In this document: positions 1 to 64,000 of the stretch, piece after piece
Layout of the letters: each line of letters opens with the position of its first letter
Numbering within the stretch: the stretch's first letter is position 1
NCBI GenBank assembly: GCA_041663145.1
Contig: JBAZRG010000002.1
Coordinates: 22,384 to 86,383, forward strand
Length of the DNA stretch: 64,000 nucleotides
Source: Minisyncoccota bacterium
GTDB lineage: Bacteria; Patescibacteriota; Minisyncoccia; Phycocordibacterales; PALSA-1337
Reading direction: 5' to 3'
Made by a program: the position numbers and the translations under genes
Notes under the pieces: model-generated
The model's input: the letters and a program-made list of their open reading frames with translations, nothing else
Database searches by the model: none
What the model was told of the DNA's origin: nothing

Positions 1-270
1 TGTTGCACTACTGAATTTATTACTTTCAAGTCAAACATATATTTAGTTGTTATTGATTTTTTATTAAGTTGTGACTATATCTATTGTATCTCATGGTCAA
101 TATATCATCTAGATATAATATATCATGCGATACCCTCTAAACTAAAATGTCCGCCGGTAGGCGAACTTCTCTAGACATGATGTAGTATACACTATTTTTT
201 GCGTTTGTAAAGTATCTAGCTATTCACCAAGCTCAATAAGTCCAATACCTTTGAATCATTACGTGGTGTG

Positions 271-300
271 TTGACAAGTAGCTATTATGTGCTGTATAAT
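271..300 (+). promoter_or_regulatory. sigma70-like promoter for the DGR target gene: TTGACA (271-276), 18-nt spacer, TATAAT (295-300)
   Basis: Perfect consensus -35 and -10 hexamers read directly in the sequence, about 135 nt upstream of the likely ATG at 437. Confidence 0.5.
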
Positions 301-436
301 TATTAAGGTAGTTCTTTGATATGCCAGTTACGTTCACCATAACAGAAAGCGTCTCAAAACTGAGGCATTTTCCGTTGTGGTGAACTGTAGTAACCACACA
401 TCAACAAAACAACGTATACGAAAGGTAATAACGATT

Positions 437-1123
437 ATGAAATCGATTACACCTGGTCAGATGGAACAGTTTGCTCGTTTTGTGACAGATGCTTCCGGTC
501 CAAGCACGAAGACGGCTCTTGAGCAGCTTCGCGACGACTGGGAATTCAGTCATGAAGGTCTTCAGCGCGCGCTCGGAAAAGGTAATCAGCTCAAATCCCG
601 CCTTATTCCGCTTCTCAAGGCCATGATCAAGGAAATGGCGACTAATATCCAAGGATGCGTGAAGCGCATCCTTGATGGAGAAGAGATCGCCATCGCCAAA
701 ACGAGCGGAAAGGAAAATCTCGCCCATGCCAAGGACGTTTTCACCGGTTGGGTTGATCCCGACTTCGTGAATTACGGCTGTGATGTGGAAGGGGAGCCTA
801 CCGCTCCGACACCTGTAGAGGTGTTCGAGATGGTGGAAAACGGCGACTTCGCGCGGATATTCGGTGGTTTCAATGTCAGCCTCGATCAGCTGCGTCTTTC
901 ACAGCACCAGATCAAGGCTTTCGCAAGGGATCACCGTGATAAGCTCCGCACGGAAGGATACGGGACCTTCTTCCTGTTCAAGGTTGGCGAAGAGTTCTTC
1001 GTTGCGTACGTGCACTTCTACGGCGGCGGGCGGCTCCGGGTCTACGTGCACCGCTTCTCGGACGTCAACGTCTGGGGCGCCGAGCGCCGTCATCGCGTCG
1101 TGCTCCCGAAACTGAACCAGTAG
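437..1123 (+). CDS. DGR target protein; the C-terminal about 40 aa are encoded by the variable repeat
   Basis: ORF 377..1123; the likely true start is the ATG at 437 (MKSITPGQ), which has an upstream AAGG. The gene is GC-richer than its surroundings. Its 3' 119 bp is an adenine-mismatch copy of the downstream template repeat. The fold is not recognisable from sequence; DGR targets are usually C-type-lectin-like. Confidence 0.7.
   Translation: MKSITPGQMEQFARFVTDASGPSTKTALEQLRDDWEFSHEGLQRALGKGNQLKSRLIPLLKAMIKEMATNIQGCVKRILDGEEIAIAKTSGKENLAHAKDVFTGWVDPDFVNYGCDVEGEPTAPTPVEVFEMVENGDFARIFGGFNVSLDQLRLSQHQIKAFARDHRDKLRTEGYGTFFLFKVGEEFFVAYVHFYGGGRLRVYVHRFSDVNVWGAERRHRVVLPKLNQ
996..1114 (+). repeat. 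DGR variable repeat (VR)
   Basis: 119 nt aligned without gaps to 1482-1600. There are 18 mismatches, every one at a position where the TR has A (VR has T, C or G). There are no mismatches at TR C, G or T positions. Confidence 0.9.
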
Positions 1124-1481
1124 GTTCACCTACTGGGTGGCACTTGCAAATTAGCCTTGAGCCTTTGGCTCTCAGTCCCTCTGATCCTTGTCAAAATTTA
1201 TTTTGGCAAATCAGGGGGATTTTTTGATTGAGCACAATCACCTACTGGGTTATACTGGAATGGCACGCATGAACGTACGGTGGCTATGGCTCCTGTGCCA
1301 CGCTTGTGAAGAAATACGTTCGGGAGTTCTGCTGGATATGTCTTGCAGAAGAGTGGATGTATTATTATCTAAACAAAAAATAATCAGTTGGTGTAGCGAA
1401 CTGGAGGACTTCAAGGTCCCGAATACTATTCAATTTGTCCTGATTGGGCGGGTGGTGTACTGGATGGTCCGCTACACATTA

Positions 1482-1600
1482 TCTTCGTTGCGAACGTGAA
1501 CTTCAACGACGACGGGCAGCTCAAGGTCAACGTGAACCGCTTCTCGAACGACAACGTCTGGAACGCCGAGAACCGTCATCGCATCGTGATCCCGAAACTG
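1482..1600 (+). repeat. DGR template repeat (TR)
   Basis: Invariant partner of the VR. Read in the VR frame it is rich in AAC codons (aac ttc aac gac gac ... aac gtg aac ... aac gac aac ... aac gcc gag aac), the classic DGR design that allows diversification without stop codons. The six-frame ORF 1496..1765 is this TR read in frame and is not a gene. Confidence 0.9.
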
Positions 1601-1615
1601 CAATTTCTCTCATCA

Positions 1616-1984
1616 TTATTTGGTGAGAGTTTTGTTGAGTGTCGATTTAGCAGACGGACTTTGAAGGCCTTTGCGCCATCCACCAAGCATCCGTCCTATT
1701 TCTTCGAGCTTTTCCGAGAGTTCTGTATATTTGTCAGTCGGCATGAGCTTGCTCTCCCATGCTAGTTGATAAAAGAATTTAAGAGTATCTACCTTCGTTA
1801 TTGTTCGACCAAGCATTACCGTTTTGGTTTCTGGTGGTAGATATATGCAAGAAAAACTAAATTCCAAAGTATCTAAGAATAAATCCTCGATCTTTTGCCC
1901 GATGCCGAGTCGTTCGACCCTCGGAAAGTTCCTATGAATAGTTAACCAAAACTGATATGCTTCTTTTTCCTTTAAAATTACCAC
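1616..1984 (-). CDS. avd: DGR accessory variability determinant (Avd), a four-helix-bundle protein
   Basis: 122 aa. The C-terminal ...LSEKLEEIGRMLGGWRKGLQ matches the Avd-type EVGRILGSWI ending, and the N-terminal EAYQFWLTIHRNFPRVERLG matches the Avd/23S-IVS-protein helix 1. It lies between the TR and the RT, but on the opposite strand. Confidence 0.7.
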   Translation of the reverse strand: MVILKEKEAYQFWLTIHRNFPRVERLGIGQKIEDLFLDTLEFSFSCIYLPPETKTVMLGRTITKVDTLKFFYQLAWESKLMPTDKYTELSEKLEEIGRMLGGWRKGLQSPSAKSTLNKTLTK

Positions 1985-2024
1985 TGGAGAATTGCGGGGG
2001 GGGGGTCGTTATAGTCATTTTATT

Positions 2025-3021
2025 TATGAAAAATAATGGGGTTTCGTACAACCATATCATATCTCTTAAAAATATCCACGAAGCGTGGCGCGAATTTGTC
2101 TCGGGCAAAAAATACAAAAAAGATGTCGCTGAATTTCTGCTCAGACTTTCGGAGAATACATATAAACTCCACACTGATCTGAAAAATAAAATATATGTTC
2201 ATGGACCGTACGAAGCGTTTGCTGTTAATGATCCAAAACCGCGCAGCATCCATAAAGCAAGCGTGCGGGACCGCTTACTCCACCACGCCCTCTATCGACA
2301 ACTCTACCCGTACTTTGATCAGAAGTTTATTCATGATTCCTATTCTTGCCGTGATTTTAAGGGAACACATCGGGCATTGGACCGTTTTATGCAATTTGCC
2401 CGCAAGGTTTCGAAGAGCAATAAACGCACCTGCTGGGTGTTGAAATGTGACATACGCAAATTCTTTGCTTCAGTTGACCATTCAGTCCTCATGGCAATAC
2501 TTAAAAAGCATGTCTCTGATTCTGATATTATCCGCCTTGTTGGTGGGGTAGTGGAGAGTTTTAAAAGTACTGGTCCAGGAAAGGGATTGCCGCTCGGTAA
2601 TCTCACGTCACAACTCCTTGTAAATGTTTATATGAATGAGTTTGACCAATATGTAAAGCATGTCCTCAAACAGGAGTTCTATATCCGTTACGCTGATGAT
2701 TTTGTGATTATGCATCACGATCGCAAGGCTTTGCTCGAGGTATTGCCGAAGATTGAAACCTTTCTTGAATCAATTCTTAAACTACAGCTTCATCCTGATA
2801 AGGTTTCTATCGAGACAGTTTCATCCGGTGTTGATTTTCTTGGTTGGGTGCATTTTCCGACTCATCGTGTACTTAGGACAAAGACAAAGAAGAGAATGTT
2901 TACAAGAATTGAAGATTCACAAGGAAAGGAAGAAGTAGTATGTTCATATCTCGGTATGTTAAAGCATGGGAATTGCAAAAAATTGAAGTGCAGGGTCATG
3001 AAATTGACAATCACAATCTAA
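2025..3021 (+). CDS. DGR reverse transcriptase
   Basis: RT motifs are present: RSIHKASVRDRLLHHAL (motifs 1-2), the DGR-specific GLPLGNLTSQLLVNVYMNEFD (motif 4 I/LGNxxSQ), and YADD in YIRYADDFVIMH (motif 5). The size of about 330 aa is typical of a DGR RT. The start is taken at ATG 2025 (MKNNGVSYNHI...); the six-frame ORF extends upstream to 1957. Confidence 0.9.
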
Positions 3022-3030
3022 TTTATCGTA

Positions 3031-3185
3031 GGAGCTTGGTGAATATTGTGTATTTGCTCCTCGCAATGCGATTTGAACCCCGAACAAATTGCCCATATTA
3101 GAGTAGCTCCGTCTACTCTAATATGGTTGCAATTTGGAGTGGGTGACCTTGCGAGGAGCAAATACACAATATTCACCAAGCTCCT
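3031..3185. repeat. Element A copy 1: a 36-bp outer inverted repeat enclosing a conserved ~85-nt core with an internal 14-bp hairpin
   Basis: The arm 3031-3066 (ggagcttggtgaatattgtgtatttgctcctcgcaa) is the reverse complement of 3150-3185. The core tgcgatttgaaccccgaacaaattgcccatattagagtagctccgtctactctaatatggttgcaatttggagtgggtgacc is nearly identical to the core at 44100-44190. Confidence 0.7.
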
Positions 3186-3237
3186 GTAGACTCTATGCAC
3201 AGTGACTCGCGCTTGAATTAGCGATACAATTGACTCA

Positions 3238-4986
3238 ATGTTCGTCGAAGATGCCCAGCTCTATAAATTCATACTCGACTCCGGATTGGTGACAAAGGAG
3301 GAGCTTGAGGATGCAAAAAAAGAGAGTGAAAAAACTAATAAAAGACTTGGCGATATTTTGGTTAGTGCCGGCAAGATAAATGCCGACAATCTACGTCGCA
3401 TGCAAGCATATGTTCTCGGTATTCCTTTTGTCGATCTGAAAAACAAAAAGATCCCTTTTGAAACTCTGTCACAAATACCGGAACCGATCGCGAGAGGGCA
3501 CAATATCGTGGCTTTCAAAAAGACCGAGGTTTCTCTCGAGGTCGCCATGCTCGACGTCAACGATCTTTCGGCTATCGATTTTATAAAGAAAAAAGTAAAT
3601 CTCAAGATATTACCTCGTCTCACAGATACTGATTCGATCAAGGAGGTTCTCGTTCAATACCAAAAAAGCTTGAAGGCCGAGTTCGGAGATATCATCCAAA
3701 AAGAAACCGCGACGATGAATATGATCTCGGAAGAAAGCGGTGAAGCTATATCCGAAGCTGATTTGAAAAAGATCGCCGAAGATCTGCCGGTAGTTCGCAT
3801 TGTCGATACCTTGATTAAACATGCAATATTGCAAAATGCTTCAGATATCCATATAGAGCCGATGGAGGAACAGGTATTGGTGAGATATCGCATAGACGGC
3901 TTGTTGCACGATGCCATGGTCCTTCCAAAACAGGCAGGTCCTTCGGTCACTGCCCGTATAAAGGTCTTGTCGAATTTGAAACTTGATGAAAAACGTTTGC
4001 CACAAGACGGTCGTTTCAAAGTAGATATAAATAATGAGAAAGTTTCTTTTCGTGTATCGATATTGCCGACTTATTACGGGGAAAAGACCGTTATGCGTCT
4101 GTTACGAGAGAGCATTTCTGGTTTTACTCTAGAATATCTGACATTTCACGGTGAGAGTCTCGAACGTATTCACAAAGCACTTACAAAATCCACAGGCATG
4201 ATCCTCACAACCGGTCCTACTGGATCCGGAAAGACGACGACTCTATATACGATGCTCGACATATTGAACACTCCTGATGTAAATATTTCGACTATTGAAG
4301 ATCCTATCGAATATCAGATGGCTAGAATAAATCAGACTCAGGTCAAACCAGAGATCGGTTTCTCTTTTGCTCAAGGCATACGCACACTCGTTCGTCAGGA
4401 TCCGGATATTATCATGGTTGGTGAGATCCGAGACAATGAAACAGCCGCTTTGGCGGTGAATGCCGCTTTGACTGGCCACTTGGTTTTGTCGACACTCCAC
4501 ACAAATTCCGCCGCCGGTGCTATACCACGACTTTTGGATATGAAAGTAGAATCATTTTTGCTCGTATCTATACTAGACATCGTGATCGGTCAGCGACTGG
4601 TGCGCAGACTGACTGAAGCCAAATCACAATACAAATTGACCAAGGATGAACTGGCTGAGCTAGGTCGTCTGGTGGATTTGGAACGAGTCCTTGAAACTTT
4701 GAAGGCTGAAAAAATAGTAAAACCTAGCGATTCGTGGGAGAAGATATCTTTTTGGAAACCTGTACCGGGTGGAGATGATGATGGGTTCAAGGGTCGCATC
4801 GGTATTCACGAAGTATTGAAGATGACTCCTTCCATGAAGGATCTCATAATGAAAGATGCTAGTTCGGACGGTCTAGAAGCACAAGCTAGAAAAGAGGGAA
4901 TGTTGACCATGTTAGAAGATGGGATATTCAAATGCGTTCAAGGTTTGACGACTATTGAGGAAGTTCTTCGAGTTATTTCGGAATAA
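3238..4986 (+). CDS. pilB: Type IV pilus assembly / type II secretion ATPase (PilB/GspE family)
   Basis: 582 aa with Walker A GPTGSGKTTTLY. The GspE-family N-terminal domain and the C-terminal Zn-finger region are consistent with this family. Confidence 0.85.
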   Translation: MFVEDAQLYKFILDSGLVTKEELEDAKKESEKTNKRLGDILVSAGKINADNLRRMQAYVLGIPFVDLKNKKIPFETLSQIPEPIARGHNIVAFKKTEVSLEVAMLDVNDLSAIDFIKKKVNLKILPRLTDTDSIKEVLVQYQKSLKAEFGDIIQKETATMNMISEESGEAISEADLKKIAEDLPVVRIVDTLIKHAILQNASDIHIEPMEEQVLVRYRIDGLLHDAMVLPKQAGPSVTARIKVLSNLKLDEKRLPQDGRFKVDINNEKVSFRVSILPTYYGEKTVMRLLRESISGFTLEYLTFHGESLERIHKALTKSTGMILTTGPTGSGKTTTLYTMLDILNTPDVNISTIEDPIEYQMARINQTQVKPEIGFSFAQGIRTLVRQDPDIIMVGEIRDNETAALAVNAALTGHLVLSTLHTNSAAGAIPRLLDMKVESFLLVSILDIVIGQRLVRRLTEAKSQYKLTKDELAELGRLVDLERVLETLKAEKIVKPSDSWEKISFWKPVPGGDDDGFKGRIGIHEVLKMTPSMKDLIMKDASSDGLEAQARKEGMLTMLEDGIFKCVQGLTTIEEVLRVISE

Positions 4987-5020
4987 TATTTTTCTTTTTA
5001 AATAATCATTACACAACGTC

Positions 5021-6241
5021 ATGCCTCATTTCACTTTCAAAGCAAAAAGACCTTCGGGCGAGATTTATAGCTCGGAAAAAGACGTGAATGATCGATACGA
5101 ACTGTATAAATTGCTTCGTGAGACCGGTGATGAAGTCGTTGAATTTAAAGAAAAGAAATCAAGAGGGGGTATAAATATGGAAATATCATTGGGACGTATT
5201 ACGGACCATGTCAAAACTATTGAAAAGATAAACTTTGCCCGCAATCTAGGCTCGATGTTGCAGGCCGGACTTTCGCTATCCCGTGCTTTGCAGGTCTTGG
5301 AGCGACAGACTCGAAACAAAAAATTCAAAAAAATCTTGGCTCAATTGATCGACGAGATCGATAAAGGTACAACATTTTCTGACGCTTTAGCTAAACATCC
5401 ACGAGTATTTCCTCAATTATTCGTCTCTATGGTCAATTCGGGAGAACAATCTGGCACATTATCCGAATCACTCAGAGTTGTCGCAACTCAAATGGACAGC
5501 AGTTATTCACTAGAGAAGCGTGTCCGTGGTGCACTCATGTATCCGGCGGTCATTGTGACGGCTATGGTTGGCATTGCGATTTTGATGTTCATATTCGTAG
5601 TACCGACTTTGATGAAGACATTTACGGATCTCAATGTTGAATTGCCGTTTGCGACACGTCTGGTGCTCGGTATATCAAATATAATTCAAAATCAAGGTTT
5701 TTTGGTTCTGATCATAATACTTATTATCACATCCGGATTGTACTGGTGGACGCGAAAATCAACAGGTCAAAAAATATTGCACCGTATTTTGTTGAAGTTA
5801 CCGGTGATAGGCGAACTTGTTCAAGAGGTTAATACTGCCAGAACCGCTCGCACCATGTCATCACTGCTAACTTCTGGTGTCGATGTTGTAGAATCGGTAA
5901 CAATAACATCGGCTGTCGTCCAAAATGTTCATTTTCGAAGAGTATTGGTTGAAGTTGCTGAATCTATAAAGAAAGGTGAATCGATGTCCAAGGTTTTTTC
6001 GGAAAATATCAATCTTTACCCCGTATTCTTCTCTGAAATGATAAATGTTGGAGAAGAGACTGGAAAAACAGGGGAGATGCTCTTGGGAGTGGCACATTAT
6101 TACGAAGATGATGTATCCCAAAGAACCAAAGACATGTCTACCATCATTGAACCGATACTGATATTAATGATCGGAGCGGCTGTAGGAGTGTTCGCTCTGT
6201 CGATGATTCAGCCAATGTATTCATTGGTAAATGTTATCTGA
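5021..6241 (+). CDS. pilC: Type IV pilus inner-membrane platform protein (PilC/GspF family)
   Basis: 406 aa polytopic membrane protein with duplicated GspF-type domains. It lies directly downstream of pilB. Confidence 0.8.
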   Translation: MPHFTFKAKRPSGEIYSSEKDVNDRYELYKLLRETGDEVVEFKEKKSRGGINMEISLGRITDHVKTIEKINFARNLGSMLQAGLSLSRALQVLERQTRNKKFKKILAQLIDEIDKGTTFSDALAKHPRVFPQLFVSMVNSGEQSGTLSESLRVVATQMDSSYSLEKRVRGALMYPAVIVTAMVGIAILMFIFVVPTLMKTFTDLNVELPFATRLVLGISNIIQNQGFLVLIIILIITSGLYWWTRKSTGQKILHRILLKLPVIGELVQEVNTARTARTMSSLLTSGVDVVESVTITSAVVQNVHFRRVLVEVAESIKKGESMSKVFSENINLYPVFFSEMINVGEETGKTGEMLLGVAHYYEDDVSQRTKDMSTIIEPILILMIGAAVGVFALSMIQPMYSLVNVI

Positions 6242-8019
6242 TGGAATCCAATACAATGCATCCAAAAAAATCCAACGGTTTTTCTCTGGTGGAAGTTCTG
6301 GTGGGAACAGCTATTTTCCTGATAGTTGCAATATCAGCATATGGGATCTTTGCCAATGTTTTTCGCTTGGCTAATGGCAATCAGGCCAGAATGTTGGCTA
6401 TACAGTTGGCAGATGAACAATTTGAGATCGTTAGAAACATGCCATATCTATCAGTTGGTTTGACCAACGGTATTCCGCTCGGAATTTTGCCACAAAATCA
6501 GACTCTAGTACGCGGTAACGTGACATTTGATGTCGGCATGACTATTCGTAATGTCAATTTCTCCACGACAAGCTATCAGGCCAGTAGTAAATTGGTTGAA
6601 ATCACCGTAACATGCTCAACATGTCAAAATTTCAATCCGGTTACTTTAACAGGGCAAATATCTCCAGCAAATCTTCAATCAGCTGGAGATGGGGGGGCGA
6701 TAGTGGTTCAGGTTTTTGATGCCAATGGTCAGCCAGTCGTCGGTGCCGAGGTGGTTATTCAAAGTGTATCTACATCCACCATTACAAATACAGATGTTAC
6801 GAATAATAACGGTATTCTAAATGTTATCGGAGTGCCACCTGGAAATAATGCTTATAGAATAACTGTAAGCAAAGCTGGTTATTCGACGGAGCGAACATAT
6901 TCGATCGGAGGTGCAGGCAATCCAAACCCGATAAAACCGGATGCGACGGTGCTCAATCAACAGGTTACGCAAGTCAGTTTTGCAATAGATAAATTGAGCA
7001 CATTACATTTTTCCAGTGTCGGACCATTATGCAACGTTATTCCAAACGTGGAGTTTAATCTGTCTGGCGCAAAGCAAATCGGTGCGGATATTCCCAAATA
7101 TTCAGAAGCTTTGTCAACTGATACAAATGGCACATTGACTTTGAATTCCATGGAATGGGATACATATACACTTTTACCGACTGAAGCATCATATGATATT
7201 TACGGTATCAATCCTATTAGTCCATTTGCTCTAAATCCTGACAATATACAGGAAGTTCAATTGGTCGGTATTCCTTCCTCAGGTAATAGTCTCATGGTTA
7301 CGGTCGTAGACAGTGCCCTTCAATTGCCTATATCTGGAGTCGAAGTAAATCTTTCAAAAACTGGATATGATGTTACAAAGATCACTGGTCAAGGTTATAT
7401 GAATCAGACTGATTGGTCAGCTGGAAGTGGGCAGATCTTATTTACTGATCCGACCAAATATTATTCTGATAATGGTCTAGTCGATACGTCAACATCGACT
7501 GGAGATATATTGTTGGATCAGGCTTTTGGTCTATATAATATAAATTCCACAGGCACACTAGAATCTTCCACTTTTGATACAGGTACGACAAGTAATTTTT
7601 ATACATTTTCTTGGAATCCTTCCAGTCAGCCATCTTTAGCTGGAGTGGAAAGCGTGAAATTCCAATTTGCTTCAAATGACACATCGACTTCTACTAGTTG
7701 GGACTATAAAGGTCCAGATGGTACATCGAGCTCATTCTTTACCGTACCGGGTTCATCTATAAATAATAATCAGAACGGTAAACAATTCGTCAGATACAAA
7801 GCTTATTTATCGACTGAGGTGGCAACAGTGACGCCAATGGTCTCTGATGTATCGTTTGCATATACTTCTGGTTGTATACCACCTGGACAGGTATTATTCC
7901 AGAATCTTTCTGGTACATATACTTTGACTGTCGAAAAAGCTGGATATATCACAGTGAGTGGCAGTATAGATATCGGTTCTGATTGGCAACAAAAAAAGGT
8001 TTTACTTGAATTACAATGA
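6241..8019 (+). CDS. Large pilin/pseudopilin-like protein with a prepilin-type N-terminal cleavage/methylation signal
   Basis: The N-terminus ...KSNGFSLVEVLVGTAIFLIV fits G|F-S-L-V-E with Glu at +5. It has a long Ser/Thr/Asn-rich extracellular region and is translationally coupled to pilC. Confidence 0.7.
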   Translation: MESNTMHPKKSNGFSLVEVLVGTAIFLIVAISAYGIFANVFRLANGNQARMLAIQLADEQFEIVRNMPYLSVGLTNGIPLGILPQNQTLVRGNVTFDVGMTIRNVNFSTTSYQASSKLVEITVTCSTCQNFNPVTLTGQISPANLQSAGDGGAIVVQVFDANGQPVVGAEVVIQSVSTSTITNTDVTNNNGILNVIGVPPGNNAYRITVSKAGYSTERTYSIGGAGNPNPIKPDATVLNQQVTQVSFAIDKLSTLHFSSVGPLCNVIPNVEFNLSGAKQIGADIPKYSEALSTDTNGTLTLNSMEWDTYTLLPTEASYDIYGINPISPFALNPDNIQEVQLVGIPSSGNSLMVTVVDSALQLPISGVEVNLSKTGYDVTKITGQGYMNQTDWSAGSGQILFTDPTKYYSDNGLVDTSTSTGDILLDQAFGLYNINSTGTLESSTFDTGTTSNFYTFSWNPSSQPSLAGVESVKFQFASNDTSTSTSWDYKGPDGTSSSFFTVPGSSINNNQNGKQFVRYKAYLSTEVATVTPMVSDVSFAYTSGCIPPGQVLFQNLSGTYTLTVEKAGYITVSGSIDIGSDWQQKKVLLELQ

Positions 8020-8627
8020 TGAATAAATCCATTTATAACAAAGGTATGACTCTAGTCGAAATATTGGTTGCCATAGCGATTTTTCTTGTTGTCCTTGGAG
8101 CTTTGATGTTATTTTTTAAGAATATTTTCTCATACAGGACAGTTATTTCTGGTTCTTATGAGACTACTCAGCAGGCCCAAGCTATCTTGAAAACAATGTT
8201 GACCGAGATAAGACAGATGTCACCTGGAGCCAATGGTGCCTATGCTCTGGCCTTATCTGGAACAAGCACTATAGCCTTTTATTCTGATTCCAACGCTGAT
8301 GGCGTAAAAGAAAAGATCACTTATGAACGTGTCGGTACAGATCTATATCGAAGGCAAATCATACCATCCGGTTCTACTTATAATCCTGCAAGTCAAACAT
8401 CAAGTATTATCGTTCGGAGCGTGCGAAATGAAAATACCTCTCCTATCTTTGAATATTTTAATGAGTATTATAATGGTACAAGTTCACCACTCGTCCAACC
8501 AGTCACTACGACTCAAGTCCGACTTGTGAAGATCAATCTCCGATTGGATATCGATCCGAACCTGTCTCCCGTGCCGGTTATGTTCACTACACAGACAAGT
8601 ATTAGAAATATCAAAACCAATTTATGA
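8016..8627 (+). CDS. Minor pilin-like protein (prepilin N-terminal motif)
   Basis: The N-terminus ...NKGMTLVEILVAIAIFLVV fits the prepilin signal. Its start overlaps the stop of the upstream gene. Confidence 0.7.
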   Translation: MMNKSIYNKGMTLVEILVAIAIFLVVLGALMLFFKNIFSYRTVISGSYETTQQAQAILKTMLTEIRQMSPGANGAYALALSGTSTIAFYSDSNADGVKEKITYERVGTDLYRRQIIPSGSTYNPASQTSSIIVRSVRNENTSPIFEYFNEYYNGTSSPLVQPVTTTQVRLVKINLRLDIDPNLSPVPVMFTTQTSIRNIKTNL

Positions 8628-10156
8628 TTAAAAGATTTTTTGAGTGGAATAAGAAGCGAAACTCAAATCAAAATAGGGGAGATATTTTGGTTACCTCGTT
8701 GGTTTTTGGTGCAATCGCCCTTATGGTCGTTGTCGGTCTGATAAATTGGGGTGTATATATAATGAAATCTATCAGGGCGACGGTTTCTCGCGAACAAGCA
8801 TTCCAAATAGCCGAAGCTGGTGCTGACTATTATCAATGGCACTTGGCGCAGTATCCGACTGATTATCAGGATGGCACATCTGGCTCTGGTCCATACAGTC
8901 ATGATTTTTTTGATAAAGATGGAAATTTACTAGGTTCATTTCATCTGACTATTACTCCACCTCAGATCGGATCTACTGTGGTCAAGATTGTTTCTGAAGG
9001 CCGAATAGCCTCATCGAGTATTGCTCGTAAGATCGAAAAGACGATGGCGATTCCATCTCTTGCTCGATATGCGGTCGTAGCAAACGACAATATGCGATTT
9101 GGTGAAGGTACAGAGGTATTTGGTCCGATCCAATCAAACGGCGGTATTCGTTTCGACGGTGTCGCACACAATCTCGTATCGAGTGCCATGAGTACCTATA
9201 GAGATCCGGATACTGGCCAGACGGAGTGGGGAGTGTATACAAATGTTGGAACGGATGACCCAACTCCGCCAACAGCACTTCCAAATCGCTCCGATATCTT
9301 TATAGCCGGTCGCCAAGTCGGAGTGCCAAGAACAGACTTTGTCGGGCTTACGGCCGGTCTCACAAATCTACAAACTTTGGCACGTGCAGGAGGTAAAGAA
9401 TGGACATCTTCTGGTAGTAAGGGATATCACATAATTTTGAGAACCGATGGAAAATACGATATATATAAAGTAAATTCTTTACAAGCTTCACCTAACAGCA
9501 CTTGTTCAGATGGTGGTGATTCACAAGTGCAATGGGGAACATGGAGTATAAAAAATAAAAATCCGAATGATAGCAATCAGCCGAATCAAACTTATATAGG
9601 TAGATATAATTTTCCGACTAACGGCGTGATATTCGTAAATGATCATGTTTGGATCGATGGACAAATCGACAGTGCTCGTTTAACTGTAGTTGCGGGTCTT
9701 ATAGGCAATACTGATCCGACCAAGAATGCCAATATCACAATAAATAGCGATCTTATATATAGTAGTTATGATGGTACAAATTCTGTTGGTTTGGTAGCAC
9801 AAGGCAATATCAACGTCGGATTGGTTTCGGAAGATGATATTCGTATCGATGCTGCATTGGTAGCTGAGAAAGGCCGTGTTGGCAGATTTTTCTATAATTC
9901 CAGTTGTTCTATAAGTGGTACTGCATATTGGCATCGTGATTCTCTGACTTTATATGGAATGATAGCAACATATGTCCGTTATGGTTTCGCCTATACAGGA
10001 AACAGTTTCAATTGCGGAGGTTCTATAGGTAGTACAGGTAGTGGATATTGCATCCGAGATATTACTTACGATGCAAACCTATTGTATGCACCACCTCCTT
10101 CATTTCCACAGGCCACAACGCAATACCAAGTGATATCGTGGCGTGAAATCAAATAG
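8624..10156 (+). CDS. Pilus-associated protein (PilX-like; hydrophobic N-terminal anchor without the canonical Glu+5)
   Basis: 510 aa. The N-terminus has a TM helix (ILVTSLVFGAIALMVVVGLINW). It is translationally coupled to the pilin genes. Confidence 0.5.
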   Translation: MIKRFFEWNKKRNSNQNRGDILVTSLVFGAIALMVVVGLINWGVYIMKSIRATVSREQAFQIAEAGADYYQWHLAQYPTDYQDGTSGSGPYSHDFFDKDGNLLGSFHLTITPPQIGSTVVKIVSEGRIASSSIARKIEKTMAIPSLARYAVVANDNMRFGEGTEVFGPIQSNGGIRFDGVAHNLVSSAMSTYRDPDTGQTEWGVYTNVGTDDPTPPTALPNRSDIFIAGRQVGVPRTDFVGLTAGLTNLQTLARAGGKEWTSSGSKGYHIILRTDGKYDIYKVNSLQASPNSTCSDGGDSQVQWGTWSIKNKNPNDSNQPNQTYIGRYNFPTNGVIFVNDHVWIDGQIDSARLTVVAGLIGNTDPTKNANITINSDLIYSSYDGTNSVGLVAQGNINVGLVSEDDIRIDAALVAEKGRVGRFFYNSSCSISGTAYWHRDSLTLYGMIATYVRYGFAYTGNSFNCGGSIGSTGSGYCIRDITYDANLLYAPPPSFPQATTQYQVISWREIK

Positions 10157-10170
10157 TCTGACCTCACATA

Positions 10171-10959
10171 ATGGGGTACAATATAAGCCATATGAAAAAT
10201 AGAAGATTAGTGGTTGGAAATTGGAAGATGAATCCGACGACGGAAGAAGAAGCAAAAGAAATTGCCAGAAAAGTCCGTCGTACAGTTTCTGGTCTCGGAT
10301 CTATCGAGACTGTTTTGTGTCCGCCGTATATTTTTGTCTCGGCGGTTCGTCCCAGTGTCAAAGTCCCTCATTTTCACGTTGGCGCACAATCGGTTTCGTT
10401 TTTGGAGGGGGGTTCTCATACAGGAGAAGTCGGTGCTCAAATGCTCAAAGATTCGGGAGTCGAATATGTTATAGTCGGTCACTCAGAAATGAGGGCAATA
10501 GGTGATACGGATGAGATTGTTTCAAAGAAGATCGCCGCTGTATTGGAGGCGGATCTGAGTCCAATAGTCTGTTTTGGAGAAAAAATCCGTGATGAGAGTG
10601 GTTCCCACTTCAATTTTCTTAAGGAACAGATGAAAAATACCCTAGTTAACATACCAAAATCAAAAAGTTCAAAGATAATTATCGCCTACGAACCGATTTG
10701 GGCTATTGGCGCCGCGGAAGCGATGAAACCGGAAGAAATATATGAGATGTCTATTTTTATTAAAAAAATATTCTCTGATATATTCAGTATAAATCTGGCC
10801 CATAAGATCGATGTGCTTTATGGTGGAGCTGTTACATACAAAAATGCTTTTGATATTGTGAAGACTGGTCAGATAGACGGTCTCTTGGTTGGCAGAGAAA
10901 GTGTAAATGTAACTGGTTTTGTGGAATTATTAAAAGTAGTCGATAGTGTTCCTGTATAA
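10171..10959 (+). CDS. tpiA: Triosephosphate isomerase
   Basis: TIM hallmarks are VVGNWKMN, GAQ..TGE..., VGHSE.R and IAYEPIWAIG. Confidence 0.9.
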   Translation: MGYNISHMKNRRLVVGNWKMNPTTEEEAKEIARKVRRTVSGLGSIETVLCPPYIFVSAVRPSVKVPHFHVGAQSVSFLEGGSHTGEVGAQMLKDSGVEYVIVGHSEMRAIGDTDEIVSKKIAAVLEADLSPIVCFGEKIRDESGSHFNFLKEQMKNTLVNIPKSKSSKIIIAYEPIWAIGAAEAMKPEEIYEMSIFIKKIFSDIFSINLAHKIDVLYGGAVTYKNAFDIVKTGQIDGLLVGRESVNVTGFVELLKVVDSVPV

Positions 10960-10998
10960 GATAGATATAGCGTTAGATTTTTTTAATAATCATTTTCA

Positions 10999-12147
10999 AT
11001 GAAAACACTTAAGACATTAAAGGATATAGAAGTATTGAGAGGAGTCAGGGTTCTTGTTACGACGGATTTCAATGTGCCAATCAAAGGTGGTTTTGTAGCT
11101 GATCCATTTCGTATCGATTCGGCTATGCCGACTATAGAATATCTACGAGAAAAGGGAGCCAAAATAATTTTGGTGAGCCATTTACAATTAGTAGATGGTG
11201 AAAATGGTAGTCTTCAACCGGTTGCGGATTATATAAATAAGTCAGGTACACCAGTAGTATTTTTGAAAGACTGGAAAAAGGCGCATGAGACGATAGAGAA
11301 TATGAAAGATGGTGAATGTATTTTGCTTGAGAATATCCGTTTTTTTGAAGGAGAAAAGAAAAATGATCCAAAATTCAGCAAAGAGCTGGCTTCACTGGCT
11401 GATATATTTGTAAACGACGCATTTTCGGTTTCGCATAGACCACACGCCTCGATCATCGGAGTTCCAGCATTACTGCCGAGTTATGCCGGTTTGCAAGTAG
11501 AAAAAGAAATAAAAAATCTCTCTTTTGCCTTCAATCCACCTCATCCATTTCTATTTATCTTGGGTGGAGCAAAGTTCGCGACGAAACTTCCGCTTCTTCG
11601 GAAATTCTTTGATACGGCCGATTCCGTCTTTATTGGAGGCGCTATGGCAAATGATCTTTATAGACAAAAAGGCTATGAAATAGGCATTTCCTTGGTTTCA
11701 AAACCTGATGGAGATGAAAAAGCACTCGATCTTTCGGAATACGCAAACAATCCAAAATTGATTTTATCCGAAGATATTGTAAATCAAAACAAGGATGTGA
11801 AATCAGTAAGGGAATTGTTGAAGACCGATAAAATATTGGACGCTGGACCAAGTGCAATAGACGCTTTAAGATCGGTAATCGCCAATGCGAAATTTATTCT
11901 CTGGAATGGCCCACTCGGTCTTTATGAAGAAGGATACAGCGATGCGACTTTGGAATTGGCAAAATTGATAGGGGAGGCAACAGAAAAAGGTGCCACCTCG
12001 ATAGTTGGTGGTGGTGATACTTTGGCGGCTATCGAAACTCTGGGGATTGAAAAAAAGTTTTCTTTCATTTCGACCGGCGGCGGAGCAATGCTGGATTTTT
12101 TGGCAGACGAGAGTTTGATAGGTTTAGAATTTTTGTTTGATAATTGA
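10999..12147 (+). CDS. pgk: Phosphoglycerate kinase
   Basis: 382 aa with the N-terminal RVLVTTDFNVP and conserved C-terminal PGK motifs (GGGDTLAAI, STGGGA). Confidence 0.9.
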   Translation: MKTLKTLKDIEVLRGVRVLVTTDFNVPIKGGFVADPFRIDSAMPTIEYLREKGAKIILVSHLQLVDGENGSLQPVADYINKSGTPVVFLKDWKKAHETIENMKDGECILLENIRFFEGEKKNDPKFSKELASLADIFVNDAFSVSHRPHASIIGVPALLPSYAGLQVEKEIKNLSFAFNPPHPFLFILGGAKFATKLPLLRKFFDTADSVFIGGAMANDLYRQKGYEIGISLVSKPDGDEKALDLSEYANNPKLILSEDIVNQNKDVKSVRELLKTDKILDAGPSAIDALRSVIANAKFILWNGPLGLYEEGYSDATLELAKLIGEATEKGATSIVGGGDTLAAIETLGIEKKFSFISTGGGAMLDFLADESLIGLEFLFDN

Positions 12148-13931
12148 TAACTTTCAGGAAGGTGCGTGGTATACTCTTTTGCGTGAAATATAAGATTCGC
12201 CGACCACTACTACTCGATGAACAAAATGCTTTTGCTGGGCATTCCAATCTGCTGTCACATCTATTATTCCATAGAGGAGTAGTATCGAGTGATATGGCGC
12301 GTGAGTTTATTCTTCCTGATTTCGCATCCGGCACTCACGATCCTTTTTTATTAAAAGATGCCCGTAAATCGGCAGAGCGTGTTGTTCAAGCAATAGAAAG
12401 TGATGAACGTATAGCCATATACTCGGACTATGATGCTGACGGTATTCCTGGCGCCGCGATATTTCATGATTTTTTCAAAAGGATTGGCTTTAAAAATTTT
12501 TCCATATACATACCTCATCGCCACGATGAAGGATTTGGGGTTAATAGCGAAGCTGTTCGACAATTGATAGATGAAGGCGTAAAACTGCTCATCACTCTGG
12601 ATTGCGGAATCACTGATGTTTTGCCTGTGAAGTTGGCAAAGGAAAATGGTATAGACGTTATCATCACGGATCACCATGAACCACCCGATGCATTGCCTCC
12701 AGCTTTTGGAATCATCGATCACAAACAAAAAGATTGTGAATATCCCGATAAGAATCTTTGCGGTTCGGGGGTTGCATACAAATTGATCCAAGCTATCCTC
12801 AAGATCAATCGTTTCGGACTCAAAGAGGGGATGGAGAAATGGTTTTTGGATCTAGTAGGTATAGCGACCTTGTCTGACATGGTCCCGCTCGTCGGTGAAA
12901 ATAGAATATTCGCAAAGTATGGTTTGGCTGTCCTCGGGAAAAGCCAGAGAAAAGGACTAGTTCAACTTTTTCGTAAATTGAAAATATCACAAAAAGATGT
13001 TACTGAGGACGATATCGTCTTTATGGTAACACCTAGGATCAATGCCGCATCGAGAATGGGAGTTCCGATGGACGCATTTCACATGCTGGTGGCAGAGGAC
13101 GAGGATGAAGCATATTCTGCTGTTGAACATCTGGATACCATCAACAATGAACGTAAAGGAGTCGTAGCTTCATTAGTCAAAGAAGTAAAAAAGATATTAC
13201 GAGAACGGCACATGGGTTCTATTCCCGGTGCCATTGTGCTCGGTAATCCTTTGTGGCGTCCAGCCCTACTAGGTCTAGTGGCAAATTCATGTGCCGAGGA
13301 ATTCAGACGACCGGTATTTCTCTGGGGGCGTGATGGAGAAAACATGATTAAAGGATCATGTCGTTCCGAAGGTACTTCGAGTGTTGTCGAGATCATGCGG
13401 ACTGCTTCTACTGGTACGTTTTCACAATTTGGTGGACATCATCATTCTGGTGGTTTTGCTGTGGCGAATGATCAGATCCATTTCCTAGAACAAAAGTTAA
13501 ATGAAGCTGTTGAAATGATAAAATCTCAAAGACAAACAGGTGGTGATACAGCGAAAGATGGAATTCAAGAAGATAAGATAGAAGATTTTATGGTTGATGC
13601 TGAATTGAAATTGGATGATATCAACATCGGTTTGTTTAATGACATCGATAAATTGGCTCCGTTTGGCATGGCAAATCCCAAGCCGATTTTCATATTCCGT
13701 AATATATTACCCATTTCTATAAAGAAGTTTGGAAAAACCAAGGATCATGTCGAACTCATTTTCAATAAAAAAGACGGCAGTAAAGTCTCGGCTATTTCAT
13801 TTTTTGGTGCGACAAAAGATTGGGCGGAAAAGATACGGGAGAATGTCAGGATAGATCTGATCGCAACTCTGGAAAGGTCACTGTTTAAAGGTAGACCGGA
13901 ATTGCGTCTCCGTGTTGTCGATATAATATGA
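12144..13931 (+). CDS. recJ: Single-stranded-DNA-specific exonuclease RecJ (DHH/DHHA1 phosphoesterase)
   Basis: The DHH motif ITDHHEP, AIYSDYDADGI and the DHHA1 region are present. The start codon is uncertain and may be a non-ATG start upstream of ...LLSHLLFHRGV. Confidence 0.8.
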   Translation: MITFRKVRGILFCVKYKIRRPLLLDEQNAFAGHSNLLSHLLFHRGVVSSDMAREFILPDFASGTHDPFLLKDARKSAERVVQAIESDERIAIYSDYDADGIPGAAIFHDFFKRIGFKNFSIYIPHRHDEGFGVNSEAVRQLIDEGVKLLITLDCGITDVLPVKLAKENGIDVIITDHHEPPDALPPAFGIIDHKQKDCEYPDKNLCGSGVAYKLIQAILKINRFGLKEGMEKWFLDLVGIATLSDMVPLVGENRIFAKYGLAVLGKSQRKGLVQLFRKLKISQKDVTEDDIVFMVTPRINAASRMGVPMDAFHMLVAEDEDEAYSAVEHLDTINNERKGVVASLVKEVKKILRERHMGSIPGAIVLGNPLWRPALLGLVANSCAEEFRRPVFLWGRDGENMIKGSCRSEGTSSVVEIMRTASTGTFSQFGGHHHSGGFAVANDQIHFLEQKLNEAVEMIKSQRQTGGDTAKDGIQEDKIEDFMVDAELKLDDINIGLFNDIDKLAPFGMANPKPIFIFRNILPISIKKFGKTKDHVELIFNKKDGSKVSAISFFGATKDWAEKIRENVRIDLIATLERSLFKGRPELRLRVVDII

Positions 13932-13944
13932 TATTGTATTCTCT

Positions 13945-14673
13945 ATGAATCCAGCTTCAAACATCACTATATTTACCGATGGATCCTCACGTGGCAATCC
14001 TGGTCCTGGGGGATGGGGTGCCATTATCGTAGATAAAAAAGAAGATCAAAATAAATCTCACATTCGAGAGATTGGAGGCTCGGAGAAAAATACGACGAAT
14101 AATAGAATGGAATTAACTGCAGTTTTACGTGCCATTGGAAGTACGGCAAATGAAACAGTCAGTACAGTTTATACAGATTCCTCGTATGTCATAAATGGAA
14201 TAACCAAGTGGATCCATGGCTGGAAAAGAAATGGTTGGCAGACAAAAGCCAAAGAAGATGTCCTGAATAAAGATCTATGGGAAGAATTGGATAGAAATAT
14301 AAATAATAAAAAAATATCTTGGAAATATGTCGGGGGACATGTCGGTATTGCTGGAAATGAACGTTGTGATCTAATAGCGACCGGTTTCGCCGATGGTATC
14401 AAAGTCGATCTGTATGACGGCCCTTTGACTGGATATAAGGATAAAAATATTCTGAATATATCACTCGATCATACTAAAGCCACAGATAAAAAATCCAAGT
14501 CCAATCGTTCCAAAGCCAAAGCTTATTCATATATAAGTAGCATAAACGGTAAGATTGAAATCCATAAAAGTTGGCCGGAATGTGAAAAGAGAGTTAAGGG
14601 TGCAAGAGGAGCTAGATATAAAAAGGCATTGAGTCCACTAGAGGAGGCTGAAATTGTTGATGAATTTAAATAA
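13945..14673 (+). CDS. rnhA: Ribonuclease HI with a C-terminal basic extension
   Basis: Motifs TDGSSRGNPGPGGWGAII, NNRMELTAV and YTDSSYVINGITKWIHGWKRNGW are present. Confidence 0.85.
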   Translation: MNPASNITIFTDGSSRGNPGPGGWGAIIVDKKEDQNKSHIREIGGSEKNTTNNRMELTAVLRAIGSTANETVSTVYTDSSYVINGITKWIHGWKRNGWQTKAKEDVLNKDLWEELDRNINNKKISWKYVGGHVGIAGNERCDLIATGFADGIKVDLYDGPLTGYKDKNILNISLDHTKATDKKSKSNRSKAKAYSYISSINGKIEIHKSWPECEKRVKGARGARYKKALSPLEEAEIVDEFK

Positions 14674-14782
14674 CCAAAGAACCTCCCAGAAATAACTTCC
14701 CTCCCGTCTCCTGCGGGCGCTAATCGCTGGCTACCCATCCTCGGAGCACGGGAGGGAAGTTATTTCTGGGAGGTTCTTTGGT
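14672..14782. repeat. Element B copy 1: a 36-bp perfect inverted repeat enclosing a conserved 39-nt loop (cctgcgggcgct...atcctcgg)
   Basis: The arm 14672-14707 (aaccaaagaacctcccagaaataacttccctcccgt) is the reverse complement of 14747-14782. It overlaps the rnhA stop codon. Confidence 0.75.
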
Positions 14783-14836
14783 TAATTTAGACTTTCTTAA
14801 TCAGGATTTTAAGTTCCGCTTCTATAATGAACTCTC

Positions 14837-16198
14837 ATGAATCGGAGAGTTTATTTATTTTGGAGCATATTGGTTGCCATTGCTTTGCTTCGTATCTGGC
14901 ATTCCTTTGACATGGATATTCCAGATATCGGTTCTTGTGTTAAAGAAAATGTATCTGGTGTTGGTATTGTTCATACTGAACCGGAACGTAAAGAGTCAGG
15001 TCAGATCATGCTAGTTCGAGTGTTGGATATGCGAGTCGCCAGTACTTCGGAATCGTGTGGAGAGGAAGTGATCCTTAGAGTAAAGACAAAATTGTATCCG
15101 CGTTTTGTATTTGGCGATAAGGTTTCATTTCAGGGAAAATTGTCTGCACCGTTCAATTTCAAAAGTGAAAACGGTAGATCGTTCGATTATATAGGTTTTC
15201 TAGCCAAAGATGAGGTGTTCTTTGAAATAAAAAGCGCGTCTGTGCGTAAATCTGATTCAGATCAGTCGATGAATAGTGGGGGAATAGTCAGTAAAATTCA
15301 ATCAGTTTTATTTCAATTGAAAAGAGGCTTTGTAGTAAATCTAGAAAATGCACTCGGTGAACCACATGGCGCTCTAGCAGCAGGTCTGGTAGTTGGTGAG
15401 AAAGCTGCTCTGGGAAAAGATTTGCTCGACGATTTTCGTCTGGTTGGACTGATTCATATTGTAGTCTTGTCTGGATATAACATCACTATCGTCGGAGATG
15501 CTATGAGACGATTGCTTTCATTTTTACCAAGAGTGTGGGGAATTGTTTGTGGTGGTATAGGAATAGTATTGTTCGGAATTTTGGTCGGGGGAGGTGCGAC
15601 TGTGGTCCGATCTTGTTTTATGGCTTCCATCGCTCTTTCTGCAGATCTTATTCGTCGAGATTACAATGTCATACGAGCTCTCATATTTTCAGCTCTACTC
15701 ATGCTCATTGAAAATCCGATGATTTTGCTTCATGATCCTTCTTTTCAATTATCATTTCTAGCTACAGCCGGTCTCATAGCATTGTCTGGACCTATAGAGA
15801 GTAAGTTGACGTTTATAACAGAAAAGTTCGGTATGCGTGGCATAATAGCTTCTACTTTAGCTACACAGGTTTTTGTCTCTCCGTTCATCCTATATATGAT
15901 GGGACAGATATCTGTGATCGGTATTGTTGTAAATATATTAGTATTACCACTCATTCCGCTCACAATGTTTGTTGTGTTTCTAACGGGAGCATTGGGTTTT
16001 ATAGAACCACACATCTCAGAGATTGCTGGATACTTTTCACATTTACTCCTATCGTACGAATTATTCATGGTTGAGAATTTTGCAAAGTTTTCTTTCGCTG
16101 CCATAAAGGTCCCGATCTTTAGTCAGTGGTGGGTAGTGGGTTTCTATGGGGCACTTATAACGGTTTGGTTCGGAGTTAGGAGATTGAAAAGAATGTAA
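14837..16198 (+). CDS. comEC: ComEC/Rec2-family DNA-uptake channel protein (DUF4131 plus competence domain; lacks the C-terminal MBL domain)
   Basis: 453 aa polytopic membrane protein with a ComEC-type competence-domain core (VGLIHIVVLSGYNITIV). Confidence 0.65.
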   Translation: MNRRVYLFWSILVAIALLRIWHSFDMDIPDIGSCVKENVSGVGIVHTEPERKESGQIMLVRVLDMRVASTSESCGEEVILRVKTKLYPRFVFGDKVSFQGKLSAPFNFKSENGRSFDYIGFLAKDEVFFEIKSASVRKSDSDQSMNSGGIVSKIQSVLFQLKRGFVVNLENALGEPHGALAAGLVVGEKAALGKDLLDDFRLVGLIHIVVLSGYNITIVGDAMRRLLSFLPRVWGIVCGGIGIVLFGILVGGGATVVRSCFMASIALSADLIRRDYNVIRALIFSALLMLIENPMILLHDPSFQLSFLATAGLIALSGPIESKLTFITEKFGMRGIIASTLATQVFVSPFILYMMGQISVIGIVVNILVLPLIPLTMFVVFLTGALGFIEPHISEIAGYFSHLLLSYELFMVENFAKFSFAAIKVPIFSQWWVVGFYGALITVWFGVRRLKRM

Positions 16199-16464
16199 CT
16201 CTGTAGATCATCTTGGACGATGTGGGCGAATAAACATCCAATACCCTTGAATTTATGTCAAAAAATGCTATATTTGAGTCACTTTTATGCAAAAATAAGC
16301 CAATGAATCAAATCATCTATATTCTATGTTTGTCGATCGTCGAGCAAGAGATAGTCACGAATCTTTTGAGATGAACCCAGAATATGTGGATAAGATTCTA
16401 GACGATATGCGAAGGTTATTAAAGATGTGGCTCAAATTGTCAGTGTCGCAACAGGTAAATAATT

Positions 16465-17589
16465 ATGGCAAACAGTAATCTCACAAACGCAAAAAGAGTA
16501 AAGAATGATGAGTTTTATACTCAGTACGGCGATATTCAAAAGGAGATTGAAGCGTATTTGGAATACGATGCAAATGTATTTCGTGGTAAGGTGGTCTATT
16601 GCAACTGCGATGATCCGTTCGAGAGCAATTTCTTTCGCTATTTTGTGCTCAATTTCAATAAGCTTGGATTGAAACAACTTATAACTACTAGCTATAAACC
16701 TTCACCTGTGGCCAACTCGCAATTGGGATTGTTTGGCGATGACAAGACTCTTACAAAAGCAAAAGGTCGTCCCAAGGTAACTGCCAATAAATTTATCATC
16801 AATGAAGTGCATGATGTGGACGGTGACGGCGAGTTCAATTTGAAGGATATTGCGGAGCAGTTAAAGGCAAACAAACATAATGAATGGACACCGCTCGAAG
16901 GTGATGGTGATTTTCGGAGCGATGAATGTGTAGAACTACTCAAACAATCAGATATTGTCGTAACAAATCCGCCGTTCAGTTTGTTTCGGGAGTATGTTAA
17001 GCAACTCTTTGAGTATGATAAAAAGTTTGTGATTATTGGTAATATGAATACGATTACTGGCAAAGAAATATTCCCGCTAATTAAAAATAATAAATTGTGG
17101 TTAGGAAATGGTTTTCATGCTGGCAACGCTTATTTCTCTACTCCTTTTGCTAAAGAGTATGGAGAGGGAGTTTATATGCCCGAAACTGGTTTAGTAAAAT
17201 TTAGGAATGTTTGTTGGTTTACCAATCTCGACCATGGGCGTCGTCATCAACCGTTGCCACTCATGACAATAGAAGAAAATTTGAAATACAGTAAGCACAA
17301 AGAAATTAAGGGTAAAAAGACGTATGAAAAGTATGACAATTATGATGCTATAGAAGTACCGTTTACTGATGCCATACCAAGTGATTATGATGGAGTGATG
17401 GGTGTACCTATCAGCTTTTTGGATAAATACTCTCCCGAGCAATTTGAAATTTTAGGCAGTGATTATAATGTTAAAGAGGGATTACTTCCAAAATTAGTTA
17501 ATCAAAAATGGAAGGGTAAGTTAGATAGGGGTTATGTAAATGACAAAAGACTTTTTACTAGAATTTTCATTAAGCATAGAGAAAAATAA
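16465..17589 (+). CDS. N6-adenine-specific DNA methyltransferase
   Basis: Catalytic motif IV NPPF (SDIVVTNPPFSLFREY) and an N-terminal NDEFYTQ region typical of adenine MTases. Confidence 0.7.
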   Translation: MANSNLTNAKRVKNDEFYTQYGDIQKEIEAYLEYDANVFRGKVVYCNCDDPFESNFFRYFVLNFNKLGLKQLITTSYKPSPVANSQLGLFGDDKTLTKAKGRPKVTANKFIINEVHDVDGDGEFNLKDIAEQLKANKHNEWTPLEGDGDFRSDECVELLKQSDIVVTNPPFSLFREYVKQLFEYDKKFVIIGNMNTITGKEIFPLIKNNKLWLGNGFHAGNAYFSTPFAKEYGEGVYMPETGLVKFRNVCWFTNLDHGRRHQPLPLMTIEENLKYSKHKEIKGKKTYEKYDNYDAIEVPFTDAIPSDYDGVMGVPISFLDKYSPEQFEILGSDYNVKEGLLPKLVNQKWKGKLDRGYVNDKRLFTRIFIKHREK

Positions 17590-17591
17590 TC

Positions 17592-18053
17592 ATGGATGTT
17601 TTGATTACAATTATATTAACTTCCATTAGTATTTTTATCGGTATTGTTGCTGTTTATTATGCAAAAAGATCTGATGAGAATTTTAGAAGTCCAAAAATTG
17701 ATCTAGAATTATCTCCCGGTCATGAATCTTTCTATATAAGGAATGTCGGAACAGATATAGCTTTGGGTTTAAAAGAAAATACAAATTATTTTAGAGATAT
17801 CCCTGATAGATTATGGAATTTCACTGGCCCAATTGATTATATGCGTACAAAGAATTATAGTGTGTCGAAATTTATAACCTTTCATGATAGTAAAATGCCA
17901 GCACCATCAAGCTCTGTTCTTGTCAATTTTGAATATCAAAATACAGATGGAATTAAATTCTATTCACATATAGAAGTGAAACGAGGAACTCCTACTCAGC
18001 AATTATATTTTACAGATTCTCGATTATTAAAATGGGGAAAATTGAAGAAATAA
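17592..18053 (+). CDS. Hypothetical membrane-anchored protein (operon partner of the MTase)
   Basis: 153 aa with an N-terminal TM helix. Its start lies 2 nt after the MTase stop. Confidence 0.45.
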   Translation: MDVLITIILTSISIFIGIVAVYYAKRSDENFRSPKIDLELSPGHESFYIRNVGTDIALGLKENTNYFRDIPDRLWNFTGPIDYMRTKNYSVSKFITFHDSKMPAPSSSVLVNFEYQNTDGIKFYSHIEVKRGTPTQQLYFTDSRLLKWGKLKK

Positions 18054-18054
18054 C

Positions 18055-18906
18055 ATGAAAAGACAACAATCACATAAAGATACCTTGCTGACTGTCTTTG
18101 AAAAAACGAGTATTCGCAAGATTTGGCATGACGAGCAATGGTACTTTTCTGTGATTGATATCATATCCGCACTTGATGTGACGGGACGCGAGCCGAGAAA
18201 GTATTGGTCAGATCTGAAGCAAAAGTTGATAACAGAAGGATATGTTGAAGTGTCCGAAAAAATCGGACAGTTGAAACTGCAAGCGGAGGACGGCAAGATA
18301 CGAGAGACAGACGTTGCTAATATGGAGACTGTTTTGCGTATTATTCAATCAGTGCCTTCGTCAAAAGCCGAGCCGCTCAAAAGATGGCTTGCAAAAGTCG
18401 GAACAGAACGAATCGTGGAAATTCAAGATCCGGCACTTGGCGTTAATCGCGCACGAGAACTTTGGAAGAAACATGGTCGAAGCGATAAATGGATTCAACA
18501 GAGAATGATGGGGCAAGAGACTAGGAATAAGCTCACCGATTATTGGAAAGAAGCAGGAGTAAAAGAGGGTGATGAATACGCTATACTTACAAATATCATC
18601 CATCAGGAATGGGCTGATATATCCGTATCAGATCACAAGTTGCTAAAAAATCTTGGCAAAACACATAATTTACGAGATCATATGAACGAGGCGGAATTGA
18701 TTCTGACTGCACTCGCTGAACTCTCCACCAGACAGATTGCCTCGAGTATGCAAGCCAAAGGATTTGTAGAGAACCAGATACCGGCTAAAAAGGGTGGAAA
18801 GATTGCCAAAGACGCTCGAAAATCACTTGAAGAGAAGACGGGAAAGCCGGTTATTACTGGGGCAAATTATTTACCAAATAAACAGTCCATAAGAAAATTA
18901 AAATAA
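18055..18906 (+). CDS. Bro-N domain protein (DinD / phage antirepressor-like)
   Basis: The Bro-N core is IRKIWHDEQWYFSVIDIISAL. The start lies 1 nt after the upstream stop. Confidence 0.55.
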   Translation: MKRQQSHKDTLLTVFEKTSIRKIWHDEQWYFSVIDIISALDVTGREPRKYWSDLKQKLITEGYVEVSEKIGQLKLQAEDGKIRETDVANMETVLRIIQSVPSSKAEPLKRWLAKVGTERIVEIQDPALGVNRARELWKKHGRSDKWIQQRMMGQETRNKLTDYWKEAGVKEGDEYAILTNIIHQEWADISVSDHKLLKNLGKTHNLRDHMNEAELILTALAELSTRQIASSMQAKGFVENQIPAKKGGKIAKDARKSLEEKTGKPVITGANYLPNKQSIRKLK

Positions 18907-18907
18907 G

Positions 18908-20074
18908 ATGAAAACAATCCTAAGAACTGAAATAACTGTTAAAGATATTTGTGAAGGGTTTGTCTATAATGAACTGGAAGGTAAAGGTTTGTTTGGCTTA
19001 TCTGGTAATCTCACTATTCAACCAGAGTATCAACGTAACTACATATATGCATCTGATGGTGGAAAAAGAGAGGTTGCTGTTATTGAGTCAATACTCAAAA
19101 GTTACCCAATAGGTTTGATTTATTTTAATAAAGTAGATGAGGAAAAATTTGAAGTCTTGGACGGGCAACAGCGTATCACTAGCGTCGGACGTTTTGTAAC
19201 TGGAAAATTTGCCATTCGAGATGAGAATGGGATGCAATATTTTGAGGCTATGGCAGGAGACAAAAAAGATAAGATTTTGGAAACTAAGCTGCTCATTTAT
19301 GAATGTGAAGGTACCGAAAGCCAAATAAAAGAGTGGTTTAAGACAATCAACATAGCCGGAGTTCCGCTGGTCCCTCAAGAATTGTTAAATGCGATTTATT
19401 CAGGACCATTTGTTACATTAGGTAAAGAAGAGTTTAGCAATAGTCAGAATGCTAATATTCAAAAATGGAGTGCGTATATAAAAGGAAGTGCAAACAGACA
19501 AGCATTTTTTGAGAGAGCTCTGGACTGGGTGAGTAGGGGAAATATCGATGATTATATGAGTATTCATCGCAACGACAAAAATATCAATGAGCTAAAAAAA
19601 TATTTCAACAGCGTGATTGATTGGATCTCTAGTGTATTTACCGACGTAGAAAGCGAGATGTGCGGTCTTGAATGGGGTAGACTATATGAGGAGTATCATA
19701 AGAAGGCTTATGACCCCAAGAGAGTGTCAGTCGAAGTTCGTAAACTTTATGGTGATTCGTACATCAGAAATCGCAAAGGTATTTTTGAGTATATTCTCGG
19801 TGGTTCAATCGATTCAAAATTACTTGAAGTCCGAATCTTTGATGAAGCAGATAAAAAAACTGTCTATTTAACACAAACTGCCAAAGCAGAGAAAAAAGGT
19901 GAATCAAATTGTCCACTTTGTGCTGTTGGACATGATGCCAACAAGGAAAAGATTTGGACTCTAGGTGATATGGATGCCGACCATGTAGCTGCTTGGAGCA
20001 AGGGTGGTAAGACAACGATAAAAAATTGTGAGATGTTGTGTAAGACGCATAATAGAGCGAAAGGTAATCGGTAA
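18908..20074 (+). CDS. GmrSD-like type IV (modification-dependent) restriction endonuclease: DUF262 ParB-like NTPase/nuclease plus a C-terminal HNH/DUF1524 nuclease
   Basis: The DUF262 motif DGQQRIT is present. The C-terminus carries CPLC...H..., DADHVAAWSKGG and CKTHNRAKGN, an HNH-like set of residues. Confidence 0.7.
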   Translation: MKTILRTEITVKDICEGFVYNELEGKGLFGLSGNLTIQPEYQRNYIYASDGGKREVAVIESILKSYPIGLIYFNKVDEEKFEVLDGQQRITSVGRFVTGKFAIRDENGMQYFEAMAGDKKDKILETKLLIYECEGTESQIKEWFKTINIAGVPLVPQELLNAIYSGPFVTLGKEEFSNSQNANIQKWSAYIKGSANRQAFFERALDWVSRGNIDDYMSIHRNDKNINELKKYFNSVIDWISSVFTDVESEMCGLEWGRLYEEYHKKAYDPKRVSVEVRKLYGDSYIRNRKGIFEYILGGSIDSKLLEVRIFDEADKKTVYLTQTAKAEKKGESNCPLCAVGHDANKEKIWTLGDMDADHVAAWSKGGKTTIKNCEMLCKTHNRAKGNR

Positions 20075-20359
20075 TAGATAAAGTCGTTGAGAAAGATTCA
20101 TGAAAGATATCTATAAAAAATCACCTCTGGAGGGGATGTTATCTATTGCTCTCAAACCTCCTAAAATATTGTTGTATGTTTTCATTTCACTAATTATTGG
20201 GTCACTAATTTTTCACTTTGATTTTGTCTATTGGTGGGTTAAGGCTTGCAATTTTCTTTATGTTGATAAAGTAGTCAAATTCATCGCTACTGTTTTGAAT
20301 AACGTTATACCCAAATAAAATAGTTTTATAAAATCTGATGGGTATATCTATACTAGTAA

Positions 20360-20533
20360 CTATCCACGCTTATGCTTAGTTTTATCAACTAAGGTCCAAA
20401 CCTGTCGTTTGCTAGTATTGTTTGGTGGAACCTTTTCTCCCTTTGTGAAGGTAGCTTCGGTTCGCGCACCAGACGGACGGTATTGTCCTGAAACAGGAAC
20501 CTTACCGCCAGTTTTAGCTGTTATCTTTTTCAT
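20360..20533 (-). CDS. Small protein (57 aa), possibly of the YjzC-like family
   Basis: Hand-translated minus-strand ORF MKKITAKTGGKVPVSGQYRPSGARTEATFTKGEKVPPNNTSKRQVWTLVDKTKHKRG*. It is below the 60-aa cut-off of the ORF track. The SD is weak. Confidence 0.3.
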   Translation of the reverse strand: MKKITAKTGGKVPVSGQYRPSGARTEATFTKGEKVPPNNTSKRQVWTLVDKTKHKRG

Positions 20534-20781
20534 AATGAAATTGATACTTATTAGTAATTAGGGACACGGTCGATCCTGCTCGCGCCCCCGCCAAAATCAC
20601 CAATAAAATTGGTAATTATGGAGGGGGAGGAGGAAAGTGACCTAGTATAACCACAAATAACTGGATCCAATTTTCTATACCCACCAGATTTCAAAAAACT
20701 ATTAATCCAATTATAGTCCAGTTGCTATTTATGTAAATACTGCAATTTTTGGAGATTAAAAACATATGTTAAAATACCCCT

Positions 20782-21165
20782 ATGTCTCCCAAAACCCTCG
20801 GAACAATATCTATCATCGCCGCTCTCCTCGTTTTATTTTCAGCAATGCTCGATCCGATAGTGTCGGTTATTGTGGCGGTTATTACTCTCATCGGACTTGG
20901 CGCATATCATTTGCTTGGAAAAGGAGCTAAGCCCATGAATGCAAATATTCCCATCAGCAATCAGACCGAAGAAAAAGAGCAGAACAAGCAAGCAATTCTT
21001 GATTTGATGGAGAGCGGTAATCAACCACTTACCAATGAACATATCAGGCAAATGTCTGGAATATCCGAGGCCACAGCTACACGTTATCTAGATGAACTAG
21101 AAAAAGAAGGTAAAGTAAAACAGGTTGGTAAGACTGGAGCACATGTGTTTTATGAGAAAATATAA
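20782..21165 (+). CDS. Membrane-anchored winged-helix (HTH) protein
   Basis: Two N-terminal TM helices and a C-terminal wHTH-like segment (ISEATATRYLDELEKEGKVKQVGKTGAHVFYE). Confidence 0.45.
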   Translation: MSPKTLGTISIIAALLVLFSAMLDPIVSVIVAVITLIGLGAYHLLGKGAKPMNANIPISNQTEEKEQNKQAILDLMESGNQPLTNEHIRQMSGISEATATRYLDELEKEGKVKQVGKTGAHVFYEKI

Positions 21166-21301
21166 GGCTTCTAACGGCTCAATGCGATGAGCCGTTGAAG
21201 ACCAGTAACTAGATTGGCATTATTGTAATCTGAGCGGAGGAAATGAAACTGAAGAATGGAAATCAATCGTTAAAGATAATTATCCTGAATATAGAAAATT
21301 A

Positions 21302-21898
21302 TTATAAGATAGACTTCTTATAATAATCCTCAATCACTGACCAGTTCATATTGGCGAAAAAATCTTCGACATACTTTTTCTTTCCAGATGACTGATAATC
21401 GGCTACATATGAATGTTCCCACATATCCATGGCAAGAATCATAGAGCAACCATTCAGTTGGCCCAGATGTTGTTCGTCTACCCAAGAATTTAGAAGTCCA
21501 TTATGTTTTGGATCATACCAGAGTACCGCCCACCCTATACCACGAGTGAGACCGATGGCTTTAAATTCTGCCAGCCAAATCTCGAAGGATCCCCATGTTT
21601 CGACGATTTTCTTTTTTAATGGACTCGAATCGGACATCTGACTAGGACCGCCTTCGAAAGTAGAGAAATAAATCTCATGATTGCGCATGCCATTGTATTC
21701 GAAACTGAAACGTCTAGTCAGTTCTCCGAGTACATAACTGTGTTTCTCGGCATCTTTCTTGTATTCTTTGATCTTTTCTAAGACGAGATTTGTATTTGTC
21801 ACATAGCCACTGTAGAGCTTCAAATGTTCCTCGATGTTTTTCGGAGATATACCGATAAGTTTTGGGATTTTGAATTGTTTTGGGGTGAATTGGGACAT
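21302..21898 (-). CDS. sodA: Fe/Mn superoxide dismutase
   Basis: Motif DMWEHSYVADY (DxWEHAYY) and the conserved His/Asp metal ligands are present. Confidence 0.9.
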   Translation of the reverse strand: MSQFTPKQFKIPKLIGISPKNIEEHLKLYSGYVTNTNLVLEKIKEYKKDAEKHSYVLGELTRRFSFEYNGMRNHEIYFSTFEGGPSQMSDSSPLKKKIVETWGSFEIWLAEFKAIGLTRGIGWAVLWYDPKHNGLLNSWVDEQHLGQLNGCSMILAMDMWEHSYVADYQSSGKKKYVEDFFANMNWSVIEDYYKKSIL

Positions 21899-21979
21899 TT
21901 TTATTAGATTAATGTTGATAATCTCTTTATTTGAATGATAACACCTTTAGACCTTTTTTATTAAGATTTTATCTGGTGT

Positions 21980-23011
21980 GTGTACGATTTACTCATGTCA
22001 CTAAAGATATCTGGAAGACCACTAATTATAGCCGCTACAACCGGTGCCTTGATGTTGGGTATGGGAGGTTATGCCTACAGGGAAGAACACAGATCGAGAA
22101 ACTTGGAGGTTTATGTATTTTCTATGAAAAGTGGCCGTTCGATGTTCATCAGAACTCCGGATGATAGGAGATTTCTGATTGATGGTGGAGCAAATTCCGA
22201 TATTGTCCGTGAACTTTCGAAAATATTACCTTTCTATTCTCACCATCTCGATGCTGTCATTGCCACCAATTCCGAAGGCAAGAACATTTCAGGGTTGATA
22301 GATGTGATAAATCGCTACAGAGTCGAGAAAGTTTACGTGCCAAAATTTACTATCCAGTCCATCGGTCTAGCTAGTTCAAGTGATCTTATATACGAAACAT
22401 TCGAGGAGACGATAAAATCATTGAACATTGCTGTAGAGGAGGTGATGGTAGGGGATTCTATTGATCTAAGAGATGCTAACAACAACATTAATTATAATAC
22501 TACTAATGATAGTAGCAGTAGATCCATCGATCTAGTCTTTGATTTTCCATTATCTCCAGATGAATTTGAATATTCAAAAGCCAGTCCGCCAGAGACTTTA
22601 TTCCATATCATATACGGTGATACTAGTATTGTATTTCTAGGTAATGCGTCGAATAAGGTTCAGAAAAGTCTGACTATATCGATGTTATCTGCCGATCGGA
22701 CCATGAATACGAAAGTTCAATCCAAAGAAAATGCTCTAATCGTGTCACATAGTGCTCTTCCAGCAAATACGTCTAGTGATTTGATGGCTGTCTTGATGCC
22801 AAAAAATCTAGTATATTCAAAATCGCTAACGACTGATACGAAATCGAATTCAAAATCTTCTTCCAAATCCATCGTCAAAAAATCTTCGTCAAAAAAGCCC
22901 ATTCCTGATCCTTTGGCTACAATTCTCAATGATCATAGATTCAATCTCAAAGAAGTAGGTACAATAAAAATCTCATCTGATAGTAAACAGTTAGAGATCA
23001 AACCATTATGA
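21980..23011 (+). CDS. Membrane-anchored metallo-beta-lactamase-fold protein resembling the C-terminal domain of ComEC
   Basis: N-terminal TM helix. The segment MFIRTPDDRRFLIDGG...HLDAVIATNSEGKNISGLIDVINRYRVEKVYVP resembles the ComEC MBL domain. Ser/Lys-rich C-terminus. Confidence 0.4.
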   Translation: MYDLLMSLKISGRPLIIAATTGALMLGMGGYAYREEHRSRNLEVYVFSMKSGRSMFIRTPDDRRFLIDGGANSDIVRELSKILPFYSHHLDAVIATNSEGKNISGLIDVINRYRVEKVYVPKFTIQSIGLASSSDLIYETFEETIKSLNIAVEEVMVGDSIDLRDANNNINYNTTNDSSSRSIDLVFDFPLSPDEFEYSKASPPETLFHIIYGDTSIVFLGNASNKVQKSLTISMLSADRTMNTKVQSKENALIVSHSALPANTSSDLMAVLMPKNLVYSKSLTTDTKSNSKSSSKSIVKKSSSKKPIPDPLATILNDHRFNLKEVGTIKISSDSKQLEIKPL

Positions 23012-23127
23012 GGTGACTATCTTCTGAAAGCAAGCGATTGATTTTAGAAGATAGTTACTTATCGGTAGCTATAATAAAGGTCGAGTTATTATTGAAAATA
23101 ATTTTCTAGAGGTGTATAGTGCCATAG

Positions 23128-24204
23128 ATGAGAGACGTACCCAAAATATTACAGGAGATTAAAAAACTCCAAAATTTAAGAAATGATGTCCCAACTTTTG
23201 TGTATTTCGGTGGCATAGGGGGTATTAATGTTGTGAGCGTTAGGAAAAGTTTACAAACTATTTCTTCCCATGGAGAAGAGATAGATGTCATTCTACAATC
23301 AGGAGGTGGGCAAGCTGACGACGCTTATAGACTGATTAGGACGTTCCGTGAAAAATATGAAACTGTAAATGTAGTAATTCCTTTTTGGGCGAAAAGTGCT
23401 GCGACAATCTTTGCCTTTGGGGCGAGTAGGATTGTTCTTAATGAATTTGGGGAACTTGGTCCGATTGATGTCCAAGTTAAGAAAGATGATGACACAGATC
23501 CTGATGGACAATGGTCATCAGCATTAAATGTCCAAGCAAGTTTGGCGGAAATCGAAGCTCGATCTAGACAAGGAATGCTAGAAACATTCAACCGTCTACG
23601 TTCTAAAGAAAAGGGTAATGGAGAAATTCTCAAAATAGGGAGGAAACCTCTTGCTGAGATGTTGTTGGACTACTCTGCAAAGTTTTATCAACCACTTCTT
23701 CAAAAAGTTGAGACAATAGAACTAGGTACAATGACACGCTCTCTGAATGTTGGTAGAATGTACACAAAACGTATATTGAAACAATATGCCGAGCTAGAGG
23801 ATGATAAAATCAGCAAACTTATTGATTTCTTGGCCTATGATTGTCCAGATCACGGCTATGTAGTGGACTATAATATCTTGAAATCATATTTACCGGATAA
23901 CGTTATTAAGTCTAGCGAAGCACCGTTCAGTGAACAATACAATAAGGATTTGGAGACGCTTTCTATTCATTTAATGATGGCTGATGACGGAAGCGACAAT
24001 ATAGTAGGCTTCCTAAACACCTTGTTACTTAAAGAAGAAAAATCAGTTATAATTAATCCAAAACATAATGAACAAACACCTCAATCAAAACCAATCTCAG
24101 ACACTAAACCCAAGGATAAAACTGGTAACGGTGGAGGACTTGACAATAAATCCATTCCGAGTACTAGCGCGAAAGATTTTACCGGTGGTAACAAGTCTTC
24201 CTAG
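23128..24204 (+). CDS. SDH-family (ClpP/SppA-fold) serine protease
   Basis: DVILQSGGGQADDAYRLIRTF...VVIPFWAKSAATIFAFGASRIVLNEFGELGPIDVQV matches the serine-dehydrogenase proteinase pattern. Confidence 0.55.
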   Translation: MRDVPKILQEIKKLQNLRNDVPTFVYFGGIGGINVVSVRKSLQTISSHGEEIDVILQSGGGQADDAYRLIRTFREKYETVNVVIPFWAKSAATIFAFGASRIVLNEFGELGPIDVQVKKDDDTDPDGQWSSALNVQASLAEIEARSRQGMLETFNRLRSKEKGNGEILKIGRKPLAEMLLDYSAKFYQPLLQKVETIELGTMTRSLNVGRMYTKRILKQYAELEDDKISKLIDFLAYDCPDHGYVVDYNILKSYLPDNVIKSSEAPFSEQYNKDLETLSIHLMMADDGSDNIVGFLNTLLLKEEKSVIINPKHNEQTPQSKPISDTKPKDKTGNGGGLDNKSIPSTSAKDFTGGNKSS

Positions 24205-24296
24205 AACAGATGAAGGTAGACTTGTTAATTCTACGGATTCAAATGTCAAAGCATCACAAGTGTGGAGATAAATGTGCCTCTTTGTGAACATTTTGT

Positions 24297-24905
24297 TTAA
24301 ATACGCACCCCTGTGATCAGATTAAATACAAATGGAATTATCGGTGCGACAACTTGCCATAAAAAGAAAATGATTATGATTACAAATATTGGTCCGAATC
24401 GTTCGAGATTCATGCGAAGCTGTCCGAATTGATGTGGTAGGAAAGCCAGAAAAAGTTTCGATCCATCCAAAGGGGGAATAGGGATAAGGTTGAAAATGGC
24501 TAAGACAATATTGATATAGATAACAATAGAGACGATTTCTGCAAACGGTGTCATGATAGCTGTGCCACTTATATAGAATCTCAAAATTAAACCAAAGATA
24601 ATCGCTATGAGTAGATTTGAAGCGGGTCCAGCGGCAGCGATTAAAAATTCACCTTGCCTTTTATTTTTGAGATTGTAAGGATTGTAGACAACCGGTTTGG
24701 CCCATCCGAAAGTAAAGCCGGCCAATGACGTCAAAAGAGGCACGGCAAATGAACCTATAGGATCGAGATGACGTATAGGATTTATCGTGAGACGGCCCTG
24801 AAGACGTGGTGTCGGATCACCCAGGTAATCAGCCATATATCCATGAGAAACTTCATGGAGGATGACAGAAAATATGAGAATAACTATTGATAAAATGATT
24901 AACAT
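24297..24905 (-). CDS. Site-2 protease family (M50-like) zinc metalloprotease
   Basis: HExxH (LHEVSHGYMA) within a TM helix; polytopic membrane protein. Confidence 0.65.
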   Translation of the reverse strand: MLIILSIVILIFSVILHEVSHGYMADYLGDPTPRLQGRLTINPIRHLDPIGSFAVPLLTSLAGFTFGWAKPVVYNPYNLKNKRQGEFLIAAAGPASNLLIAIIFGLILRFYISGTAIMTPFAEIVSIVIYINIVLAIFNLIPIPPLDGSKLFLAFLPHQFGQLRMNLERFGPIFVIIIIFFLWQVVAPIIPFVFNLITGVRI

Positions 24906-24953
24906 CTTGAATATATATACGCTCTATGTTACCATACGAACCTCATAACCAAC

Positions 24954-25196
24954 ATGGCAAAAGTTTGTGAAATAACAAAAGTTGGCTCGGTTGTCGGAGG
25001 TCGATATTCGAACCGTACTCGCGCAACGCAATTCAATCCTTGTGGTAATTTGCGACGCTACCCAAATATTCAGCGCAAGCGCATATACGTGCCAGAATTG
25101 AAGAAATCAATAATTTTGAATATCTCGACTAGAGCTATGAGAACTATCGAAAAGAACGGCGCCTTTCGAACCCTAAAGAAAGCTGGACTAATATAA
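24954..25196 (+). CDS. rpmB: 50S ribosomal protein L28
   Basis: [20 protein letters not shown]... matches the L28 pattern (MSRVCQVTGK..G...SHA). Confidence 0.75.
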
Positions 25197-25224
25197 TATC
25201 TTTTTATCATCTTTTCAATTAACC

Positions 25225-25647
25225 ATGCCTACGATCAATCAACTTACACGAAGACACAGACAGCGTTTTAAGGCTAAATCCAAGTCTATAGCATTGACCA
25301 GGACTTTCAATACGATCAAAAACCACCCTTCATTCTTTCCAGCACCTTTCAAAAGGGGAGTTTGCGTCAAGGTAACTACAAAGACACCAAAAAAGCCAAA
25401 CTCAGCTATTCGTAAGATTGCTCGCGTACGTTTGACTAACGGAGTTGAGGTGACCGCATACATTCCAGGTATGGGACACAATCTCCAAGAGCACGCTGTA
25501 GTACTTTTGCGAGGTGGTAGGGTCAAAGACGTAGGTTTGCGATATTCAGTAGTCCGTGGAGTCTTGGACTGTGCAGGAGTCGAAGCCCGAAGAAAAGGAC
25601 GCAGTCAGTACGGTAATAAGAGACCAAAGGTAGCAAAGACAGCCTAA
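25225..25647 (+). CDS. rpsL: 30S ribosomal protein S12
   Basis: [10 protein letters not shown]..., [34 protein letters not shown]. Confidence 0.95.
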
Positions 25648-25678
25648 TTTATCCTAATTTTCTATTCAATCCACTAAA

Positions 25679-26149
25679 ATGCGACGTAAACTAAACATAA
25701 AAAGAGAATTAAGAGCCGACATTAACTACAATTCTATAAAATTGGGCAAATTTACCAATTACCTTATGGAATCAGGTAAGAAAAATGTCGCTCGCAAGAT
25801 CGTGGCTGACTGCATGACTGCTATAAAAGAAAAAGCCAAAGTCGAGAATCCTCTGGAATTGTTCGAGACAGCACTAAAAAACACCACACCTCTCATGGAA
25901 GTTCGTTCTCGTCGAGTCGGTGGAGCAAATTACCAGGTTCCTCGCGAAGTTCGACCAGAAAGGAAACAAGCTCTATCTATGAAATGGTTGATCGATGCCG
26001 CCCGTTCGAAAAAAGGCGCTCCTATTCACCTAAAATTGGCCGATGAGATCATCTCTGCTTCTAAGAATGAGGGAGAAGCCGTCAAAAAGAGAGAAAACGT
26101 TCACAAAATGGCCGAAGCTAACAAGGCTTTCGCTCACTTTGCTTGGTAG
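25679..26149 (+). CDS. rpsG: 30S ribosomal protein S7
   Basis: 156 aa with S7 conserved segments. It sits in rpsL-rpsG-fusA order. Confidence 0.9.
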   Translation: MRRKLNIKRELRADINYNSIKLGKFTNYLMESGKKNVARKIVADCMTAIKEKAKVENPLELFETALKNTTPLMEVRSRRVGGANYQVPREVRPERKQALSMKWLIDAARSKKGAPIHLKLADEIISASKNEGEAVKKRENVHKMAEANKAFAHFAW

Positions 26150-26216
26150 TACACTGGATTTTGTTTGTTTTTTTTATTATTAATAAAATAGTAGGACCAA
26201 ATTTTGAATTAAAATC

Positions 26217-28361
26217 ATGAACCGCGACTATCCACTAGAGAGAATGCGCAATTTTGGAATCATTGCCCATATTGATGCCGGAAAAACTACGACTTCTGAG
26301 CGTATTTTGTACTATACAGGAATGACTCATAAGATCGGTGAAGTTCATGAAGGTGATACTGTGACTGATTGGATGGAACAAGAGAGGGAACGTGGTATTA
26401 CGATCACAGCCGCCGCCATCACCTGTTTTTGGAATCCTACCTACATGCCAAAGGGTGATGTTTCCAAGAAAGTCCGTTTTAATATTATCGATACTCCCGG
26501 ACACATCGACTTTACGGTAGAGGTAAAGAGATCTTTGCGTGTTTTGGACGGCGCAGTCGTGGTTTTTGATGGAGTTGCCGGAGTAGAGCCACAATCAGAG
26601 ACAAACTGGCGTTATGCTGATGATGGAAAAGTTCCTCGACTTTGCTTCATTAACAAGCTTGATCGTACAGGAGCTTCATTTGAAAAGTCTTTCAAGTCAA
26701 TTCAGGAACGTTTAAATAAAAATGCGATCAGATTCCAGATTCCAATCGGTTTGGAAGGGGATCATAAGGGAGTTGTGGATCTCTTGAATATGAAAGCCTA
26801 TTATTTCGAAGGAGAAATGGGCAATCAAATCATCGAAAAGGAAATTCCAGCTGAACTCCTCGATGATGCAAAGAAATACCGTTCTATTTTGGTTGAAAAG
26901 ATCGTCGAACACGATGATGCTACAATGCAGGCATATTTGGATGGAAAAGAGATATCTATAGAAGAGCTCAAGAAAATCACAAGAAAAGCAGTTATTAACA
27001 ATGAAATTTTCCCAGTCTTTACTGGTTCTGCTTTGAAAAATATCGGTGTTCAATTGGTTTTGGACGCCGTTGTTGACTATTTGCCTTCGCCGTTAGATAT
27101 TCCAGCTGTTAAAGGTATCAATCCTAATACTGGTGAAGAAGTTTTTCGCCATGCTGACGATAAAGAGCCATTTTCTGCTTTGGCTTTCAAACTTCAGAAC
27201 GATCCTTTCGTCGGAGCGTTGACATTCTTTCGAGTGTATTCTGGAACTATAGAAGCTGGATCATACATATACAATTCTTCAACTGGTAAAAAAGAGCGAC
27301 TAGGTCGCATCGTCCGTCTGCAGGCCGACAAGCGTGAAGAAGTTAAGAAAGTCTTTGCTGGTGAGATCGCAGCGGCAGTAGGTTTGAAAGAAGCCCTTAC
27401 CTCACATACTTTTTCGGATGAAACAAATCCTATTGTCCTAGAAGTCATAAAATTCATGGAGCCAGTTATTTCTCTTCGAGTAGAACCAAAGACGAAGGCT
27501 GACCAAGAAAAGATGGGTGTAGCTCTACGCAAGCTCAGCATCGAAGATCCAACTTTCAGAATTTCTTCAAACCAGGAGACAGGTGAAACTATCATCTCCG
27601 GTATGGGCGAACTTCATTTGGAGATCATGGTAGATCGTATGAAGCGTGAATTTGCTGTCGAAGCAAATGTCGGCGAACCTCAGGTAGCTTATAGAGAGAC
27701 TATCTTGAATACTGCAGAAGCTGAAAATAAATACATCAAGCAAACTGGAGGTAAAGGTCAATATGGACACGTCCGTATCACCTTGAAACCTATGGAACCA
27801 TGGCCAGAAGGTGAAAAGATCCCGAAGACAGTTCATAGGTTTGATGATTTTGAATTCATAAACTCTATCAAAGGTGGTGTTATCCCAAATGAATTTATCC
27901 CGGCTGTTGAAAAAGGTGTTCATGAAGCTATGGATCGAGGTATCGTGGCCGGTTACAAGATGGTTAACATTTCCTGTGAACTAACATTTGGTTCGTATCA
28001 CGACGTGGACTCATCAGAAATCGCTTACAAGATCGCCGCATCTCAGGCTTTTCAGGATGCCGCCAAGAGAGCTAAGCCTGTGATCCTTGAACCTATCATG
28101 CGACTGGAAGTAGTTGCGCCGGAGAAATACATGGGTGATATCAACGGTTCGATCGCTTCGAAACGAGGTACCATCGAAGGTTCTGAGCCAAAAGGTCAGG
28201 TATTGGCTATTCACGCCAAGGTTCCTCTCTCGGAAATGTTCGGGTATACAACAGAACTTCGTTCTATGACTTCTGGTCAAGGCAGCGCAATGATGGAATT
28301 TGATCACTATGAAGTCGTGCCGGCAAACGTAGCGGCAGAGATTGTGGAAAAGAGGAAGTAA
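26217..28361 (+). CDS. fusA: Elongation factor G
   Basis: 714 aa with G-domain motifs [17 protein letters not shown] and NKLD. Confidence 0.95.
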
Positions 28362-28372
28362 TAGAACCGTAA

Positions 28373-28472
28373 ACCCCACGCGACATAACAACATCCCTCC
28401 GTACACCTGCGGGCGCTTACGCTAAGCACAATCCTCGGTGTACGGAGGGATGTTGTTATGTCGCGTGGGGTT
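28373..28472. repeat. Element B copy 2: a 34-bp perfect inverted repeat enclosing a conserved loop (cctgcgggcgcttacgctaagcacaatcctcgg)
   Basis: 28373-28406 is the reverse complement of 28439-28472. The loop shares cctgcgggcgct and atcctcgg with copy 1. It lies immediately after the fusA stop. Confidence 0.75.
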
Positions 28473-28563
28473 ATCTATACATTTGAAGTTATACACAGCG
28501 TTGTTATCTTAGTGGGGGGGGTATAATAAGACTACTTAATGAAGTGGTCTTATTATTTATTTC

Positions 28564-30672
28564 ATGAAAAAAGAGTTGCAGATTTATCTTGGGAGTATAT
28601 CGAAAATATCTTTTTCTGTGGTAATTATCTCTCTTTTCTTCTTCCGAATATCCTCAGCAGCGGTCGCTACTCCGACAAATGAAAATGTCTTGTGCGTATA
28701 CAATTCACTCTCCGACATATCGACTGCCATCTGCGATTATTATCTAGAAAAAAGACCTGGAGCCCATTTACTCGGGCTCGATATAGATGATTCGAAATTT
28801 CATCCCAAAGTAGATTTTGTTGGAGTTGATGGACCAAGATTCAAAGATGATACACATCTTCGTGAAGTAATAACGTTTGAAAGTTTCCGAGACAATCTGG
28901 CTCTGCCTATACAGAGAGAGGTAAGTGCTCATCCAGAATGGAATATTACACATTTGGCTATTGCCAAGGATCTGCCCACGACAATAGATTTTGTTACACG
29001 TCGTGTATCAGCCGCATATATGCTCGGTCTCAGTTTTCCAGAAAATACTACCTATGAAGATATAGAGGCATTTAAGAAAAAGATACCTTATGATTACAAT
29101 CGCAATCAATACAATGTAACCGGAAAAGAGGAAATGAAATATGCCGCATGCGCAATGTTTCCAGTACATTTCAGGCCGCAAACATGCGTAGCATGGCAGG
29201 GGATAAAGTTTAGATTTGCCGTGTCGTATCTCACAGGATTCACAGTTGCTGATGTAAAAAAGATGATCGATAAAGCTAGAATGCCTACAGTTGCTATTTC
29301 AGAAGCTAAATGGTTAATGGATGCTAAACAAGGGTGGGGATTAAAACTTCTGGAAGATGCTTACAAGATAATGCTTGATGCGGGTATGAGTAGTGAGAGC
29401 ATAATAACCGAAAAGACTGCTACTTACCCAGTCACAATAAATGCAACGATCGTGGGATATGGAGGACAAGGTGTGCATCATGGTTATACAAAAGATTGGG
29501 CCGCAAAAGTCCCAGCAATAAATGTTGAGGTCTCAAATAGAGCCATACTCAGTGTTTACGAGAGTTGGTTTGCCGTCTCCGCTAACAAATTAAGAAGACC
29601 CACATTAGATCAAGGGTCAATATATGATGCCATATCTCCAGAAGCCTTTGGTGGTGAGAATTATTCTAAATCTTTTTCCGGTGGGATGGGTACGGTTTTT
29701 GAGCCATATATCGGTGGAGTCGTAACTTGGTATGATTTGTTCACAAATTATTGGATGGGTAAGACTTTGGGGGAGACATGGTTAGCTTCGACATATATGA
29801 ATAGGCACATAGCAATGTCAGTTGGAGATCCAATCATGAGGCTTTATGATACTCCTTCTCTCAATGTGAATAGAGCGCCAGTTGTAAATGCTGGGGAGGA
29901 TATGGACGTTGTTGTAAACTCTTTTCCAGCGAAGATAAGATTCACCAGCATGGTAGGTGACGATAATTATCCAGAAGCGAGTCTTACTTACAAATGGATA
30001 AATATGAATGAATATACGCCGATAGTGAAGTTTCTAGATAGTTTCCTGCGTGGAAATATATTTGGTTTCTTAAACTCTTCCGATATTCTCGCTGCAGGTT
30101 TATTAGCTCAAAATAAACTTATCGAATCAGATAATACGAGTGGAAACAAGAAACCTCCCGTAGAAAATGCCAGAGTTCCTATTTTCAATTTCGATTGCTC
30201 CACCTGTATCCAGACCACGGCGACTTTTCCTGAGCCAGGGAAATATACCATCAGATTTGAAGTCTCTGATGGTGAAAAGACCGGTTATGATGAAGTTACG
30301 GTAAATTTAAAAGAATCCGCAAATGCTTCTCAATGGACGAAGGGAGATGGAGAATCATCTAAGACTAAAAATAAATCAACAAATAAAGTTATAGACAATC
30401 ACGATGCGATCATAAATAACCGTAACGGAGAGGTGGTACCTGCCGGTACTGATTTTTCTTCGGTCAAGAATGATATAGATAATGCAAAGACACAGATAAA
30501 AGACATGTTGCCTCAGATACCGATACCTGATATGGAGTCCGATACACCAAATAATGTCAAAGAAACAATAAATAAAGGCGGTGAAAATGTAAAAATAATC
30601 AGCGAGAGAATTATTCGTGGAGCTAAGAAAATTAGTAATAATCTATTTCAAACTCTGATTGATATTTTCTAA
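28564..30672 (+). CDS. Large secreted protein of unknown function (signal peptide)
   Basis: 702 aa with an N-terminal hydrophobic signal (ISKISFSVVIISLFFFRISSAAVA). No recognised domain. Confidence 0.5.
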   Translation: MKKELQIYLGSISKISFSVVIISLFFFRISSAAVATPTNENVLCVYNSLSDISTAICDYYLEKRPGAHLLGLDIDDSKFHPKVDFVGVDGPRFKDDTHLREVITFESFRDNLALPIQREVSAHPEWNITHLAIAKDLPTTIDFVTRRVSAAYMLGLSFPENTTYEDIEAFKKKIPYDYNRNQYNVTGKEEMKYAACAMFPVHFRPQTCVAWQGIKFRFAVSYLTGFTVADVKKMIDKARMPTVAISEAKWLMDAKQGWGLKLLEDAYKIMLDAGMSSESIITEKTATYPVTINATIVGYGGQGVHHGYTKDWAAKVPAINVEVSNRAILSVYESWFAVSANKLRRPTLDQGSIYDAISPEAFGGENYSKSFSGGMGTVFEPYIGGVVTWYDLFTNYWMGKTLGETWLASTYMNRHIAMSVGDPIMRLYDTPSLNVNRAPVVNAGEDMDVVVNSFPAKIRFTSMVGDDNYPEASLTYKWINMNEYTPIVKFLDSFLRGNIFGFLNSSDILAAGLLAQNKLIESDNTSGNKKPPVENARVPIFNFDCSTCIQTTATFPEPGKYTIRFEVSDGEKTGYDEVTVNLKESANASQWTKGDGESSKTKNKSTNKVIDNHDAIINNRNGEVVPAGTDFSSVKNDIDNAKTQIKDMLPQIPIPDMESDTPNNVKETINKGGENVKIISERIIRGAKKISNNLFQTLIDIF

Positions 30673-30697
30673 GACCATCATATTAAAAAATAAAAAA

Positions 30698-32617
30698 ATG
30701 AACATAATAAGCAAGATAAAGGCGATGATACTGATACAATTCTTAGTGTTCTTATATGCTTCTTCTGTATTTGCGCAATCGTCAGTAGATTGTTCTAGTC
30801 CTCTAATGTTCAGGGCCGATAGGGACGTAGGAGATATTATGACTTCCGAAGAAGCTTCTTCACTCAAAAATATTTTATCCAAATACAATTTGTTAAATGA
30901 TGCCGCCAAATATAATCTTGAATACAATGATGAGTATTCTGTGGCTATAGGAAAGTATCAAGCGATGAATGATCTTTTACGCACCGGCTATATGGGACCA
31001 CTCACTAGGTTGAAGTTAAACAATATTTGTTCTGGTTCAGTCACAAAATTGACGGTTGTGGGTCCAAATGGTAACGAAGAGAAAAAAGTTGGAGAAAATA
31101 TGACAGTTTCTTGGAAAGCCCAAGGAGTAATCACCGGCAAGATAGCGATATCGGCGTATTCATATGTCACAATGGTTACTACCAATATCGCCACCGTACC
31201 CGTAGCTCAGAGTTCATATACATGGAAAATAAATGTACCTGTTGGTAAATACAAGATACAGATAAATTATGTAGATAGCCAAGGTAAATTACAAAAAAAT
31301 ATCTCTGATTTGAGTGATGAATATTTCAAAGTCATATCAGCAACCGTTAAACCTGAACCATCTATAAATATAGCATCACCTATTAATGGCGCTTTGTATG
31401 AAACTGGATCAGAATTGAAATTGATTTGGTCAACATCTAATTTCGATAATAACATATCCAATCTTTCAGCCAATCTTATTATAATAGATGAGATTCAGGA
31501 GAGGGCAATAGTATTATCTTCATCTCTTATAAACGATGGACAAGAAACATTTAAGATACCAAATACTGGCAATGGTAAATATTGGATACAGATCAAAGCA
31601 GATGTTACGGGAAAAAATGTCCCCGTGAAAGGGTATAGTGGAGTATTCAGAATATCGAATCCTGCTCCTGTAATCGCTAATGACTTGGCCATAAGTAAGA
31701 CGGAGGTTGTACCAGACTCAACTTCCGGTAAATATAAATCGTGGCTAACATTCAAGGGTGCTACGGCAGAAAGTAAGATATCTTCTTGGAAAATAAAGTT
31801 CGGTTGCATTTCGGGTATAGTAGTCAGTTCTAAAGAGGGTTCATTCTGTGAAGAAAGAATTGTGGCATCAAATATATATCAATATAACGGAGAAATGGCC
31901 AAAGAGTTTTCATTTACCAATACAACAGGATCAGCACAGACTATAACTGTGGTGGCAACTGCAGTGGGAGTGAGCGGTAGTATTTTGGGGAATACCGACG
32001 ATTCAATAACTATCCCTAGTATTCAAATAGAAGAAAGTAGTATTGAAATCAGCTCTATTTCATCGTCGAATCAAAGTCTAAACATATCTTCGACAGAAGA
32101 AACTTCTAATGTAGTCTTGGGACAATTTGTATTTAAATCCAAAAATGTAGATTCTTATCTGGAACATGTATTTGTAAGAGTGAATACAGGAAAAACTCCT
32201 GTAGCAGATATAATAAAAAATATGATTTTGGAATCTAATGGAAAGATCTATCCCATGGATATTTTGGAGAATGCAGATGCTGTATTTGTAGATATGAGAA
32301 TACCATTGCCGGCAAACGCCACTGTACCTATAGTTATAAAAGGATCAATAGCCAAAGATAATGGAAAGTTAAATGGTCAATCCATATCTTTAAGCGTGAT
32401 TGTAGCTGCTAATAATGCTATATATAATAGGGTTTATGTTCACGATTCATATGGAAGAGATATAAAAGTCCCTGAAGGTACTCACACTAGCTTTACTACA
32501 ACATTGGTCGGATCATCGGGTCTATTACAAGATGGATCTGAACAGCCCAAAGAATCTCCAGTAATAGACGTATCGGCTTCCATATTCAATATAATTGAGA
32601 AGTTGATGAAATTCTAA
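30698..32617 (+). CDS. Large secreted surface protein of unknown function (signal peptide; Ig-like/repeat-rich)
   Basis: Signal peptide MNIISKIKAMILIQFLVFLYASSVFAQS. Ser/Thr/Asn-rich beta-type repeats. The start is taken at ATG 30698. Confidence 0.5.
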   Translation: MNIISKIKAMILIQFLVFLYASSVFAQSSVDCSSPLMFRADRDVGDIMTSEEASSLKNILSKYNLLNDAAKYNLEYNDEYSVAIGKYQAMNDLLRTGYMGPLTRLKLNNICSGSVTKLTVVGPNGNEEKKVGENMTVSWKAQGVITGKIAISAYSYVTMVTTNIATVPVAQSSYTWKINVPVGKYKIQINYVDSQGKLQKNISDLSDEYFKVISATVKPEPSINIASPINGALYETGSELKLIWSTSNFDNNISNLSANLIIIDEIQERAIVLSSSLINDGQETFKIPNTGNGKYWIQIKADVTGKNVPVKGYSGVFRISNPAPVIANDLAISKTEVVPDSTSGKYKSWLTFKGATAESKISSWKIKFGCISGIVVSSKEGSFCEERIVASNIYQYNGEMAKEFSFTNTTGSAQTITVVATAVGVSGSILGNTDDSITIPSIQIEESSIEISSISSSNQSLNISSTEETSNVVLGQFVFKSKNVDSYLEHVFVRVNTGKTPVADIIKNMILESNGKIYPMDILENADAVFVDMRIPLPANATVPIVIKGSIAKDNGKLNGQSISLSVIVAANNAIYNRVYVHDSYGRDIKVPEGTHTSFTTTLVGSSGLLQDGSEQPKESPVIDVSASIFNIIEKLMKF

Positions 32618-32642
32618 ATATATATAGTATGATTATTCTGCA

Positions 32643-33716
32643 ATGAAAAATTTCCAAAAAGGGTTTGTCGTGCGGGGCATTATAGCAATCATAGCCTTAC
32701 TTTTATTAACAGGAGGAGCATATATAGCTTCCAAAGATCAACGGGGTACCGCAAGTAATCAAGACATAAGTGGTGAAAATGTTTTTAATAATTCCCAGGA
32801 ATCGAGATGTTCCAATGGTTCCACAAATTATCCTCACTGCAATGCCGATTTACCGTATATAGGAAGTATCACTTCTGGATCAACCATCTTTACACATGTT
32901 GACTCTGGTATTACTTTCAAATATCCCAAAAACTGGAAGTTTGATGCCGTAAAAAATTATTTTACAACGTCGGATTATCAGGAAGGTAAAAGCGGGGCAC
33001 GAATCGAATTTGTATATGGACTTTCATACAGTGACTGGCAAAAAACAGTTGCCGCTATGTATGGAAGTAAATCCACTAATAATCCAATTTTTATCAATGG
33101 AAGACCTGCATTGCAGACAACATATGCAAGTGAGCCATATCTTCTAGGACTATCGATACCATTTGCAAATAATACTGCGTTTATATCGTTATTCTTGAGA
33201 TACGAAGCTGCAGGAAGATTTGAGGCTTCATACAAGGAATCTTATGAGCCGATTTTGCGACAGATAGCTGAAAATATGATTTTGCCATCTTCGCAAGACA
33301 CGACTTGGCATACATATACTAACAATAAACATAATTTTAGCTTTAACCATCCGCCGCTTACAGCAGTAGTCCAAAGTAGCACATACTCGACAAATTCCGT
33401 GGCATCTTATGAAGTCTTTGTGCGTTATGGATTTCACCAGTTACTTTTTGTCTACTCTAAACCTTCCGATCATTCTATAAAGGCGTGGTATGACGGCACA
33501 TATTCTGAAATTACACCATTTAAAGGTCCTACAGAAAAAACAGTCAACGGATACTCAGCTATCGATGTTACCTTCAATGATATGGCTAATCTAACGAGAC
33601 ATATTATGCTTGCAAAAGGCAATGTTGTAATTGATTTTGTATTCAACGCTGACCCAGAGGGTCCACTGAATTTCGATCAACAAAAATTATTAGATTCATT
33701 TTTATTCATAAATTAA
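32643..33716 (+). CDS. Membrane-anchored or pilin-like-leader protein, paralogous N-terminus with the next gene
   Basis: The N-terminus MKNFQKGFVVRGIIAIIALLLLTGG is G-F plus a hydrophobic stretch, but lacks Glu at +5. Confidence 0.45.
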   Translation: MKNFQKGFVVRGIIAIIALLLLTGGAYIASKDQRGTASNQDISGENVFNNSQESRCSNGSTNYPHCNADLPYIGSITSGSTIFTHVDSGITFKYPKNWKFDAVKNYFTTSDYQEGKSGARIEFVYGLSYSDWQKTVAAMYGSKSTNNPIFINGRPALQTTYASEPYLLGLSIPFANNTAFISLFLRYEAAGRFEASYKESYEPILRQIAENMILPSSQDTTWHTYTNNKHNFSFNHPPLTAVVQSSTYSTNSVASYEVFVRYGFHQLLFVYSKPSDHSIKAWYDGTYSEITPFKGPTEKTVNGYSAIDVTFNDMANLTRHIMLAKGNVVIDFVFNADPEGPLNFDQQKLLDSFLFIN

Positions 33717-33717
33717 C

Positions 33718-34830
33718 ATGAAAAACTTACAAAAAGGATTTGTCGTGCCGGTACTTTTAACAATAATTACATTGTTGGTAGTCGGTGGTGGTGTTTATAT
33801 TTATCAAAGTAAAAAAGTAGAAACACCTTCTGTTAAAAATACTGACACGCCTCAGTTGAATCAAGTGCAACAGACAAATGCTCAAACTCCCGCCGTCACA
33901 CAACCGATAGTTACCTCTGCTGCAGTTTCCACAAAGCCTTCTATCACTGTTCTCTCTCCAAACGGCGGTGAGACATTTAAACAAAATTCTCCTATTACTG
34001 TGAAATGGTCACAGAATTTCTCTGGATCGGCATTTATTTGCCTTATGGGAGATGCTGGCTGTGTTTATAGTTCGACACCAGTCAAATTTAATTCAGGAAT
34101 TAATACTTTGACTATTCCTGTGGGTATAAATATTGCAACATGTAACACAACTATTTGTTATATCGCAGATGGTTTCAAGGTAAGAGTTACCACAGACAAT
34201 CAGCCTGGGAGTGGTCATGCGGGAGAATTCATGAATGACGAGAGTAACGGTTATTTTGTGATACTACCACAGACAGGCTTACAAGCATTTTCATTTTTAC
34301 AAGAGATGCAAAGTCAGATTGGTACTAATTACACAATTAATCCTTCAGTAGGAAGTACTATTCCAGCATTCAGAGTAGATTTACCGAGTGATAAATTTGC
34401 ACAAGCAACCAATTATCTCTCTTCTCAATTCGGTGGTCATAATAATAAATATACCAGTGAACGCGGGTATGGCTATGAAAATTGGCATTTGCTTTGCATG
34501 AGTATCGGTCTCGGTGCAGGTGCAGCTTCTTCAGATCTTCCGTATGTAACATGTAAGGACAAAGTTGGAGTTCAAACAATTGATGTTGTGGTTAAAGATA
34601 TAAAAGGCATTAATACAAATCCTCGCGATTTCCTACTGACGATAGGGAATGAGACTATGAAGGTTAGAATGCCAGCAGTGATACAAAATAACAATTACCA
34701 AAATGGTACTTATGCTGATTTCGTTAAAACCATAACCAGTAACCAATATCAGACGAGTACGTTCAAAATGACTGGTGAGATAAAGGGTGATGCTTTTGAG
34801 GTGACTACTATTCAGTGGATATTGGGTTAG
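33718..34830 (+). CDS. Membrane-anchored or pilin-like-leader protein (paralogue of 32643..33716)
   Basis: The N-terminus MKNLQKGFVVPVLLTIITLLVVGGG is nearly identical in design to the upstream gene. The start lies 2 nt after the upstream stop. Confidence 0.45.
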   Translation: MKNLQKGFVVPVLLTIITLLVVGGGVYIYQSKKVETPSVKNTDTPQLNQVQQTNAQTPAVTQPIVTSAAVSTKPSITVLSPNGGETFKQNSPITVKWSQNFSGSAFICLMGDAGCVYSSTPVKFNSGINTLTIPVGINIATCNTTICYIADGFKVRVTTDNQPGSGHAGEFMNDESNGYFVILPQTGLQAFSFLQEMQSQIGTNYTINPSVGSTIPAFRVDLPSDKFAQATNYLSSQFGGHNNKYTSERGYGYENWHLLCMSIGLGAGAASSDLPYVTCKDKVGVQTIDVVVKDIKGINTNPRDFLLTIGNETMKVRMPAVIQNNNYQNGTYADFVKTITSNQYQTSTFKMTGEIKGDAFEVTTIQWILG

Positions 34831-35016
34831 TATAACCAATACAAAGCCAAAAAATTTGCGAATTTTATTGAGTCATGTTAGTATCTTCTGTACGCGCAGA
34901 CCCTGCGTTTTTAATAGTCTTATTAACAATTTTATCCACTGCTTTTGGGATGATCGACGTGACACACTTGGATCCCGTCGAGTATTCCAAAAGTTGGGGC
35001 ACTAAAAATAAAAAAC

Positions 35017-36204
35017 ATGGCAGCAGAATTCAATCGCACAAAGCCGCACGTTAACGTCGGCACAATCGGCCACGTCGACCACGGAAAGTCGACGCTCACA
35101 GCCGCTATTCTTGTCGTTCAAGCCAAAAAAGGTTTGGCAAAGGAGAAGGCATACGCCGATATTACAAAGGGAGGTACCGTTCGAGACGCTTCAAAGACGG
35201 TTACTATCTCACTCGCTCACGTTGAGTATGAGTCAGCTACAAGACACTATGCTCATATCGATGCTCCTGGACATGCCGACTACATCAAGAACATGATCAC
35301 AGGTGCCGCCCAGATGGACGGTGCTATCTTGGTCGTATCCGCTCTAGACGGTGTGATGCCACAGACTCGTGAGCATATCCTCCTTGCCAAGCAGGTTGGT
35401 GTGCCGAAAGTTCTAGTATTTCTCAACAAATGTGATGCGGTCGAAGAGAAAGATTTGATTGACCTCGTCGAAGAAGAAGTTCGCGAACTATTGACCAAGC
35501 AAGGTTTCGATGGCAAGACAGCCCCAGTTATCCGTGGATCAGCCCTCAAAGCTCTCGAAGGTGATCCTGCATGGACTACCAAGATCGATGAACTCATGGA
35601 AGCTCTCGATACCTTTATTCCAATTCCAGTTCGTGAAGTCGACAAGCCGTTCCTGATGCCAATCGAAGACATATTCTCTATCGAAGGCCGTGGAACTGTG
35701 GTTACAGGTCGTATCGAGCGCGGAAGGATCACTTTGAACGAAGAAGTTGAGATCGTCGGATTCCGAGACACTGTAAAGACAGTTGTTACCGGTATCGAAA
35801 TGTTCAATAAACAGCTCAAAGAGGGTATCGCTGGAGATAACGCAGGTTTGCTCTTGCGTGGTACAGCCAAAGACGCCGTATCTCGCGGACAGGTACTATC
35901 GAAGACTGGTGCAGTCAAACCTCATACAGAATTTGAGTCAGAAGTTTACGTTTTGAAGAAAGAAGAAGGAGGTAGACACACACCATTCTTTACAGGATAT
36001 AAACCTCAGTTCTATATTCGAACAACAGACGTAACTGGTGAAGTAACATTGCCAGAGAAAGTAGAAATGGTAATGCCGGGAGATACAGTTACTTTCAAAG
36101 TGAAGCTCGTAGCTCCAGTCGCACTCGAAGCACAAATGCACTTTGCAGTTCGTGAAGGAGGCAAGACTGTCGGAGCCGGAGTCGTCACAAAGGTTATCGC
36201 TTAG
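35017..36204 (+). CDS. tuf: Elongation factor Tu
   Basis: [22 protein letters not shown] and the C-terminal beta-barrel motifs are present. Confidence 0.95.
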
Positions 36205-36265
36205 TGCAAAATGAAGATTAAAAATTAACACATTCCATTTTAGTTTTTAATTTTCCATTAAAATA

Positions 36266-36667
36266 ATGACAGCAAACAAAGACACAACCAAGCACGAAGC
36301 TCCTAAGGAAGCAAAAGCTTCTAAACCTGTTAGAATTCGTAAAAATAAGGCAGCAGATGCGGTACCCCATCTACGAATCAGGGTTAGAGCTTATGAACAC
36401 AAGATTTTGGACGCTTCCTTGAAACAGATTATCGATACGGCCAGCCGATACGACGCTACCATTCATGGTCCAGTGCCGTTGCCGACCGAGATCAAGAAGT
36501 ACACTGTAAATCGCTCTTCATTCATCGATAAGAACTCACGTGAACAGTTCGAAATGAGAGTTCACAAGCGTTTGATCGACATCGTCAATCCAAACCCGAA
36601 GGTTATCGAGGCGTTGACGAACTTGAGTTTGCCATCCGGAGTGAATATAGATGTAAAGATGATGTAA
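36266..36667 (+). CDS. rpsJ: 30S ribosomal protein S10 with a ~35-aa N-terminal extension
   Basis: LRIRVRAYEHKILD...HGPVPLPTEIKKYTV...HKRLIDIV. Confidence 0.9.
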   Translation: MTANKDTTKHEAPKEAKASKPVRIRKNKAADAVPHLRIRVRAYEHKILDASLKQIIDTASRYDATIHGPVPLPTEIKKYTVNRSSFIDKNSREQFEMRVHKRLIDIVNPNPKVIEALTNLSLPSGVNIDVKMM

Positions 36668-36721
36668 TGAAGTTATTCTGATCCTGTCAAAGGATGTCCG
36701 AAACGACTAAAGCAAACCAAC

Positions 36722-37342
36722 ATGAAATTTATTTTAGGAAGAAAACTGAATATGACGCAGATATATGACGCAACTGGTCGTGCCATACCGGTTACAGCTG
36801 TGGCTGTGCGTGGCAATGTCATCACTCAGGTCAGGACATCGGAAATCGATGGTTATTCAGCTTTGCAGGTAGGGGAAGGATCTCGCAATCCAAATCGCAT
36901 AAATAAAGCGCAAAAAGGTCATTTCAAAGATCTTGGATCATTTAGTTCTCTTCGAGAGTTCCGATTGGATCCGGCAAATGCAGTGACCGCCAAGGTTGGC
37001 GACAAGATCGAGCTTTCCAACTTTACAGTCGGAGAGATTGTGACTGTTTCGGCAACATCAAAAGGTAAAGGTTTCCAGGGTGTTGTGAAGCGTCACGGAT
37101 TCCATGGAGGACCACGTTCTCACGGTCAAAAACACTCAGAACGCGAACCAGGATCGATCGGTGGAGGTCTTCGTACACACGTTCCAGTCGGTATGCGAAT
37201 GGCCGGTAGGATGGGAAGTGAGCGCATAACAGTTCGCAATCTCAAAGTCACTCATATTGACCCGGAAGAGAACGTAATGTATGTTTCTGGAGCAATACCA
37301 GGCCGAAGAGGTACTCTGGTAGAGATCGTCAGTCAAAACTAA
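36722..37342 (+). CDS. rplC: 50S ribosomal protein L3
   Basis: 206 aa with L3 conserved segments; operon position. Confidence 0.9.
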   Translation: MKFILGRKLNMTQIYDATGRAIPVTAVAVRGNVITQVRTSEIDGYSALQVGEGSRNPNRINKAQKGHFKDLGSFSSLREFRLDPANAVTAKVGDKIELSNFTVGEIVTVSATSKGKGFQGVVKRHGFHGGPRSHGQKHSEREPGSIGGGLRTHVPVGMRMAGRMGSERITVRNLKVTHIDPEENVMYVSGAIPGRRGTLVEIVSQN

Positions 37343-37346
37343 TATC

Positions 37347-38015
37347 ATGGAAGCCAATATATACAATCAGACAGGAAAAGAAACCGGCAAGGTCACATTG
37401 CCAACGGGGGTATTCGATCTTCCTTGGAATGCCGACTTGGTGCATGAAGTTGTTCGATTGATGAATTCAAATTCCAGAACAAATATTGCCCATACAAAAA
37501 CTCGTGGTGAAGTACGAGGTGGAGGAAAGAAGCCGTGGAAACAGAAGGGTACTGGACGAGCACGTCACGGTTCGACCAGGTCACCGATCTGGGTAGGAGG
37601 TGGAGTAGCCCATGGTCCGAGAAATGACAAGAATTTTGATCGCAAGATCAATAAGAAAGTCAAAACAAAAGCTTTGTTTACTATTCTTTCCCGCAAATGG
37701 AAAGATGGTGAAATACTCTTCCTCGATAATATGAACATCTCAGCTCCAAAGACAAAGGACGCAAAATCAGTTATCGGATCGCTTTCGAAGATCAAAGGTT
37801 TTGATAAATTAACCACAAAAAAGGTCAATACTGCTTTATTCACAATAAATAAAAAGAGCTCAGCCATTGAAAAAAGCTTCCGTAATATCGGTAATGTCTC
37901 GATCGAAGAATTCCGAAATATCAATCCAGTCAATATCTTGAATCATACATATCTGATTGTTTCTGATCCTGTCGAATCATTTAAGTCGTTCGATTCAAAG
38001 ATTGCAAAGAAATAA
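37347..38015 (+). CDS. rplD: 50S ribosomal protein L4
   Basis: 222 aa with L4 conserved segments; operon position. Confidence 0.85.
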   Translation: MEANIYNQTGKETGKVTLPTGVFDLPWNADLVHEVVRLMNSNSRTNIAHTKTRGEVRGGGKKPWKQKGTGRARHGSTRSPIWVGGGVAHGPRNDKNFDRKINKKVKTKALFTILSRKWKDGEILFLDNMNISAPKTKDAKSVIGSLSKIKGFDKLTTKKVNTALFTINKKSSAIEKSFRNIGNVSIEEFRNINPVNILNHTYLIVSDPVESFKSFDSKIAKK

Positions 38016-38037
38016 TAATTTCCATATCACTACTACC

Positions 38038-38400
38038 ATGGCTATATTCGGACTTAAAAAAATAAAAGAGACAAAGAAGATCAAGGCAGATGCTAAGCCC
38101 GTTGTTTTTGTCGAAAAGAAAGACAACAATCACGCTTCGGTAGTTATCAGGCCTCGTATTACCGAGAAGTCAGGTATATTGAGTCAGAGCAATGTCTATA
38201 CATTCGAAGTTACTAAGAACGCAAATAAAGGTTCGATCATGAAGGCTATTTCTACTTTGTACAAAGTTGTACCGACAAAGGTAGCGATCATCAATACACC
38301 AAGACGCAATGTCTTCGTAAAAGGTCGCAAGGGTACAGTTGCAGGAATCAAAAAAGCCGTCATTACCCTCAAAAAGGGTGATAAGATCGACTTCGTTTAG
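38038..38400 (+). CDS. rplW: 50S ribosomal protein L23
   Basis: The start is taken at ATG 38038 (MAIFGLKK...). The upstream extension in the ORF track overlaps rplD. Confidence 0.8.
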   Translation: MAIFGLKKIKETKKIKADAKPVVFVEKKDNNHASVVIRPRITEKSGILSQSNVYTFEVTKNANKGSIMKAISTLYKVVPTKVAIINTPRRNVFVKGRKGTVAGIKKAVITLKKGDKIDFV

Positions 38401-38432
38401 TCTAAATATACTTTCAATTTTAATTTACCAAT

Positions 38433-39287
38433 ATGAAATCATTCCGACCAACAAGTAAATCACGCCGACACATGACGGTTTTGCCGTTCAAGCAATATCT
38501 CACTGCTTCTGAACCTCACAAGTCTCTAACACGTGGTATGAAGCGTGATATGGGTCGCAATGCATTTGGCCGAATCACAGTACGACACAAAGGTGGAGGC
38601 CATAAGAAACTATTCCGTGATATCGATTTTAAATATGACAAAAAGGACATGATAGCGACAGTCAAGACTGTTGAATACGATCCTTTCCGAACTGGATATA
38701 TCGGTATAGTCAATTATAAAGACGGCACAAAGAGATACGTTCTTTTGCCAAAGTCTATGAAAGTGGGCAATTCATTTATCGTATCCGAAAATGCTCCGAT
38801 CGAAACTGGTAATCGTTTGCCTTTGAAAAAGATTCCAGTCGGTGCTTTTATCTACAATATCGAAGTCAAACCAGGTAGCGGAGCCAAGCTCGTCCGTTCA
38901 GCTGGTTCATTTGCTCAGGTTATCGCCAACGACGCCGGATATACTCACATCAAGATGCCTTCGACTGAGATCAGAAAGATTCATGATGATGCTTGGGCTT
39001 CTATAGGTGCCGTATCAAATGAAGAAAATCGTCTCGTAAATATCGGTAAAGCAGGTCGTTCACGATGGATGGGTATTCGTCCTACGGTTCGTGGTTCTGC
39101 TCAAAACCCAGTAGATCACCCATACGGTGGAGGTGAACAGCGTTCAGGAAGAGGTCTTCGACGTCTAAAAACTCGTTGGGGCAAACCAGCTGGTAAAGGT
39201 CAAAAGACTCGCCGTTCAAAGAAATATTCCAATGTTTTTGTTGTATCACGTCGTCAGCCAGGTAAGAATATGACGGCATCGAGTTAA
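38433..39287 (+). CDS. rplB: 50S ribosomal protein L2
   Basis: 284 aa with L2 conserved segments including the C-terminal GGGEQRSGRG region. Confidence 0.95.
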   Translation: MKSFRPTSKSRRHMTVLPFKQYLTASEPHKSLTRGMKRDMGRNAFGRITVRHKGGGHKKLFRDIDFKYDKKDMIATVKTVEYDPFRTGYIGIVNYKDGTKRYVLLPKSMKVGNSFIVSENAPIETGNRLPLKKIPVGAFIYNIEVKPGSGAKLVRSAGSFAQVIANDAGYTHIKMPSTEIRKIHDDAWASIGAVSNEENRLVNIGKAGRSRWMGIRPTVRGSAQNPVDHPYGGGEQRSGRGLRRLKTRWGKPAGKGQKTRRSKKYSNVFVVSRRQPGKNMTASS

Positions 39288-39377
39288 GGTTCTTAACTTA
39301 TGCTTAATAAGATAATAAAGATTACTAAAATTGTTATGGATGCGATAGTACGAACTATTATCGGAAAATAGAGCTTT

Positions 39378-40199
39378 CTATTTGGTCGGTATCTCAATTG
39401 TGAAAGTTGTTCCTCGATTTATTCCAGGAGAACTGACTGTAATCTTTCCATGATGTTTCTTTACGATCGATCGGGCAAGGAATAGTCCAACACCGAAACC
39501 TTCTGTATCTATATTCTGGGCGTTTTTTGTGCGGTAGAATTTCGTGAATATCTTGTCTATGTCGGCGTGATCAATGCCGATACCATTGTCGACAATAACT
39601 ATTATGGCTGTATTCGATCTTTGTCCGATACTCACCTCAACATTTCTGCCTGGTGGAGTGTAATTGTGGGCATTTTCCAATATTGTTTGTAAGACAAATT
39701 CCATTCGAGGTCGATCGATTTTTGCGGTTAATTGCTGGATAGCACACTGAACTGAGAAGAACAAGTTTTTTTGATGGAATAAGTCTTTGTGCTGTTCGGC
39801 AATTGATTTTACAAAGGCACATATATCAGTAGTTTCGAAGTTATATGAAGATTTCGTTTCATTGTCGAGATTTGTCATTTCGATCAGTGTGCCGGTTAGA
39901 TTGATCAATTTTTCATTTGATTGCTTCAGATCTTTGAAATTTTCCAGACGTCGAACATCTTGTTCTTCAGCTACCATGCTTTCGATCAACCACTTGGCAG
40001 CTGTGAGTGGTGTTCGGAATTTGTGAGCGATGATCGTTATGAATTCGTATTTGAGCTTTTCGTTTTCATTGATCTTGATCCATATTCGAGAAATGATGAT
40101 ATAGAGTAGACTGACCACAATGACAGCCAACAGAGAGAGTCCGATCAAATTGCTTTCAAATATGGTCGAATCATCGATAAGTATTTTGAAATCCATCAT
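39378..40199 (-). CDS. Membrane-anchored sensor histidine kinase (HisKA + HATPase_c); no response regulator nearby
   Basis: H-box IIAHKFRTPL and G-boxes DNGIGI / GFGVGLFLARSIV. It has an N-terminal TM helix. It sits convergently after rplB. Confidence 0.8.
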   Translation of the reverse strand: MMDFKILIDDSTIFESNLIGLSLLAVIVVSLLYIIISRIWIKINENEKLKYEFITIIAHKFRTPLTAAKWLIESMVAEEQDVRRLENFKDLKQSNEKLINLTGTLIEMTNLDNETKSSYNFETTDICAFVKSIAEQHKDLFHQKNLFFSVQCAIQQLTAKIDRPRMEFVLQTILENAHNYTPPGRNVEVSIGQRSNTAIIVIVDNGIGIDHADIDKIFTKFYRTKNAQNIDTEGFGVGLFLARSIVKKHHGKITVSSPGINRGTTFTIEIPTK

Positions 40200-40268
40200 A
40201 GGTGCTTTGATTATAGCATTATGGGGATAAGGTGGTCATGCTATAATGTAGATAAATAAGTGTTCGAT

Positions 40269-41813
40269 ATGAAAAAAACTTTCAAATCTTATATAAAAAA
40301 GTGGCATATAGTAGTTCTGATCATATTTGTATTGATTGTAGTTGGATATGTATTTTTGAAAGGAGGTGATAGACCTATATTTGAGACGGCTCTGGTTACA
40401 ACGGGGGATATTATCCGAGAAGTTAGTGTAACAGGCAAGGTTTCGCCGATAGAAAGGGCACAATTATCTTTTGCCAAAGGGGGAATTGTTACGAAGATAG
40501 CCGTCAAGGTCGGTGATAAAGTAAAAAGAGGCGATATGATAGCCTCGCTAGATGATGCTGTGGACAAAGCCAATCTGGCGGCAGCTGAAGCAAAATTGGC
40601 TGATATTTCTCGCACTTTACGTCCGGAAGAATGGAAATTGGAACAATCAAAGGTTAATTCATCCAAAGTCGCTCTGGATAATTCAAAAAAAGATTCTGAG
40701 AATGCTTTTCGTGAAAGCTATAACACAGTCCAAAGCGCACTTATAAACTATACTGATCAGATTTTTGACAATCCACAAAGTATAAATCCGACAATAAAAG
40801 TTAGATTGTCTGGTACGACTCAGCAGTCGCGGATTAATGAACTTCGATTGAAGGTGACTGAGAATATGGCAAAATGGAAAGCTGATATAGATGCGATGAC
40901 AAGTGGAGTAGATCAAGACAACCTACTTTCAAAAGCTATGCAATATCTGGATGTAGATAAGATTTTTTTGAGTGAACTCTCTGCGATTGTGAATGGTTTG
41001 AACTCAGTCAATTCAGGATTGACGGAAGCTACTTTGGAAATATATATTTCGGATACAAATACAGCCATTTCATTGCAAAATCAAGCAATTACGGTAGTTA
41101 CCACGGCAGATTCGGCATTACGCAATGCTTCCTCGGCATATGTCGAAGCACAGAACAGTTCCTCGTTAAAAGTCGCCGGCTCATCTTCCGAATCCATAAA
41201 AGCTCAGGCTGCATCTGTTGCGGCCTATCGAGCAGAATTGTCTCGAAATCAGATCACAGCTTCGATAGATGGAATCATCACGCGAGTTGTGCCAAATGTG
41301 GGCGAATATGTTTCTCCTGGAATGACATTGTTCGATTTACAAAGCAGCGGAATATACAAGATCGAGGCCAATGTAGCAGAAGCGGACATAGCCAAGATTG
41401 CTATTGATGATACGGCTCAGGTGACTTTGGATGCATACGGACAAGATGTAATATTTGGAGCCAAATTGGTCCGGATAGACCCGGCTGAGACTGTCCTCGA
41501 GGGTGTTCCAACATATAAAGTCACACTATTTTTCGATGATGAAGATGAAAAGATCTTTTCGGGAATGACTGCTAATACGGATATTTTGACTGATAAGCGT
41601 AATGATGTGATGATGGTGCCTTCGCGTTCTATTCTCGAAGAGAAAGATGAGATTACAGGACAAGTTACAGGTCGATTTGTCAGAGTTATGAATCCAGACA
41701 ATCGTGATTTCACTAAAGTTCCAGTCACTGTAGGTCTCAAAGGATCATCTGGCACGACGGAGATCATTTCCGGTTTGAATATTGGTGATACGGTCGTGAC
41801 GTATGTGAAATAG
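40269..41813 (+). CDS. HlyD/MacA-family periplasmic adaptor (membrane fusion protein)
   Basis: N-terminal TM anchor, a long coiled-coil middle region and a C-terminal beta-barrel region. It is followed by ABC ATPase and FtsX-like permease genes. Confidence 0.7.
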   Translation: MKKTFKSYIKKWHIVVLIIFVLIVVGYVFLKGGDRPIFETALVTTGDIIREVSVTGKVSPIERAQLSFAKGGIVTKIAVKVGDKVKRGDMIASLDDAVDKANLAAAEAKLADISRTLRPEEWKLEQSKVNSSKVALDNSKKDSENAFRESYNTVQSALINYTDQIFDNPQSINPTIKVRLSGTTQQSRINELRLKVTENMAKWKADIDAMTSGVDQDNLLSKAMQYLDVDKIFLSELSAIVNGLNSVNSGLTEATLEIYISDTNTAISLQNQAITVVTTADSALRNASSAYVEAQNSSSLKVAGSSSESIKAQAASVAAYRAELSRNQITASIDGIITRVVPNVGEYVSPGMTLFDLQSSGIYKIEANVAEADIAKIAIDDTAQVTLDAYGQDVIFGAKLVRIDPAETVLEGVPTYKVTLFFDDEDEKIFSGMTANTDILTDKRNDVMMVPSRSILEEKDEITGQVTGRFVRVMNPDNRDFTKVPVTVGLKGSSGTTEIISGLNIGDTVVTYVK

Positions 41814-41864
41814 TTGGGTGGATGTTTCGTGTGAGGATTATACTTTCACATAATACGAGCCGAT

Positions 41865-42578
41865 ATGCAGAACATAATTGAAGTAAAAAATCTCAGTAAA
41901 TCTTATGATGATGGTACAGTCGCACTTAACGGAGTGACTTTTTCGGTTCGTAAAGGTGAATTTATGGCCATTATGGGTCCGTCAGGTAGTGGGAAATCCA
42001 CACTTTTGCATTTGCTTGGTCTCCTAGATATACCGACGAAGGGTTCATATCATCTGGATGGACACCCGATATCCTCATATTCCGATATAGATCTGGCCAG
42101 GATCAGAAATCACCATCTCGGTTTTGTCTTTCAATCATTCAATCTTCTGCCGAGGACTTCAGTTTTGGAAAATGTAAAATTACCTCTGTTTTATTCAACT
42201 GTTCCAGAAATAGAATGGGAAATGAAGGCAAAAAAAGCCGTAGAAGATGTTGGTCTCGGTCACAGAATGTTCCATGAACCGGCAGAACTTTCAGGTGGAG
42301 AAAAGCAACGTGTAGCAATAGCGCGAGCTCTGGTCAATGATCCAGATATAATATTTGCTGATGAGCCGACTGGTAATCTAGATTCGAAATCTGGCAAAAA
42401 TGTCATGGCAATCATTCAACATCTAAATGAAGAACACGGCAAAACCATTATCCTTATTACACATGAGACATCAACAGCCGAACATTCAGAAAGGATCATT
42501 CATCTCATAGATGGAGAGATAGATAGTGATCATAAAGTTAGAAATCGTCTGAAAACCACAGATCAGTATGTAAAATAA
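41865..42578 (+). CDS. ABC transporter ATP-binding protein (MacB/LolD-type)
   Basis: Walker [10 protein letters not shown], signature LSGGEKQR and Walker B IIFADEPT. Confidence 0.9.
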
Positions 42579-42583
42579 ATATC

Positions 42584-43819
42584 ATGACCTGGAAACATAT
42601 TATCAAGACTTCTCTGACCGGACTCTCGACGAATAGATCGAGATCTTTTCTGACTATACTGGGAATAGTGATAGGTATTACATCGATAATGCTGGTGGTT
42701 TCTCTAGGTGCTGGAGCTCAAAATCTGATACTCGGTCAGATCCAAGGACTCGGTTCGAATACTCTGACTGTACACGCCGGCAGGGAACCATCGGGTCCAT
42801 CGGACGTATCTTTTCTATATAGCGATTCTTTGAAGGAAAAAGATGTTATTGCCCTCAAGAATAAAACAAATGTTCCCGGTTTAAAATCCATAATGCCCTC
42901 GGTTTTCGGCGCTGTTACTGTTTCATACGGTTCAAACTCATATCAAACATCAATATTTGGTTGTACTGATTTGGTTGTGGATATCATGGATCTCAATCCT
43001 ATTGGAGAATTTTTCACCGAACAAGACGTTTCTTCGAGAAGCGATACGGTTGTTCTAGGTTCAAAAGTGGTTGAGCACATATTCGATAATGAAGATCCTA
43101 TCGGACAAAAGGTCAAGATTAAGGGTCGGAATTTCAAAGTAATTGGCACGTTGCCGGCTTCTGGTGGAGGATCGATATTTAATTTTGACGATATGGTTCT
43201 AGTACCATATACAACTGCTCAGTATTATATTCTCGGTCAGAAACATTTTAGCGAAATCATCATGCAGGCGGTTTCTGATATTGCAGTTCCATCTACAGCT
43301 GAAGATATCAAAACAACCCTACGCGAATCTCATGGTATTACAGATCCAACTAAAGATGATTTCAACGTCAGCACTCAACAAGATCTAGCAAAGAGACTAG
43401 GTACTATCACTAGTATTTTGACTTATTTCCTAGTGGCTGTGGCTTCGATCGCTCTATTTGTAGGAGGTGTAGGCATCATGAACATCATGCTTGTTGCTGT
43501 TACAGAACGCACTCGAGAGATAGGTCTTCGAAAGGCCTTGGGTGCAACGAATAAAGATATATTGTCACAATTTTTGATTGAAGCTATATGTCTCACGGTA
43601 ATGGGCGGTATCATTGGAATATTTCTAGGTTCAGTATTGGCTTTTGCTATTTCCTTTGGGCTTTCGAAAGGTTTAGGTGTTGATTGGCAATATATATTCC
43701 CCTGGAGTGGGGCAATGCTAGGTTTTGGTGTATCAGCTCTGATCGGTCTCATTTTCGGCGGATATCCAGCTAGTCAGGCATCAAAGAAGAGTCCGATAGA
43801 GGCGTTGAGGTATGAGTAG
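42584..43819 (+). CDS. ABC transporter permease, FtsX-like (MacB-type)
   Basis: 411 aa with an N-terminal TM helix, a large periplasmic domain and a C-terminal 3-TM FtsX domain. Confidence 0.85.
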   Translation: MTWKHIIKTSLTGLSTNRSRSFLTILGIVIGITSIMLVVSLGAGAQNLILGQIQGLGSNTLTVHAGREPSGPSDVSFLYSDSLKEKDVIALKNKTNVPGLKSIMPSVFGAVTVSYGSNSYQTSIFGCTDLVVDIMDLNPIGEFFTEQDVSSRSDTVVLGSKVVEHIFDNEDPIGQKVKIKGRNFKVIGTLPASGGGSIFNFDDMVLVPYTTAQYYILGQKHFSEIIMQAVSDIAVPSTAEDIKTTLRESHGITDPTKDDFNVSTQQDLAKRLGTITSILTYFLVAVASIALFVGGVGIMNIMLVAVTERTREIGLRKALGATNKDILSQFLIEAICLTVMGGIIGIFLGSVLAFAISFGLSKGLGVDWQYIFPWSGAMLGFGVSALIGLIFGGYPASQASKKSPIEALRYE

Positions 43820-43858
43820 ATTCGCTCTGATTTGAATAGATTTATAACGTAACCCCCC

Positions 43859-44007
43859 TTGCATCCTCGTTTTTCATCCTCGAACTCTACTCACAATATA
43901 CCAACATTTTCACAAAGGATGCGTTACAAGGATTCGCGCATCCTTTGGAAAATGTATTGGTATATTGTTTCGCAGATTATTCTCGGAAGAAAAACGAGGA
44001 TGCAAGG
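43859..44007. repeat. Nested palindromic structure: an 18-bp perfect outer inverted repeat enclosing a ~70-nt imperfect hairpin
   Basis: cttgcatcctcgtttttc at 43859-43876 is the reverse complement of 43990-44007. The inner acaatataccaacattttcacaaaggatgcg pairs with cgcatcctttggaaaatgtattggtatattgt. Confidence 0.6.
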
Positions 44008-44068
44008 AGTGTTACGTAAAATCTTCATATTCACGTCCATGACTACTTTTGTAAAATTTCAGCTCCTC

Positions 44069-44220
44069 GAGCTCGGTGAATATTGTTCGGAAACGACTCG
44101 CAATGCGATTTGAACCCCGAACAAATTGCCCATATCTGAGTAGTTCCATCTACTCAAATATGGATGCAATTTGGAGTGGGTGACCTTGCGTGTCGTTTCC
44201 GAACAATGTTCACCGAGCTC
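44069..44220. repeat. Element A copy 2 (outer 35-bp inverted repeat plus conserved core)
   Basis: gagctcggtgaatattgttcggaaacgactcgcaa (44069-44103) is the reverse complement of 44186-44220. The core at 44104-44185 matches the 3067-3149 core at most positions. The variable stem segment differs from copy 1 but stays self-complementary. Confidence 0.75.
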
Positions 44221-44297
44221 TTTCTTTTCTTGACTTCAAAGTGTGGCTCTGTTAACATGCAACGACTGCTCCGCGGAGCTGTTTTAGTTAATCTTAC

Positions 44298-44648
44298 ATG
44301 TCAAGATCACTCAAGAAAGGTCCATATGTCGACGAAAATCTTATCAAAAAGATTTCGGGTAAAAAGCCGGCTCAAACTGGTACTATAAAAACATGGGCAC
44401 GTCGTTCTCAAATCTCACCTGAAATGGTGGGCTTTACTTTTGGTGTTCACAATGGACGCAATCATCTAGATGTATTTGTAACCGAGGACATGGTAGGACA
44501 CCGCCTCGGTGAATTTTCGCCTACAAAGAAATTCATCCGACATGGAGGTAAGATGCAAAAGGAGATCGAACTCAAGGCTAAAGAAGCAGAGATGGCCGCA
44601 GCCAAATCCGCCAAGGAAGCCGCTACAACAGCAGCTACAAAGAAATAA
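44298..44648 (+). CDS. rpsS: 30S ribosomal protein S19 with a Lys/Ala-rich C-terminal extension
   Basis: [15 protein letters not shown]..., [12 protein letters not shown]..., HRLGEF. Confidence 0.95.
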
Positions 44649-44657
44649 TCCACTGCC

Positions 44658-45086
44658 ATGATTACCGCTTCACTCAAAAATTTCCGAATATCACCACGAA
44701 AAGTCCGTCTAGTTGCCAATATGATCCGCGGTAAAGGCGTAGCCGATGCTCAAAATATTTTAAATACAGTCATCAAGAAAGCTGGTAGTCCACTCGGCGA
44801 TTTGTTAAATTCCGCCGTGGCAAATGCTTCACATAACTATCAGATCGAAAAGAGCGCGCTTTTCGTAAAAGAGATCCGTGTCGATCAGGGATATGTTATG
44901 AAGCGTTCGATGCCTGTTTCCCGAGGTTCAGCCCATCCTATTATGAAGAGAACAAGCCATGTCAGCATCACTCTGGCACCGATCATCGCAAAGGGTGCAA
45001 AGAGTACGAAGTCTGAGAAGGCAGTAGAGGAGAAGCCAGTTATAGAAAAAGCAAAAGTAGCCAAAAAGAAAACAACCAAGAAATAA
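44658..45086 (+). CDS. rplV: 50S ribosomal protein L22
   Basis: 142 aa with an L22 core and a K-rich C-terminal tail; operon position. Confidence 0.85.
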   Translation: MITASLKNFRISPRKVRLVANMIRGKGVADAQNILNTVIKKAGSPLGDLLNSAVANASHNYQIEKSALFVKEIRVDQGYVMKRSMPVSRGSAHPIMKRTSHVSITLAPIIAKGAKSTKSEKAVEEKPVIEKAKVAKKKTTKK

Positions 45087-45092
45087 ACTAAC

Positions 45093-45761
45093 ATGTCACA
45101 TACCGTACACCCTTATTCACATAGACTTGGAATTATCCGCGATTGGAAGAGTCGCTGGTTTCTTTCTCATAAGAATTACCGATCCGCTCTGAAAGGGGAT
45201 CTTTTGATTCGTGAATTTTTGATAGAACAATTGCGGGCAAACTATCTAGGAGGCATAGATATCGAAAGAAATCAAAAGACTTTGCGCGTAGTCATCAAGA
45301 CATCTCGTCCAGGTCTACTCATCGGCAAGGCTGGTGATGGTGTCGTGAAGCTTCGCGAAAAGATCCTGAAATTGCTCCGAGTCAATAAAGTCGAGCTCAA
45401 TGGTCAGGAACTCAAAGTTGATATCGAAGAGATTCGAAATCCAGAGTCAAATGCCGCTATTGCAGCCATGATGGTTGCTGAATCACTCGAGAAACGTCTA
45501 CCATTCCGCCGAGTTCTAAAGCAGACTGTCGAAAAAGTCATGGCAAATAGAGAAGTTCAAGGTATCCGTATATATTTGGGAGGTCGTCTAGGTGGAGCTG
45601 AAATAGCCCGTTCAGAACAACTCAAAAAGGGTCGAATACCACTACAGACTTTGCGTGCCGACATTGATTTTGCTCGAGAGAAAGCCCATATGACATATGG
45701 AGATATTGGTATAAAGGTTTGGATATACAAAGGAGAGATTTTCAAAAAAGATCAGAAATAA
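45093..45761 (+). CDS. rpsC: 30S ribosomal protein S3
   Basis: 222 aa with a KH-domain region (LLIGKAGDGV...). Confidence 0.9.
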   Translation: MSHTVHPYSHRLGIIRDWKSRWFLSHKNYRSALKGDLLIREFLIEQLRANYLGGIDIERNQKTLRVVIKTSRPGLLIGKAGDGVVKLREKILKLLRVNKVELNGQELKVDIEEIRNPESNAAIAAMMVAESLEKRLPFRRVLKQTVEKVMANREVQGIRIYLGGRLGGAEIARSEQLKKGRIPLQTLRADIDFAREKAHMTYGDIGIKVWIYKGEIFKKDQK

Positions 45762-45795
45762 TACGCAATTCAATTTTTCATTTTAAATTACCAAC

Positions 45796-46221
45796 ATGTT
45801 ATTCCCAAAAAAAGTAAAACATCGCAAATGGTTCACCATGCGTACGCATCCAGACAAGGAGGCGTCTCATGCTGATACCCGAGGTGTTCATATTGCTTTT
45901 GGTTCATATGGACTCAAGGCCACCAAGTATGCCCGAATAACATCAAATCAGATAGAAGCCGCTCGAAAAGTTATGGCCCGTTATGCTACGAAGTCCGGTA
46001 AAGTTTGGATTCGTATTTTTCCAGATCATCCTTTCACACAAAAGCCTGCTGAAGTAAAAATGGGTAAAGGAAAAGGAGATCCAGTAGGATATATCGCCGA
46101 AGTAAAGCCAGGTCGTATCATGTTCGAGATCGATGGAGTAGAGCCACTCGTAGCCGCTGAAGCTTTGCGTAAGGCTGGTACAAAACTACCGGTCAAATGT
46201 AAAGTAGTCAGCCGAAACTAA
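45796..46221 (+). CDS. rplP: 50S ribosomal protein L16
   Basis: 141 aa with L16 conserved segments. Confidence 0.9.
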   Translation: MLFPKKVKHRKWFTMRTHPDKEASHADTRGVHIAFGSYGLKATKYARITSNQIEAARKVMARYATKSGKVWIRIFPDHPFTQKPAEVKMGKGKGDPVGYIAEVKPGRIMFEIDGVEPLVAAEALRKAGTKLPVKCKVVSRN

Positions 46222-46235
46222 TACACCATACCAAT

Positions 46236-46421
46236 ATGAAAATGAAGGATATAACAAATAAGACAGAAGGAGATCTAGCAAGGATGCTTGTAGAAAAGAA
46301 CGAAGCTCTCCGAGTATTTCGTTTTGGGGGTGCTGGAGCCAAGAGCAAAAATGTCAAAGAAGGCCGAATGATCAGAAAGGACATTGCTCGTATAAAAACA
46401 TTTCAAAATAGCAAATCCTAG
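46236..46421 (+). CDS. rpmC: 50S ribosomal protein L29
   Basis: 61 aa; operon position between L16 and S17. Confidence 0.75.
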   Translation: MKMKDITNKTEGDLARMLVEKNEALRVFRFGGAGAKSKNVKEGRMIRKDIARIKTFQNSKS

Positions 46422-46457
46422 ACAAAACATCACTGATAACGTAATATCACAATTCAC

Positions 46458-46715
46458 ATGAAGACCACCGAAACAACTGAAAAGAATGGAAAACGACAAG
46501 TTTTTGTCGGTGTTGTTGTCTCTGACAAAATGAAAGATACGGTTGTTGTCGAAGTCAAACGTTATGTTAAGCATGAGAAGTATCACAAGTTCCAGACAAA
46601 GAAGACCAAACTCATGGCCCACGATGCTGGCAATACAAAGAAGATAGGGGATAGTGCCACCATCGAAGCTTGCAGGCCATTATCAAAGCATAAAAATTTC
46701 AAAGTAATCGCATAG
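46458..46715 (+). CDS. rpsQ: 30S ribosomal protein S17
   Basis: GVVVSDKMKDTVVVEV.R...H.KY. Confidence 0.9.
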   Translation: MKTTETTEKNGKRQVFVGVVVSDKMKDTVVVEVKRYVKHEKYHKFQTKKTKLMAHDAGNTKKIGDSATIEACRPLSKHKNFKVIA

Positions 46716-46741
46716 TTTTCTTTTTACATTAATCCAAACCC

Positions 46742-47113
46742 ATGATTCAGCCTCGAACAATTGTGAAAATAGCCGATAACTCAGGAGCCAAAATAGGCCG
46801 TATTTTCAAAGTGCTCGGCGCAACCAGAAAGCGCTATGCTGAATTGGGCGAAGTAGTAGTTTTGTCAGTTCAGAAAGCCGAACCTAGAAAGGCAATAAAA
46901 AAGAAAGATGTTTTGCATGCGGTAGTAGTGAGACAAACAAAAGCTACCAGACGCAAAGATGGTTCGTATATTCGTTTTGATGAAAATGCAGTTGTGATTA
47001 TCGAAAAAGATAAGAAAGAGCCGATAGCCGGACGTATTTTCGGTCCTATACCTCGTGAAGTCGGTGAGGCAGGATTCAAAACCATAGCTTCGAGAGCACC
47101 TGAAATAGTCTAA
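46742..47113 (+). CDS. rplN: 50S ribosomal protein L14
   Basis: [17 protein letters not shown]... Confidence 0.95.
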
Positions 47114-47123
47114 TTTCAAATAT

Positions 47124-47348
47124 ATGAATATGCATGTAAAAAAAGGAGATACGGTAACTATACTTTCAGGTGATGATAAGGGTAAATCCGGCAAAGTCAT
47201 CAAGGCCTTTCCTAAGGAAAATAAGATCGTCGTCGAAGGTATGAATACAGTAAAGAAACACGAGCGTCCAAGGAAACAAGGACAGAAAGGTCAGACTGTT
47301 GTTCGACCAATGCCAATGAATGCTTCAAAGGTCACCAAGAAATCATAA
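47124..47348 (+). CDS. rplX: 50S ribosomal protein L24 (short form)
   Basis: [22 protein letters not shown]... (KOW motif). Confidence 0.85.
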
Positions 47349-47353
47349 ATACC

Positions 47354-47896
47354 ATGTCTTACAAATCAGTACAAGAACTCAATAATGAATCTTACAAAGT
47401 CCTAAAGGAAACTTTGGCTTTGAAGAATCCGATGCAAACTCCAAGATTGCTCAAGGTTGTCGTATCTTGTGGTTTTGGTTCTACAAAGGATAAAAAGAAG
47501 ATCGAGCTCATCGCTGATAGACTAGCTCGCATCACTGGCCAGAAACCTGCAGTTCGTGCCACAAAGAAAGCTATCGCTACCTTCAAGACTCGCGTAGGTG
47601 ACCCTATAGGTTATCAGGTCACTCTTCGTGGCAAGAGAATGTATGAATTCATGGATCGTCTCATACACGTCGCTCTGCCTCGTACCAAGGACTTCCGTGG
47701 TCTCTCTCGAACATCAGTGGATGCCATGGGCAATTACACTATGGGTATAAAGGAGCACACTATCTTTGCCGAAACTTCCGATGAAGATCTCAAAGATGTT
47801 TTCGGTTTTGCCATAACTATCGTCACAACTTCTAGTGATAAAAAAGCAACATTGGCTTTTCTAGAACATATCGGTATGCCTTTGAAGAGGGATTAG
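47354..47896 (+). CDS. rplE: 50S ribosomal protein L5
   Basis: 180 aa with L5 conserved segments. Confidence 0.9.
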   Translation: MSYKSVQELNNESYKVLKETLALKNPMQTPRLLKVVVSCGFGSTKDKKKIELIADRLARITGQKPAVRATKKAIATFKTRVGDPIGYQVTLRGKRMYEFMDRLIHVALPRTKDFRGLSRTSVDAMGNYTMGIKEHTIFAETSDEDLKDVFGFAITIVTTSSDKKATLAFLEHIGMPLKRD

Positions 47897-47944
47897 TTAG
47901 AAATCATCGTAAGTGCTAGACTTATACCAGAAGAAAAGGAGAAC

Positions 47945-48361
47945 ATGATGATAAAGTTCCTGCTCATATTAGCGGTGATACCGTTCATATTCGTAACTCC
48001 CGACAATTCATTCGCAGGGGAGACGAATACTCTAAGCAAGTCTTTTGTCGCCATAAAGGCGCCTAAGCTTAATATTGGGACAAACGACACTACGGTCACC
48101 AAGGTCAAATGGAGCATCGAAACGACAGAATCAAAAGATGTCTTCAGATTACCTTTGGAAGACAGAATGGATTTCGATTCCTATACGGAGTTCTCTGGAG
48201 CAAAGAATGGTCGGGACATCTGGAATTGGAGACTCATCAGAGTAACCAAAAGATCCGGTATCGGACCGTTTGTTTCGGCTGACTATCCAGTCACAATGAC
48301 TGGTCCCAATAGGGATACCCTTTCGACAGGAATTGCTTTTGGTGCGATAATAGGTAGATAA
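47945..48361 (+). CDS. Small secreted protein of unknown function inserted between rplE and rpsZ
   Basis: 138 aa with a signal peptide MMIKFLLILAVIPFIFVTPDNSFA. An RBS aaggagaac lies upstream. It is followed by a strong terminator. Confidence 0.5.
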   Translation: MMIKFLLILAVIPFIFVTPDNSFAGETNTLSKSFVAIKAPKLNIGTNDTTVTKVKWSIETTESKDVFRLPLEDRMDFDSYTEFSGAKNGRDIWNWRLIRVTKRSGIGPFVSADYPVTMTGPNRDTLSTGIAFGAIIGR

Positions 48362-48387
48362 GCTAGTTTCATAACTGCGTGTCTGCA

Positions 48388-48428
48388 AGGCCTCCATATT
48401 CAGTTATGGAGGCCCCTTTCGTATTTTT
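48388..48428 (+). terminator. Rho-independent terminator (ggcctccata / tatggaggcc stem plus T-run)
   Basis: A 10-bp perfect GC-rich stem with loop ttcagt, followed by cctttcgtattttt. Confidence 0.75.
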
Positions 48429-48469
48429 GAGATATGGACTTTCGGCAATAGTTTTAATGAGCTCAAAAA

Positions 48470-48498
48470 TTTGACGTCCGCTTCGCATTCTGCTAGTA
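48470..48498 (+). promoter_or_regulatory. Candidate sigma70-like promoter restarting the spc operon (TTGACG, 17 nt, TAGTAT)
   Basis: ttgacgtccgcttcgcattctgctagtat lies about 125 nt upstream of rpsZ. Confidence 0.4.
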
Positions 48499-48623
48499 TC
48501 CTAATTACCTCCAAATACCCTGTATCTTGAGGAAATATAGATTGGAAGCACGTTCCTTCGAGGAAAAGCTAACCAATCTCATTTAATTTGATAAAATAGT
48601 GCGACTTCGCTCACCATAAATAA

Positions 48624-48809
48624 ATGGCAAAAACATCAGTAATAGCTAGATCAAAGAAGACACCGAAGTTCAAATCTCGGGTTGTAAGACGTTGTTTCCG
48701 TTGCGGTAGAAAGCACGGATACATGAGAGACTTCGATCTTTGCCGTATTTGTTTCCGTGAATTCGCAAATGACGGAGCAATTCCAGGTATCAAGAAATCG
48801 TCTTGGTAA
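48624..48809 (+). CDS. rpsZ: 30S ribosomal protein S14 type Z (zinc-binding)
   Basis: 61 aa with the CxxC...CxxC motif ([25 protein letters not shown]). Confidence 0.95.
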
Positions 48810-48839
48810 TCATTCAAATCATTTTTCATATCAAACATC

Positions 48840-49232
48840 ATGACCACCGACCCAGTATCAGATTTCATAACAAGATTGCAGAATGCTAGCAATGCACGTA
48901 AGGCTTCTGTCATTGTTTCGTATTCGAAGTTTGCCGACAGCATCGCTCATGCCTTGAAGAAGGCCGGTTATGTCGAGTCTGTACAAAAGGACGGTAAGCC
49001 ATTTTCAAGAGAGTTGTCGATCGGACTCGTATACTTCACGACTGGTCCACGTATAAATGGAGTCGAGAGAGTTTCGAAGCCATCACGACGTGTATATCAG
49101 AAGTCGAGCGATATCCGAACTTTTCGAAGCGGATTTGGAAATACATTTTTGTCGACACCAAAAGGAGTCCTTATAGATCAGGATGCAAAGAAATTCAAGG
49201 TCGGTGGAGAAGTGCTCTTCAAGATCTGGTAA
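48840..49232 (+). CDS. rpsH: 30S ribosomal protein S8
   Basis: MTTDPVSDFITRLQNA... Confidence 0.9.
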   Translation: MTTDPVSDFITRLQNASNARKASVIVSYSKFADSIAHALKKAGYVESVQKDGKPFSRELSIGLVYFTTGPRINGVERVSKPSRRVYQKSSDIRTFRSGFGNTFLSTPKGVLIDQDAKKFKVGGEVLFKIW

Positions 49233-49263
49233 TACAACGATTTTCAATACTTAAACAAATACA

Positions 49264-49797
49264 ATGTCCAGAATTGCCAAAAAACCAATAACACTCCCAG
49301 CCAAGACCGAGGCAACTTTTGCAAACGGCACCATGACTATCAAGGGTCCTTTGGGCAGTCTTTCGAAGATTTTCCGATCTCATATCAATATTGTGATTGC
49401 TAATAACGAAATCACTTTGACACCAGCTTTCGAAAGTTTGGAGACTCGAGCATTGTGGGGAACATATGCTTCTCATATCAAGAACATGATTGCCGGAGTC
49501 AATAAACCATATGAAAAGAAATTGGTTGTTGAAGGTATCGGTTACAAAGCCGATGTCAAAGGCAAAGATCTCGCTATGTCACTCGGTTTTTCACATCCTG
49601 TCATCATCCCTATACCAGCTGATCTCAAAGTAACAACAGAAAAGAACACAGTTACTATTTCCGGTATCGATTGTGAGAAAGTTGGTCAATTCGCCGCTCA
49701 GGTCCGATCCAAAAAGAAACCAGAACCATATCTAGGTAAAGGTATCAGATATTCGGATGAAGTGATCAGACGTAAGCAAGGTAAGAAAGCCGCATAA
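49264..49797 (+). CDS. rplF: 50S ribosomal protein L6
   Basis: [12 protein letters not shown]...; 177 aa. Confidence 0.9.
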
Positions 49798-49814
49798 TCC
49801 ACAAAGTTAATAAT

Positions 49815-50165
49815 ATGAATACCCTCGAAAGAAAACATAAAGTATTTGCAAGACGAAAGCTCCGCATTCGTGCCAAGATACATGGCTCAGCAGACAGACC
49901 ACGTTTGTCGATCTTCAAATCTCACAAATACATTTATGCTCAGATCATCGATGATGATAAGGGTAATACTTTGGTTGCTTTCAGTTCGAAGGAAGGCAAG
50001 GGCAAGACTCCTGTCGATCGTGCAAAAGAAGTTGGACTCGAAGTGGCAAAGCTTGCCAAGACCGCCAAGATAGTGAAAGTAGTCTTTGATCGAGGTGGAT
50101 ATATTTATACAGGCAAGATCAAGATGGTCGCCGATGCCGCCCGTGAAGGAGGACTTTCATTTTAA
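49815..50165 (+). CDS. rplR: 50S ribosomal protein L18
   Basis: 116 aa; [20 protein letters not shown]. Confidence 0.9.
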
Positions 50166-50193
50166 ATAAATTATTATCATCGCAACAAATACA

Positions 50194-50985
50194 ATGACTG
50201 CCAAAGAAATCAAACAGAATAACGATAGTACTGCCGGAGGTGGGGCAGCGGCTTTGGATATCAATATTCCAGCTACTGGTGTTGATGTGGCAGCTATTTT
50301 GCCTGAGAGTGCCCATATTGCCGATGTTGCCGATATTCCTGCAACTGCTCCTACAGCAAACAAATTTACTCCTGGTCGCAAGATGCGTGGTGATCCGGCT
50401 CGCAGAGGTGGACATGGATCGGCTGGTCCTGGCGCTCAAAGCCGTGGTGGACCAAGAGGTGGTAGAGGAGAAACTCGTGAACGTGTTAAACCAGAATTTG
50501 ATTCCAAAATCATCGATATTCGCCGTGTGACTCGAGTCGCAGCCGGTGGACGAAGATATTCATTTAGCGTTGCAGTCGTTGCAGGAGACCGTAAGGGTCG
50601 CGTCGGTGTAGGTTTGGGTAAAGGTGGAGATACAGCTTTGTCAGTAGAAAAGGCCACTCGTGAAGCAAAGAAGAATCTCATCAAGATCACCCTTTCTCCT
50701 CAGATGACTATCCCTCATGCAGTAGAAGGTAAGTATGGCAGTGCACTCATAAAGATCTTTCCGGCTAGAGGAAGTGGTATTGTGGCTGGAAGCTCAGCTC
50801 GTGCTGTTATCGAACTTGCTGGTGTTAGAGATGTCTGTGCCAAATTCCTATCTGGTAGCAAAAATCGCCTCAACAATGCTCGCGCCGCTATCGAAGCTTT
50901 CCGATCACTATCAAAAACTTCCCGAGCCACACTTCGCGGTAAGACACCGAAAGTAAAAGAAGGTATAGCTCCAGTTCAGAAATAG
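50194..50985 (+). CDS. rpsE: 30S ribosomal protein S5 with a ~100-aa Gly/Ala/Arg-rich N-terminal extension
   Basis: The S5 core IIDIRRVTRVAAGGRRYSFSVAVVAGDRKGRVGVGLGKG is preceded by a low-complexity N-terminus. Confidence 0.9.
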   Translation: MTAKEIKQNNDSTAGGGAAALDINIPATGVDVAAILPESAHIADVADIPATAPTANKFTPGRKMRGDPARRGGHGSAGPGAQSRGGPRGGRGETRERVKPEFDSKIIDIRRVTRVAAGGRRYSFSVAVVAGDRKGRVGVGLGKGGDTALSVEKATREAKKNLIKITLSPQMTIPHAVEGKYGSALIKIFPARGSGIVAGSSARAVIELAGVRDVCAKFLSGSKNRLNNARAAIEAFRSLSKTSRATLRGKTPKVKEGIAPVQK

Positions 50986-51003
50986 TATAGAAATAATACA
51001 ACC

Positions 51004-51684
51004 ATGCAAACACATCAATTAAAAAGAAATCATCCAAACATGAAGCGCATGATCGTCGCTCGTGGTGGACATCGTGGAAAGACAGCCGGTCGTGGAGGCA
51101 AAGGTCAGTCAGCTCGTGCTGGTAACAAGCGCCGTCCAGAATGGAGAGATATCATCAAGCGTCTTCCAAAATTGCGTGGTCGTGGAGTAAATCAAAACAA
51201 ATCTTTTGCCATAGCAAATACAGTTATCAAACTGACGATTCTGGACAAGTCTTTTGATGCTAAGGAATCAGTTTCACCATCAATATTGATTGCAAAGGGT
51301 ATCATTCGTACAAAATCTGGAGTCATCCCAACTGTAAAAATATTGGGAGATGGCGAGATCACAAAAGCCCTCATGATTTCCGGTTGTCTTGTATCACAAT
51401 CAGCCAAGGAAAAAATAGAAAAGGTTGGTGGTATCATTACTCCAGTTCCATCCCGAGTCGTCGTTAAAGTTCCAGCAGTTAAGGTCGTCAAGGAAAAAGT
51501 TGAAAAGGCTCCAAATGCTGAGAAAACTGAAAAAATCACAAAGGTTGAAAAGACAACAAAAGTGACAGAGCCCGCAACTAAAGAGACTAAATCAAGAACT
51601 AAAACGGCTGAATCAACCGAATCAGCTGAACCAGCAAAGAAAGCCAAGAACGTAGCTAAGGTAGATAAAAAAGTTAAAAAATAA
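51004..51684 (+). CDS. rplO: 50S ribosomal protein L15 with a ~80-aa Lys/Glu/Thr-rich repetitive C-terminal extension
   Basis: The L15 core (KRMIVARGGHRGKTAGRGGKGQSARAG...) is followed by VKVVKEKVEKAPNAEKTEKITKVEKTTKV... There is no rpmD (L30) gene between rpsE and rplO. Confidence 0.9.
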   Translation: MQTHQLKRNHPNMKRMIVARGGHRGKTAGRGGKGQSARAGNKRRPEWRDIIKRLPKLRGRGVNQNKSFAIANTVIKLTILDKSFDAKESVSPSILIAKGIIRTKSGVIPTVKILGDGEITKALMISGCLVSQSAKEKIEKVGGIITPVPSRVVVKVPAVKVVKEKVEKAPNAEKTEKITKVEKTTKVTEPATKETKSRTKTAESTESAEPAKKAKNVAKVDKKVKK

Positions 51685-52973
51685 TGAAGAATTTTTGGGC
51701 AAAATTCCTAGTAGCGTTGAATGATCCTGTTTTGCGAAGGAGGGTTGGTTTTACCATCACGGCCCTCGTAATATTCCGTGTTTTTGCCACAATACCGATA
51801 CCGGGCGTTGATCCAAGTAGTTTGGCAAATATACTTTCATCCAGTCAGCTCTTGGGATTCTTGAACATATTCTCGGGCGGAGGTCTTTCTAACCTTTCTA
51901 TTGTGATGCTCGGTGTCGGTCCTTTCATTACAGCTTCGATCGTCATTCAGCTCATGACTATGATGTTCCCAAAATGGAAGGCACTCATGCACGAAGAAGG
52001 GGATGCGGGACGACAAAAGCTTTCTCAGTACTCACGACTTTTGGGTGCACCTCTGGCTATCGTCCAAGCAATTGGTTTTATAATTCTTTTGCAATCACAA
52101 AATGTTTTGCCACATTTGAATACTTTTGATTTTACTACAAATGTCATCATAATCGCCGCCGGATCGATGCTTCTCATGTGGATCGGCGAGCTCATATCGG
52201 AATTTGGCATCGGTAATGGAGTATCGCTTATCATATTTGCCGGTATCGTCTCCAGTCTGCCCGTATCAGTCATGCAGACCTATCAGAAGATCCTTACAAC
52301 CGGCGCGGCTGACTTGCCATTCTATATCATTATTTTGGTCGTAGCCGTAGCGGCTGTGGCTGGTGTAGTCTATGTAACCGAAGCCGATCGTTCCGTGCCT
52401 ATCACTTACGCAAAACAAGTTCGTGGCAATAAAGTATATGGTGGATCTTCGACATACTTGCCACTTCGACTCAATCAGTCCGGTGTTATACCGATAATCT
52501 TCGCACTTTCGATTCTATTGTTCCCTCAGATCATCGCGACTTCTTTGTCTAAGTTAGTTAGCTATCCAATTATTTCTGGAATTGCTTCTTCATTCGTCAC
52601 CATATTTAACAATCAATGGTTCTACGGCGCTTGTTACTTTATCCTAGTCGTACTTTTCACTTATTTCTACACGGCAGTCACATTCGATCCAAAGATGATT
52701 TCGGAAAATCTACAACGCTCCGGTGCATTCATACCGGGCGTCCGTCCAGGTGAACATACGCAGAATTATCTAGGTAATATCGTTACTCGTATCACATTGG
52801 TCGGTGCTTTGTTCCTAGGAGCTGTAGCTATTCTTCCACTCATAATTCAGGCATTTTCTTCATCGAATGATCGCTCGATGGCTATCGGTGGTACAGCCTT
52901 ACTCATCGTCGTTTCAGTAGTTATCGATCTCTTGAAGAAGATCGACGCTCAGGTTGCGATGAGAGAATACTAA
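51684..52973 (+). CDS. secY: Preprotein translocase subunit SecY
   Basis: 429 aa 10-TM protein; operon position after rplO. Confidence 0.95.
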   Translation: MKNFWAKFLVALNDPVLRRRVGFTITALVIFRVFATIPIPGVDPSSLANILSSSQLLGFLNIFSGGGLSNLSIVMLGVGPFITASIVIQLMTMMFPKWKALMHEEGDAGRQKLSQYSRLLGAPLAIVQAIGFIILLQSQNVLPHLNTFDFTTNVIIIAAGSMLLMWIGELISEFGIGNGVSLIIFAGIVSSLPVSVMQTYQKILTTGAADLPFYIIILVVAVAAVAGVVYVTEADRSVPITYAKQVRGNKVYGGSSTYLPLRLNQSGVIPIIFALSILLFPQIIATSLSKLVSYPIISGIASSFVTIFNNQWFYGACYFILVVLFTYFYTAVTFDPKMISENLQRSGAFIPGVRPGEHTQNYLGNIVTRITLVGALFLGAVAILPLIIQAFSSSNDRSMAIGGTALLIVVSVVIDLLKKIDAQVAMREY

Positions 52974-53012
52974 GTAAGTGCGAGTTTTTTTCTGTGCGCT
53001 ATAATAGAGCAC

Positions 53013-53603
53013 ATGACACCACGAACATTTTTATTTATCGGACGCTCTGGCTGTGGAAAGGGTACACAGGCCAAACTTCTCATGGATGCGCTAAAAGTCA
53101 ATGATCCCAAAAGCAACAGTGTGTATATTCAGACTGGCAATGAACTCAGGAATTTCATAAAGGGAGATACCTATACTCAGAAGTTAGCGAAAAACGTCTA
53201 TGATGACGGCGGTCTTATGCCCGAGTTTTTGACAGTCTACGAATGGTCGAAAGTTCTCATAGAGAGATTTTCCGGCCGAGAACATCTGATCTTTGACGGT
53301 TCACCACGCCGTCTACATGAAGCTGGTGTACTACATTCGATATTTGGTTTCTTTAAATTGAATAAACCATGCGTGATCCTGATCGATCTCGATAGAGACG
53401 TTGCCATAAAGAGATTGCTCGATAGGAAACGTCTCGATGATAATAAGGATGATATAGAAGAGAGAATGGCTTGGTTCGAGACAGATGTTATGCCAGCAAT
53501 AAACTTTTATCGCGATAACACTTTTTATGATTTTCTAGTAGTCGATGGAAATAGAAGTATCGAAGATATTCATGCTGATATAGTGAGTAAGGTTGGCTTT
53601 TAG
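53013..53603 (+). CDS. adk: Adenylate kinase
   Basis: P-loop GRSGCGKGTQA; 196 aa. Confidence 0.8.
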   Translation: MTPRTFLFIGRSGCGKGTQAKLLMDALKVNDPKSNSVYIQTGNELRNFIKGDTYTQKLAKNVYDDGGLMPEFLTVYEWSKVLIERFSGREHLIFDGSPRRLHEAGVLHSIFGFFKLNKPCVILIDLDRDVAIKRLLDRKRLDDNKDDIEERMAWFETDVMPAINFYRDNTFYDFLVVDGNRSIEDIHADIVSKVGF

Positions 53604-53604
53604 T

Positions 53605-54378
53605 ATGATCACCATAAAAACAAAGGAAGATATAGATATTTTGCGTGAAGGAGGCAAGCGTCACGCTTTTATCTTGAAAGAGTTGTCAGCTATGGTCAAA
53701 CCGGGTTTGGTTGTGCAAATCCTAGAAGATAAAGCACGAGAACTAATAGAAGAAGGAGGAGATCGTTCGGCATTTTTGAATTACACACCTGTCGGTTCGA
53801 AACGTCCGTATCCGGCTGTTTTATGTGTTTCCATCAACGATGAAATAGTCCATGGCATTCCGAATGAAAATGAAAAAGTCTTGAAAGAAGGCGATATAGT
53901 CAGTCTAGATCTGGGACTGGTTCATAAAGGATTGATAACCGATGCGGCTATCACGGTACCGGTTGGAAAGATTAGCGATGAATTGGAAACATTGTTGGAG
54001 TTAACAAAAAAAGCTATGTATGCCGGTATAAAGGAAGCCAAAGGTGGACGAAGAGTAGGTGATATAAGTAATGCTGTCGAAAGAGTGGCTATTCCAAAAG
54101 GTTACGGTGTGGTGCGAGAATTATCTGGTCATGGAGTCGGCTATCATGTCCACGAAGATCCTTATGTGCCAAATTTCGGCGAAGCCGGTAAAGGTAGTGT
54201 TTTGAAACCGGGCATGGTCATCGCTATTGAGCCGATGTTCAATCTGGGCACAGAAGAGATATATCTGGATGATGATGGTTATACATATCGAACTGCCGAT
54301 GGTAAACCGAGTGCTCATTTTGAGCATACGGTGGTGATTACCAAGAGTGGAGCGGAAATATTGACACAATACATATAA
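53605..54378 (+). CDS. map: Methionine aminopeptidase type I
   Basis: The start is taken at ATG 53605 (MITIKTKEDI...). Metal-binding residues lie in the D..D..H..E..E pattern (GHGVGYHVHE). Confidence 0.9.
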   Translation: MITIKTKEDIDILREGGKRHAFILKELSAMVKPGLVVQILEDKARELIEEGGDRSAFLNYTPVGSKRPYPAVLCVSINDEIVHGIPNENEKVLKEGDIVSLDLGLVHKGLITDAAITVPVGKISDELETLLELTKKAMYAGIKEAKGGRRVGDISNAVERVAIPKGYGVVRELSGHGVGYHVHEDPYVPNFGEAGKGSVLKPGMVIAIEPMFNLGTEEIYLDDDGYTYRTADGKPSAHFEHTVVITKSGAEILTQYI

Positions 54379-54398
54379 TGAAGTTATAATAAACAAAT

Positions 54399-55007
54399 AT
54401 GAATTCTCACCCAAAGTACGAGCGTACATTAGTAGTCATCAAACCCGACGGTATCCAGAGATCCCTGATCGGTGAAATTGTGAAGAGGTATGAAAGGGTA
54501 GGGTTGAAGTTGGTTGCGATAAAAATGATGGTACCTTCGGCGGACCTGATCGAGAAACACTATACTTTGGATCCTGAATGGCGCATAAAGACCGGATTGA
54601 AGACTATCAAGGGCTATACTGACAAGGGGCAAGTTCCTCCATATACGGATCCTCTAAAGATCACGGCTATTATCTTGAAAAATCTGATCAACTACATGAC
54701 CAAGGGTCCTGTGATCGCTATGGTCTGGCAAGGGGCGCATGCAGTGGAGCTGGTACGTAAGATCACGGGTGGAACAGAGCCTCTGACGTCACTGATGGGA
54801 ACTATTAGGGGTGATTTTGTGATCGATTCATATAGAATGTCTGATGTGGATGGCAGAGCAGTTCGCAATCTAGTGCATGCTTCGGGGTCTGTTAAGGAGG
54901 CAAATGATGAGATCGCCCACTGGTTCAAAAAGGAAGAAGTATTCAACTACAATGCAGTTGTGGAGCAGATGCTCTATGATGTGGATCTTGATGGGATTTT
55001 GGAGTAA
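54399..55007 (+). CDS. ndk: Nucleoside diphosphate kinase (long form)
   Basis: ERTLVVIKPDGIQRSLIGEIVKRYERVGLKLVAIKMM and the active-site His region are present. 202 aa. Confidence 0.85.
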   Translation: MNSHPKYERTLVVIKPDGIQRSLIGEIVKRYERVGLKLVAIKMMVPSADLIEKHYTLDPEWRIKTGLKTIKGYTDKGQVPPYTDPLKITAIILKNLINYMTKGPVIAMVWQGAHAVELVRKITGGTEPLTSLMGTIRGDFVIDSYRMSDVDGRAVRNLVHASGSVKEANDEIAHWFKKEEVFNYNAVVEQMLYDVDLDGILE

Positions 55008-55042
55008 GGCGGCACCATAGTCCTCTAAAAACGATCGTGCGT

Positions 55043-55216
55043 AATCGCTTTTGAATAACAGGCACTAACAGAATGTTCCCAGAACAATCCGAGTATGCGA
55101 TTGAGCTTCGAAAAATTACCCGTGTTTGGTGAAGCCCTGGAACCAAACACGGTTGTAATTTGAGAAGCGATTACGCAGGATTGTGGCGGGAACATTCTGT
55201 TAGTGCCTGTTATGAT
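55043..55216. repeat. Complex interleaved inverted-repeat structure downstream of ndk (pseudoknot-like or alternative stems)
   Basis: Pair A: cgtgcgtaatcgcttt (55043-55058) with gaagcgattacgcagg (55165-55180). Pair B: tgaataacaggcactaacagaatgttccc (~55060-55090) with gggaacattctgttagtgcctgttatga (~55188-55216). There is an inner hairpin cgtgtttggt...ccaaacacgg. Confidence 0.55.
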
Positions 55217-55587
55217 TTAATCACGTATTCGGATTGTTTCCGAAGTATTGTGGTACTGCCTTACCCAAATTTAATCCTAAGATTTCATTACAACTTGCAG
55301 TAATTACTGAATAATGTCGCAACTACTTTTTCCTCTTGCGCTTCGAGATGAGAGTAATACAATTAAGACAGATTGCGAGAGTAAAATCCTACAAAATTTT
55401 TATTTTTGGAATGTCGACGAACAGGTAGAGCTGTTCAATTTCTTCCGCGATCTTTATGACGTTGGAAGCTAGATAACCCACCTGGAACACCAGGTATATT
55501 ACTCTCGCGATCTATGAAGCGCATCCCGATCTATACAGATACGGGGTGCTTTTCTATATTATCCATTATCACGTATAATTGAACACA

Positions 55588-55962
55588 ATGAGATATCTTT
55601 TTGGATTCACACTGATCGCAATTGTTATGGCTTTTCAGTTTTCTGACGCACACAAGGAATTTGTATTGATTCCAGGATATGGAATTTTTCTGCATATCCT
55701 AGGAGGTATGGGAGTCGCGTTACTGGCTAGTGCCGTTTTGCGTTTTTGGCGTCTGAGTTTGTTGAAAAAGAATATTATTGTACTCATTCTGACTTTGGTG
55801 GCAGGTCTCGCCTGGGAATATTGGGAGATTTATTTTGGACTTACAGGCCGTGTACTTTGGAGCTCAGCTTATTTTATTGATACTTTAAAAGATCTGGCAG
55901 TCGATCTTATAGGTGGAATAGCGGCACTATTTTTTACCATAAAAAATGACAAATTATCCTAA
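55588..55962 (+). CDS. Small polytopic membrane protein of unknown function
   Basis: About 124 aa with 4 predicted TM helices. The start is taken at ATG 55588. Confidence 0.4.
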   Translation: MRYLFGFTLIAIVMAFQFSDAHKEFVLIPGYGIFLHILGGMGVALLASAVLRFWRLSLLKKNIIVLILTLVAGLAWEYWEIYFGLTGRVLWSSAYFIDTLKDLAVDLIGGIAALFFTIKNDKLS

Positions 55963-57334
55963 AATAAAATTTTGTGGTGGTGTCGGATCGGTAACCGGAG
56001 CAAATTTTTTGCTTGAAGTTTCGGATGAAATGAAGATCCTCGTCGATTGTGGTCTTGTTCAGGGTGATAAAGTGGCTATGAAAGAGAATAGGGAACCTTT
56101 CACATACGATCTCTCCGAGATCAAAGCTCTTTTCATTACTCATGCACATCTAGACCATGTTGGCCGTATTCCAAAGCTAGTAAAGGAGGGTTATCAGGGT
56201 CCCATTTATTCCACACCGGAGACGAAGGCATTGGCTGAAATAGTTTTGACTGATGCGGCATCCATATTGGCTATGGAGGCAAAACAAGATGGTGAAGAGC
56301 CATTATATGACATTAGCGATGTGGAGAAAGTTTTTCCGCTTTGGAATGCGATTCCATATCATCAGAATTTTGAATTGAATGATAAAGTGTCTGTTTTCTT
56401 CAAAGACGCTGGACATATTCTAGGCTCGGCAATGATAGAGTTTTCCATAAAAGACACTTCGAAAAATAACGATGTTTTGCGTGTATTATTTACAGGTGAT
56501 CTGGGCAATTCTCCTGCACCTCTCTTGAGAGATACTGAAGCAATTGGGGATGCGAATTATCTAGTTATGGAAAGCGTGTACGGAGATCGCAATCATGAAA
56601 GCAAAGAGGGAAGAATAAATAAGTTCCAAAAAATCATCAAAGATGCCTTGGATCGCGGTGGTACTCTAGTGATACCGGCTTTTTCTATAGATAGAACACA
56701 GGTACTGCTCTATGAACTCAACAATATGGTAGAAGAGGGGAAGATACCCGATGTTCCAGTCTACGTCGATTCACCTATGGCCATCAAGGCGACCGAGATA
56801 TACAAAAGTAACACCGATCTTTTCAACGATCATGTAAAAGAAAAAATTGCCAACGGAGATGATATCTTTCAATTTCCCAGATTGAAATTTACGGTCAGTT
56901 CGGCAGAATCTAGAAATATTAAAGAATATGAAGGAGCCAAAATCATTTTGGCTGGCTCGGGTATGTCAGTGGGTGGTAGAGTGATCGGTCATGAAGAATA
57001 TTTTCTTCCTGATCCAAAGAACACTATTCTTCTTGTAGGATATCAATCAGTCGGCTCACTCGGACGACATCTCGCAGATGGACAAAAGAAAGTGACTATA
57101 CACAAAAGGACGATAAAGGTGAAAGCTCATATCGAAACACTATATGGTTTTTCGGCTCATCGTGACAGTGACCATTTGGTTGAGTTTGTCTCGACTGGCA
57201 CAGATAAATTAAAAAATGTTTTTGTGGTTATGGGGGAACCTGGGGCTTCTATGCATCTGGCACAGCGTGTGAACGATGAATTGGGCGTAAAAGCCATTGT
57301 TCCGGACAGAGACAATGAATATACGCTATCGTAG
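55946..57334 (+). CDS. MBL-fold beta-CASP family RNA-metabolising hydrolase (RNase J / CPSF-like)
   Basis: HxHxDH motif ITHAHLDHVGRIP. The beta-CASP region and the C-terminal RNA-metabolising MBL domain are consistent with this family. 462 aa. Confidence 0.7.
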   Translation: MTNYPKIKFCGGVGSVTGANFLLEVSDEMKILVDCGLVQGDKVAMKENREPFTYDLSEIKALFITHAHLDHVGRIPKLVKEGYQGPIYSTPETKALAEIVLTDAASILAMEAKQDGEEPLYDISDVEKVFPLWNAIPYHQNFELNDKVSVFFKDAGHILGSAMIEFSIKDTSKNNDVLRVLFTGDLGNSPAPLLRDTEAIGDANYLVMESVYGDRNHESKEGRINKFQKIIKDALDRGGTLVIPAFSIDRTQVLLYELNNMVEEGKIPDVPVYVDSPMAIKATEIYKSNTDLFNDHVKEKIANGDDIFQFPRLKFTVSSAESRNIKEYEGAKIILAGSGMSVGGRVIGHEEYFLPDPKNTILLVGYQSVGSLGRHLADGQKKVTIHKRTIKVKAHIETLYGFSAHRDSDHLVEFVSTGTDKLKNVFVVMGEPGASMHLAQRVNDELGVKAIVPDRDNEYTLS

Positions 57335-57365
57335 AGCAACTATATCGAGAGTGATAGGGGGAGGG

Positions 57366-57710
57366 TTATTTTACCAGAGCTACAACTTTTGCAAATGTGT
57401 CCGGTTTGAATTCAGCCAAGTGAGCCAAAGATTTTCGATCGAGAGCGATACCTTTCTTTTTGGCAGCACCGATGAATTTGCTATATGAAAATCCAAGTGG
57501 ACGTAGAGCGGCATTGATCTTTACATTCCAAAGACGGCGAAAATCGCCTTTTTTATCCCTGCGATGGGCAAATGAATAAGCTCCGGCATGTGCCAAAGCA
57601 TCGGTAGCAGCTCTCTCGGTCTTTGATCGGCGAAAACGAAAACCTTTTGCGGCTTTGAGTGTCGATCGGCGATTCTTCAGTGCGTGTACTCCTTTTTTTA
57701 CTCTTGTCAT
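57366..57710 (-). CDS. rplT: 50S ribosomal protein L20
   Basis: MTRVKKGVHALKNRRSTLKAAKGFR... Confidence 0.95.
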   Translation of the reverse strand: MTRVKKGVHALKNRRSTLKAAKGFRFRRSKTERAATDALAHAGAYSFAHRRDKKGDFRRLWNVKINAALRPLGFSYSKFIGAAKKKGIALDRKSLAHLAEFKPDTFAKVVALVK

Positions 57711-57725
57711 TGTGGTGTTATTAGA

Positions 57726-57914
57726 TTATAGGTTTACTAGAAAACGGCTCTTGGATTTGTTATCCATGTGAACAGCGACCATGCCACTCTTCCTGGCGGC
57801 GACTTTGGTGCGTTCTTTGGCGTTGAAGTGATTTTGACCGGCTTTGCGAGACATAATCTTGCCATTCTTGGTCACTTTAAAACGCTTGGCGTATGATTTG
57901 TTTGTTTTAATCAT
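57726..57914 (-). CDS. rpmI: 50S ribosomal protein L35
   Basis: 62 aa; MIKTNKSYAKRFKVTKNGKIMSRKAG. Confidence 0.9.
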   Translation of the reverse strand: MIKTNKSYAKRFKVTKNGKIMSRKAGQNHFNAKERTKVAARKSGMVAVHMDNKSKSRFLVNL

Positions 57915-57935
57915 TGTATTCTAAATTATTACGTT

Positions 57936-58445
57936 CTATTTCTTTTCGATTATTACGGAAAGTCCTTTTGGTCCTTTTGTGACGGCTTGGACTATCTTGT
58001 ATTCTATCGTGATAAGTTTCAAAACACGCTCGAGTCTTTCTTTTAGGAAATTGATATCCATATACTTTGATCGGCCGACTAAGAAGAGATCAATCTTGAC
58101 TCTATTACCTTCGGTTAGCCATTCGGAAATTTTCTTGGCTTTGAGTTCTAGGTCGTGTTCACCTGTACCGATCTTGATTTGAATGATCTTTAACTCGCTC
58201 GTAATAGTCTTGGTCTTGGCACTCTTTTCTTTCTTTTTTTCATCGTACAGATACTTGCCATAGTCCATTATTTTGGCTACTGGCGGAACTGCTGTAGGTG
58301 ATATCTCGATCAGATCAAGTCCGCGCTTTTGAGCCTCAGATAGGGCTACTGTAAGAGCGATAACGCCGAGGTTTTCACCATCACCGGTGACGACTCGGAG
58401 TTCAGGTGCCTTGATTTGATGATTTATTTTGACTCGTATGACCAA
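57936..58445 (-). CDS. infC: Translation initiation factor IF-3 (non-AUG start likely)
   Basis: KINHQIKAPELRVVTGDGENLGVI and the C-terminal domain IKIGTGEHDLELKAKKISEWL are present. The ORF track extends to 58526, but homology begins near the TTG at 58445. Confidence 0.85.
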   Translation of the reverse strand: MVIRVKINHQIKAPELRVVTGDGENLGVIALTVALSEAQKRGLDLIEISPTAVPPVAKIMDYGKYLYDEKKKEKSAKTKTITSELKIIQIKIGTGEHDLELKAKKISEWLTEGNRVKIDLFLVGRSKYMDINFLKERLERVLKLITIEYKIVQAVTKGPKGLSVIIEKK

Positions 58446-58530
58446 TTGACTATGTATTACTTTACAAGGACTATTTATAGCATGTTTCGATGGGCTACGC
58501 AAGCGTTTAACGAGCTCACGACGCAATTGT

Positions 58531-59634
58531 TCACAAGAATCTTCTAACCAGCTTTATGAGTATTTCAGGTATTTTTTCCCAGAAAAATCGTGATTTCCAT
58601 TCATCTAGCGAAACTTCTTTTGATAGATTCATATCATGAACGAAATGCGAAGCCAATTCTTCGGTAAATCGAGTATTTGAAGTGATAATATTGGCTTCGA
58701 AATTGTAGAGAAGACTGGCATGGTCAAGATTTAGGGAGCCGACAGTCGACCATTTGTCATCTATGATTATTGATTTGCTATGGATCAGATTGCCGTCAAT
58801 ATTGGGATATAGAAATATTCGTGCTCCTGAAGACAGAAGTTGAGAGAAATATGATCGAGCGGCAAGATCCAAAGTAGGGTAGTGATCGGTTTTTTCTGGA
58901 ATTATGATACGAACATCGACACCACGCATGGCAGCTCGGCGTATAGAACGCAGTAGGCGATGAGTCGGCACGAAGTATGGTGAAGTCATGTATATGTACC
59001 GACGCGATTCACGAATTGATTTGACTATCTCTCGGTATATCATCTTTTGACCGGGAGCGGGAGAATTGGTGACATAAGCAAACTCTTTCTTTCTCACGCC
59101 AAGTCGTCGGTCGTAGATCTTCCGTGGAACGCGCTGACCTTGCGCTTTTTGCCACATCCGATCGAAAGCATCTTTCATATCACTTACCACGGCTCCTTCC
59201 ATTCGAACATTTGTGTCACGCCAGTTTTTCATGGCATCGGAGATACAAATACTGCCTGTATATCCTATTTTACCGTCAATAACTAGAGTACGGCGATGAT
59301 TTCGCAGATACCATGAACGTATGTCGGGGATTTTGAAATATGAAGGGATGAGAGTTTTCCAAAAGAGTAATTCTATACCCTTGCTTTTCAAGTCGTTAAT
59401 TATATCTGTTCCGAAAAAGCTGAAACTACCAGCGGCATCCCAAAGAAATCTGACTTTGACGCCTGCTTTGGCCCTTTCGACGCAGATATCGATGAGTTTT
59501 TGACCAAAGTCATCACTGACGAAGATGAATTGTTCGAGGACTATGCTCTTTTGAGCTTTGGAACAATCGGATAGTATTGCTTTCCAAGCTTCCTTGTTTA
59601 GAGCATAAAGATTCCAGGTATTTTCCATTAACAT
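58531..59634 (-). CDS. cls: Cardiolipin synthase / phospholipase D family (two HKD motifs)
   Basis: Second HKD is LIHSKSIIIDDKWSTVGSLNLD; the first HKD region is upstream. The start is taken at ATG 59634 (MLMENTWNLY). The longer ORF-track extension overlaps smpB. Confidence 0.7.
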   Translation of the reverse strand: MLMENTWNLYALNKEAWKAILSDCSKAQKSIVLEQFIFVSDDFGQKLIDICVERAKAGVKVRFLWDAAGSFSFFGTDIINDLKSKGIELLFWKTLIPSYFKIPDIRSWYLRNHRRTLVIDGKIGYTGSICISDAMKNWRDTNVRMEGAVVSDMKDAFDRMWQKAQGQRVPRKIYDRRLGVRKKEFAYVTNSPAPGQKMIYREIVKSIRESRRYIYMTSPYFVPTHRLLRSIRRAAMRGVDVRIIIPEKTDHYPTLDLAARSYFSQLLSSGARIFLYPNIDGNLIHSKSIIIDDKWSTVGSLNLDHASLLYNFEANIITSNTRFTEELASHFVHDMNLSKEVSLDEWKSRFFWEKIPEILIKLVRRFL

Positions 59635-59667
59635 ATAGACAAGTATATAATATGTTACGATATTTGT

Positions 59668-60114
59668 ATGCCAACATTGGTAGATAACAAAAAAGCCCAT
59701 TTCAATTACGAGATCATGGAAAAGATCGAAGCCGGTATCGAGCTTCTCGGTCATGAAGTGAAATCCGTAAAAAAGGGGCAAGGATCTCTAGATGGCGCTC
59801 ACATCATTATTCGTGGTGGCGAAGCTTTTGTGATCAACATGCTCATTTCGCCATATCAAGAAAAGAACACTCCTGCCGGTTACGAACCGCGTCGCAATCG
59901 AAGGTTGATAATGAATAGGAAAGAGATACAGAGACTGGCGGATATCGAAACTAACAATGGTTTGACAATCATACCGATTTCGGTTTATAATAAGGGTAAT
60001 CTCATCAAGGTTTCTGTCGCTCTGGCTCGTGGCAAAAGAAAGTACGATAAACGCGAGTCCATAAAGAAACGCGAAACTGACAGGACTGTGAGGAGGGAGT
60101 TTAGAGATCGTTGA
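59668..60114 (+). CDS. smpB: SsrA-binding protein SmpB
   Basis: KKAHFNYEIMEKIEAGIELLGHEVKSVKKGQGSLDGAHI... It lies immediately upstream of the tmRNA. Confidence 0.9.
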   Translation: MPTLVDNKKAHFNYEIMEKIEAGIELLGHEVKSVKKGQGSLDGAHIIIRGGEAFVINMLISPYQEKNTPAGYEPRRNRRLIMNRKEIQRLADIETNNGLTIIPISVYNKGNLIKVSVALARGKRKYDKRESIKKRETDRTVRREFRDR

Positions 60115-60195
60115 CATAGAAAAATTCGGTCAAAAATTTGTTTTCGTTTACACGAAAAAAATTTTCGACACGATTTTTCTTGGGAAAGAAAAATC

Positions 60196-60557
60196 GGGGA
60201 TGATCGGCATAGACAGTCTATGGTCTCCGTTCGTGCGGCGTGAGCACCGTTAACTCATAAATCTGACGGAAACTCTAAATGCTAAATCAACCGTTTCTCC
60301 GTATTTCGGAGCAAAGGACTTTAGTTTCGCTCTTGCTTAAAGAGCGCGTTCACCTCAGGGTATCCTAACCTGAGAATGGGCGTCATTATCTGGATGTAGG
60401 GCAGTGAAGTTTCTCGCTTCATTGTCTGAAATCATGAGATCGTGAATACGTGTTTTGTCTTCTTTCGAGCGTATTCATTAAACTTCAAAGAATTCTACCG
60501 CCGTAGAATCGTTCGGTTGATCTTGATTGCACCTGGGTTCGATTCCCAGCATCTCCA
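60196..60557 (+). ncRNA. ssrA: tmRNA (SsrA); the 3' CCA is not encoded
   Basis: The 5' GGGGAUGAUCGGCAUAGAC pairs with the 3' CAUCUCC plus the discriminator A. The T-arm is CUGGGUUCGAUUCCCAG (60531-60549). The internal tag reading frame is ...GCA AAG GAC TTT AGT TTC GCT CTT GCT TAA, giving ...AKDFSFALA*. It is adjacent to smpB. Confidence 0.8.
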
Positions 60558-60585
60558 CAAAAATAAGAAGCGTAGCGACTATATT

Positions 60586-60704
60586 TTTGTAGGATGCCGC
60601 CTGAAAGGCGGCACCACAAAAATCTAACCGCCGAAAGGCGGTTTTGATTTTTGTAGCCCTTCGCTGTGCTCAGGATCTTCGAGATGCCGACGCAGTGGCG
60701 TCGG
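60586..60704 (+). repeat. GC-rich cluster of hairpins downstream of ssrA (tandem ccgcc-gaaa-ggcgg stems; overlapping alternative stems)
   Basis: gccgcctgaaaggcggc (60586-60602); accgccgaaaggcggt followed by tttgattttt; gccgacgcagtggcgtcggc overlapping gtggcgtcggcgccac. The direct repeat atttttgtag (60574 and 60646) flanks the inverse ccacaaaaat. Confidence 0.5.
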
Positions 60705-60807
60705 CGCCACACTTTTATTCATCAAATTGCAGGTTTAATTGCATAGTGTTAGTCTACGGAAAGCGGTGTACGTTTTGTTCCCTCAACAATAAAAAGAAAG
60801 GTCAAAC

Positions 60808-61119
60808 ATGGAGACACTTCGTGTGAGTAAATCTGTTCTGCTACTCGTAGTCATATCATTCTTTGTGACCGTTATGTGTCTGTTCACAGGACTGATGTTT
60901 GAATTGACCCTCAATCCTTTGGTGGCTTTCCTTACAGCCACCATTATATGGGCTTCATACGGCTTGACAGCCTTCAAGTTTGCGGTGAATAATTTCAAGG
61001 CGTATCTGTGGCTTGATATGATTCTCGCGATAAGTTCACTCATATTTTTCATCTTATGCGGACCAGTCATGCTTTCGGTTATCGCAGTTATGGATGAGAA
61101 ACGAGACGGTCCGGAATGA
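60808..61119 (+). CDS. Small membrane protein of unknown function
   Basis: 103 aa with 3 TM helices. An RBS-like aaagaaagg lies upstream. Confidence 0.4.
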   Translation: METLRVSKSVLLLVVISFFVTVMCLFTGLMFELTLNPLVAFLTATIIWASYGLTAFKFAVNNFKAYLWLDMILAISSLIFFILCGPVMLSVIAVMDEKRDGPE

Positions 61120-61152
61120 ATCAACATGATTATCTCCTCAAGTTCTCAAATC

Positions 61153-61184
61153 ACCCTCCAAATGAAATACGGAGGGTTGTTTTT
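61153..61184 (+). terminator. Rho-independent terminator (ccctcc...ggaggg plus T-run)
   Basis: caccctccaaatgaaatacggagggttgtttttt. Confidence 0.7.
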
Positions 61185-61307
61185 TGACTTGTATTGGTAT
61201 TAAAAATGGGTGGGGTTATTCATCATCTTGCTTTCCTTAATATCATCTGTTAACTTTATAAAAGTTTATTGCAATAGAAACCGAAACCTTAACAATAGGA
61301 GTCTCAA

Positions 61308-61571
61308 ATGAAAAATAGAGAGGGCCGGAGACGTGACTTACAGGTACAACGAAGGTCTGCGCGGGAAACTAGGATGCTTCATCCTAAAGGTGGGAGTGAT
61401 TATGCCAGAAAGATTCGATTGAAGGGCAGAACTTTTGGCCAACCACAGGAGGTTGTGGTCGTGGGCTCTTGGGAGCAGAAGCCTTCGAGAGAAGATCTCG
61501 AAGAAGCCAGGCGCCGAGAAGATGTACGACGTTCCAACTTTCGTTTCTGTGGACTCAATCCGTGGTTGTGA
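61308..61571 (+). other. GC-rich island between two terminators: either an Arg-rich 87-aa protein with a strong SD or a structured ncRNA
   Basis: The RBS taggagtctcaaATG is strong. The local GC content is clearly higher than the genome. ORFs are open on both strands and there are many local hairpins. It is bounded by intrinsic terminators at 61153-61184 and 61594-61642. Confidence 0.3.
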
Positions 61572-61593
61572 TGTTGTAGATGTCTACATGAGA

Positions 61594-61642
61594 CCCTCAC
61601 GAGAAAGACCTTAAAAAGTCATTCTCGTGAGGGTTGTTTTTT
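61594..61642 (+). terminator. Rho-independent terminator (ccctcacgagaa...ttctcgtgaggg plus T-run)
   Basis: A 12-bp stem at 61594-61605 / 61623-61633, followed by ttgtttttt. Confidence 0.75.
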
Positions 61643-61709
61643 GATTGAGAGTTTTTTCTTATTTGCGATCATCTTACTCTCAGTCTAAAATTTGATGTAA
61701 AATAGACCC

Positions 61710-62384
61710 ATGAAAGCAGAATCAGTAAAGATAAACGATACATGGAAGATGGAATTGAAACAGGAATTCGAAAAGCCTTATTTCGATGAACTTTCCGGTT
61801 TTGTAAAAGACGAATATCTGAAACACAAAGTCTATCCGCCACCTAGAGAGATTTTCAAGGCATTCGAGATGTGTTCATTCGATGAAGTGAAAGTCGTCAT
61901 AATAGGACAAGACCCTTACCATGGCCACAGACAAGCCAATGGACTGTGTTTTGCTGTGAATGAAGATGTGGATTTACCACCTTCGCTCCGTAACATATTC
62001 AAGGAAATAAAAGATGATCTCAATGTGGAACCATGCGAAAATGGCGACCTTACTCGCTGGGCAAAGCAGGGTGTATTGTTATTGAATGCGACTCTAACAG
62101 TCAGAGCATCTTCGCCTGGTTCGCATCAGAAAAAAGGCTGGGAAGAGTTTACGGATGCTGTTATAAGAACGCTTTCGGAAAAGAGAGAAGGTCTAGTTTT
62201 TATTCTGTGGGGCAACTATGCGAAACAAAAGGGGACAGTAATAAATAGATCAAAGCATTTCATCATTGAGTCACCACATCCCTCACCATTTTCAGCGTAT
62301 AACGGATTCTTCGGTTCGAAGCCTTTTAGTAAGACAAATAAGTATCTCAAAGAGAACGGTTTGGGAGAGATAAATTGGGTGTGA
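61710..62384 (+). CDS. ung: Uracil-DNA glycosylase (family 1)
   Basis: GQDPYHG and the water-activating loop are present, with a C-terminal HPSPFS-type motif (SPHPSPFSA). Confidence 0.9.
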   Translation: MKAESVKINDTWKMELKQEFEKPYFDELSGFVKDEYLKHKVYPPPREIFKAFEMCSFDEVKVVIIGQDPYHGHRQANGLCFAVNEDVDLPPSLRNIFKEIKDDLNVEPCENGDLTRWAKQGVLLLNATLTVRASSPGSHQKKGWEEFTDAVIRTLSEKREGLVFILWGNYAKQKGTVINRSKHFIIESPHPSPFSAYNGFFGSKPFSKTNKYLKENGLGEINWV

Positions 62385-62463
62385 ATTTCGATTGACAGCA
62401 CTCTCAATATAATCTATCGTAATTGTGGAGTACTCCTTTTTAATAGAGGAGAGAAAGGAAAAG

Positions 62464-62637
62464 ATGAAAAGATCTTCTGATTTCCAAGTTCTGTTTATCG
62501 GAGTTGGAATCGTGACGTTGGTAATAGCTGTCGTCTTGGCGCTAACTGCAGTCAGGGCGAGTGGTAAGCATGCCATCGAACGAAAAGGACTGGTGTCAGT
62601 CCTTTTTTGTATATATCAATGGATTTTGAAGTTGTAA
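62464..62637 (+). CDS. Possible small single-TM protein (57 aa)
   Basis: The RBS ggagagaaaggaaaag precedes the ATG at 62464. A TM helix is present (VLFIGVGIVTLVIAVVLALTAV). The 3' end overlaps a terminator hairpin, so it may be spurious. Confidence 0.3.
   Translation: MKRSSDFQVLFIGVGIVTLVIAVVLALTAVRASGKHAIERKGLVSVLFCIYQWILKL
62583..62608. terminator. Bidirectional intrinsic terminator (A-run, aaaggactg / cagtccttt stem, T-run)
   Basis: aaaaggactggtgtcagtcctttttt lies about 55 nt downstream of the stop of the minus-strand gene 62662..63645. Confidence 0.65.
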
Positions 62638-62661
62638 TATCAAAGAGAACGCGTTTTCGTG

Positions 62662-63645
62662 TTATATGTATTTCCAACGCGTCTTTATATACTCCTCAGC
62701 TTCGCTCATGGAGAAAGGTTGTGTTGAGTTGCCAATTCGGACGAAAAATTCTTCTTTACCTTCCTGGTTGTGCAGATAGGCTGGTTTGTGACTCGGTTCA
62801 ACCATTACTATACAGGCTTCTTTTCCTTGGAAGAATTCAAATTTTGTACGAAAATAATTTGTGAACTTTATTCCGATCATCGTCTTTACGAGTAGACTCA
62901 GATGATTTTCGAGGCCGTCTCGGTTCTTTTTGGCCAGAGTATCATAATCGTTTTCTAGTCCGGTCACCACACCTTCATCATCAACTCCGATGATCAGAGT
63001 TCCACCTTCGGAATTCATAAATCCGGCGATGGTCTTCATTGCCGATCTTTCGACGTCCTTACTGACGGTTTTTTTACGGATGTCATATCGAAGTGTTTGT
63101 TTGAATTCCAAAAATAGACTCTCACCCTCCTTTATTAGCATCTGAAGACTCCTGTGTTGAAGTGCGGTTTTTGTTGTATTCGTTATCGTTTGTTTTATGA
63201 GTTCGGCATTCTCGGCAAAATTTGAAACATTTCGAATCTTTGTGACTCGACCGTTTTCGTGTTCGAGGATGATGGTCGCATGCTTCATGATACGATCAAA
63301 AGGGGATTGTTGTATCTCTACCGCGACAATTTGCCTCAATGATACGGATTTTTGTCTTCGAAATAAGAGACCAGAACGTCTGACAATCTCTCGTTCTCGT
63401 ATCTCAAAATGCTTCATATACCAGTCAAAGAATGTTGTTAGAATAAAAATAAGTTGGAATAATCCTGAAACCAAAATGAGAAAGTTATTGTACTCGATAA
63501 AATCGATAAGTCCGTACACCCTAAACAATTGTTCATAATTGGCCAGATACGATATACCTAGAAAGATCGCAGACGCTATGATCTCCATGAATAATATGTT
63601 CCTGAGAAAGACTACTGGACCTTCTTTGAGGATGATATGTTTCAT
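62662..63645 (-). CDS. Membrane protein with a bacterial PH (bPH_2/YdbT-like) domain and a C-terminal AlbA_2 (Schlafen-like) putative DNA-binding domain
   Basis: N-terminal TM helices; the bPH_2-like FEIREREIVRRSGLLFRRQKSVSLRQIVAVEIQQSPFDRIMKHATIILE; the AlbA_2 core TIAGFMNSEGGTLIIGVDDEGVVTGLEND. Confidence 0.5.
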   Translation of the reverse strand: MKHIILKEGPVVFLRNILFMEIIASAIFLGISYLANYEQLFRVYGLIDFIEYNNFLILVSGLFQLIFILTTFFDWYMKHFEIREREIVRRSGLLFRRQKSVSLRQIVAVEIQQSPFDRIMKHATIILEHENGRVTKIRNVSNFAENAELIKQTITNTTKTALQHRSLQMLIKEGESLFLEFKQTLRYDIRKKTVSKDVERSAMKTIAGFMNSEGGTLIIGVDDEGVVTGLENDYDTLAKKNRDGLENHLSLLVKTMIGIKFTNYFRTKFEFFQGKEACIVMVEPSHKPAYLHNQEGKEEFFVRIGNSTQPFSMSEAEEYIKTRWKYI

Positions 63646-63743
63646 AATTGAATGATAGCACAGGGTAATGAATCGTAAATGACTTTTTTCTTTCTTTTTG
63701 CCCGCATTTCTGTATAATCAGTTTAAACGGTTTTCCACGATAT

Positions 63744-64000
63744 ATGTCACAAGAGACCATACCAAAATCAAATAACAAGAAAAAGTCCGGAAGAAGAATG
63801 AAAGTATCACCAAAAATGGGTTTTTTGAATGTAATCGCGGTAGTTGTACTGATCTTTCTTCTCATCACTGGGGTCTATTCGCAATTTGCCACTGATAGAG
63901 CGTCGGTCGAAACAATTTCACTTTCGATATTGGCAAAGGATGTTCATGAAAATAAAGTCGCTTCTATCTCACTTTCGGGCAATAAGGCAAAGGCCACTTA
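63744..64000 (+). CDS. ftsH: Probable FtsH N-terminus (partial, runs off the window end)
   Basis: MSQETIPKSNNKKKSGRRMKVSPKMGFLNVIAVVVLIFLLITGVYSQF...ISLSILAKDVHENKVASISLSGNKAKAT resembles the FtsH N-terminal TM plus periplasmic domain. Confidence 0.35.
   Translation, partial: MSQETIPKSNNKKKSGRRMKVSPKMGFLNVIAVVVLIFLLITGVYSQFATDRASVETISLSILAKDVHENKVASISLSGNKAKAT

Follow-up and report, generated by a model that had tools for sequence, protein, structure and literature searches.

The window analysed here comprises 64,000 nt of DNA from a Minisyncoccota bacterium (GenBank assembly GCA_041663145.1, contig JBAZRG010000002.1, positions 22,384–86,383 of the forward strand), and it carries a diversity-generating retroelement (DGR) between nusA and pilB near its left end. 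The promoter of the DGR target gene (TTGACA-18-TATAAT, 271–300, plus strand) has its −35 box at 271, which is also the left limit of homology with related cassettes. It is followed by the target gene (437–1123, plus strand), which contains the variable repeat (VR, 996–1114), by the template repeat (TR, 1482–1600, plus strand), by an avd gene of the bAvd family on the opposite strand (1616–1984, minus strand), and by the reverse transcriptase (RT) gene (2026–3021, plus strand), whose stop lies 10 nt before the terminus of a hairpin element that we call Element A. The DGR is genuine, because every TR/VR difference in the 119-nt repeat falls on a TR adenine, and it is intact and apparently active. 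Target, Avd and RT are the only coding content of the interval 235–3183.

The leader of the target gene contains a 25-bp imperfect hairpin (332–385) that is conserved in four of four cassettes, the others being at L051 (~4320–4375), L052 and L053 (L numbers denote the fetched loci used for comparison). The hairpin has changed in a compensated manner, with GTTCACC...GGTGAAC in the window corresponding to CTTCGCC...GGCGAAG in L051, and a terminator-like stem lies at 351–366; the leader may be regulatory. Between the divergent starts of avd and the RT gene there is a run of ten G residues (1996–2005), present as nine to ten G in all four cassettes, which could be slippage-prone or could be part of a promoter or a spacer RNA.

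To the left of the cassette, nusA reads on the minus strand from a start near position 36, placed by alignment with relatives. Its predicted promoter (TTTACA-16-TATACT) occupies 184–211 on the minus strand, and its leader contains a terminator-like hairpin (149–166, minus strand) that is conserved in relatives. This hairpin, GTTCGCC-loop-GGCGGAC with a T-run, lies downstream of the predicted promoter and recurs with different loops in L003 (~9064–9081), L001 (~5822–5838) and L009 (5180–5197); it looks like a transcription attenuator of nusA. To the right, the predicted pilB promoter (3202–3230, plus strand) is found just downstream of Element A and is followed by pilB (3238–4986). TACAAT-type −10 boxes stand ~7–11 nt upstream of the ATG of pilB and of tpiA (window 3224–3240 and 10158–10173; also L001, L003, L008, L009 and L012), and these short distances suggest leaderless or near-leaderless mRNAs. 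A tmRNA gene lies farther along the window (60196–60560; 108 bits in Rfam) and encodes the tag peptide AKSTVSPYFGAKDFSFALA.

Element A copy 1 (A1, 3030–3185) is a foldback with perfect 37-bp arms (3030–3066 and 3149–3185) around a structured core of ~80 nt (82 nt). Its termini read GAGCTTGGTGAATA at 3032–3045 and TATTCACCAAGCTC at 3170–3183, and each strand has a folding energy of about −103 kcal/mol (z-scores −16 to −17). Copy 2 (A2, 44069–44220), whose termini are the same, is located between an ABC-type permease gene and rpsS. The A2 core is 94% identical to that of A1 and the outermost 18 nt are common to both copies; the mid-stems are wholly different, yet each is fully complementary, so that the changes are compensated. 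A1 is flanked by an offset duplication of GTAG (tcGTAG before the element and ctGTAG after it), which is only 4 nt long and is matched in ~6% of controls; if it is a degenerate target duplication, it weakly favours an independent insertion of A1. There is no target duplication at A2.

A long hairpin at 55055–55213 has an Element A-type core without the GAGCT termini. This core (AATTGCAACC-hairpin-GGGCAATT...AATCGCAT) recurs there and in L015 (5030–5180) and L031 (7745–7895), in each case with quite different outer stems. In an alignment of five core sequences, pairing is kept through two-sided changes in 35 of the 60 pairs. It is possible that the core forms an independent module, as an RNA or as a protein-binding structure. 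The compensated changes include G-U pairs on one strand, a hint that selection may act on the elements at the RNA level. A search with a 21-mer of the core gave no match in genome contigs, none in viral contigs and two in metagenome contigs, both of which were dismissed as evidently accidental; the A-type core is rare, and the widespread part of the element is its termini only. Rfam 15 gave no family at or above its gathering score for Element A or for the region of the 14-mer discussed below; the only match there was to a generic long-hairpin microRNA model, which scored 47 bits where 144 are required. At 44505 a 10-mer also matches, within the rpsS coding sequence, and was dismissed as chance.

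The window contains further long hairpins. Those at 14668–14787 and 28372–28472 have perfect stems of 36–40 bp, lie directly past stop codons and share the loop motif CCTGCGGGCGCT...CGCT...ATCCTCGG on unrelated stems, forming a second hairpin family with no Rfam match. Another, with 38-bp arms (43847–44017), is found immediately upstream of A2, likewise between the ABC-type permease gene and rpsS, and the ribosomal protein cluster begins after these two stacked hairpin elements.

The sequence TATTCACCAAGCTC occurs exactly at 221–234 and at 3170–3183 in the 64-kb window, both on the plus strand, as its reverse complement at 3032–3045, and with one mismatch at 44069–44082. The sequence-only reading of this stretch had pointed to the 14-nt identity between 221–234 and A1; the match is exact, but the position given for it in A1 (3171–3184) was off by one and should be 3170–3183. 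That reading had proposed extending the alignment around 221–234, and when this was done with strict and relaxed local alignment the match proved to be exactly 14 nt with nothing beyond; gapped or relaxed extension against Element A gave nothing either. The 160 nt to the left scored no better against A1 and A2 than shuffles did, a partner arm, an element body and a hairpin were sought in 60–245 and none was found, and no target duplication of a presumed lost element is recognisable at 221–234. What lies at 221–234 is hence an orphan terminal inverted repeat, without partner arm or body, between the nusA and DGR promoters. It is in right-end orientation on the plus strand, its outer terminus (234) facing the DGR. 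It comprises positions 1–14 of the family terminus described below, which is the entire conserved part, its match ends exactly at the outer boundary of the element, and it has the variants of the A1 terminus, with T at family positions 6 and 13.

The sequence-only reading had further argued that a 14-nt match is unlikely by chance in 64 kb. For this particular 14-mer that is so: ~5e-4 matches are expected on both strands of 64 kb, as estimated from base composition (GC 0.41), and 100 shuffles gave 0 matches. By itself, however, the argument is weak, as any piece of any noticed repeat could have matched, and the estimate for any Element A 14-mer matching elsewhere in the window is ~0.1–0.15. 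The possibility that the 14-mer is a common genomic word fell away, since, across the window and the 13 loci fetched first (11 being pilB-relative loci, ~150 kb), exact copies of the 12-mer GAGCTYGGTGAA are confined to element termini and 223–234. We conclude that 221–234 is very probably a genuine copy of an Element A arm end. Family interiors are unrelated beyond position ~16, so that the absence of similarity to A1 past the 14 nt does not speak against homology, and the orphan may derive from another member of the family. The sequence to the left of 221 is ancestral DNA and not decayed element body, because the nusA promoter and leader hairpin there are also present in relatives. A truncated end is found elsewhere too, at L050, where a 22-nt left end without a right end (3662–3683) abuts a full copy. 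As only 14 nt are common, descent from a common ancestor would not be provable from the sequence alone. The orphan end is probably a relic without function.

The family to which these termini belong was delineated by a paired-terminus scan of 185,579 species genomes with the pattern GAGCTYGGTGAA-N(70-130)-TTCACCRAGCT. The scan gave 37 loci, of which ~25 are AT-rich intergenic hairpin elements in Saccharibacteria, Paceibacteria, Parcubacteria, Kaiser-, Taylor-, Staskawicz-, Andersen-, Lipton- and Spechtbacteria. The members have their termini in common and are always strongly hairpin-forming, with mutually unrelated cores. About 12 scan matches are coincidences in high-GC coding sequence (Phycisphaerales, Hyalangium, Hydrogenophaga and others) and were set aside. 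One match, in the actinomycete Winkia neuii DSM 8576 (L029, 4560–4880), falls in a different array of tandem and inverted repeats with GAGCTTGGTGA(G/A)T units and was left unassigned; the array may be distantly related to the terminus or match it by coincidence. Saccharibacteria have Actinomycetaceae as hosts. Several family cores (L035 ~1990–2030, L038, L045, L050 3690–3770 and L022 6795–6880) contain hairpins of the GTCATTCCCGCGCAGGCGGGAATCC type or the GTCATTGCGAGGAGC...GAAGCAATC type, which may resemble the ATTCCC-N8-GGGAAT repeats of other bacteria.

The terminal inverted repeat of the family is GAGCTYGGTGAAWA(WY), 14–16 bp long. The scan pattern demanded GAGCTYGGTGAA and left position 14 free, yet 48 of 50 ends have A there; positions 13, 15 and 16 are biased, and conservation fades past 16–17. 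Unrelated sequences abut the ends, and exact direct target duplications of 5–9 bp (mode 7) flank 10 of the 25 elements, for example ATTGATT, ATTTCAC, TGGTTTC, CGAGTAC, CGTAGAA and TTTTCCAAT; duplications of at least 6 bp occurred in none of 107 displaced-flank controls. The elements are 110–152 nt long, and 16 of 24 overlap no ORF of at least 120 aa, the remainder overlapping only maximal-ORF extensions. Eight genome assemblies hold two loci each, and the window holds two copies and the orphan end. Furthermore, a filled and an empty site can be compared. L009, with 88% PilB identity, has a 111-nt hairpin with ends GAGCTCGGTGAACAATGT...ACATTGTTCACCGAGCT and a different core (also in L010, L011 and L018), which lies between a pilus-operon gene and tpiA, and the orthologous junction is empty in the window, L003, L002 and L012.

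The family thus consists of small non-coding elements with shared terminal inverted repeats, target-site duplications, multiple copies and presence/absence at orthologous sites. Because these features are the operational definition of MITEs (miniature inverted-repeat transposable elements), we file Element A as MITE-like: it is a member of a MITE-like family of non-autonomous transposable elements. MITEs are non-autonomous derivatives of DDE transposons, and the terminal repeats and target duplications, the only features on which this point is based, would fit DDE-type transposition in trans. We found no long-range terminus pairs of the kind an autonomous element would have in the fetched loci, and none of the six minus-strand window ORFs that we checked encodes a transposase. 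The family is not assignable to a named insertion-sequence family from its terminus and duplication length; to our knowledge, a GAGCTYGGTGAAWA terminus with a ~7-bp duplication matches no family that can be named. The searchable literature holds no mention of the terminus, of this family or of MITEs in CPR bacteria, and the family appears to be undescribed.

With the ends identified, the geometry of the locus can be read. From the terminus at 234 to the cassette promoter there are 36 nt, and 10 nt separate the RT stop at 3021 from the terminus at 3032. The bracketing of the DGR by Element A sequences, as it had been proposed, is thus real; the flanking at 36 and 10 nt is somewhat tighter than random insertion scatter predicts. 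The orphan is a right end with its outer terminus toward the DGR, and the left end of A1 faces the DGR likewise. Both termini face the DGR, and the DGR is therefore flanking DNA between two elements and not cargo. A transposase pairing the two DGR-facing ends would mobilise everything but the DGR. The repeats at 221–234 and 3170–3183 are direct and not inverted, and upstream of 221 there is no left-end sequence of the kind a compound transposon would need; inverted copies with outward-facing ends around the cargo are not what we find here.

Homologous cassettes provide a second line of comparison. Cassettes built like that of the window occur at three other loci, with RT homologues of 90, 81 and 70% identity (for Avd 96, 92 and 82%): between a peptidase S51 gene and an unknown gene (L051, 4237–7011), between the argS region and ileS (L052, ~4300–6993), and between secY and adk (L053, 4237–7005; also L054). 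With nusA/pilB in the window (271–3021), the same compact layout of promoter, structured leader, ~230-aa target, TR, opposite-strand avd and RT is seen at four different housekeeping loci in related CPR genomes, and no mobility gene or boundary repeat is recognisable in the cassettes at any of the four. Nucleotide homology with the window sets in at the −35 box (271, or in the case of L051 294) and tapers off over the last ~50–115 nt of the RT gene (~2906–2973). Neither the terminal motif nor an Element A-like hairpin is found beside the cassettes of L051, L052 and L053/L054. A one-mismatch occurrence of GAGCTTGTTGAA at L051 4128–4139 does not continue as a terminus and was dismissed. We also rejected the 14-mer and Element A as intrinsic parts of the DGR (IMH, VR hairpin or TR-spacer RNA), as they are unconserved and cassette homology covers ~271–2970 only. 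Conversely, no DGR RT, Avd or target is found at the 37 motif-bearing loci, ~25 of which are real elements.

The nusA–pilB gap itself varies. Relatives with 88–90% PilB identity have either a different single gene or five unrelated genes there, and the nearest relative, with 91% PilB identity, is represented by a contig that stops 46 nt upstream of pilB. The comparison with relatives that had been suggested did not support a delimitation of the DGR by Element A: their nusA–pilB gaps hold other cargo, and the homologous cassettes at the three other loci have neither motif nor hairpin. The cargo differs per relative (L001 5771–6789, L003 8978–10000, L009 4967–10000, L012 8380–10000) and consists of single unknown genes of 198–244 aa or of five genes, including Bro-N and serpin homologues; the motif is absent from the borders of the variable cargo in L001, L003 and L012. 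L009 has a diverged full family copy ~80 nt upstream of nusA, without a DGR. This copy is on the nusA side of the leader hairpin and is hence not positionally equivalent to 221–234, but its presence indicates that the variable nusA–pilB zone receives such insertions.

Taken as a whole, the explanation we favour, and consider likely, is that Element A is a MITE-like element, that 221–234 is an orphan end, and that the DGR lies between elements and was not delivered by them. It draws on the family with its termini, target duplications, copy number and filled and empty sites, on the orientation of the ends, and on the absence of the motif at homologous cassettes. Element A would belong to a non-autonomous MITE-like family with the terminus GAGCTYGGTGAAWA(WY) and a target-site duplication of ~7 bp, spread through CPR/Patescibacteria. 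The 14-mer at 221–234 would most likely be what a second family member, or a rearrangement involving one, left behind in the nusA–pilB hotspot; such an end may have arisen by truncation, long palindromes presumably being prone to partial deletion. The DGR cassette, from the promoter at 271 to the RT stop at 3021, would then sit between a relic and the intact A1 without being transposon cargo, and the bracketing would reflect small mobile elements accumulating in a permissive intergenic zone, not a vehicle of the DGR.

The sequence-only reading had suggested instead that the DGR was delivered or is bounded by Element A. In a scheme of delivery two copies would have acted as a compound or pseudo-compound transposon (IS26-type, by cointegrate) or as portable recombination homology, and the left copy would later have been cut down to its inner 14 nt. 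The closeness of the termini to the conserved cassette limits (36 and 10 nt) speaks for this, as do the evident mobility of a cassette type found in four different housekeeping contexts and the A1-specific T at family positions 6 and 13 of the orphan; transposons are reported to adjoin DGRs in CPR bacteria, and MITE-like sequences to occur at DGR loci (bioRxiv 10.1101/2023.09.22.558884). Against it, the outer left end that would be needed is missing and the existing end faces the wrong way for cargo, three homologous cassettes have no termini or hairpins alongside, no other element locus holds a DGR, and family members are self-contained insertions with their own target duplications, as A1 may be, in a zone that is an insertion hotspot. 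Delivery by the elements is therefore unlikely in our judgement. The related proposition that the orphan end and A1 are the remains of a MITE-based vehicle (pseudo-compound or cointegrate, or recombination at the 14-bp termini) that moved the cassette into the nusA–pilB hotspot is, if anything, slightly less likely; were it true, the CPR-wide hairpin family with its common 14-bp end would offer sites at which DGRs, and perhaps other cargo, dock as they move from one housekeeping locus to another in these reduced genomes. A site-specific cassette would resemble this locus in another way: if Element A were attC-like, a circle of DGR plus Element A recombining within the 14-mer would leave a right-end fragment upstream and a full site downstream. 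The short direct right-end repeat, the cargo and the complete hairpin do mimic an integrated integron cassette, the conserved ends, variable structure-keeping centres and lengths of 110–152 nt recall attC sites as generally known, and deletion of 235–3183 leaves a plausible nusA–pilB divergent promoter region of ~250 nt. However, there is no integrase here, the family members are solitary and free of cargo with variable duplications of 5–9 bp, which is a signature of transposition, the termini are unlike the attC core sites RYYYAAC/GTTRRRY, and the homologous cassettes lack such a site; despite the 14-bp direct repeats, we do not see a recombinase with core-site repeats at both junctions. We regard this as the most far-fetched of the schemes considered.

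Two further possibilities concern the 14-mer alone. If the match were accidental and historically unrelated to Element A, this would explain why only 14 nt match without extension; the observation is also post hoc, recurring 14-mers are not rare in the window (388 positions, mostly real repeats), and high-GC coding sequences gave ~12 accidental paired matches in the genome-wide scan. Such an accident is nevertheless improbable, given ~5e-4 expected matches and none in 100 shuffles, the coincidence of the match with the conserved family terminus and its stop at the element boundary, the confinement of the exact 12-mer otherwise to element ends in the window and ~150 kb of relative loci, and a full copy with the identical variant 2.8 kb away. 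Alternatively, the 14-mer could be a functional half-site, either an operator for a terminus-binding protein (a transposase or a domesticated one) between divergent promoters or a partner for RNA pairing with the A1 arm. Its place midway between the −35 boxes at 206–211 (minus strand) and 271–276 (plus strand) would suit an operator. However, it lies upstream of both predicted promoters and so in neither transcript, and it has no equivalent upstream of the homologous cassettes or of nusA in L001, L003 and L012; we know of no protein that binds the element termini. This function is very improbable, more so than an accidental match.

On the favoured reading, in which the DGR lies between MITE-like elements, an ambiguous 14-nt match becomes an identified object, the orphan terminal repeat of a mobile element, and the comparisons do not favour delivery of the DGR by Element A. 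The genomes of CPR bacteria are small and are regarded as having little mobile DNA. A MITE-like family of this kind can usefully mark genome plasticity, assembly breaks and insertion hotspots, and its transposase is a defined target for discovery. The compact cassette at four housekeeping loci raises a separate question, namely how the cassettes move.

Among known systems, the closest comparison is with bacterial MITEs such as the Correia elements (CREE) of Neisseria. As generally known, these are likewise non-coding and 100–155 bp in size, with terminal inverted repeats and short target duplications, and they too are multicopy, intergenic near gene ends or promoters, hairpin-forming and polymorphic for filled and empty sites. 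The Element A family differs from Correia in its GAGCTYGGTGAAWA terminus and in a duplication of ~7 bp where Correia has TA. Unlike the MITEs compared, its members have only 14–16 bp ends in common across phylum-level lineages, with unrelated cores, and keep near-perfect pairing over their whole length through compensated changes; no parent insertion sequence was found for them. Integron attC sites share with it conserved short ends, a variable structured centre, a similar length and, at this locus, the upstream direct right-end repeat; in contrast, an integrase and a cassette array are absent here, the ends bear no relation to attC core sites, and variable target duplications surround solitary elements. 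Compound and pseudo-compound transposons (Tn10/Tn5 and IS26-type) are generally similar in placing cargo between two copies of a small mobile element, whereas here the left copy is an inner 14 nt, the mobilising outer end is missing, no outer duplication is shared and other copies of the cargo are unflanked. At the DGR loci of Thiohalocapsa PB-PSB1, MITE-like arrays replace parts of the DGR, and some of them correspond to the ends of insertion sequences that this genome also contains (bioRxiv 10.1101/2023.09.22.558884). The likeness lies in hairpin inverted-repeat elements in or beside DGR loci and in transposable elements that shape the architecture of the locus (bioRxiv 10.1101/2023.09.22.558884); in contrast to Thiohalocapsa, one intact element and one orphan end here lie outside an intact DGR.

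Follow-up and report, generated by a model that had tools for sequence, protein, structure and literature searches.

The 64-kb stretch of DNA analyzed here (the window) very probably carries an intact chromosomal diversity-generating retroelement (DGR) of a Candidatus Paceibacterota bacterium, arranged in the B3 layout. The first-pass annotation had proposed a complete cassette of target gene with variable repeat (VR), template repeat (TR), avd, and reverse transcriptase (RT), and that proposal is borne out by an adenine-only difference signature, by matches of the Avd and RT proteins, and by the existence of 46 like loci. All ORFs of the cassette are intact. The B3 architecture, TR-(avd)-RT, accounts for 90% of CPR DGRs (Wu et al. 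2018, PMC5758913); because the layout is the published one, the cassette adds one more member to a kind of DGR already known. The likeness to CPR B3 elements (PMC5758913; clade 2, PMC8144416) extends to the host group, to a chromosomal rather than phage-borne location, to the order of TR (+), reversed avd (−) in between, and RT (+), and to a target that lacks a recognizable domain, signal, or membrane segment and has an unclassified VR type. In its basic anatomy the cassette shows no difference from these systems.

The repeat pair and its relatives

The VR (positions 996–1114, + strand) encodes residues 187–226 of the 228-aa target ORF, and the TR (1482–1600, +), delimited by its alignment to the VR, contains 31 adenines (26%). 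A recomputed alignment reproduces the original claim: the two repeats align gap-free along all 119 nt, and each of the 18 mismatches sits at a TR adenine. Thus 18 of the 31 adenines differ in the VR and none of the 88 non-A positions do (hypergeometric p = 2.2e-13 for 18/18 mismatches landing on 31 A's). A further T/A difference of the same type lies one base 5′ of the repeats, at position 995/1481. The TR is also rich in AAC when read in the target frame, as first described, with 9 such codons; an adenine is present in 20 of the 40 TR codons, giving ~1e18–2.6e18 possible protein variants. No further TR-like copy turned up anywhere in the 64 kb when both strands were scanned with tolerance for changes at adenines. 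Since a dead element would also gain other changes, the lack of any non-A difference between the two sequences argues for recent activity of this DGR.

VR and TR share their last 11 nt, the flanks diverge right after the repeat, and there is no GC-rich 14-mer at this junction. A hairpin of 8 bp with a 4-nt loop (1117–1136, +; CCAGTAGG TTCA CCTACTGG) starts 3 nt past the end of VR/TR homology and includes the target stop codon. It was recovered by a stem scan and by folding, at ~−16 kcal/mol, and is not conserved: relatives have other hairpins at that place, or none.

The comparison set comprised 47 cassettes, the window and 46 related loci, and the gene order is the same in all 46. Differences between TR and VR in the relatives fall 767 times at a TR adenine versus 85 times at other bases, and three paralog duplications, which are not TR/VR pairs, account for most of these 85. 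Within the target family, hypervariable protein columns coincide exactly with the A-containing codon positions of the TR. Such variability at A sites across the family lends indirect support to the mutagenic retrohoming, and hence ongoing hypervariation, predicted for this population. Spacing is similarly constrained across the 47 cassettes, with 286–407 nt from target stop to TR, mostly 0–30 nt from TR to avd stop, and mostly 42–78 nt from avd to RT. One target without its own DGR (L010) matches the TR of L006, the DGR that shares its genome, apart from 3 mismatches at non-A positions and 13 at A's.

The predicted template RNA and its structured leader

A promoter scan placed a promoter for the TR-containing RNA at 1228–1256 (+; TTGAGC, 17 nt, TATACT). 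A TATAAT or TATACT box, often after TG, stands at a constant distance (24–27 nt) ahead of the first invariant hairpin in 44 of the 47 cassettes, and in most of them a TTGNNN hexamer lies 16–18 nt upstream of this −10-type box, within the 3′ arm of a terminator. In the window, the terminator-like hairpin of the target gene occupies 1176–1225 (+; TCCCTCTGAT / ATCAGGGGGA, then T6); its position is kept in most of the 46 aligned cassettes and its arms differ, as judged by eye.

Downstream of the promoter, RNAalifold defines a structured leader of 215 nt (1263–1477, +). Its helices are P1 (1263–1267/1303–1307) with P1a (1275–1284/1289–1298), P2 (1308–1321/1355–1369) with P2a (1327–1337/1340–1350), and P3 (1391–1402/1466–1477) with P3a (1406–1409/1416–1419) and P3b (1433–1437/1449–1453), all on the + strand; a near-invariant, single-stranded CAGTTG lies at 1385–1390. 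Over 46 loci, 50 of the 68 pairs show compensatory changes; in P3, 10 of the 12 pairs do. In the alignment, 94.1% of cells are paired, versus 42–51% with slid partners, and double changes number 502 versus 79–119; none of 500 shuffles reached the observed values. Near-invariant G-U pairs assign the structure to the + strand. A gathering-threshold search of the 64 kb against Rfam returned only tmRNA, and an E-value search of positions 1–3300 only spurious miRNA-precursor matches on long hairpins.

On the other side of the TR lies a stem-loop (1607–1633, +; CTCTCATCA TTATT TGGTGAGAG, then UUUU), whose loop holds the avd stop codon (TAA, antisense of 1616–1618). An anchored scan found such a stem-loop, with TTT-CTCYY...RRGAG-TTTT flanks, in 41 of 47 cassettes; five more were recognized by eye, and one (L039) is masked by N's. 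It has 7–11 bp and begins 5–15 nt past the TR. Pairs 1–3 are nearly invariant and pairs 4–10 covary (position 6, for example, is CG in 12, AT in 16, and GC in 12 cassettes). The window copy was scored terminator-like. The U-run is also constrained by Avd Lys codons on the opposite strand, which makes termination at this point uncertain.

The leader and the 3′ end of the TR are complementary. Cognate combinations average −6.76 kcal/mol versus −5.37 for non-cognate ones, a value that 0 of 2000 permutations matched; P3, as positive control, gave −13.5 versus −7.9, and the negative control p = 0.74. Leader AGUUG and TR-end AACU are both nearly invariant, so the core primer pairs cannot covary. The AGUU:AACU register does not suit one subgroup, whose TR ends in GAAAAU (L030, L031, L042, L058, and L060).

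A homopolymeric G tract between avd and RT

The 41-nt intergenic region between avd and RT contains a tract of ten G residues (1996–2005, +), followed by a −10-like TATAGT (2010–2015). A G8–G12 tract recurs at this place in 37 of 39 cassettes tested, with a length of 10 in 17, 9 in 10, 11 in 6, 8 in 3, 12 in 1, and 6 in 1; the 64-kb window has only two G/C runs of at least 8. Coding of poly-Gly in a longer RT was considered and rejected, since the RT frame continues without a stop across the G's in no more than 21 of 38 cassettes. A literature search on DGRs with phase variation or homopolymeric tracts gave nothing relevant. The conserved tract is a candidate phase-variation switch.

Proposed mechanism and connectivity of the RNA

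From these elements, the promoter at 1228–1256 would drive an RNA of ~370 nt made up of the 215-nt leader, the 119-nt TR, and the stem-loop with its U-run. By analogy with the Bordetella system, whose bRT-Avd-RNA structure has been solved by cryo-EM (bioRxiv 10.1101/2023.10.23.563531), RT and Avd would bind this RNA. Leader CAGUU (1385–1389) and the bases 5′ of it are complementary to the TR 3′ end AACUG (1596–1600) plus the linker, and the resulting duplex may act as a template:primer duplex. In the adjoining helix P3, the bases that directly precede the TR pair with those just 3′ of the putative primer, as in the Bordetella "cPRT Stop" duplex; for primer and stop alike, the analogy is purely topological. 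The primer-bearing "spacer" would thus lie upstream of the TR here, the downstream site now being taken by avd on the other strand. The RT would then copy the TR, misincorporating opposite adenines, and the cDNA would replace the VR at 996–1114, directed there by the 3′ end that the repeats have in common (TCCCGAAACTG) and perhaps also by the 1117–1136 hairpin. Up to 20 residues on the C-terminal β-strands and loops of the target would be recoded as a consequence.

Comparison with the Bordetella phage BPP-1 DGR (mtd-avd-TR-brt) brings out what is shared and what is rearranged. Both have Avd, the RT is the closest solved homolog of the window RT, and adenine-only TR-to-VR differences, an AAC-rich TR, a C-terminal VR, and a hairpin after the VR are common to the two; the hairpin at 1117–1136 corresponds roughly in position to the inverted repeat downstream of the Bordetella IMH (PMC5758913). 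The stem-loop right after the TR stands where the Avd-binding stem-loop of the Bordetella RNA does, and in both systems a duplex with the bases just upstream of the TR adjoins the template:primer duplex, putative in the window. In contrast, the avd of the window is inverted and downstream of the TR, most of its structured RNA precedes the TR, a GC-rich IMH is missing, the target is not a phage tail fiber, and the cassette is cellular. Relative to the Bordetella-type RNA (Handa et al.), the primer and stop strands do not appear to lie in a downstream spacer: the bases just before the TR pair, in P3, with a segment further upstream, and the complementarity of the TR end is to the leader. By this analogy, the connectivity of the window RNA appears permuted and its topology similar.

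A canonical, Bordetella-like RNA is a serious possibility, if not a probable one. In such an RNA the + transcript would read through 1607–1629 into antisense avd, and a 370-nt stretch (possibly reaching the G tract and RT) would be the spacer with the priming nucleotide, a stop-duplex strand, and RT-binding elements, leaving the leader to serve stability, regulation, or recruitment of Avd and RT. All essential RNA elements of the Bordetella DGR but 20 nt do lie downstream of the TR (bioRxiv 10.1101/2023.10.23.563531), and the putative "stop" duplexes reported for CPR DGRs by Handa et al. have one strand on either side of the TR. The U-run of the window is just four U's long, and the 41-nt gap before RT has no obvious RT promoter or Shine-Dalgarno sequence, both consistent with readthrough. 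Duplexes between the 30 nt upstream and the 120 nt downstream of the TR reach ~−18 kcal/mol in all combinations and are slightly better in cognate ones (p = 0.03, 0.01), but this gain is small, 0.7–0.9 of 18 kcal/mol versus 5.5 of 13.5 for P3. As read from the alignment, moreover, the downstream complementarity involves bases antisense to the conserved GGW codons of Avd, with no compensatory changes, whereas the segment directly upstream of the TR is already engaged in the covarying P3. A spacer placed there would have to share every base with avd coding sequence.

The permuted arrangement can be carried further into a proposal for the whole family, in which the template RNA corresponds to a circularly permuted Bordetella DGR RNA and, in addition, G8–G12 slippage in the shared 40–80-nt region switches Avd and RT on and off. 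The primer and stop-duplex strands and probably the RT-binding helices would reside in the 215-nt leader, with only the Avd-binding stem-loop downstream, doubling as the inverted avd end. Taken as a whole, this double proposal is tentative and rather doubtful. No counterpart of the covarying 215-nt leader, the terminator-embedded promoter, the G8–G12 tract, or the target 5′ UTR was found in the literature examined, Paul et al. 2017 lying outside it.

Avd and reverse transcriptase

The avd gene (accessory variability determinant; 1616–1984, −) is a 122-aa ORF, convergent with the TR and divergent from RT. It had first been described as encoding an Avd-like protein ending in EIGRMLGGW; the motif is present, but the ORF, on the minus strand, continues 16 residues beyond GGW. 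An HMM search confirms the family, with a match of 43 bits to Pfam PF22296 (bAvd; cut-off 40), and NCBIfam DivGenRetAVD scores 59 bits, under its cut-off of 80. Avd gave no sequence match to the PDB. A match to avd is found in 44 of the 47 cassettes, always with the strand and position seen in the window.

The RT gene (2026–3021, +) encodes 331 aa from the ATG at 2026 and matches Pfam RVT_1. An in-frame ATG at 1957, the version of one gene caller, would give 354 aa; the alignment to 8ub7_A, covering residues 10–297, begins at residue 10 counted from the 2026 start. LGNLTSQ and YADD are present as first reported and pair with IGSLTSQ and YMDD of 8ub7_A. The best solved relative is the chain of entries 8ub7–8ube (142 bits, E = 1.8e-40), which is taken to be the Bordetella DGR RT (bRT) on the basis of its length, the IGSLTSQ motif that it carries, and the residue numbering used in the paper. 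A group II intron RT reaches 81 bits, and chains deposited as "retron-type" RT reach 76–79 bits; among solved relatives, the enzyme is thus nearest to the DGR type, as the first-pass annotation had held, rather than to group II introns or retrons.

Another reading is that the cassette is a recently inactivated relic, its adenine-only signature recording past activity and its VR now fixed. Decay or overwriting does occur in the cassette family, as seen in the TR of L019, which has only 15 A's and differs from its own VR at one position, and both NCBIfam scores, for Avd and for RT, are under curated cut-offs. Those cut-offs, however, are based on non-CPR sequences. In the window the ORFs are intact, both catalytic motifs (YADD and LGNLTSQ) are there, TR and VR agree at all 88 non-A positions, and the promoter, leader helices, stem-loop, and G tract fit the family consensus, which makes a relic improbable. 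An ordinary duplication or gene-conversion tract that merely adjoins an RT of another kind (from a group II intron, a retron, or a defense system) can be dismissed, because, although the top NCBIfam match of the RT is a group II intron RT/maturase (149 bits, under a cut-off of 300) and no DGR RT model is among its NCBIfam matches, this reading is refuted by the A-only pattern (p = 2e-13) and its recurrence in 46 relatives, by the 142 versus 81 bits to the 8ub7 chain and group II RT, by the adjoining Avd gene, and by the lack of any genuine Rfam family match in 1–3300.

The target gene and its protein

The target (variable protein) gene (437–1123, +) encodes 228 aa with the VR at the C terminus. 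Its promoter (271–300, +) consists of TTGACA, 18 nt, and TATAAT, with 12/12 consensus matches, and related targets have conserved TTGACA and TATAAT-like boxes at the corresponding upstream position. The intervening 5′ UTR of the mRNA (301–436, +) is conserved and apparently structured, with a long hairpin at about 336–385 and a terminator-like stem at 351–366 followed by ATTTTCC. It can be aligned with the regions upstream of the targets at L001, L003, L010, L011, L017, L008, L005, and L002, and these loci include targets without a DGR within 5 kb. Both arms of the long stem change between the window (TTCACCATAACAG/CCGTTGTGGTGAA) and L001 (TTCGCCACAGCTTTGAC/GTCAAAGCTGTGGCGAA).

The protein comprises an N-terminal three-helix part (residues 6–69) and a conserved α/β C-terminal domain (residues 70–228) that ends in the VR. 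Its AF2 model has a pLDDT of 91.6 at full length, and the C-terminal domain a pLDDT of 95.3 and pTM of 0.91. The variable residues alternate along the predicted β-strands 186–194, 200–206, and 220–224 and are also found in the loops between them. The statement that the target has no recognizable lectin or Ig signature holds at the sequence level, with no Pfam or NCBIfam match; a sequence profile against PDB sequences found nothing, and Foldseek against the PDB gave no match to the fold. In the confident model, the predicted VR domain matches C-type-lectin folds only weakly; the closest known systems with that fold are the DGR variable proteins Mtd, Treponema TvpA (2y3c), and archaeal AvpA, along with FGE/EgtB-type CLec domains. 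Among 126 homologs, none is functionally named, and the few with a source taxon label are all CPR. Inspection by eye revealed no signal peptide or membrane segment; the target is apparently a small, cytoplasmic-looking protein.

Host and genomic setting

The host is a member of Candidatus Paceibacterota (CPR), and the DGR lies on its chromosome. Neighboring genes are chromosomal housekeeping genes (nusA, pilB, pilC, pseudopilins, TIM, PGK, RecJ, and ComEC), with no phage genes near the cassette. The cassette had been called GC-richer than the host DNA and, on that ground, was suspected of having been acquired through a mobile element or phage. The first statement applies to the target gene (53%), VR (66%), and TR (55%) but not to the leader (45%), avd (40%), or RT (41%), compared with 41% in the flanks. 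In 36 of 41 relatives, the target outside its VR has a higher GC content than its flanks (mean +8.4 points); GC-richness thus characterizes the gene family. With only target and TR GC-rich, family-wide, and with housekeeping neighbors, the composition does not support acquisition from a phage or mobile element. CPR DGR clade 2 has been described as CPR-restricted and cellular rather than viral (PMC8144416).

A 14-nt direct repeat (221–234 / 3170–3183) was examined as an insertion scar of the cassette and rejected as such, because it belongs to an arm of a repeated palindromic element, also present near 44.1 kb. ARAGORN found no tRNA in a tRNA-like element at 3030–3185. Exact look-ups of the target and RT sequences returned solely one 5.7-kb Logan contig, 100% identical to positions 1–3059 of the window and ending inside an inverted-repeat element. 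Two scans of metagenome collections, with the G-tract flanks and with a 45-nt TR segment, gave zero matches.

Significance

As a DGR, the cassette adds little to the inventory, the CPR being already known as enriched in this layout, for which unclassified VR classes have also been described (PMC5758913). It makes a good study system: the example is clean and complete, seems to have been active recently, sits on a long contig, and has many alignable relatives. Its covarying leader offers a concrete, mutation-testable model for priming in DGRs with an inverted avd, and the poly-G tract bears on whether DGR activity is itself regulated. The family as a whole bears on the fold that carries variability in the unclassified CPR VR classes and on the ligands of their targets.

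Identity and completeness of the retroelement

The variable repeat (VR, 996-1114) and template repeat (TR, 1482-1600) form a gap-free alignment of 119 nt with 18 differences, all at positions where the downstream copy has A (18 of its 31 adenines, 0 of its 88 other bases); the chance of such an adenine-only distribution is 2.2e-13. This recomputed alignment bears out both the repeat positions and the mutagenesis signature reported in the first-pass annotation. A nineteenth difference of the same type lies one base 5' (T at 995, A at 1481). When both strands of the 64 kb were scanned with adenine differences tolerated, no other TR-like sequence appeared. In the reading frame of the target ORF (437-1123, 228 aa), the TR contains nine AAC codons and has adenine in 20 of 40 codons, a content that permits ~2.6e18 protein variants.

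The Avd and RT genes proposed earlier are also present. The avd gene is a minus-strand ORF (1616-1984) that matches Pfam bAvd at 43 bits (cut-off 40), with NCBIfam DivGenRetAVD falling below its cut-off; its orientation, convergent with the TR and divergent from the reverse transcriptase (RT) gene, had gone unmentioned. The RT (ORF 2026-3021, plus strand) contains RVT_1. Among solved structures it scores best against the reverse transcriptase chain of the 8ub7-8ube cryo-EM series (142 bits, E = 1.8e-40); the length of that chain, the IGSLTSQ motif in it, and the residue numbering of the paper are the grounds for taking it to be the Bordetella bRT. Scores against a group II intron RT (81 bits) and chains deposited as 'retron-type' RT (76-79 bits) are lower, and the alignment places LGNLTSQ against IGSLTSQ and YADD against YMDD, in keeping with the DGR-type assignment. 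The diversity-generating retroelement (DGR) is thus real and complete, as first recognized. TR and VR differ at no non-A position, which, together with intact ORFs and intact RNA elements, argues for recent activity; no second assembly of the same strain with a different VR was found.

Relatives and evolution of the family

The target has 126 homologues, all functionally unnamed; a source taxon is labelled for only a few, and all of these belong to the candidate phyla radiation (CPR). A scan of species-representative genomes gave 79 loci, and almost all of them carry the label of a Patescibacteria lineage. A TR lies nearby in 46 of 80 related loci, making 47 cassettes with that of the window, and the gene order where proteins matched is target (+), TR, avd (-), RT (+). 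Spacing across the 47 is near-constant: 286-407 nt from target stop to TR, mostly 0-30 nt from TR end to avd stop, and mostly 42-78 nt from avd start to RT start. TR/VR differences across the relatives fall at TR adenines in 767 cases versus 85 at other bases, and the latter stem mainly from three paralog duplications rather than TR/VR pairs. The target protein alignment retains a scaffold, ...FFVAxVxxxxxGxLxVxVxRFSxxxVWxAExRHRxVVPQL, in which the x columns are the positions of A-containing TR codons.

In ~30 loci, a target stands without RT, avd, or TR within 5 kb. The C-termini of targets without a nearby TR (33 analysed) are adenine-depleted like VRs (0.127 A vs 0.26 in TRs). One such paralogue (L010) lies on a different contig from the L006 DGR of the same genome (CAZAEF01), with no RT or TR nearby, and differs from the L006 TR at 3 non-A and 13 A positions, which identifies it as a remote target diversified in trans. 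Nucleotide homology between the window and its two closest DGR cores begins only at 728 (L011) and 943 (L006), and a third relative, L001, has a target 83% identical to that of the window yet a more distant RT and Avd. Target N-termini and DGR cores have therefore recombined: the N-terminal part of the target is swapped among relatives, and the C-terminal domain and DGR core move together. At another locus (L019:5550-6122), the 'TR' has just 15 adenines and one difference from the VR, and the avd-RT gap is 214 nt; this template looks decayed or overwritten.

The template RNA

An alignment of 46 cassettes, from the target stop to just past the TR, indicates that the ~300-nt 'spacer' between these two features is not junk. 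It opens with a terminator-like hairpin of the target gene (1176-1185/1210-1219, then T6; plus strand), followed by a plus-strand promoter -10 box (1251-1256; TATAAT or TATACT, often after TG). In 44 of 47 cassettes this box keeps a constant distance of 24-27 nt from the first invariant hairpin 3' of it. In most cassettes a TTGNNN hexamer lies 16-18 nt 5' of the -10 box, within the 3' arm of the terminator. The 12-mer CACCTACTGGGT occurs twice here, at 1129-1140, where it forms the 3' arm of a post-VR hairpin, and at 1238-1249, within a ~25-nt insert, also present in the relatives L004 and L007, from which the promoter of the TR RNA takes its -35 box. The second copy could alternatively pair with 1117-1125.

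Downstream lies a structured leader (1263-1477), defined by RNAalifold and covariation and assigned to the plus strand by near-invariant G-U pairs. Of the 68 pairs that RNAalifold gives over the alignment, 50 show compensatory changes. Paired cells amount to 94.1%, versus 42-51% in controls with partners displaced by 1-3 columns, and double changes number 502, versus 79-119 in these controls; none of 500 shuffles matched the observed values. No Rfam family matches the leader/TR region. On the 3' side of the TR lies a plus-strand stem-loop (1607-1629) followed by a U-run. An anchored scan located the stem-loop in 41 of 47 cassettes, and inspection by eye added five; its three basal pairs are nearly invariant and its upper stem covaries. 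The avd stop codon lies within its loop, and 1616-1633 (loop, 3' arm, U-run) encodes the last five avd codons and the stop. Because the end of avd is encoded by this element, the 16-residue tail past the Avd domain may be a by-product of it.

The target transcript has its own conserved 5' region. A perfect sigma-70-type promoter followed by a conserved ~135-nt 5' UTR occupies 271-436. The UTR includes a terminator-like stem (351-366) and a long hairpin that covaries; GUGGUGAA could pair upstream with UUCACCAU or downstream with ACCACA. Since it is common to target paralogues without their own DGR, this UTR may be a cis-regulatory leader.

Apparent primer and stop topology

In the Bordetella RNP, the spacer 3' of the TR begins with an Avd-binding stem-loop right after the TR, then supplies spacer A56 as the primer in a 4-bp template:primer duplex formed with the 3' end of the TR, next pairs with the 20 nt immediately 5' of the TR in the neighbouring 'cPRT Stop' duplex, and carries the RT-binding helices last in order (bioRxiv 10.1101/2023.10.23.563531). 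By position, the post-TR stem-loop of this cassette family corresponds to the Avd-binding one. Unlike in Bordetella, the bases just 5' of the TR (1466-1477) pair further upstream, with 1391-1402, in a helix (P3) with compensatory changes in 10 of 12 pairs. Directly 5' of the 1391-1402 strand, a near-invariant CAGUUG and its preceding bases are complementary to the TR 3' end (AACUG) and the linker to the stem-loop. In duplex tests, this leader segment and the TR 3' end gave -6.76 kcal/mol for cognate and -5.37 for non-cognate partners, with 0 of 2000 permutations as low. The P3 strands, as positive control, gave -13.5 and -7.9 kcal/mol (0 of 2000 as low), and the leader segment with the TR 5' part, as negative control, -2.94 and -3.05 kcal/mol (p = 0.74).

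The upstream pairing and this complementarity together suggest the same topology as the primer and stop duplexes of Bordetella, except that the 'spacer' strand has apparently shifted upstream of the TR, an arrangement that fits with occupation of the downstream side, on the other strand, by avd. We only infer this permuted topology, because the core bases are invariant and thus cannot covary, a subgroup with GAAAAU TR ends misfits the register, weak signals of pairing with antisense avd exist (p = 0.03, 0.01), and Handa et al. report upstream-downstream duplexes for CPR DGRs.

A G tract between avd and RT

The avd/RT intergenic region contains G10 at 1996-2005, and a G tract is present in 37 of 39 cassettes tested, conserved as G8-G12. 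Among relatives, its length is 10 in 17, 9 in 10, 11 in 6, 8 in 3, 12 in 1, and 6 in 1, and it varies between close relatives. Only one other G/C run of at least 8 occurs in the 64 kb; 692 kb of related loci hold 44 such runs, over 40 loci. The tract is not reliably coding, as the RT frame is open across it in just 21 of 38. On its 5' side lies a small hairpin that overlaps the avd start, and on its 3' side a -10-like ATAGT. The most economical idea is a candidate slippage-controlled divergent promoter, that is, phase variation, for which a literature search found no precedent paper on DGR G tracts; a candidate RNA element is the alternative.

Genomic setting and base composition

The host is labelled Candidatus Paceibacterota from a 100%-identical protein. 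Upstream of the DGR is nusA. The stretch directly downstream (3238-20074) begins with a type IV pilus block (pilB, pilC, three pseudopilin-like genes) and continues with TIM, PGK, RecJ, RNase H, and ComEC, then an adenine methylase of EcoRI-like type and a nuclease of GmrSD/HNH type. These pilus genes are missing from the surroundings of L001, the sole relative with flanks read, and so a functional link between DGR and pilus is not implied. A tmRNA gene (60196-60560; ARAGORN and Rfam, 108 bits) encodes the tag peptide AKSTVSPYFGAKDFSFALA. Just past the RT is a palindromic element of ~156 nt (3030-3185) with a perfect 37-bp outer stem, a conserved ~88-nt core, and an inner hairpin (3093-3126). 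A second copy (~44067-44222) has a ~90% identical core and an outer stem that differs on both arms and is still self-complementary. A 14-nt arm piece, TATTCACCAAGCTC, also occurs solo at 221-234, upstream of the DGR, and a Logan contig (L081) terminates within the element at window position 3059. Searches found no tRNA in it, and the only Rfam matches, to miRNA precursors, are spurious. A gene for a structured RNA and a MITE-like repeat are both candidate readings of the element.

The high GC content of the cassette had been read as a sign of acquisition by a mobile element or phage. GC in the window is 53% for the target outside the VR, 66% for the VR, 55% for the TR, 45% for the leader, 40% for avd, 41% for the RT, and 41% for the flanks, and the means of 42 cassettes are 49, 59, 50, 41, 38, 37, and 41%, respectively. 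Outside the VR, the target is richer in GC than the flanking DNA in 36 of 41 relatives (mean difference 8.4 points). The GC-based case for recent acquisition therefore fails, and the inference of horizontal transfer is not supported. No phage genes were found among the DGR neighbours.

The variable domain and the place of the cassette among known DGRs

As initially noted for its N-terminus, the target lacks a recognizable lectin or Ig signature at the sequence level; it has no Pfam or NCBIfam match, and sequence profiles found no solved relative. AlphaFold2 with the family alignment gave confident models of the full-length protein (pLDDT 91.6) and of the C-terminal domain, residues 70-228 (pLDDT 95.3, pTM 0.91). 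The VR in the model comprises strands 186-194, 200-206, and 220-224 with intervening loops, and variable residues alternate along the strands. Foldseek returned no match, and the predicted VR domain is at best a remote, minimal CLec-like fold.

The architecture of the cassette is already catalogued for CPR bacteria. Wu et al. 2018 defined the B3 arrangement, TR-(avd)-RT, to which 90% of their CPR DGRs belong, and described CPR VR classes (UVR1-6, ungrouped) without fold assignment (PMC5758913). Roux et al. 2021 described DGR clade 2 as cellular and confined to CPR, with targets devoid of recognizable domains, and predicted its VR domains to be new C-type-lectin variants (PMC8144416). The window cassette therefore belongs to a known kind of DGR. 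Beyond this literature, the analysis finds a structured leader with an apparently permuted primer/stop topology, a conserved G tract between avd and RT, and a VR scaffold that is at most weakly CLec-like, and it is in these three family-level features that the remaining interest of the cassette lies.

Follow-up and report, generated by a model that had tools for sequence, protein, structure and literature searches.

To our knowledge, all that is known about how DGR reverse transcription works has come from the Bordetella phage element, in which RNA located 3' of the TR is essential. CPR bacteria are among the largest reservoirs of DGRs, which account for ~80% of CPR RTs. The primary work on the CPR elements is reportedly that of Paul et al. 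2017, and CPR DGRs are grouped with Architecture B3. The latter belongs to the classification of 372 DGR cassettes by Wu et al. 2018 (PMC5758913), where it is written TR-(avd)-RT, the parentheses marking the reverse strand, and where it makes up 90% of the CPR DGRs of the set; where parts lie on both strands, a cassette requires two transcription units or more, as pointed out in the same study. The 'DGR clade 2' of Roux et al. 2021 is grouped with Architecture B3 of CPR bacteria as the closest known system to the locus described here.

The BPP-1 DGR has the order mtd-avd-TR-Sp-brt, and its RNA has been described in Handa et al. 2018 and in bioRxiv 10.1101/2023.10.23.563531. The BPP-1 RNA 3' of the TR is essential, a stem-loop right after the TR binds Avd, and putative stem-loops occur just downstream of the TR in 207 of the 278 DGRs that contain Avd (Handa et al., bioRxiv 10.1101/2023.10.23.563531). 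Here we describe a DGR found in a 64-kb stretch of DNA (the window, meaning the whole stretch that was analysed), for which a preliminary description had called unusual an avd gene lying antisense between TR and RT.

RESULTS

A complete DGR with the layout of Architecture B3

The window carries a complete DGR at 437..3021, within its first 3 kb. Its parts and the signals that accompany them are as follows:

271..300, + strand: predicted promoter-like site 5' of the target gene (TTGACA-18-TATAAT, 12/12 consensus match)
437..1123, + strand: DGR target gene, 228 aa, of a hypothetical protein family of Paceibacterota
996..1114, + strand: VR, 119 nt, at the 3' end of the target ORF (last 40 codons), 85% identical to the TR
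1117..1136, + strand: hairpin of 8 bp with a 4-nt loop (-13.5 kcal/mol), which starts 3 nt past the VR/TR homology and overlaps the target stop codon
1177..1225, + strand: terminator-like long hairpin (1177..1218) and T-run (1220..1225), -25.2 kcal/mol, z -4.8, 0/200 shuffles
1482..1600, + strand: TR, 119 nt
1616..1984, - strand: avd (accessory variability determinant), 122 aa, GTG start, recognised with Pfam, NCBIfam and an HMM of the relatives
2026..3021, + strand: DGR reverse transcriptase (RT), 331 aa, RVT_1 E=1.9e-26

The two repeats align without gaps over 119 nt at an offset of 486, and their 18 mismatches all fall at TR adenines (18/18, with 0 at non-A positions). Since every mismatch is an adenine in the downstream copy, the downstream copy is the TR and the upstream copy the VR. 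The mutated adenines are 18 of the 31 present in the TR, which holds 9 in-frame AAC codons, and in the target ORF every change falls at a first or second codon position. Adenine mutagenesis follows the canonical profile: the proportion of TR adenines that differ in the VR is 57% across the TR body and drops to 14% over the final 10-15 nt preceding the hairpin, and this low-mutation, A-poor 3' end fits an IMH*-like end at which cDNA synthesis would begin. The target protein is small, bears the VR at its C-terminus and has no recognisable domain; it is the single adjacent target, located upstream on the same strand. The hairpin that follows the VR has the position of the IMH-flanking hairpin/cruciform of known DGRs, and in 38 of 52 relatives the 48 nt after the VR reach a folding energy of -8 kcal/mol or better. 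Further downstream, the terminator-like hairpin and T-run are predicted to end the target-gene transcript.

By its TR/VR pair, its adjacent RT and a 3' VR with an inverted repeat, the locus is a member of the DGR family. No second avd, RT or VR was found elsewhere in the 64-kb window. The same strain is represented by a second, independent assembly (L086), which matches the window at 100% identity over 3059 nt, and its VR is 100% identical to that of the window, the comparison being one between consensus assemblies; the VRs are likewise identical among five assemblies of one relative. The RT motif LPLGNLTSQ is invariant among the relatives, TR/VR pairs accompany the RT in every relative with sufficient flank, and the RT itself is 100% identical to a protein from a Candidatus Paceibacterota MAG. 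The public gene call for the RT begins at the ATG at 1957, giving 354 aa.

The locus was compared with its 80 closest loci, obtained from a scan of one genome per species, whose RTs are 57-69% identical and which essentially all belong to Patescibacteria/CPR MAGs. All 72 loci with enough upstream sequence have a minus-strand Avd homolog immediately upstream of the RT, and in 51 of these 72 we also found a TR on the + strand whose mismatches to a + strand VR further upstream are adenine-specific, the TR end being separated from the avd 3' end by a median of 19 nt. The order of parts that the preliminary description had given, TR on the plus strand, avd on the minus strand and RT on the plus strand, holds with all its coordinates, whereas its view that the layout is unusual does not: this is Architecture B3, that of 90% of the CPR set (PMC5758913) and of 72/72 relatives. 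The comparison of synteny with CPR DGR loci, which had been suggested as a check, shows a normal layout and not a departure from it, with the minus-strand avd beside the RT in every one of the 72 relatives that retain the flank. In this lineage an antisense avd is the rule; it is no oddity and no artefact. We regard it as virtually certain that the locus is a CPR DGR of type B3. It shares with Architecture B3 (Wu et al. 2018) the order and orientation of TR, avd and RT, a CPR host and an upstream target with a C-terminal VR, and nothing in its layout differs. The flagged arrangement is a known one, here in a MAG locus that is public but unannotated. The leader RNA, the hairpin and U-tract after the TR and the poly-G tract described below are not among the B3 descriptions that we found.

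avd is a real gene encoded on the minus strand

The avd ORF is separated by 15 nt from the end of the TR and by 41 nt from the start of the RT. It matches Pfam PF22296 bAvd with 43 bits (cutoff 40) over profile positions 10-106 of 107, and NCBIfam NF033474 'DGR protein Avd' with E=4.5e-16 over positions 4-104 of 104; an HMM made from the relatives finds it at E=1.5e-48 as the sole Avd of the 64-kb window. The Avd call is thus upheld by full-length bAvd and DGR-Avd matches, together with the strands and the order of the parts, and the finding that the preliminary description had said would overturn it, namely no Avd homology here and a plus-strand avd elsewhere, is not what the profiles and the window give. 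In 52 relatives, third-position entropy showed that codon positions 1 and 2 of avd are conserved along 1664..1984 and that position 3 is at or near saturation; this is a coding type of conservation, and avd is therefore a real gene. The same measure in the 52 loci revealed no synonymous-site constraint along 1664..1984 of the kind that an RNA element overlapping avd would leave, which argues against a hidden spacer RNA inside avd. The expectation that a TR-spacer-RT layout of the BPP-1 type would not apply here was well founded, with 15 nt between TR and avd and no synonymous constraint in avd.

We identified no promoter or RBS for avd at the locus. Gene callers often miss or shorten this gene, with a call of 66 aa in L086 and no call in another related locus (L081). 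Translational phase variation of avd through the C-run was also considered and rejected: the first ATG found upstream shares the avd frame in 14 loci and does not in 43, which is chance level, and the Avd profiles are already covered in full from the GTG at 1984.

A conserved structure, the probable leader of the TR RNA, precedes the TR

The stretch between VR and TR measures 258-408 nt in the relatives, and the VR-to-TR spacing is fairly constant (373-532 nt). In the window and its relatives this stretch and the sequence just 3' of the TR contain the following features:

1228..1256, + strand: promoter-like site of the TR RNA, with a -10 box TATACT at 1251..1256
1263..1481, + strand: structured leader of the TR RNA, ~220 nt, supported by covariation, with a predicted start at 1263 placed from the -10 box
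1276-1285/1288-1297, + strand: leader helix P1
1327-1337/1340-1350, + strand: leader helix P2
1372-1387, + strand: A-rich strand of the leader
1388-1391, + strand: invariant UUGG of the leader
1391-1402/1466-1477, + strand: leader helix P3, 12 bp, which begins at UUGG and encloses P4 and P5
1406-1409/1416-1419, + strand: leader helix P4
1433-1435/1451-1453, + strand: leader helix P5
1601..1606, + strand: short strand between TR and hairpin, a pairing partner, along with the final TR bases, of the A-rich leader strand
1607..1636, + strand: terminator-like 9-bp hairpin (1607-1615/1621-1629) followed by UUUUGUU, z -4.6

The two intervals in which the preliminary description had advised looking for promoters, 1240-1480 and 1985-2024, do hold -10-like boxes, TATACT (1251..1256) in the former and TATAGT (2010..2015) in the latter, but the -35 is weak at the first and none was identified at the second. 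The TATACT box of the window has no TG extension and reaches, with its weak -35, an overall consensus match of 9/12. In the relatives a TAnnnT box, often TGnTAnAAT, is kept 29-35 nt upstream of the P1 apex, and a GC stem and T-run directly precede this -10 box.

RNAalifold on the leader gave 38 pairs in five helices, 33 of them with compensatory double changes. Standard pairs occupied 96.6% of the cells, against 69.4% in column shuffles and 37-54% when the partners were slid by 1-3 columns; double-change cells numbered 583 versus 163 in shuffles, and 0 of 500 shuffles reached any observed measure. P1 and P2 have similar apical loops of the YAYG type, each with a wobble pair as its closing pair, and P3 closes 5-10 nt before the TR, enclosing two smaller helices and several invariant unpaired stretches. 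G.U pairs are frequent in the leader and assign the structure to the + strand. The model CM R1, which represents the 3' domain of the leader, gave 69 hits in 602 kb, all on the RT strand (+) and essentially one per DGR, including at least 16 loci outside the seed alignment; exactly one hit falls in the window (1366..1483, 86.4 bits). When 1263..1640 of the window was folded as a single sequence, the result was not better than shuffles (z -0.75), and the structural support therefore comes from covariation only.

Rfam searches over 1..3400 gave only spurious miRNA-hairpin matches to 3028..3188, where the sequence forms a palindrome, and over the whole window they gave only a tmRNA. We found no description of this leader RNA family in Rfam or in the DGR literature, a comparison that left Paul et al. 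2017 aside, and the family may be previously undescribed.

A hairpin with a U-tract follows the TR

The hairpin located 6 nt past the TR overlaps the end of avd, whose stop codon lies in the loop and whose last codons make up the 3' arm. Of 52 relatives, 50 have a hairpin of this kind, running from CUC to GAG, with UUUU(G)UUUU after it. Its first 8 bp are paired in 95.9% of cases, compared with 73.0 +/- 1.7% when the 3' arms are shuffled among loci, and the inner stem sequences vary widely among loci yet stay complementary, with U.G pairs that are possible on the + strand only. The U-tract after the stem has a median of 8 T in 9 nt in the relatives, a conservation that is confounded with that of the avd C-terminal codons. 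With a GC-containing stem and a U-run, the element has the form of an intrinsic terminator and is predicted to be one; on the minus strand the sequence that follows the hairpin is A-rich, and it would therefore be a terminator for the + strand only. By analogy with BPP-1, the hairpin could instead be an Avd-binding stem-loop only, the RNA running on past it. A terminator role and an Avd-binding role are compatible.

Complementarity and covariation link the A-rich leader strand, immediately 5' of UUGG, to the short strand that separates the terminal hairpin from the TR end. The leader::post-TR pairs are AAAUGAAGA::UCUUCAUUU in the main group, AACGAAGA::UCUUCGUU in L014, AACAG::CUGUU in L080, AAAUCA::UGAUUU in L054 and AAAAUAAAGU::ACUUUAUUUU in L060. 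Cognate duplexes have a mean of -5.18 kcal/mol versus -3.21 +/- 0.25 kcal/mol for permuted ones, and 0 of 1000 permutations were as low. The register varies between subfamilies, and in the window the duplex is imperfect and its exact register uncertain. With the post-TR strand pairing back to the A-rich leader strand, the TR would become a closed loop. A primer:template duplex between UUGG and the TR 3' end was considered as well; there are suggestive pairings, CAGUU::AACUG in the window and AGUC::GACU in L054, but the register is inconsistent in the main subfamily and we make no such claim.

A simple-sequence tract lies between avd and RT

Two further features occupy the intergenic region from which avd and RT diverge:

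1996..2005, + strand: G10 homopolymer in the divergent avd/RT intergenic region
2010..2015, + strand: putative -10-like hexamer TATAGT for the RT, from sequence inspection, with the ATG 10 nt downstream

A G6-14 tract occupies the avd/RT position in 61 of 74 relatives, and the others have (GA)n, (TG)n, (CTGG)n or (CTGATTG)n there. Elsewhere, G/C runs of at least 8 are rare, with only 5 others in 539 kb. In many relatives the G-run is followed by TAnnnT, 7 nt and the ATG of the RT, which suggests that the RT mRNA is nearly leaderless, with little or no 5' UTR. No polymorphism in G-run length was seen among near-clonal consensus assemblies, the run being G9 in five assemblies that carry the RT P0022 and G10 in the window and L086.

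Phase-variable promoters with simple-sequence repeats include those with poly-G in Neisseria porA and with TA repeats in Haemophilus hifA/hifB. The locus resembles them in that a control region contains a homopolymer or short tandem repeat immediately upstream of a -10 box, and in the swapping of one repeat type for others at a single position across lineages. It differs from them in that the G10 locus shows no length polymorphism in the few near-clonal assemblies and no -35 element was identified there, and its role is putative. The simple-sequence tract, whether poly-G or another repeat, might make expression of the mutator switchable, a reading that we hold to be unlikely on present evidence. 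The avd/RT repeat tract may itself be previously undescribed.

DISCUSSION

Our results show that a DGR whose antisense avd had drawn attention is of the ordinary kind for its lineage; the parts that may be new are the leader RNA family and the avd/RT repeat tract. The anatomy of the locus, the conservation and covariation of its elements, their strand and their specificity are what the analysis shows.

How would a template be made when avd lies antisense next to it? We propose that the locus is expressed as four separate transcription units, corresponding to the target gene, the TR RNA, avd and the RT. The target gene would have a strong consensus promoter and its own terminator. The template would be a discrete + strand RNA of ~375 nt (~1263..1636), starting at a promoter of the extended -10 type right after the target-gene terminator and comprising, in this order, the ~220-nt leader, the TR, the short strand that pairs back, and the hairpin and U-tract placed over the avd 3' end. 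The sequence elements of such a unit recur in some 50 to 70 related loci. The avd gene would be expressed from the opposite strand, and the RT from its own -10-like box just downstream of the conserved poly-G tract. The 5' leader and the 3' hairpin would together provide a scaffold for protein binding and priming, in place of the BPP-1 3' spacer. Having its own promoter and terminator, the template RNA would not need to cross avd, and with a scaffold that lies mainly 5' of the TR, avd could sit antisense without being crossed. The preliminary description had reasoned that only two routes are open to the TR RNA, read-through of antisense avd or a separate promoter; this reasoning is sound, and a separate promoter and terminator for the TR RNA is the likely answer. 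The transcript ends, the termination, the binding of RT and Avd and the priming site are predictions of the model, which as a whole, a B3 DGR with four units and a separate TR RNA, we consider probable. We attach a similar, rather high confidence to one part of it, namely that the TR RNA is a separate structured transcript. Whether the leader functionally replaces the 3' spacer is for us an evenly balanced question. Slightly below this we place the more general idea that CPR (B3) DGRs may use a permuted template RNA, self-contained, with its own promoter and terminator, a 5' leader scaffold and a terminal hairpin.

The comparison with BPP-1 illustrates this proposal. Both elements have an adenine-specific transfer from TR to VR, a pair of Avd and RT, a hairpin after the VR, an A-poor and unmutated TR 3' end, and a stem-loop a few nt after the TR; in the window it is the hairpin at 1607..1629 that takes the position of the BPP-1 Avd-binding stem-loop. 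Both also have a duplex that closes the TR, although with a different geometry, the upstream strand lying ~95 nt before the TR in the window and ~10 nt before it in BPP-1. In contrast to BPP-1, avd in the window is antisense and downstream of the TR, the 140-nt spacer between TR and RT is missing, with only 15 nt from TR to avd, and the Rfam RT-10 motif is absent (no match at E<=1 in 1..3400). The large conserved structure (~220 nt) lies 5' of the TR, and the RNA of the window appears to end at the U-tract.

A different possibility is that one long + strand transcript begins upstream of the TR, crosses the hairpin, which would then only bind Avd, and avd, and carries the RT, with a spacer RNA antisense within avd. 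What is known of BPP-1 speaks for it, since there the RNA 3' of the TR is essential and the stem-loop right after the TR binds Avd. The occurrence of putative stem-loops just downstream of the TR in 207/278 Avd-containing DGRs (Handa et al.) also speaks for it, and intrinsic terminators can leak. Nevertheless, we think it improbable, because the third codon positions of avd are saturated throughout 1664..1984, where such a spacer would have to be, all the conserved structure is 5' of the TR, and no Rfam RT-associated motif was found in 1..3400; moreover, a conserved U-tract follows the hairpin in 50 of 52 loci, and a -10-like box of its own precedes the RT ATG at a fixed distance. The idea that the minus-strand ORF is spurious, or its orientation an assembly artefact hiding a co-directional layout, could draw on the frequency with which gene callers miss or truncate avd (66 aa in L086, uncalled in L081), but it can be set aside almost completely: the ORF matches the bAvd and DGR-Avd profiles over their full length and shows a coding pattern of conservation in the avd frame, the orientation is the same in 72/72 independent MAG loci, the independent assembly L086 is 100% identical over 3059 nt, and there is no other Avd in the window that could be the co-directional one.

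It could also be argued that the leader is not part of the template RNA, and that it serves the target gene as a 3' UTR or regulatory element, or else is recognised at the DNA level during retrohoming. Its location between the target gene and the TR and the fairly constant VR-to-TR spacing (373-532 nt) would agree with this. On the other hand, a terminator-like hairpin and T-run and a -10 box part the leader from the target gene, P3 closes only 5-10 nt before the TR, and covariation joins the leader's A-rich strand to the one 3' of the TR; as for a DNA element, the frequent G.U pairs and the compensatory changes indicate RNA. We regard this explanation as still less probable than a transcript reading through avd, and the separate TR RNA that includes the leader as the preferred reading.

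What does this mean for the DGRs of CPR bacteria? The layout that was flagged adds nothing new by itself, being the textbook CPR arrangement, but it leaves no room for a spacer of the BPP-1 type. The ~375-nt RNA, made of leader, TR and hairpin, is a concrete construct for the in vitro reconstitution of a CPR DGR and for mapping of its priming site, and CM R1 can annotate the TRs of CPR bacteria, including those whose VR is far away or has decayed. The repeat tract conserved between avd and RT, in turn, poses a testable question: is hypermutation in these bacteria under the control of a hypermutable switch?

Genomic setting of the cassette

The DGR cassette (437..3021) is followed by ORFs which, by their translations, look like the ATPase and platform protein of a type IV pilus or type II secretion system; a tmRNA gene lies much further along the same contig.

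3238..8019, ORFs resembling an ATPase and a platform protein of type IV pilus / type II secretion systems
60196..60560, tmRNA gene

In the assemblies of a relative carrying the reverse transcriptase P0022 (L081-L085), the cassette is found within the conserved secY-adk-map gene row, a placement that echoes the interleaving of some CPR DGRs with ribosomal-protein-operon genes (Wu et al., PMC5758913). The avd gene of these assemblies had been missed entirely by the gene callers.

Repeated elements around and inside the cassette

The 3' side of the cassette carries a hairpin element of ~160 nt, of which a second copy is present in the window. Three copies of one short sequence and two of another also lie around or within the cassette.

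3028..3188, hairpin element, copy 1, starting 9 nt past the RT stop
about 44065..44222, hairpin element, copy 2
221..234 and 3170..3183, exact 14-nt direct repeat TATTCACCAAGCTC, with an inverted copy at 3032..3045
1126..1138 and 1238..1250, exact 13-nt repeat TCACCTACTGGGT

Copy 1 of the hairpin element has outer arms of 37 nt that pair without a mismatch. The stem sequences differ between the two copies, yet complementarity is kept, and both share a conserved core, GCGATTTGAACCCCGAACAAATTGCCCATAT... No copy was found in other DGR loci, and the element is absent from Rfam, where the only matches were spurious ones to miRNAs. It may be a structured RNA particular to this genome, or else a repeat of the MITE type.

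The direct repeat TATTCACCAAGCTC brackets the whole cassette, and its right copy forms the outer arm of the hairpin element. When up to 2 mismatches were allowed, 6 matches were obtained in the window versus 0.5 expected. This repeat may lie at the boundary of an insertion or recombination event, or may be what is left of a third hairpin element. As for TCACCTACTGGGT, the copy at 1126..1138 makes up the 3' arm of the VR-flanking hairpin, and the copy at 1238..1250 is located immediately upstream of the -10 box of the proposed TR RNA, a place at which a T-run is all that most relatives show; the two occurrences may be due to chance.

The region between avd and RT

If the RT started at ATG 1957 (354 aa), as in public gene calls, it would share 28 nt with avd. 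When relatives are aligned, they favour ATG 2026 (331 aa) as the start.

1996..2005, G10 run between avd and RT, at a position conserved in CPR DGR loci

A run of 6–14 G, mostly 8–12, occupies this position in 61 of 74 CPR DGR loci and is directly followed by a -10-like TAnnnT. In loci devoid of poly-G, this position is taken by (GA)n, (TG)n, (CTGG)n or (CTGATTG)n. Elsewhere in the 539 kb of loci only 5 G/C runs of 8 or more were present. The G-run is not a coding tract in frame, and no polymorphism in its length was seen among the few clonal assemblies compared. We propose the G10 run as a candidate hypermutable switch for the expression of RT and avd.

Follow-up and report, generated by a model that had tools for sequence, protein, structure and literature searches.

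Introduction

Genomes of CPR/Patescibacteria measure about 1 Mb and are usually called streamlined and repeat-poor. The locus studied here raises the question of what a repeated, long-stemmed hairpin is doing in such a genome. An earlier note on this DNA, made from the sequence alone, described two copies of the hairpin (Element A) with compensatory stem changes, took the covariation as a sign of selection on structure, and offered two options, a structured non-coding RNA (ncRNA) or a hairpin-forming MITE. We analysed Element A in the window, the whole 64-kb stretch of DNA under study, and compared it with loci from relatives (handles beginning with L).

Results

Element A is a family of long hairpins with a conserved core inside a variable stem

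Both reported copies are present, at 3031-3185 (the first copy, A1, being taken here from 3030) and at 44069-44220 (A2). A scan of the window with a degenerate core pattern revealed a third site, a divergent copy (A3) that had been overlooked when the copy count was put at two. The copies and the parts of A1 are listed below, with scores from a covariance model.

3030-3185, plus strand: A1 (Element A copy 1), whole hairpin; 119 bits
3030-3066, plus strand: A1 outer stem P1, 5' arm; partner of 3149-3185
3067-3094, plus strand: A1 5' half-core ("ring"), sequence TGCGATTTGAACCCCGAACAAATTGCCC
3093-3126, plus strand: A1 apical hairpin P4 (arms 3093-3106/3113-3126), 14 bp with a 6-nt loop
3126-3153, plus strand: A1 3' half-core, sequence GTTGCAATTTGGAGTGGGTGACCTTGCG
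3149-3185, plus strand: A1 outer stem P1, 3' arm; 100% complementary to the 5' arm
44069-44220, plus strand: A2 (Element A copy 2); 118.5 bits; variable block at 44087-44096 (tcggaaacga)
55031-55055, plus strand: 25-nt solo fragment adjoining A3; inverted, 84% complementary to the A3 3' half-core at 55160-55184
55055-55213, plus strand: A3 (Element A copy 3), divergent; 76.6 bits, E 1e-18

Element A copies are 152-159 nt long and have no ORF of their own. From the outside inward, an outer stem P1 of 35-37 bp is followed by an asymmetric loop (TGCGATTTGA on the 5' side, TGACC on the 3' side), a weak helix P2 of 4-5 bp, a GAA/GA internal loop, helix P3 (CAAATTGC/GCAATTTG), a TT bulge and, innermost, the apical hairpin P4 of 11-14 bp with a loop of 6-12 nt. 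The 5' half-core of A1 comprises the unpaired TGCGATTTGA, its strand of P2, the unpaired GAA and the 5' strand of P3, while the 3' half-core comprises the TT bulge, the 3' strand of P3, the unpaired GA, P2 and the unpaired TGACC; the two halves (~28 nt each) are imperfect, degenerate inverted repeats of one another.

Most of the earlier description of A1 and A2 could be reproduced. The outer inverted repeats, given as ~35 bp, measure 37 nt in A1 (3030-3066/3149-3185, 100% complementary) and 35 nt in A2 (44069-44103/44186-44220, 94%), and in each copy they enclose 82 nt. The nearly identical core corresponds to a central 94 nt with 94% identity between the two copies; a 31-nt core string occurs exactly twice in the window, where shuffled sequences lead one to expect none. 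In the P1 5' arm of A1, the outermost 18-20 nt (GAGCTYGGTGAATATTGT) are held in common with A2 and are followed inward by a variable block (3050-3059, gtatttgctc) and then by the conserved CTCGCAA, such that the stem parts common to A1 and A2 are the terminal 18 nt and the 7 nt beside the core (CTCGCAA/TTGCGAG). The variable segment, previously put at 10-12 nt, is complementary on both arms as claimed, but it is exactly 10 nt long in A1 and A2, the 12-nt strings having included conserved flanks. The two blocks differ at 9/10 positions, and every change is mirrored on the 3' arm, leaving the pairing intact in both copies. The 14-bp inner hairpin was located as well and, in agreement with its description as partly compensated, A2 differs from A1 there by one compensated pair (A-T to T-A) and one broken pair (T-A to C.A).

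A3 has a 36-nt outer stem whose sequence is unrelated to the stems of the other copies. Its core can be aligned to that of A1 (tgcgatt-gagcttcgaa-aaattaccc ... ggttgtaatttgagaagc), and helices P2, P3 and P4 are all altered on both strands in a compensated manner with the same ring architecture. Judged by its sequence, the 25-nt fragment beside A3 is probably the leftover of an older or rearranged copy.

Searches yielded few further members

When the same core pattern was applied to one genome per species (185,579 species), it returned 23 loci, 22 of them chance matches and one genuine: a fourth member at 3816-3968 of L008, a locus from a Candidatus Parcubacteria MAG. Identity to A1 in the 5' half-core is 28/28 for A2, 27/28 for the L008 copy and 22/28 for A3, and in the 3' half-core 27/28 for A2 and 25/29 for the L008 copy. 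Overall, ring identity is 93-100% among A1, A2 and the L008 copy and 93-96% between the two genomes. The P1 and P4 sequences of the L008 copy are unrelated to those of A1 and A2, with P4 pairing preserved.

With a covariance model trained on the four members, their own scores are 77-124 bits, and no further members came to light in ~330 kb of relatives' loci (searched with filters off on L040 and L048). An independent pattern gave 12 loci in JGI metagenomes, all chance matches; neither the core pattern nor a terminal pattern matched in IMG/VR, and blastn against phage genomes gave no matches to Element A. We conclude that Element A is real, well beyond chance, and belongs to a larger family than first reported.

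The stems change on both sides and stay paired

A1 and A2 are each predicted to fold into a single long hairpin, at -100.9 kcal/mol (z = -17.6 versus shuffles) and -91.4 kcal/mol (z = -12.7), respectively, and the predicted fold of A3 reaches -95.1 kcal/mol (z -12.1). The minus strand of A1, the sole copy folded on that strand, folds equally well (-100.9 kcal/mol, z = -19.9). In the alignment of the four members (A1, A2, A3 and L008), 90.9% of cells are paired, versus only 31-43% in controls with slid partners. Two-sided changes affect 15/36 pairs; 0/500 shuffles reached this count or that share of paired cells, although the statistics are thin for a family known from four or five members only. 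Within P3/P4, 6/18 pairs show a two-sided change, so P4 varies while its pairing holds. Among the four members, neither P1 nor P3/P4 contains a pair with one-sided variation, and all swaps lead from one Watson-Crick pair to another. We looked for uncompensated arm mutations in the new copies and found that pairing is kept, in the hairpin's favour. Compensation in the stems is real and far exceeds what chance would give. It supports either selection or some mechanism for hairpin formation, and the earlier reading of it as selection on structure is partly borne out.

Covariation cannot separate RNA from palindromic DNA, because DNA palindromes show covariation too; within a near-palindrome it is no evidence for an RNA gene. 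We considered the kind of pairs in the stems of 13 hairpin elements. About 97% of stem pairs are Watson-Crick; G.T and A.C positions are rare in the long stems and occur there at about the same rate, so that neither strand is favoured. By contrast with the stems, the unpaired bases TGCGATTTGA, GAA/GA, TT and TGACC are conserved in the ring, and GAA/GA is kept even in the divergent A3. This conservation, together with the 93-96% ring identity, argues for a folded motif that is recognised, and fits single-stranded DNA or RNA equally.

Element A occupies intergenic sites

A SecY match of 100%, on a 187-kb contig, assigns the window to a Candidatus Paceibacterota MAG. Each copy falls in the stretch that separates a stop codon from the following gene. 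A1 begins 8 nt past the stop codon (3021) of a DGR RT and ends 17 nt upstream of a promoter-like site of pilB (3202-3230), the -10 box of which is conserved in relatives. The RT that the earlier note placed next to A1 is genuine (RVT_1 match, with bAvd adjacent), and 18/18 TR-to-VR differences in this DGR fall at TR adenines. Relatives with 88-90% PilB identity have neither the DGR nor A1, and the syntenic loci of relatives with 79-84% SecY identity or 88-91% PilB identity contain no Element A; insertion is here judged from absence in diverged relatives, in which the empty sites are not similar at the nucleotide level. A link between Element A and DGRs was considered and rejected: only A1 has an RT as its neighbour, and L036 contains DGRs without a hairpin of this kind.

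A gap of 9 nt separates the right end of A2 from the -35 box of the rpsS promoter downstream (44230-44258), whose sequence TTGACT-17-TAACAT is conserved in four genomes. Upstream of A2 are an HlyD-MacA-MacB block and another long hairpin, C (43847-44017). A2 had been placed at the edge of an inserted block of histidine kinase and MacAB genes, and the HlyD-MacAB block and A2 do vary between genomes; the histidine kinase gene between rplB and rpsS, however, is present in relatives too and is therefore outside any recent insertion beside A2. What lies in the gap from the kinase gene to the rpsS promoter differs: in L041 the gap is empty (108 nt), in L040 it contains an A-like element and a DUF1189 gene, and in the window it contains HlyD-MacAB, C and A2. 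In L036, whose locus ends short of the kinase gene, a DGR RT lies directly upstream of the same rpsS promoter. On the sequences compared, this gap is a hot spot.

A3 begins 47 nt after the ndk stop codon. A syntenic, conserved RNA candidate lies 160 nt downstream of A3 and, unlike the stems of Element A, shows G-U pairs and one-sided changes. A1, A2 and A3 are all sense to their neighbouring genes, and the L008 copy is antisense to both of its neighbours, a sigma-like gene and a DUF8128 gene. The same slot holds long hairpins in the relatives L050 (9855-9978) and L052 (9806-9974); these differ from the L008 copy, and each is the sole such hairpin in its 21-kb locus.

No promoter signal, Rfam family or transposase was found for Element A

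Promoter-like sites were found neither within nor just upstream of A1, A2 or A3. There are no plus-strand terminator-like sites at the three copies, and a weak minus-strand site was flagged at P4. A T-rich run follows A2, and no other copy in the window has one. Rfam gave no family match for Element A, whether gathering thresholds were applied or E-values as high as 10 allowed; the sole hits, to plant miRNA precursor models, were of a generic long-hairpin kind (47 bits versus a 144-bit threshold).

Several other ideas were considered and rejected. ARAGORN found only a tmRNA in the window and no tRNA-like gene at Element A, and the string GGTTCAAATC, read on the minus strand, lacks the complementary T-stem of a tRNA-derived element. 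The sequences do not support a small ORF: an ATG at the P4/ring junction of A1 opens a frame that stops after 7 codons, and the equivalent ATG in A2 opens an unconserved 74-aa ORF (44164-44388) that extends beyond Element A and overlaps the rpsS start. As to a guide RNA, the outer-stem arms of A3 and of the two family B hairpins (B1 and B2, see below) have no exact match in viral contigs, and the arms are present only once in the window.

No transposase, RAYT or other HUH enzyme, integrase or other recombinase was found among the ORFs of at least 122 aa in the 64-kb window. An IS or transposase with matching ends was found neither in the window nor in the relatives' loci compared. Direct repeats flank none of the copies: the bordering nucleotides are cgt/gta at A1, ctcctc/tttctt at A2, tttgaa/gattta at A3 and gtagt/caaact at the L008 copy. 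A terminal motif, GAGCTYGGTRAATAT, is common to both arms of A1, A2 and the A-like element in L040, and the termini of A3 and of the L008 copy are unrelated to it despite the same core.

Sister families share the plan of Element A

Six long hairpins occur in the window; they belong to three families, A (n = 3), B and C. These, and two elements of relatives, are located as follows:

14668-14787 of the window: family B
28372-28472 of the window: family B
43847-44017 of the window: family C
16597-16787 of L036: long hairpin in the same post-ndk slot as A3
1637-1951 of L040: A-like element, degenerate, with the A1/A2 terminal motif on both arms

Relatives also contain family D, in L036 and L040, whose members have a two-hairpin core in common and unrelated outer stems, and an AT-rich hairpin family in L040 and L048. 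Families B, C, D, E and others combine a conserved core with a variable, perfect stem; B and D in particular are built like A, with a conserved core and a long perfect outer stem in which conserved segments alternate with replaced ones. The left 50 nt of the L040 A-like element align to the reverse complement of A1 and run in the same order, namely the terminal motif, a variable block, CTCGCAA and then GATCGCCATCTCTAA against GGTCACCCACTCCAA. A complete D element is nested within this A-like element. Independent assemblies of a relative of L036 break inside elements D and E, and the sister element E is identical in three assemblies.

Sister hairpins start -6 to 27 nt from a stop codon, and A3, B1 and B2 follow core housekeeping genes (ndk, RNase H, EF-G). 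Ordinary terminators in this clade are also long perfect palindromes (L048 3149-3206 and 4684-4742; L045 7675-7715). There are relatives without a hairpin at the ndk and rpsS slots (L040 and L041).

Discussion

Element A is a palindromic intergenic repeat, a known type of element. To our knowledge, palindromic intergenic repeats have not previously been described in its host phylum, and the full-text literature searched contained nothing specific on such hairpin repeats there.

Element A resembles REPINs in logic and differs in layout

REPINs are REP doublets mobilised by RAYT/TnpA-REP transposases, and a RAYT gene is usually present once per genome and flanked by REPs. High copy number is typical of them, as is a conserved 16-mer that is over-represented in extragenic DNA. 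As described in PMC3116915, REPINs are mobile DNA hairpins with conserved ends and a variable spacer, in which compensatory changes are common. Two conserved inverted units around a spacer that keeps its pairing are also found in Element A, in the form of the half-cores (3067-3094/3126-3153) and P4, and both kinds of element are extragenic, lack a target-site duplication and are predicted to form a hairpin in single-stranded DNA or mRNA (PMC3116915). However, the conserved REPs are the outer ends of a REPIN, whereas the conserved halves of Element A are internal, lie inside a variable stem of 35-37 bp and carry large asymmetric unpaired segments. Element A also differs in its low copy number (3 in 64 kb), in its CPR host, and in the lack of a RAYT (Y1_Tnp-type) match among the window ORFs. 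By analogy, then, Element A resembles REPINs in logic and is unlike them in layout.

Correia/NEMIS, ERIC and QMITE elements resemble Element A in being ~100-200 bp, non-coding and intergenic, with transcripts that form stable stem-loops (PMC10969869). MITE transcripts fold into stable stem-loops, some families mimic terminators, and prokaryotic MITEs can affect termination or mRNA stability (PMC10969869). By that review's description, repeats in terminator positions are likewise repeated hairpins downstream of genes, but Element A has no U-tract, a far longer stem, a conserved asymmetric core and an unrelated sequence. By definition, a MITE has conserved inverted repeats at its termini and direct repeats on its flanks. 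Element A has no such direct repeats, and A1/A2, A3 and the L008 copy end in entirely different sequences.

Integron attC sites are imperfect palindromes directly after ORFs, conserved in structure above sequence. Element A has in common with them the post-ORF position and a structure that is kept more than the sequence. However, in attC sites the outer core sites are constant and the middle varies, the reverse of Element A, which comes with neither an integrase nor a cassette array. Finally, according to PMC2800124, mitochondrial RHE/double-hairpin elements form several structurally divergent hairpin families that invade intergenic regions of small compact genomes and are scattered among close relatives, as is the case here, but they reside in an organelle and are shorter than Element A.

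Element A as proposed mobile palindromic DNA

The evidence on Element A leans to mobile palindromic DNA over an RNA gene. Our preferred reading, to which we give an even chance of being right, is that Element A is mobile or formerly mobile palindromic DNA, a small, non-coding, hairpin-forming family. We are equally balanced on its having spread within some Paceibacterota/Parcubacteria genomes as a kind of element closest to the REPIN, MITE or SPRITE type. Element A looks DNA-like because its stems are ~97% Watson-Crick, with almost no G-U and no one-sided changes in P1 or P3/P4, and it looks mobile because it is absent from syntenic sites and because of the two orientations, the nesting, the solo fragment and the assembly breaks. 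The equal folding of both strands of A1 and the common plan of several unrelated hairpin families speak for the same reading. The perfect stems, the block-wise replacement between A1 and A2 (the rest being ~94% identical) and the nesting further suggest maintenance at the DNA level.

Copying or insertion would then require a hairpin of single-stranded DNA, and the agent might be an enzyme whose gene lies in another part of the genome, or the replication and repair machinery of the host. Templated correction from arm to arm could maintain perfect pairing even as the stem sequence drifts or is exchanged; other candidate mechanisms at the DNA level are fold-back copying and homing into hairpins that are already present. 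Once inserted and co-transcribed, the hairpin would probably be a passive terminator, insulator or 3'-end protector, and such a passive boundary role could explain the survival of copies a short way before promoters. On the most economical view, Element A is a non-autonomous repeat that has spread in some lineages and lies in the narrow neutral stretch that separates a stop codon from the promoter after it.

Several observations count against the mobile-DNA reading. No mobilising enzyme was found among the window ORFs. The lack of target-site duplications and of conserved ends is the reverse of what a transposase-recognised element would show. The conserved ring, with GAA/GA kept in A3, would fit a function in RNA just as well. 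Moreover, the slot that bears a hairpin in L008, L050 and L052 alike could be one where a hairpin is needed, not merely tolerated.

Weighing the alternatives

The last observation leads to the main rival reading, possible if rather doubtful, in which Element A is a cis-acting RNA module whose co-transcribed duplex of ~36 bp acts as a terminator, insulator or boundary, as an RNase III site or as a block to 3' exonucleases. It is compatible with the mobile-DNA reading, since one concerns later use and the other origin, mobility having only brought the element there. The position of each copy between a stop codon and the next gene (8/17 nt for A1, 9 nt for A2, post-ndk for A3) fits such a module, as do the stop-codon-proximal starts of the sister hairpins and the long hairpin in the sigma-like/DUF8128 slot in 3/3 relatives. 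The clade's ordinary terminators are themselves long perfect palindromes, and a near-symmetric hairpin would function in both orientations. However, in most copies the outer stem is not followed by a U-tract, and the weak minus-strand site at P4 is the only terminator-like signal; a conserved asymmetric ring of 56 nt would be superfluous in a plain boundary hairpin; relatives (L040 and L041) do without a hairpin at the ndk and rpsS slots; and the scarcity of G-U pairs is unusual for a helix selected as RNA.

It is unlikely, though worth stating, that A and its sister families B-E make up an undescribed class of element, in which a dedicated protein would recognise the folded asymmetric core in single-stranded nucleic acid and the stems would be regenerated by fold-back synthesis, or the elements would home into hairpin tips. 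Either process would explain the hypervariable yet perfect stems, the block replacement between A1 and A2, and the nesting. In a more speculative variant, RNase III would cut the perfect duplexes into small RNAs whose variable stem sequences have targets.

An improbable reading is the structured ncRNA of the earlier note, that is, a family of stand-alone RNA genes whose closing stem would be processed off and whose internal loops would bind a protein or target. The unpaired bases and the tandem G-A-type loop (GAA/GA) are conserved in 4/4 members between helices that covary, and the covariance model scores 119-124 bits on the plus strand versus 31-35 bits on the minus strand, in line with an asymmetric core. 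Yet this option has found little support: Rfam yielded no family even at E-values up to 10, no copy has a promoter-like site in it or just upstream, Element A is non-syntenic and absent from close relatives, and the antisense L008 copy makes orientation to neighbouring genes inconsistent. In addition, the perfect stems lack wobble pairs, with no G-U intermediates between members, and searching 185,579 species genomes and the JGI metagenomes by exact pattern added just a single member to the family.

The hairpin-forming MITE was the closer of the two options first offered, but as a classical MITE, a deletion derivative of an IS with terminal inverted repeats and target-site duplications, Element A is a shade more improbable still. 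A size of ~150 bp, the intergenic, non-coding character and a stable stem-loop fit the general description (PMC10969869), and GAGCTYGGTRAATAT recurs on both arms of A1, A2 and the L040 element. However, no copy is flanked by direct repeats or target-site duplications; the ends of A3 and L008 are wholly different around the same core, so that termini are not conserved across the family and the conserved part is the middle; and no IS or transposase with these ends was found in the window or in the relatives' loci compared.

Least probable of all is a recombination site at the 3' end of mobile cassettes, an analogue of attC that would fold as single-stranded DNA: A1 closes a DGR block missing upstream of pilB in relatives, A2 closes the variable HlyD-MacAB block, the L040 A-like element borders the DUF1189 insertion in the same kinase-rpsS gap, and attC sites are structure-conserved, sequence-variable hairpins after cassette ORFs, but there is neither an integrase among the window ORFs nor an attI site, the ends lack the core sites RYYYAAC/GTTRRRY, core housekeeping genes precede A3, B1 and B2, and the L036 DGR was inserted at the rpsS promoter without any such hairpin.

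Implications

The architecture of Element A reverses that of a transposon with conserved ends: an asymmetric core is kept, while the stems are replaced freely yet remain perfectly paired. This core-conserved, stem-variable plan points to a recognition or copying mechanism not yet worked out. A single 64-kb window of a CPR genome holds six long hairpins, its relatives hold others, some of them nested, and some of these elements sit inside the ribosomal-protein gene cluster. If they are mobile, the hairpins would be an unrecognised source of genome plasticity in the CPR and of assembly breaks in MAGs; if they are transcription boundaries, they would indicate how CPR organisms delimit their operons.

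An internal promoter splits the S10 cluster

Inspection of the S10 cluster revealed a divergently transcribed histidine kinase gene between rplB and rpsS, and an internal promoter in front of rpsS:

44230-44258, TTGACTTC-N10-GCTCTGTTAACATGC

This promoter is conserved upstream of rpsS in four genomes, namely that of the window and those of the fetched loci L036, L040, and L041. We conclude that the S10 cluster is split at rpsS in this lineage.

A candidate lineage-specific ncRNA follows ndk

Conservation also extends to a multi-stem region of about 145 nt:

55370-55513, between ndk (upstream) and a beta-CASP RNase gene (downstream)

The region is syntenic and conserved in three genomes (the window, L036 at ~16880-17050, and L040 at ~13610-13760), its stems contain G-U pairs along with compensatory changes, and a comparison with Rfam gave no match. 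Based on these sequence features, we consider it a candidate lineage-specific ncRNA. The tmRNA gene of the window (60196-60560, 108 bits) adjoins smpB and encodes the tag peptide AKSTVSPYFGAKDFSFALA.

The DGR and other reverse transcriptases

The window carries a complete DGR (377-3021), composed of the following parts:

996-1114, VR of the target gene
1482-1600, TR
1616-1984, minus strand, bAvd
1957-3021, RT

Comparison of TR with VR showed that all of the differences (18/18) fall at TR adenines. The DGR is not present in relatives with 88-90% PilB identity. Two RT genes lie within the ribosomal-protein region of the L036 relative (13105-14109 and ~150-1000); one of the two is located between secY and adk, and the second has its end at the rpsS promoter and a C-terminus similar to that of the window RT. 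Elsewhere in the window, a defence-like island (16465-20074) includes genes for an EcoRI-type adenine methyltransferase, a Bro-N domain protein, and a GmrSD-N/HNH endonuclease.

Long hairpins with variable stems and cores

Besides Element A, the window contains long hairpins of two other kinds:

14668-14787 and 28372-28472, two copies of family B, downstream of the genes for RNase H and EF-G
43847-44017, type C, between macB and rpsS, directly upstream of Element A copy A2

The two B copies agree in their core, TGCGGGCGCT..ATCCTCGG, and in the stem segment CCCTCC(C)GT. Each has an outer stem unrelated to that of the other, and an inner 4-5-bp block is replaced on both arms between them. Hairpin C has 38-nt arms and a predicted fold of -89.9 kcal/mol (z -16), and a second copy was not found.

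The loci fetched from other genomes hold further long hairpins:

L040 1637-1951 and L036 20296-20477, family D
L008 3816-3968, L050 9855-9978, and L052 9806-9974, one intergenic slot

The core of family D consists of two hairpins (CACGATCGGCCKTGCTCGAAT...CTCGCAMGGCCGTCT) enclosed by outer stems of ~31 bp (31-35 nt) that are unrelated between the two copies, and in L040 the D element is nested within an A-like element, a degenerate relative of Element A. In all three of these related genomes, a long hairpin occupies the intergenic slot flanked by the genes for a sigma-70-region-4 protein and DUF8128, and the core is different in each hairpin. Finally, the contigs of L038 and L039, which come from independent assemblies, end (at 13642 and 7347) 10-30 nt inside hairpin elements D and E. 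Thus, these hairpin elements break short-read assemblies of CPR MAGs.
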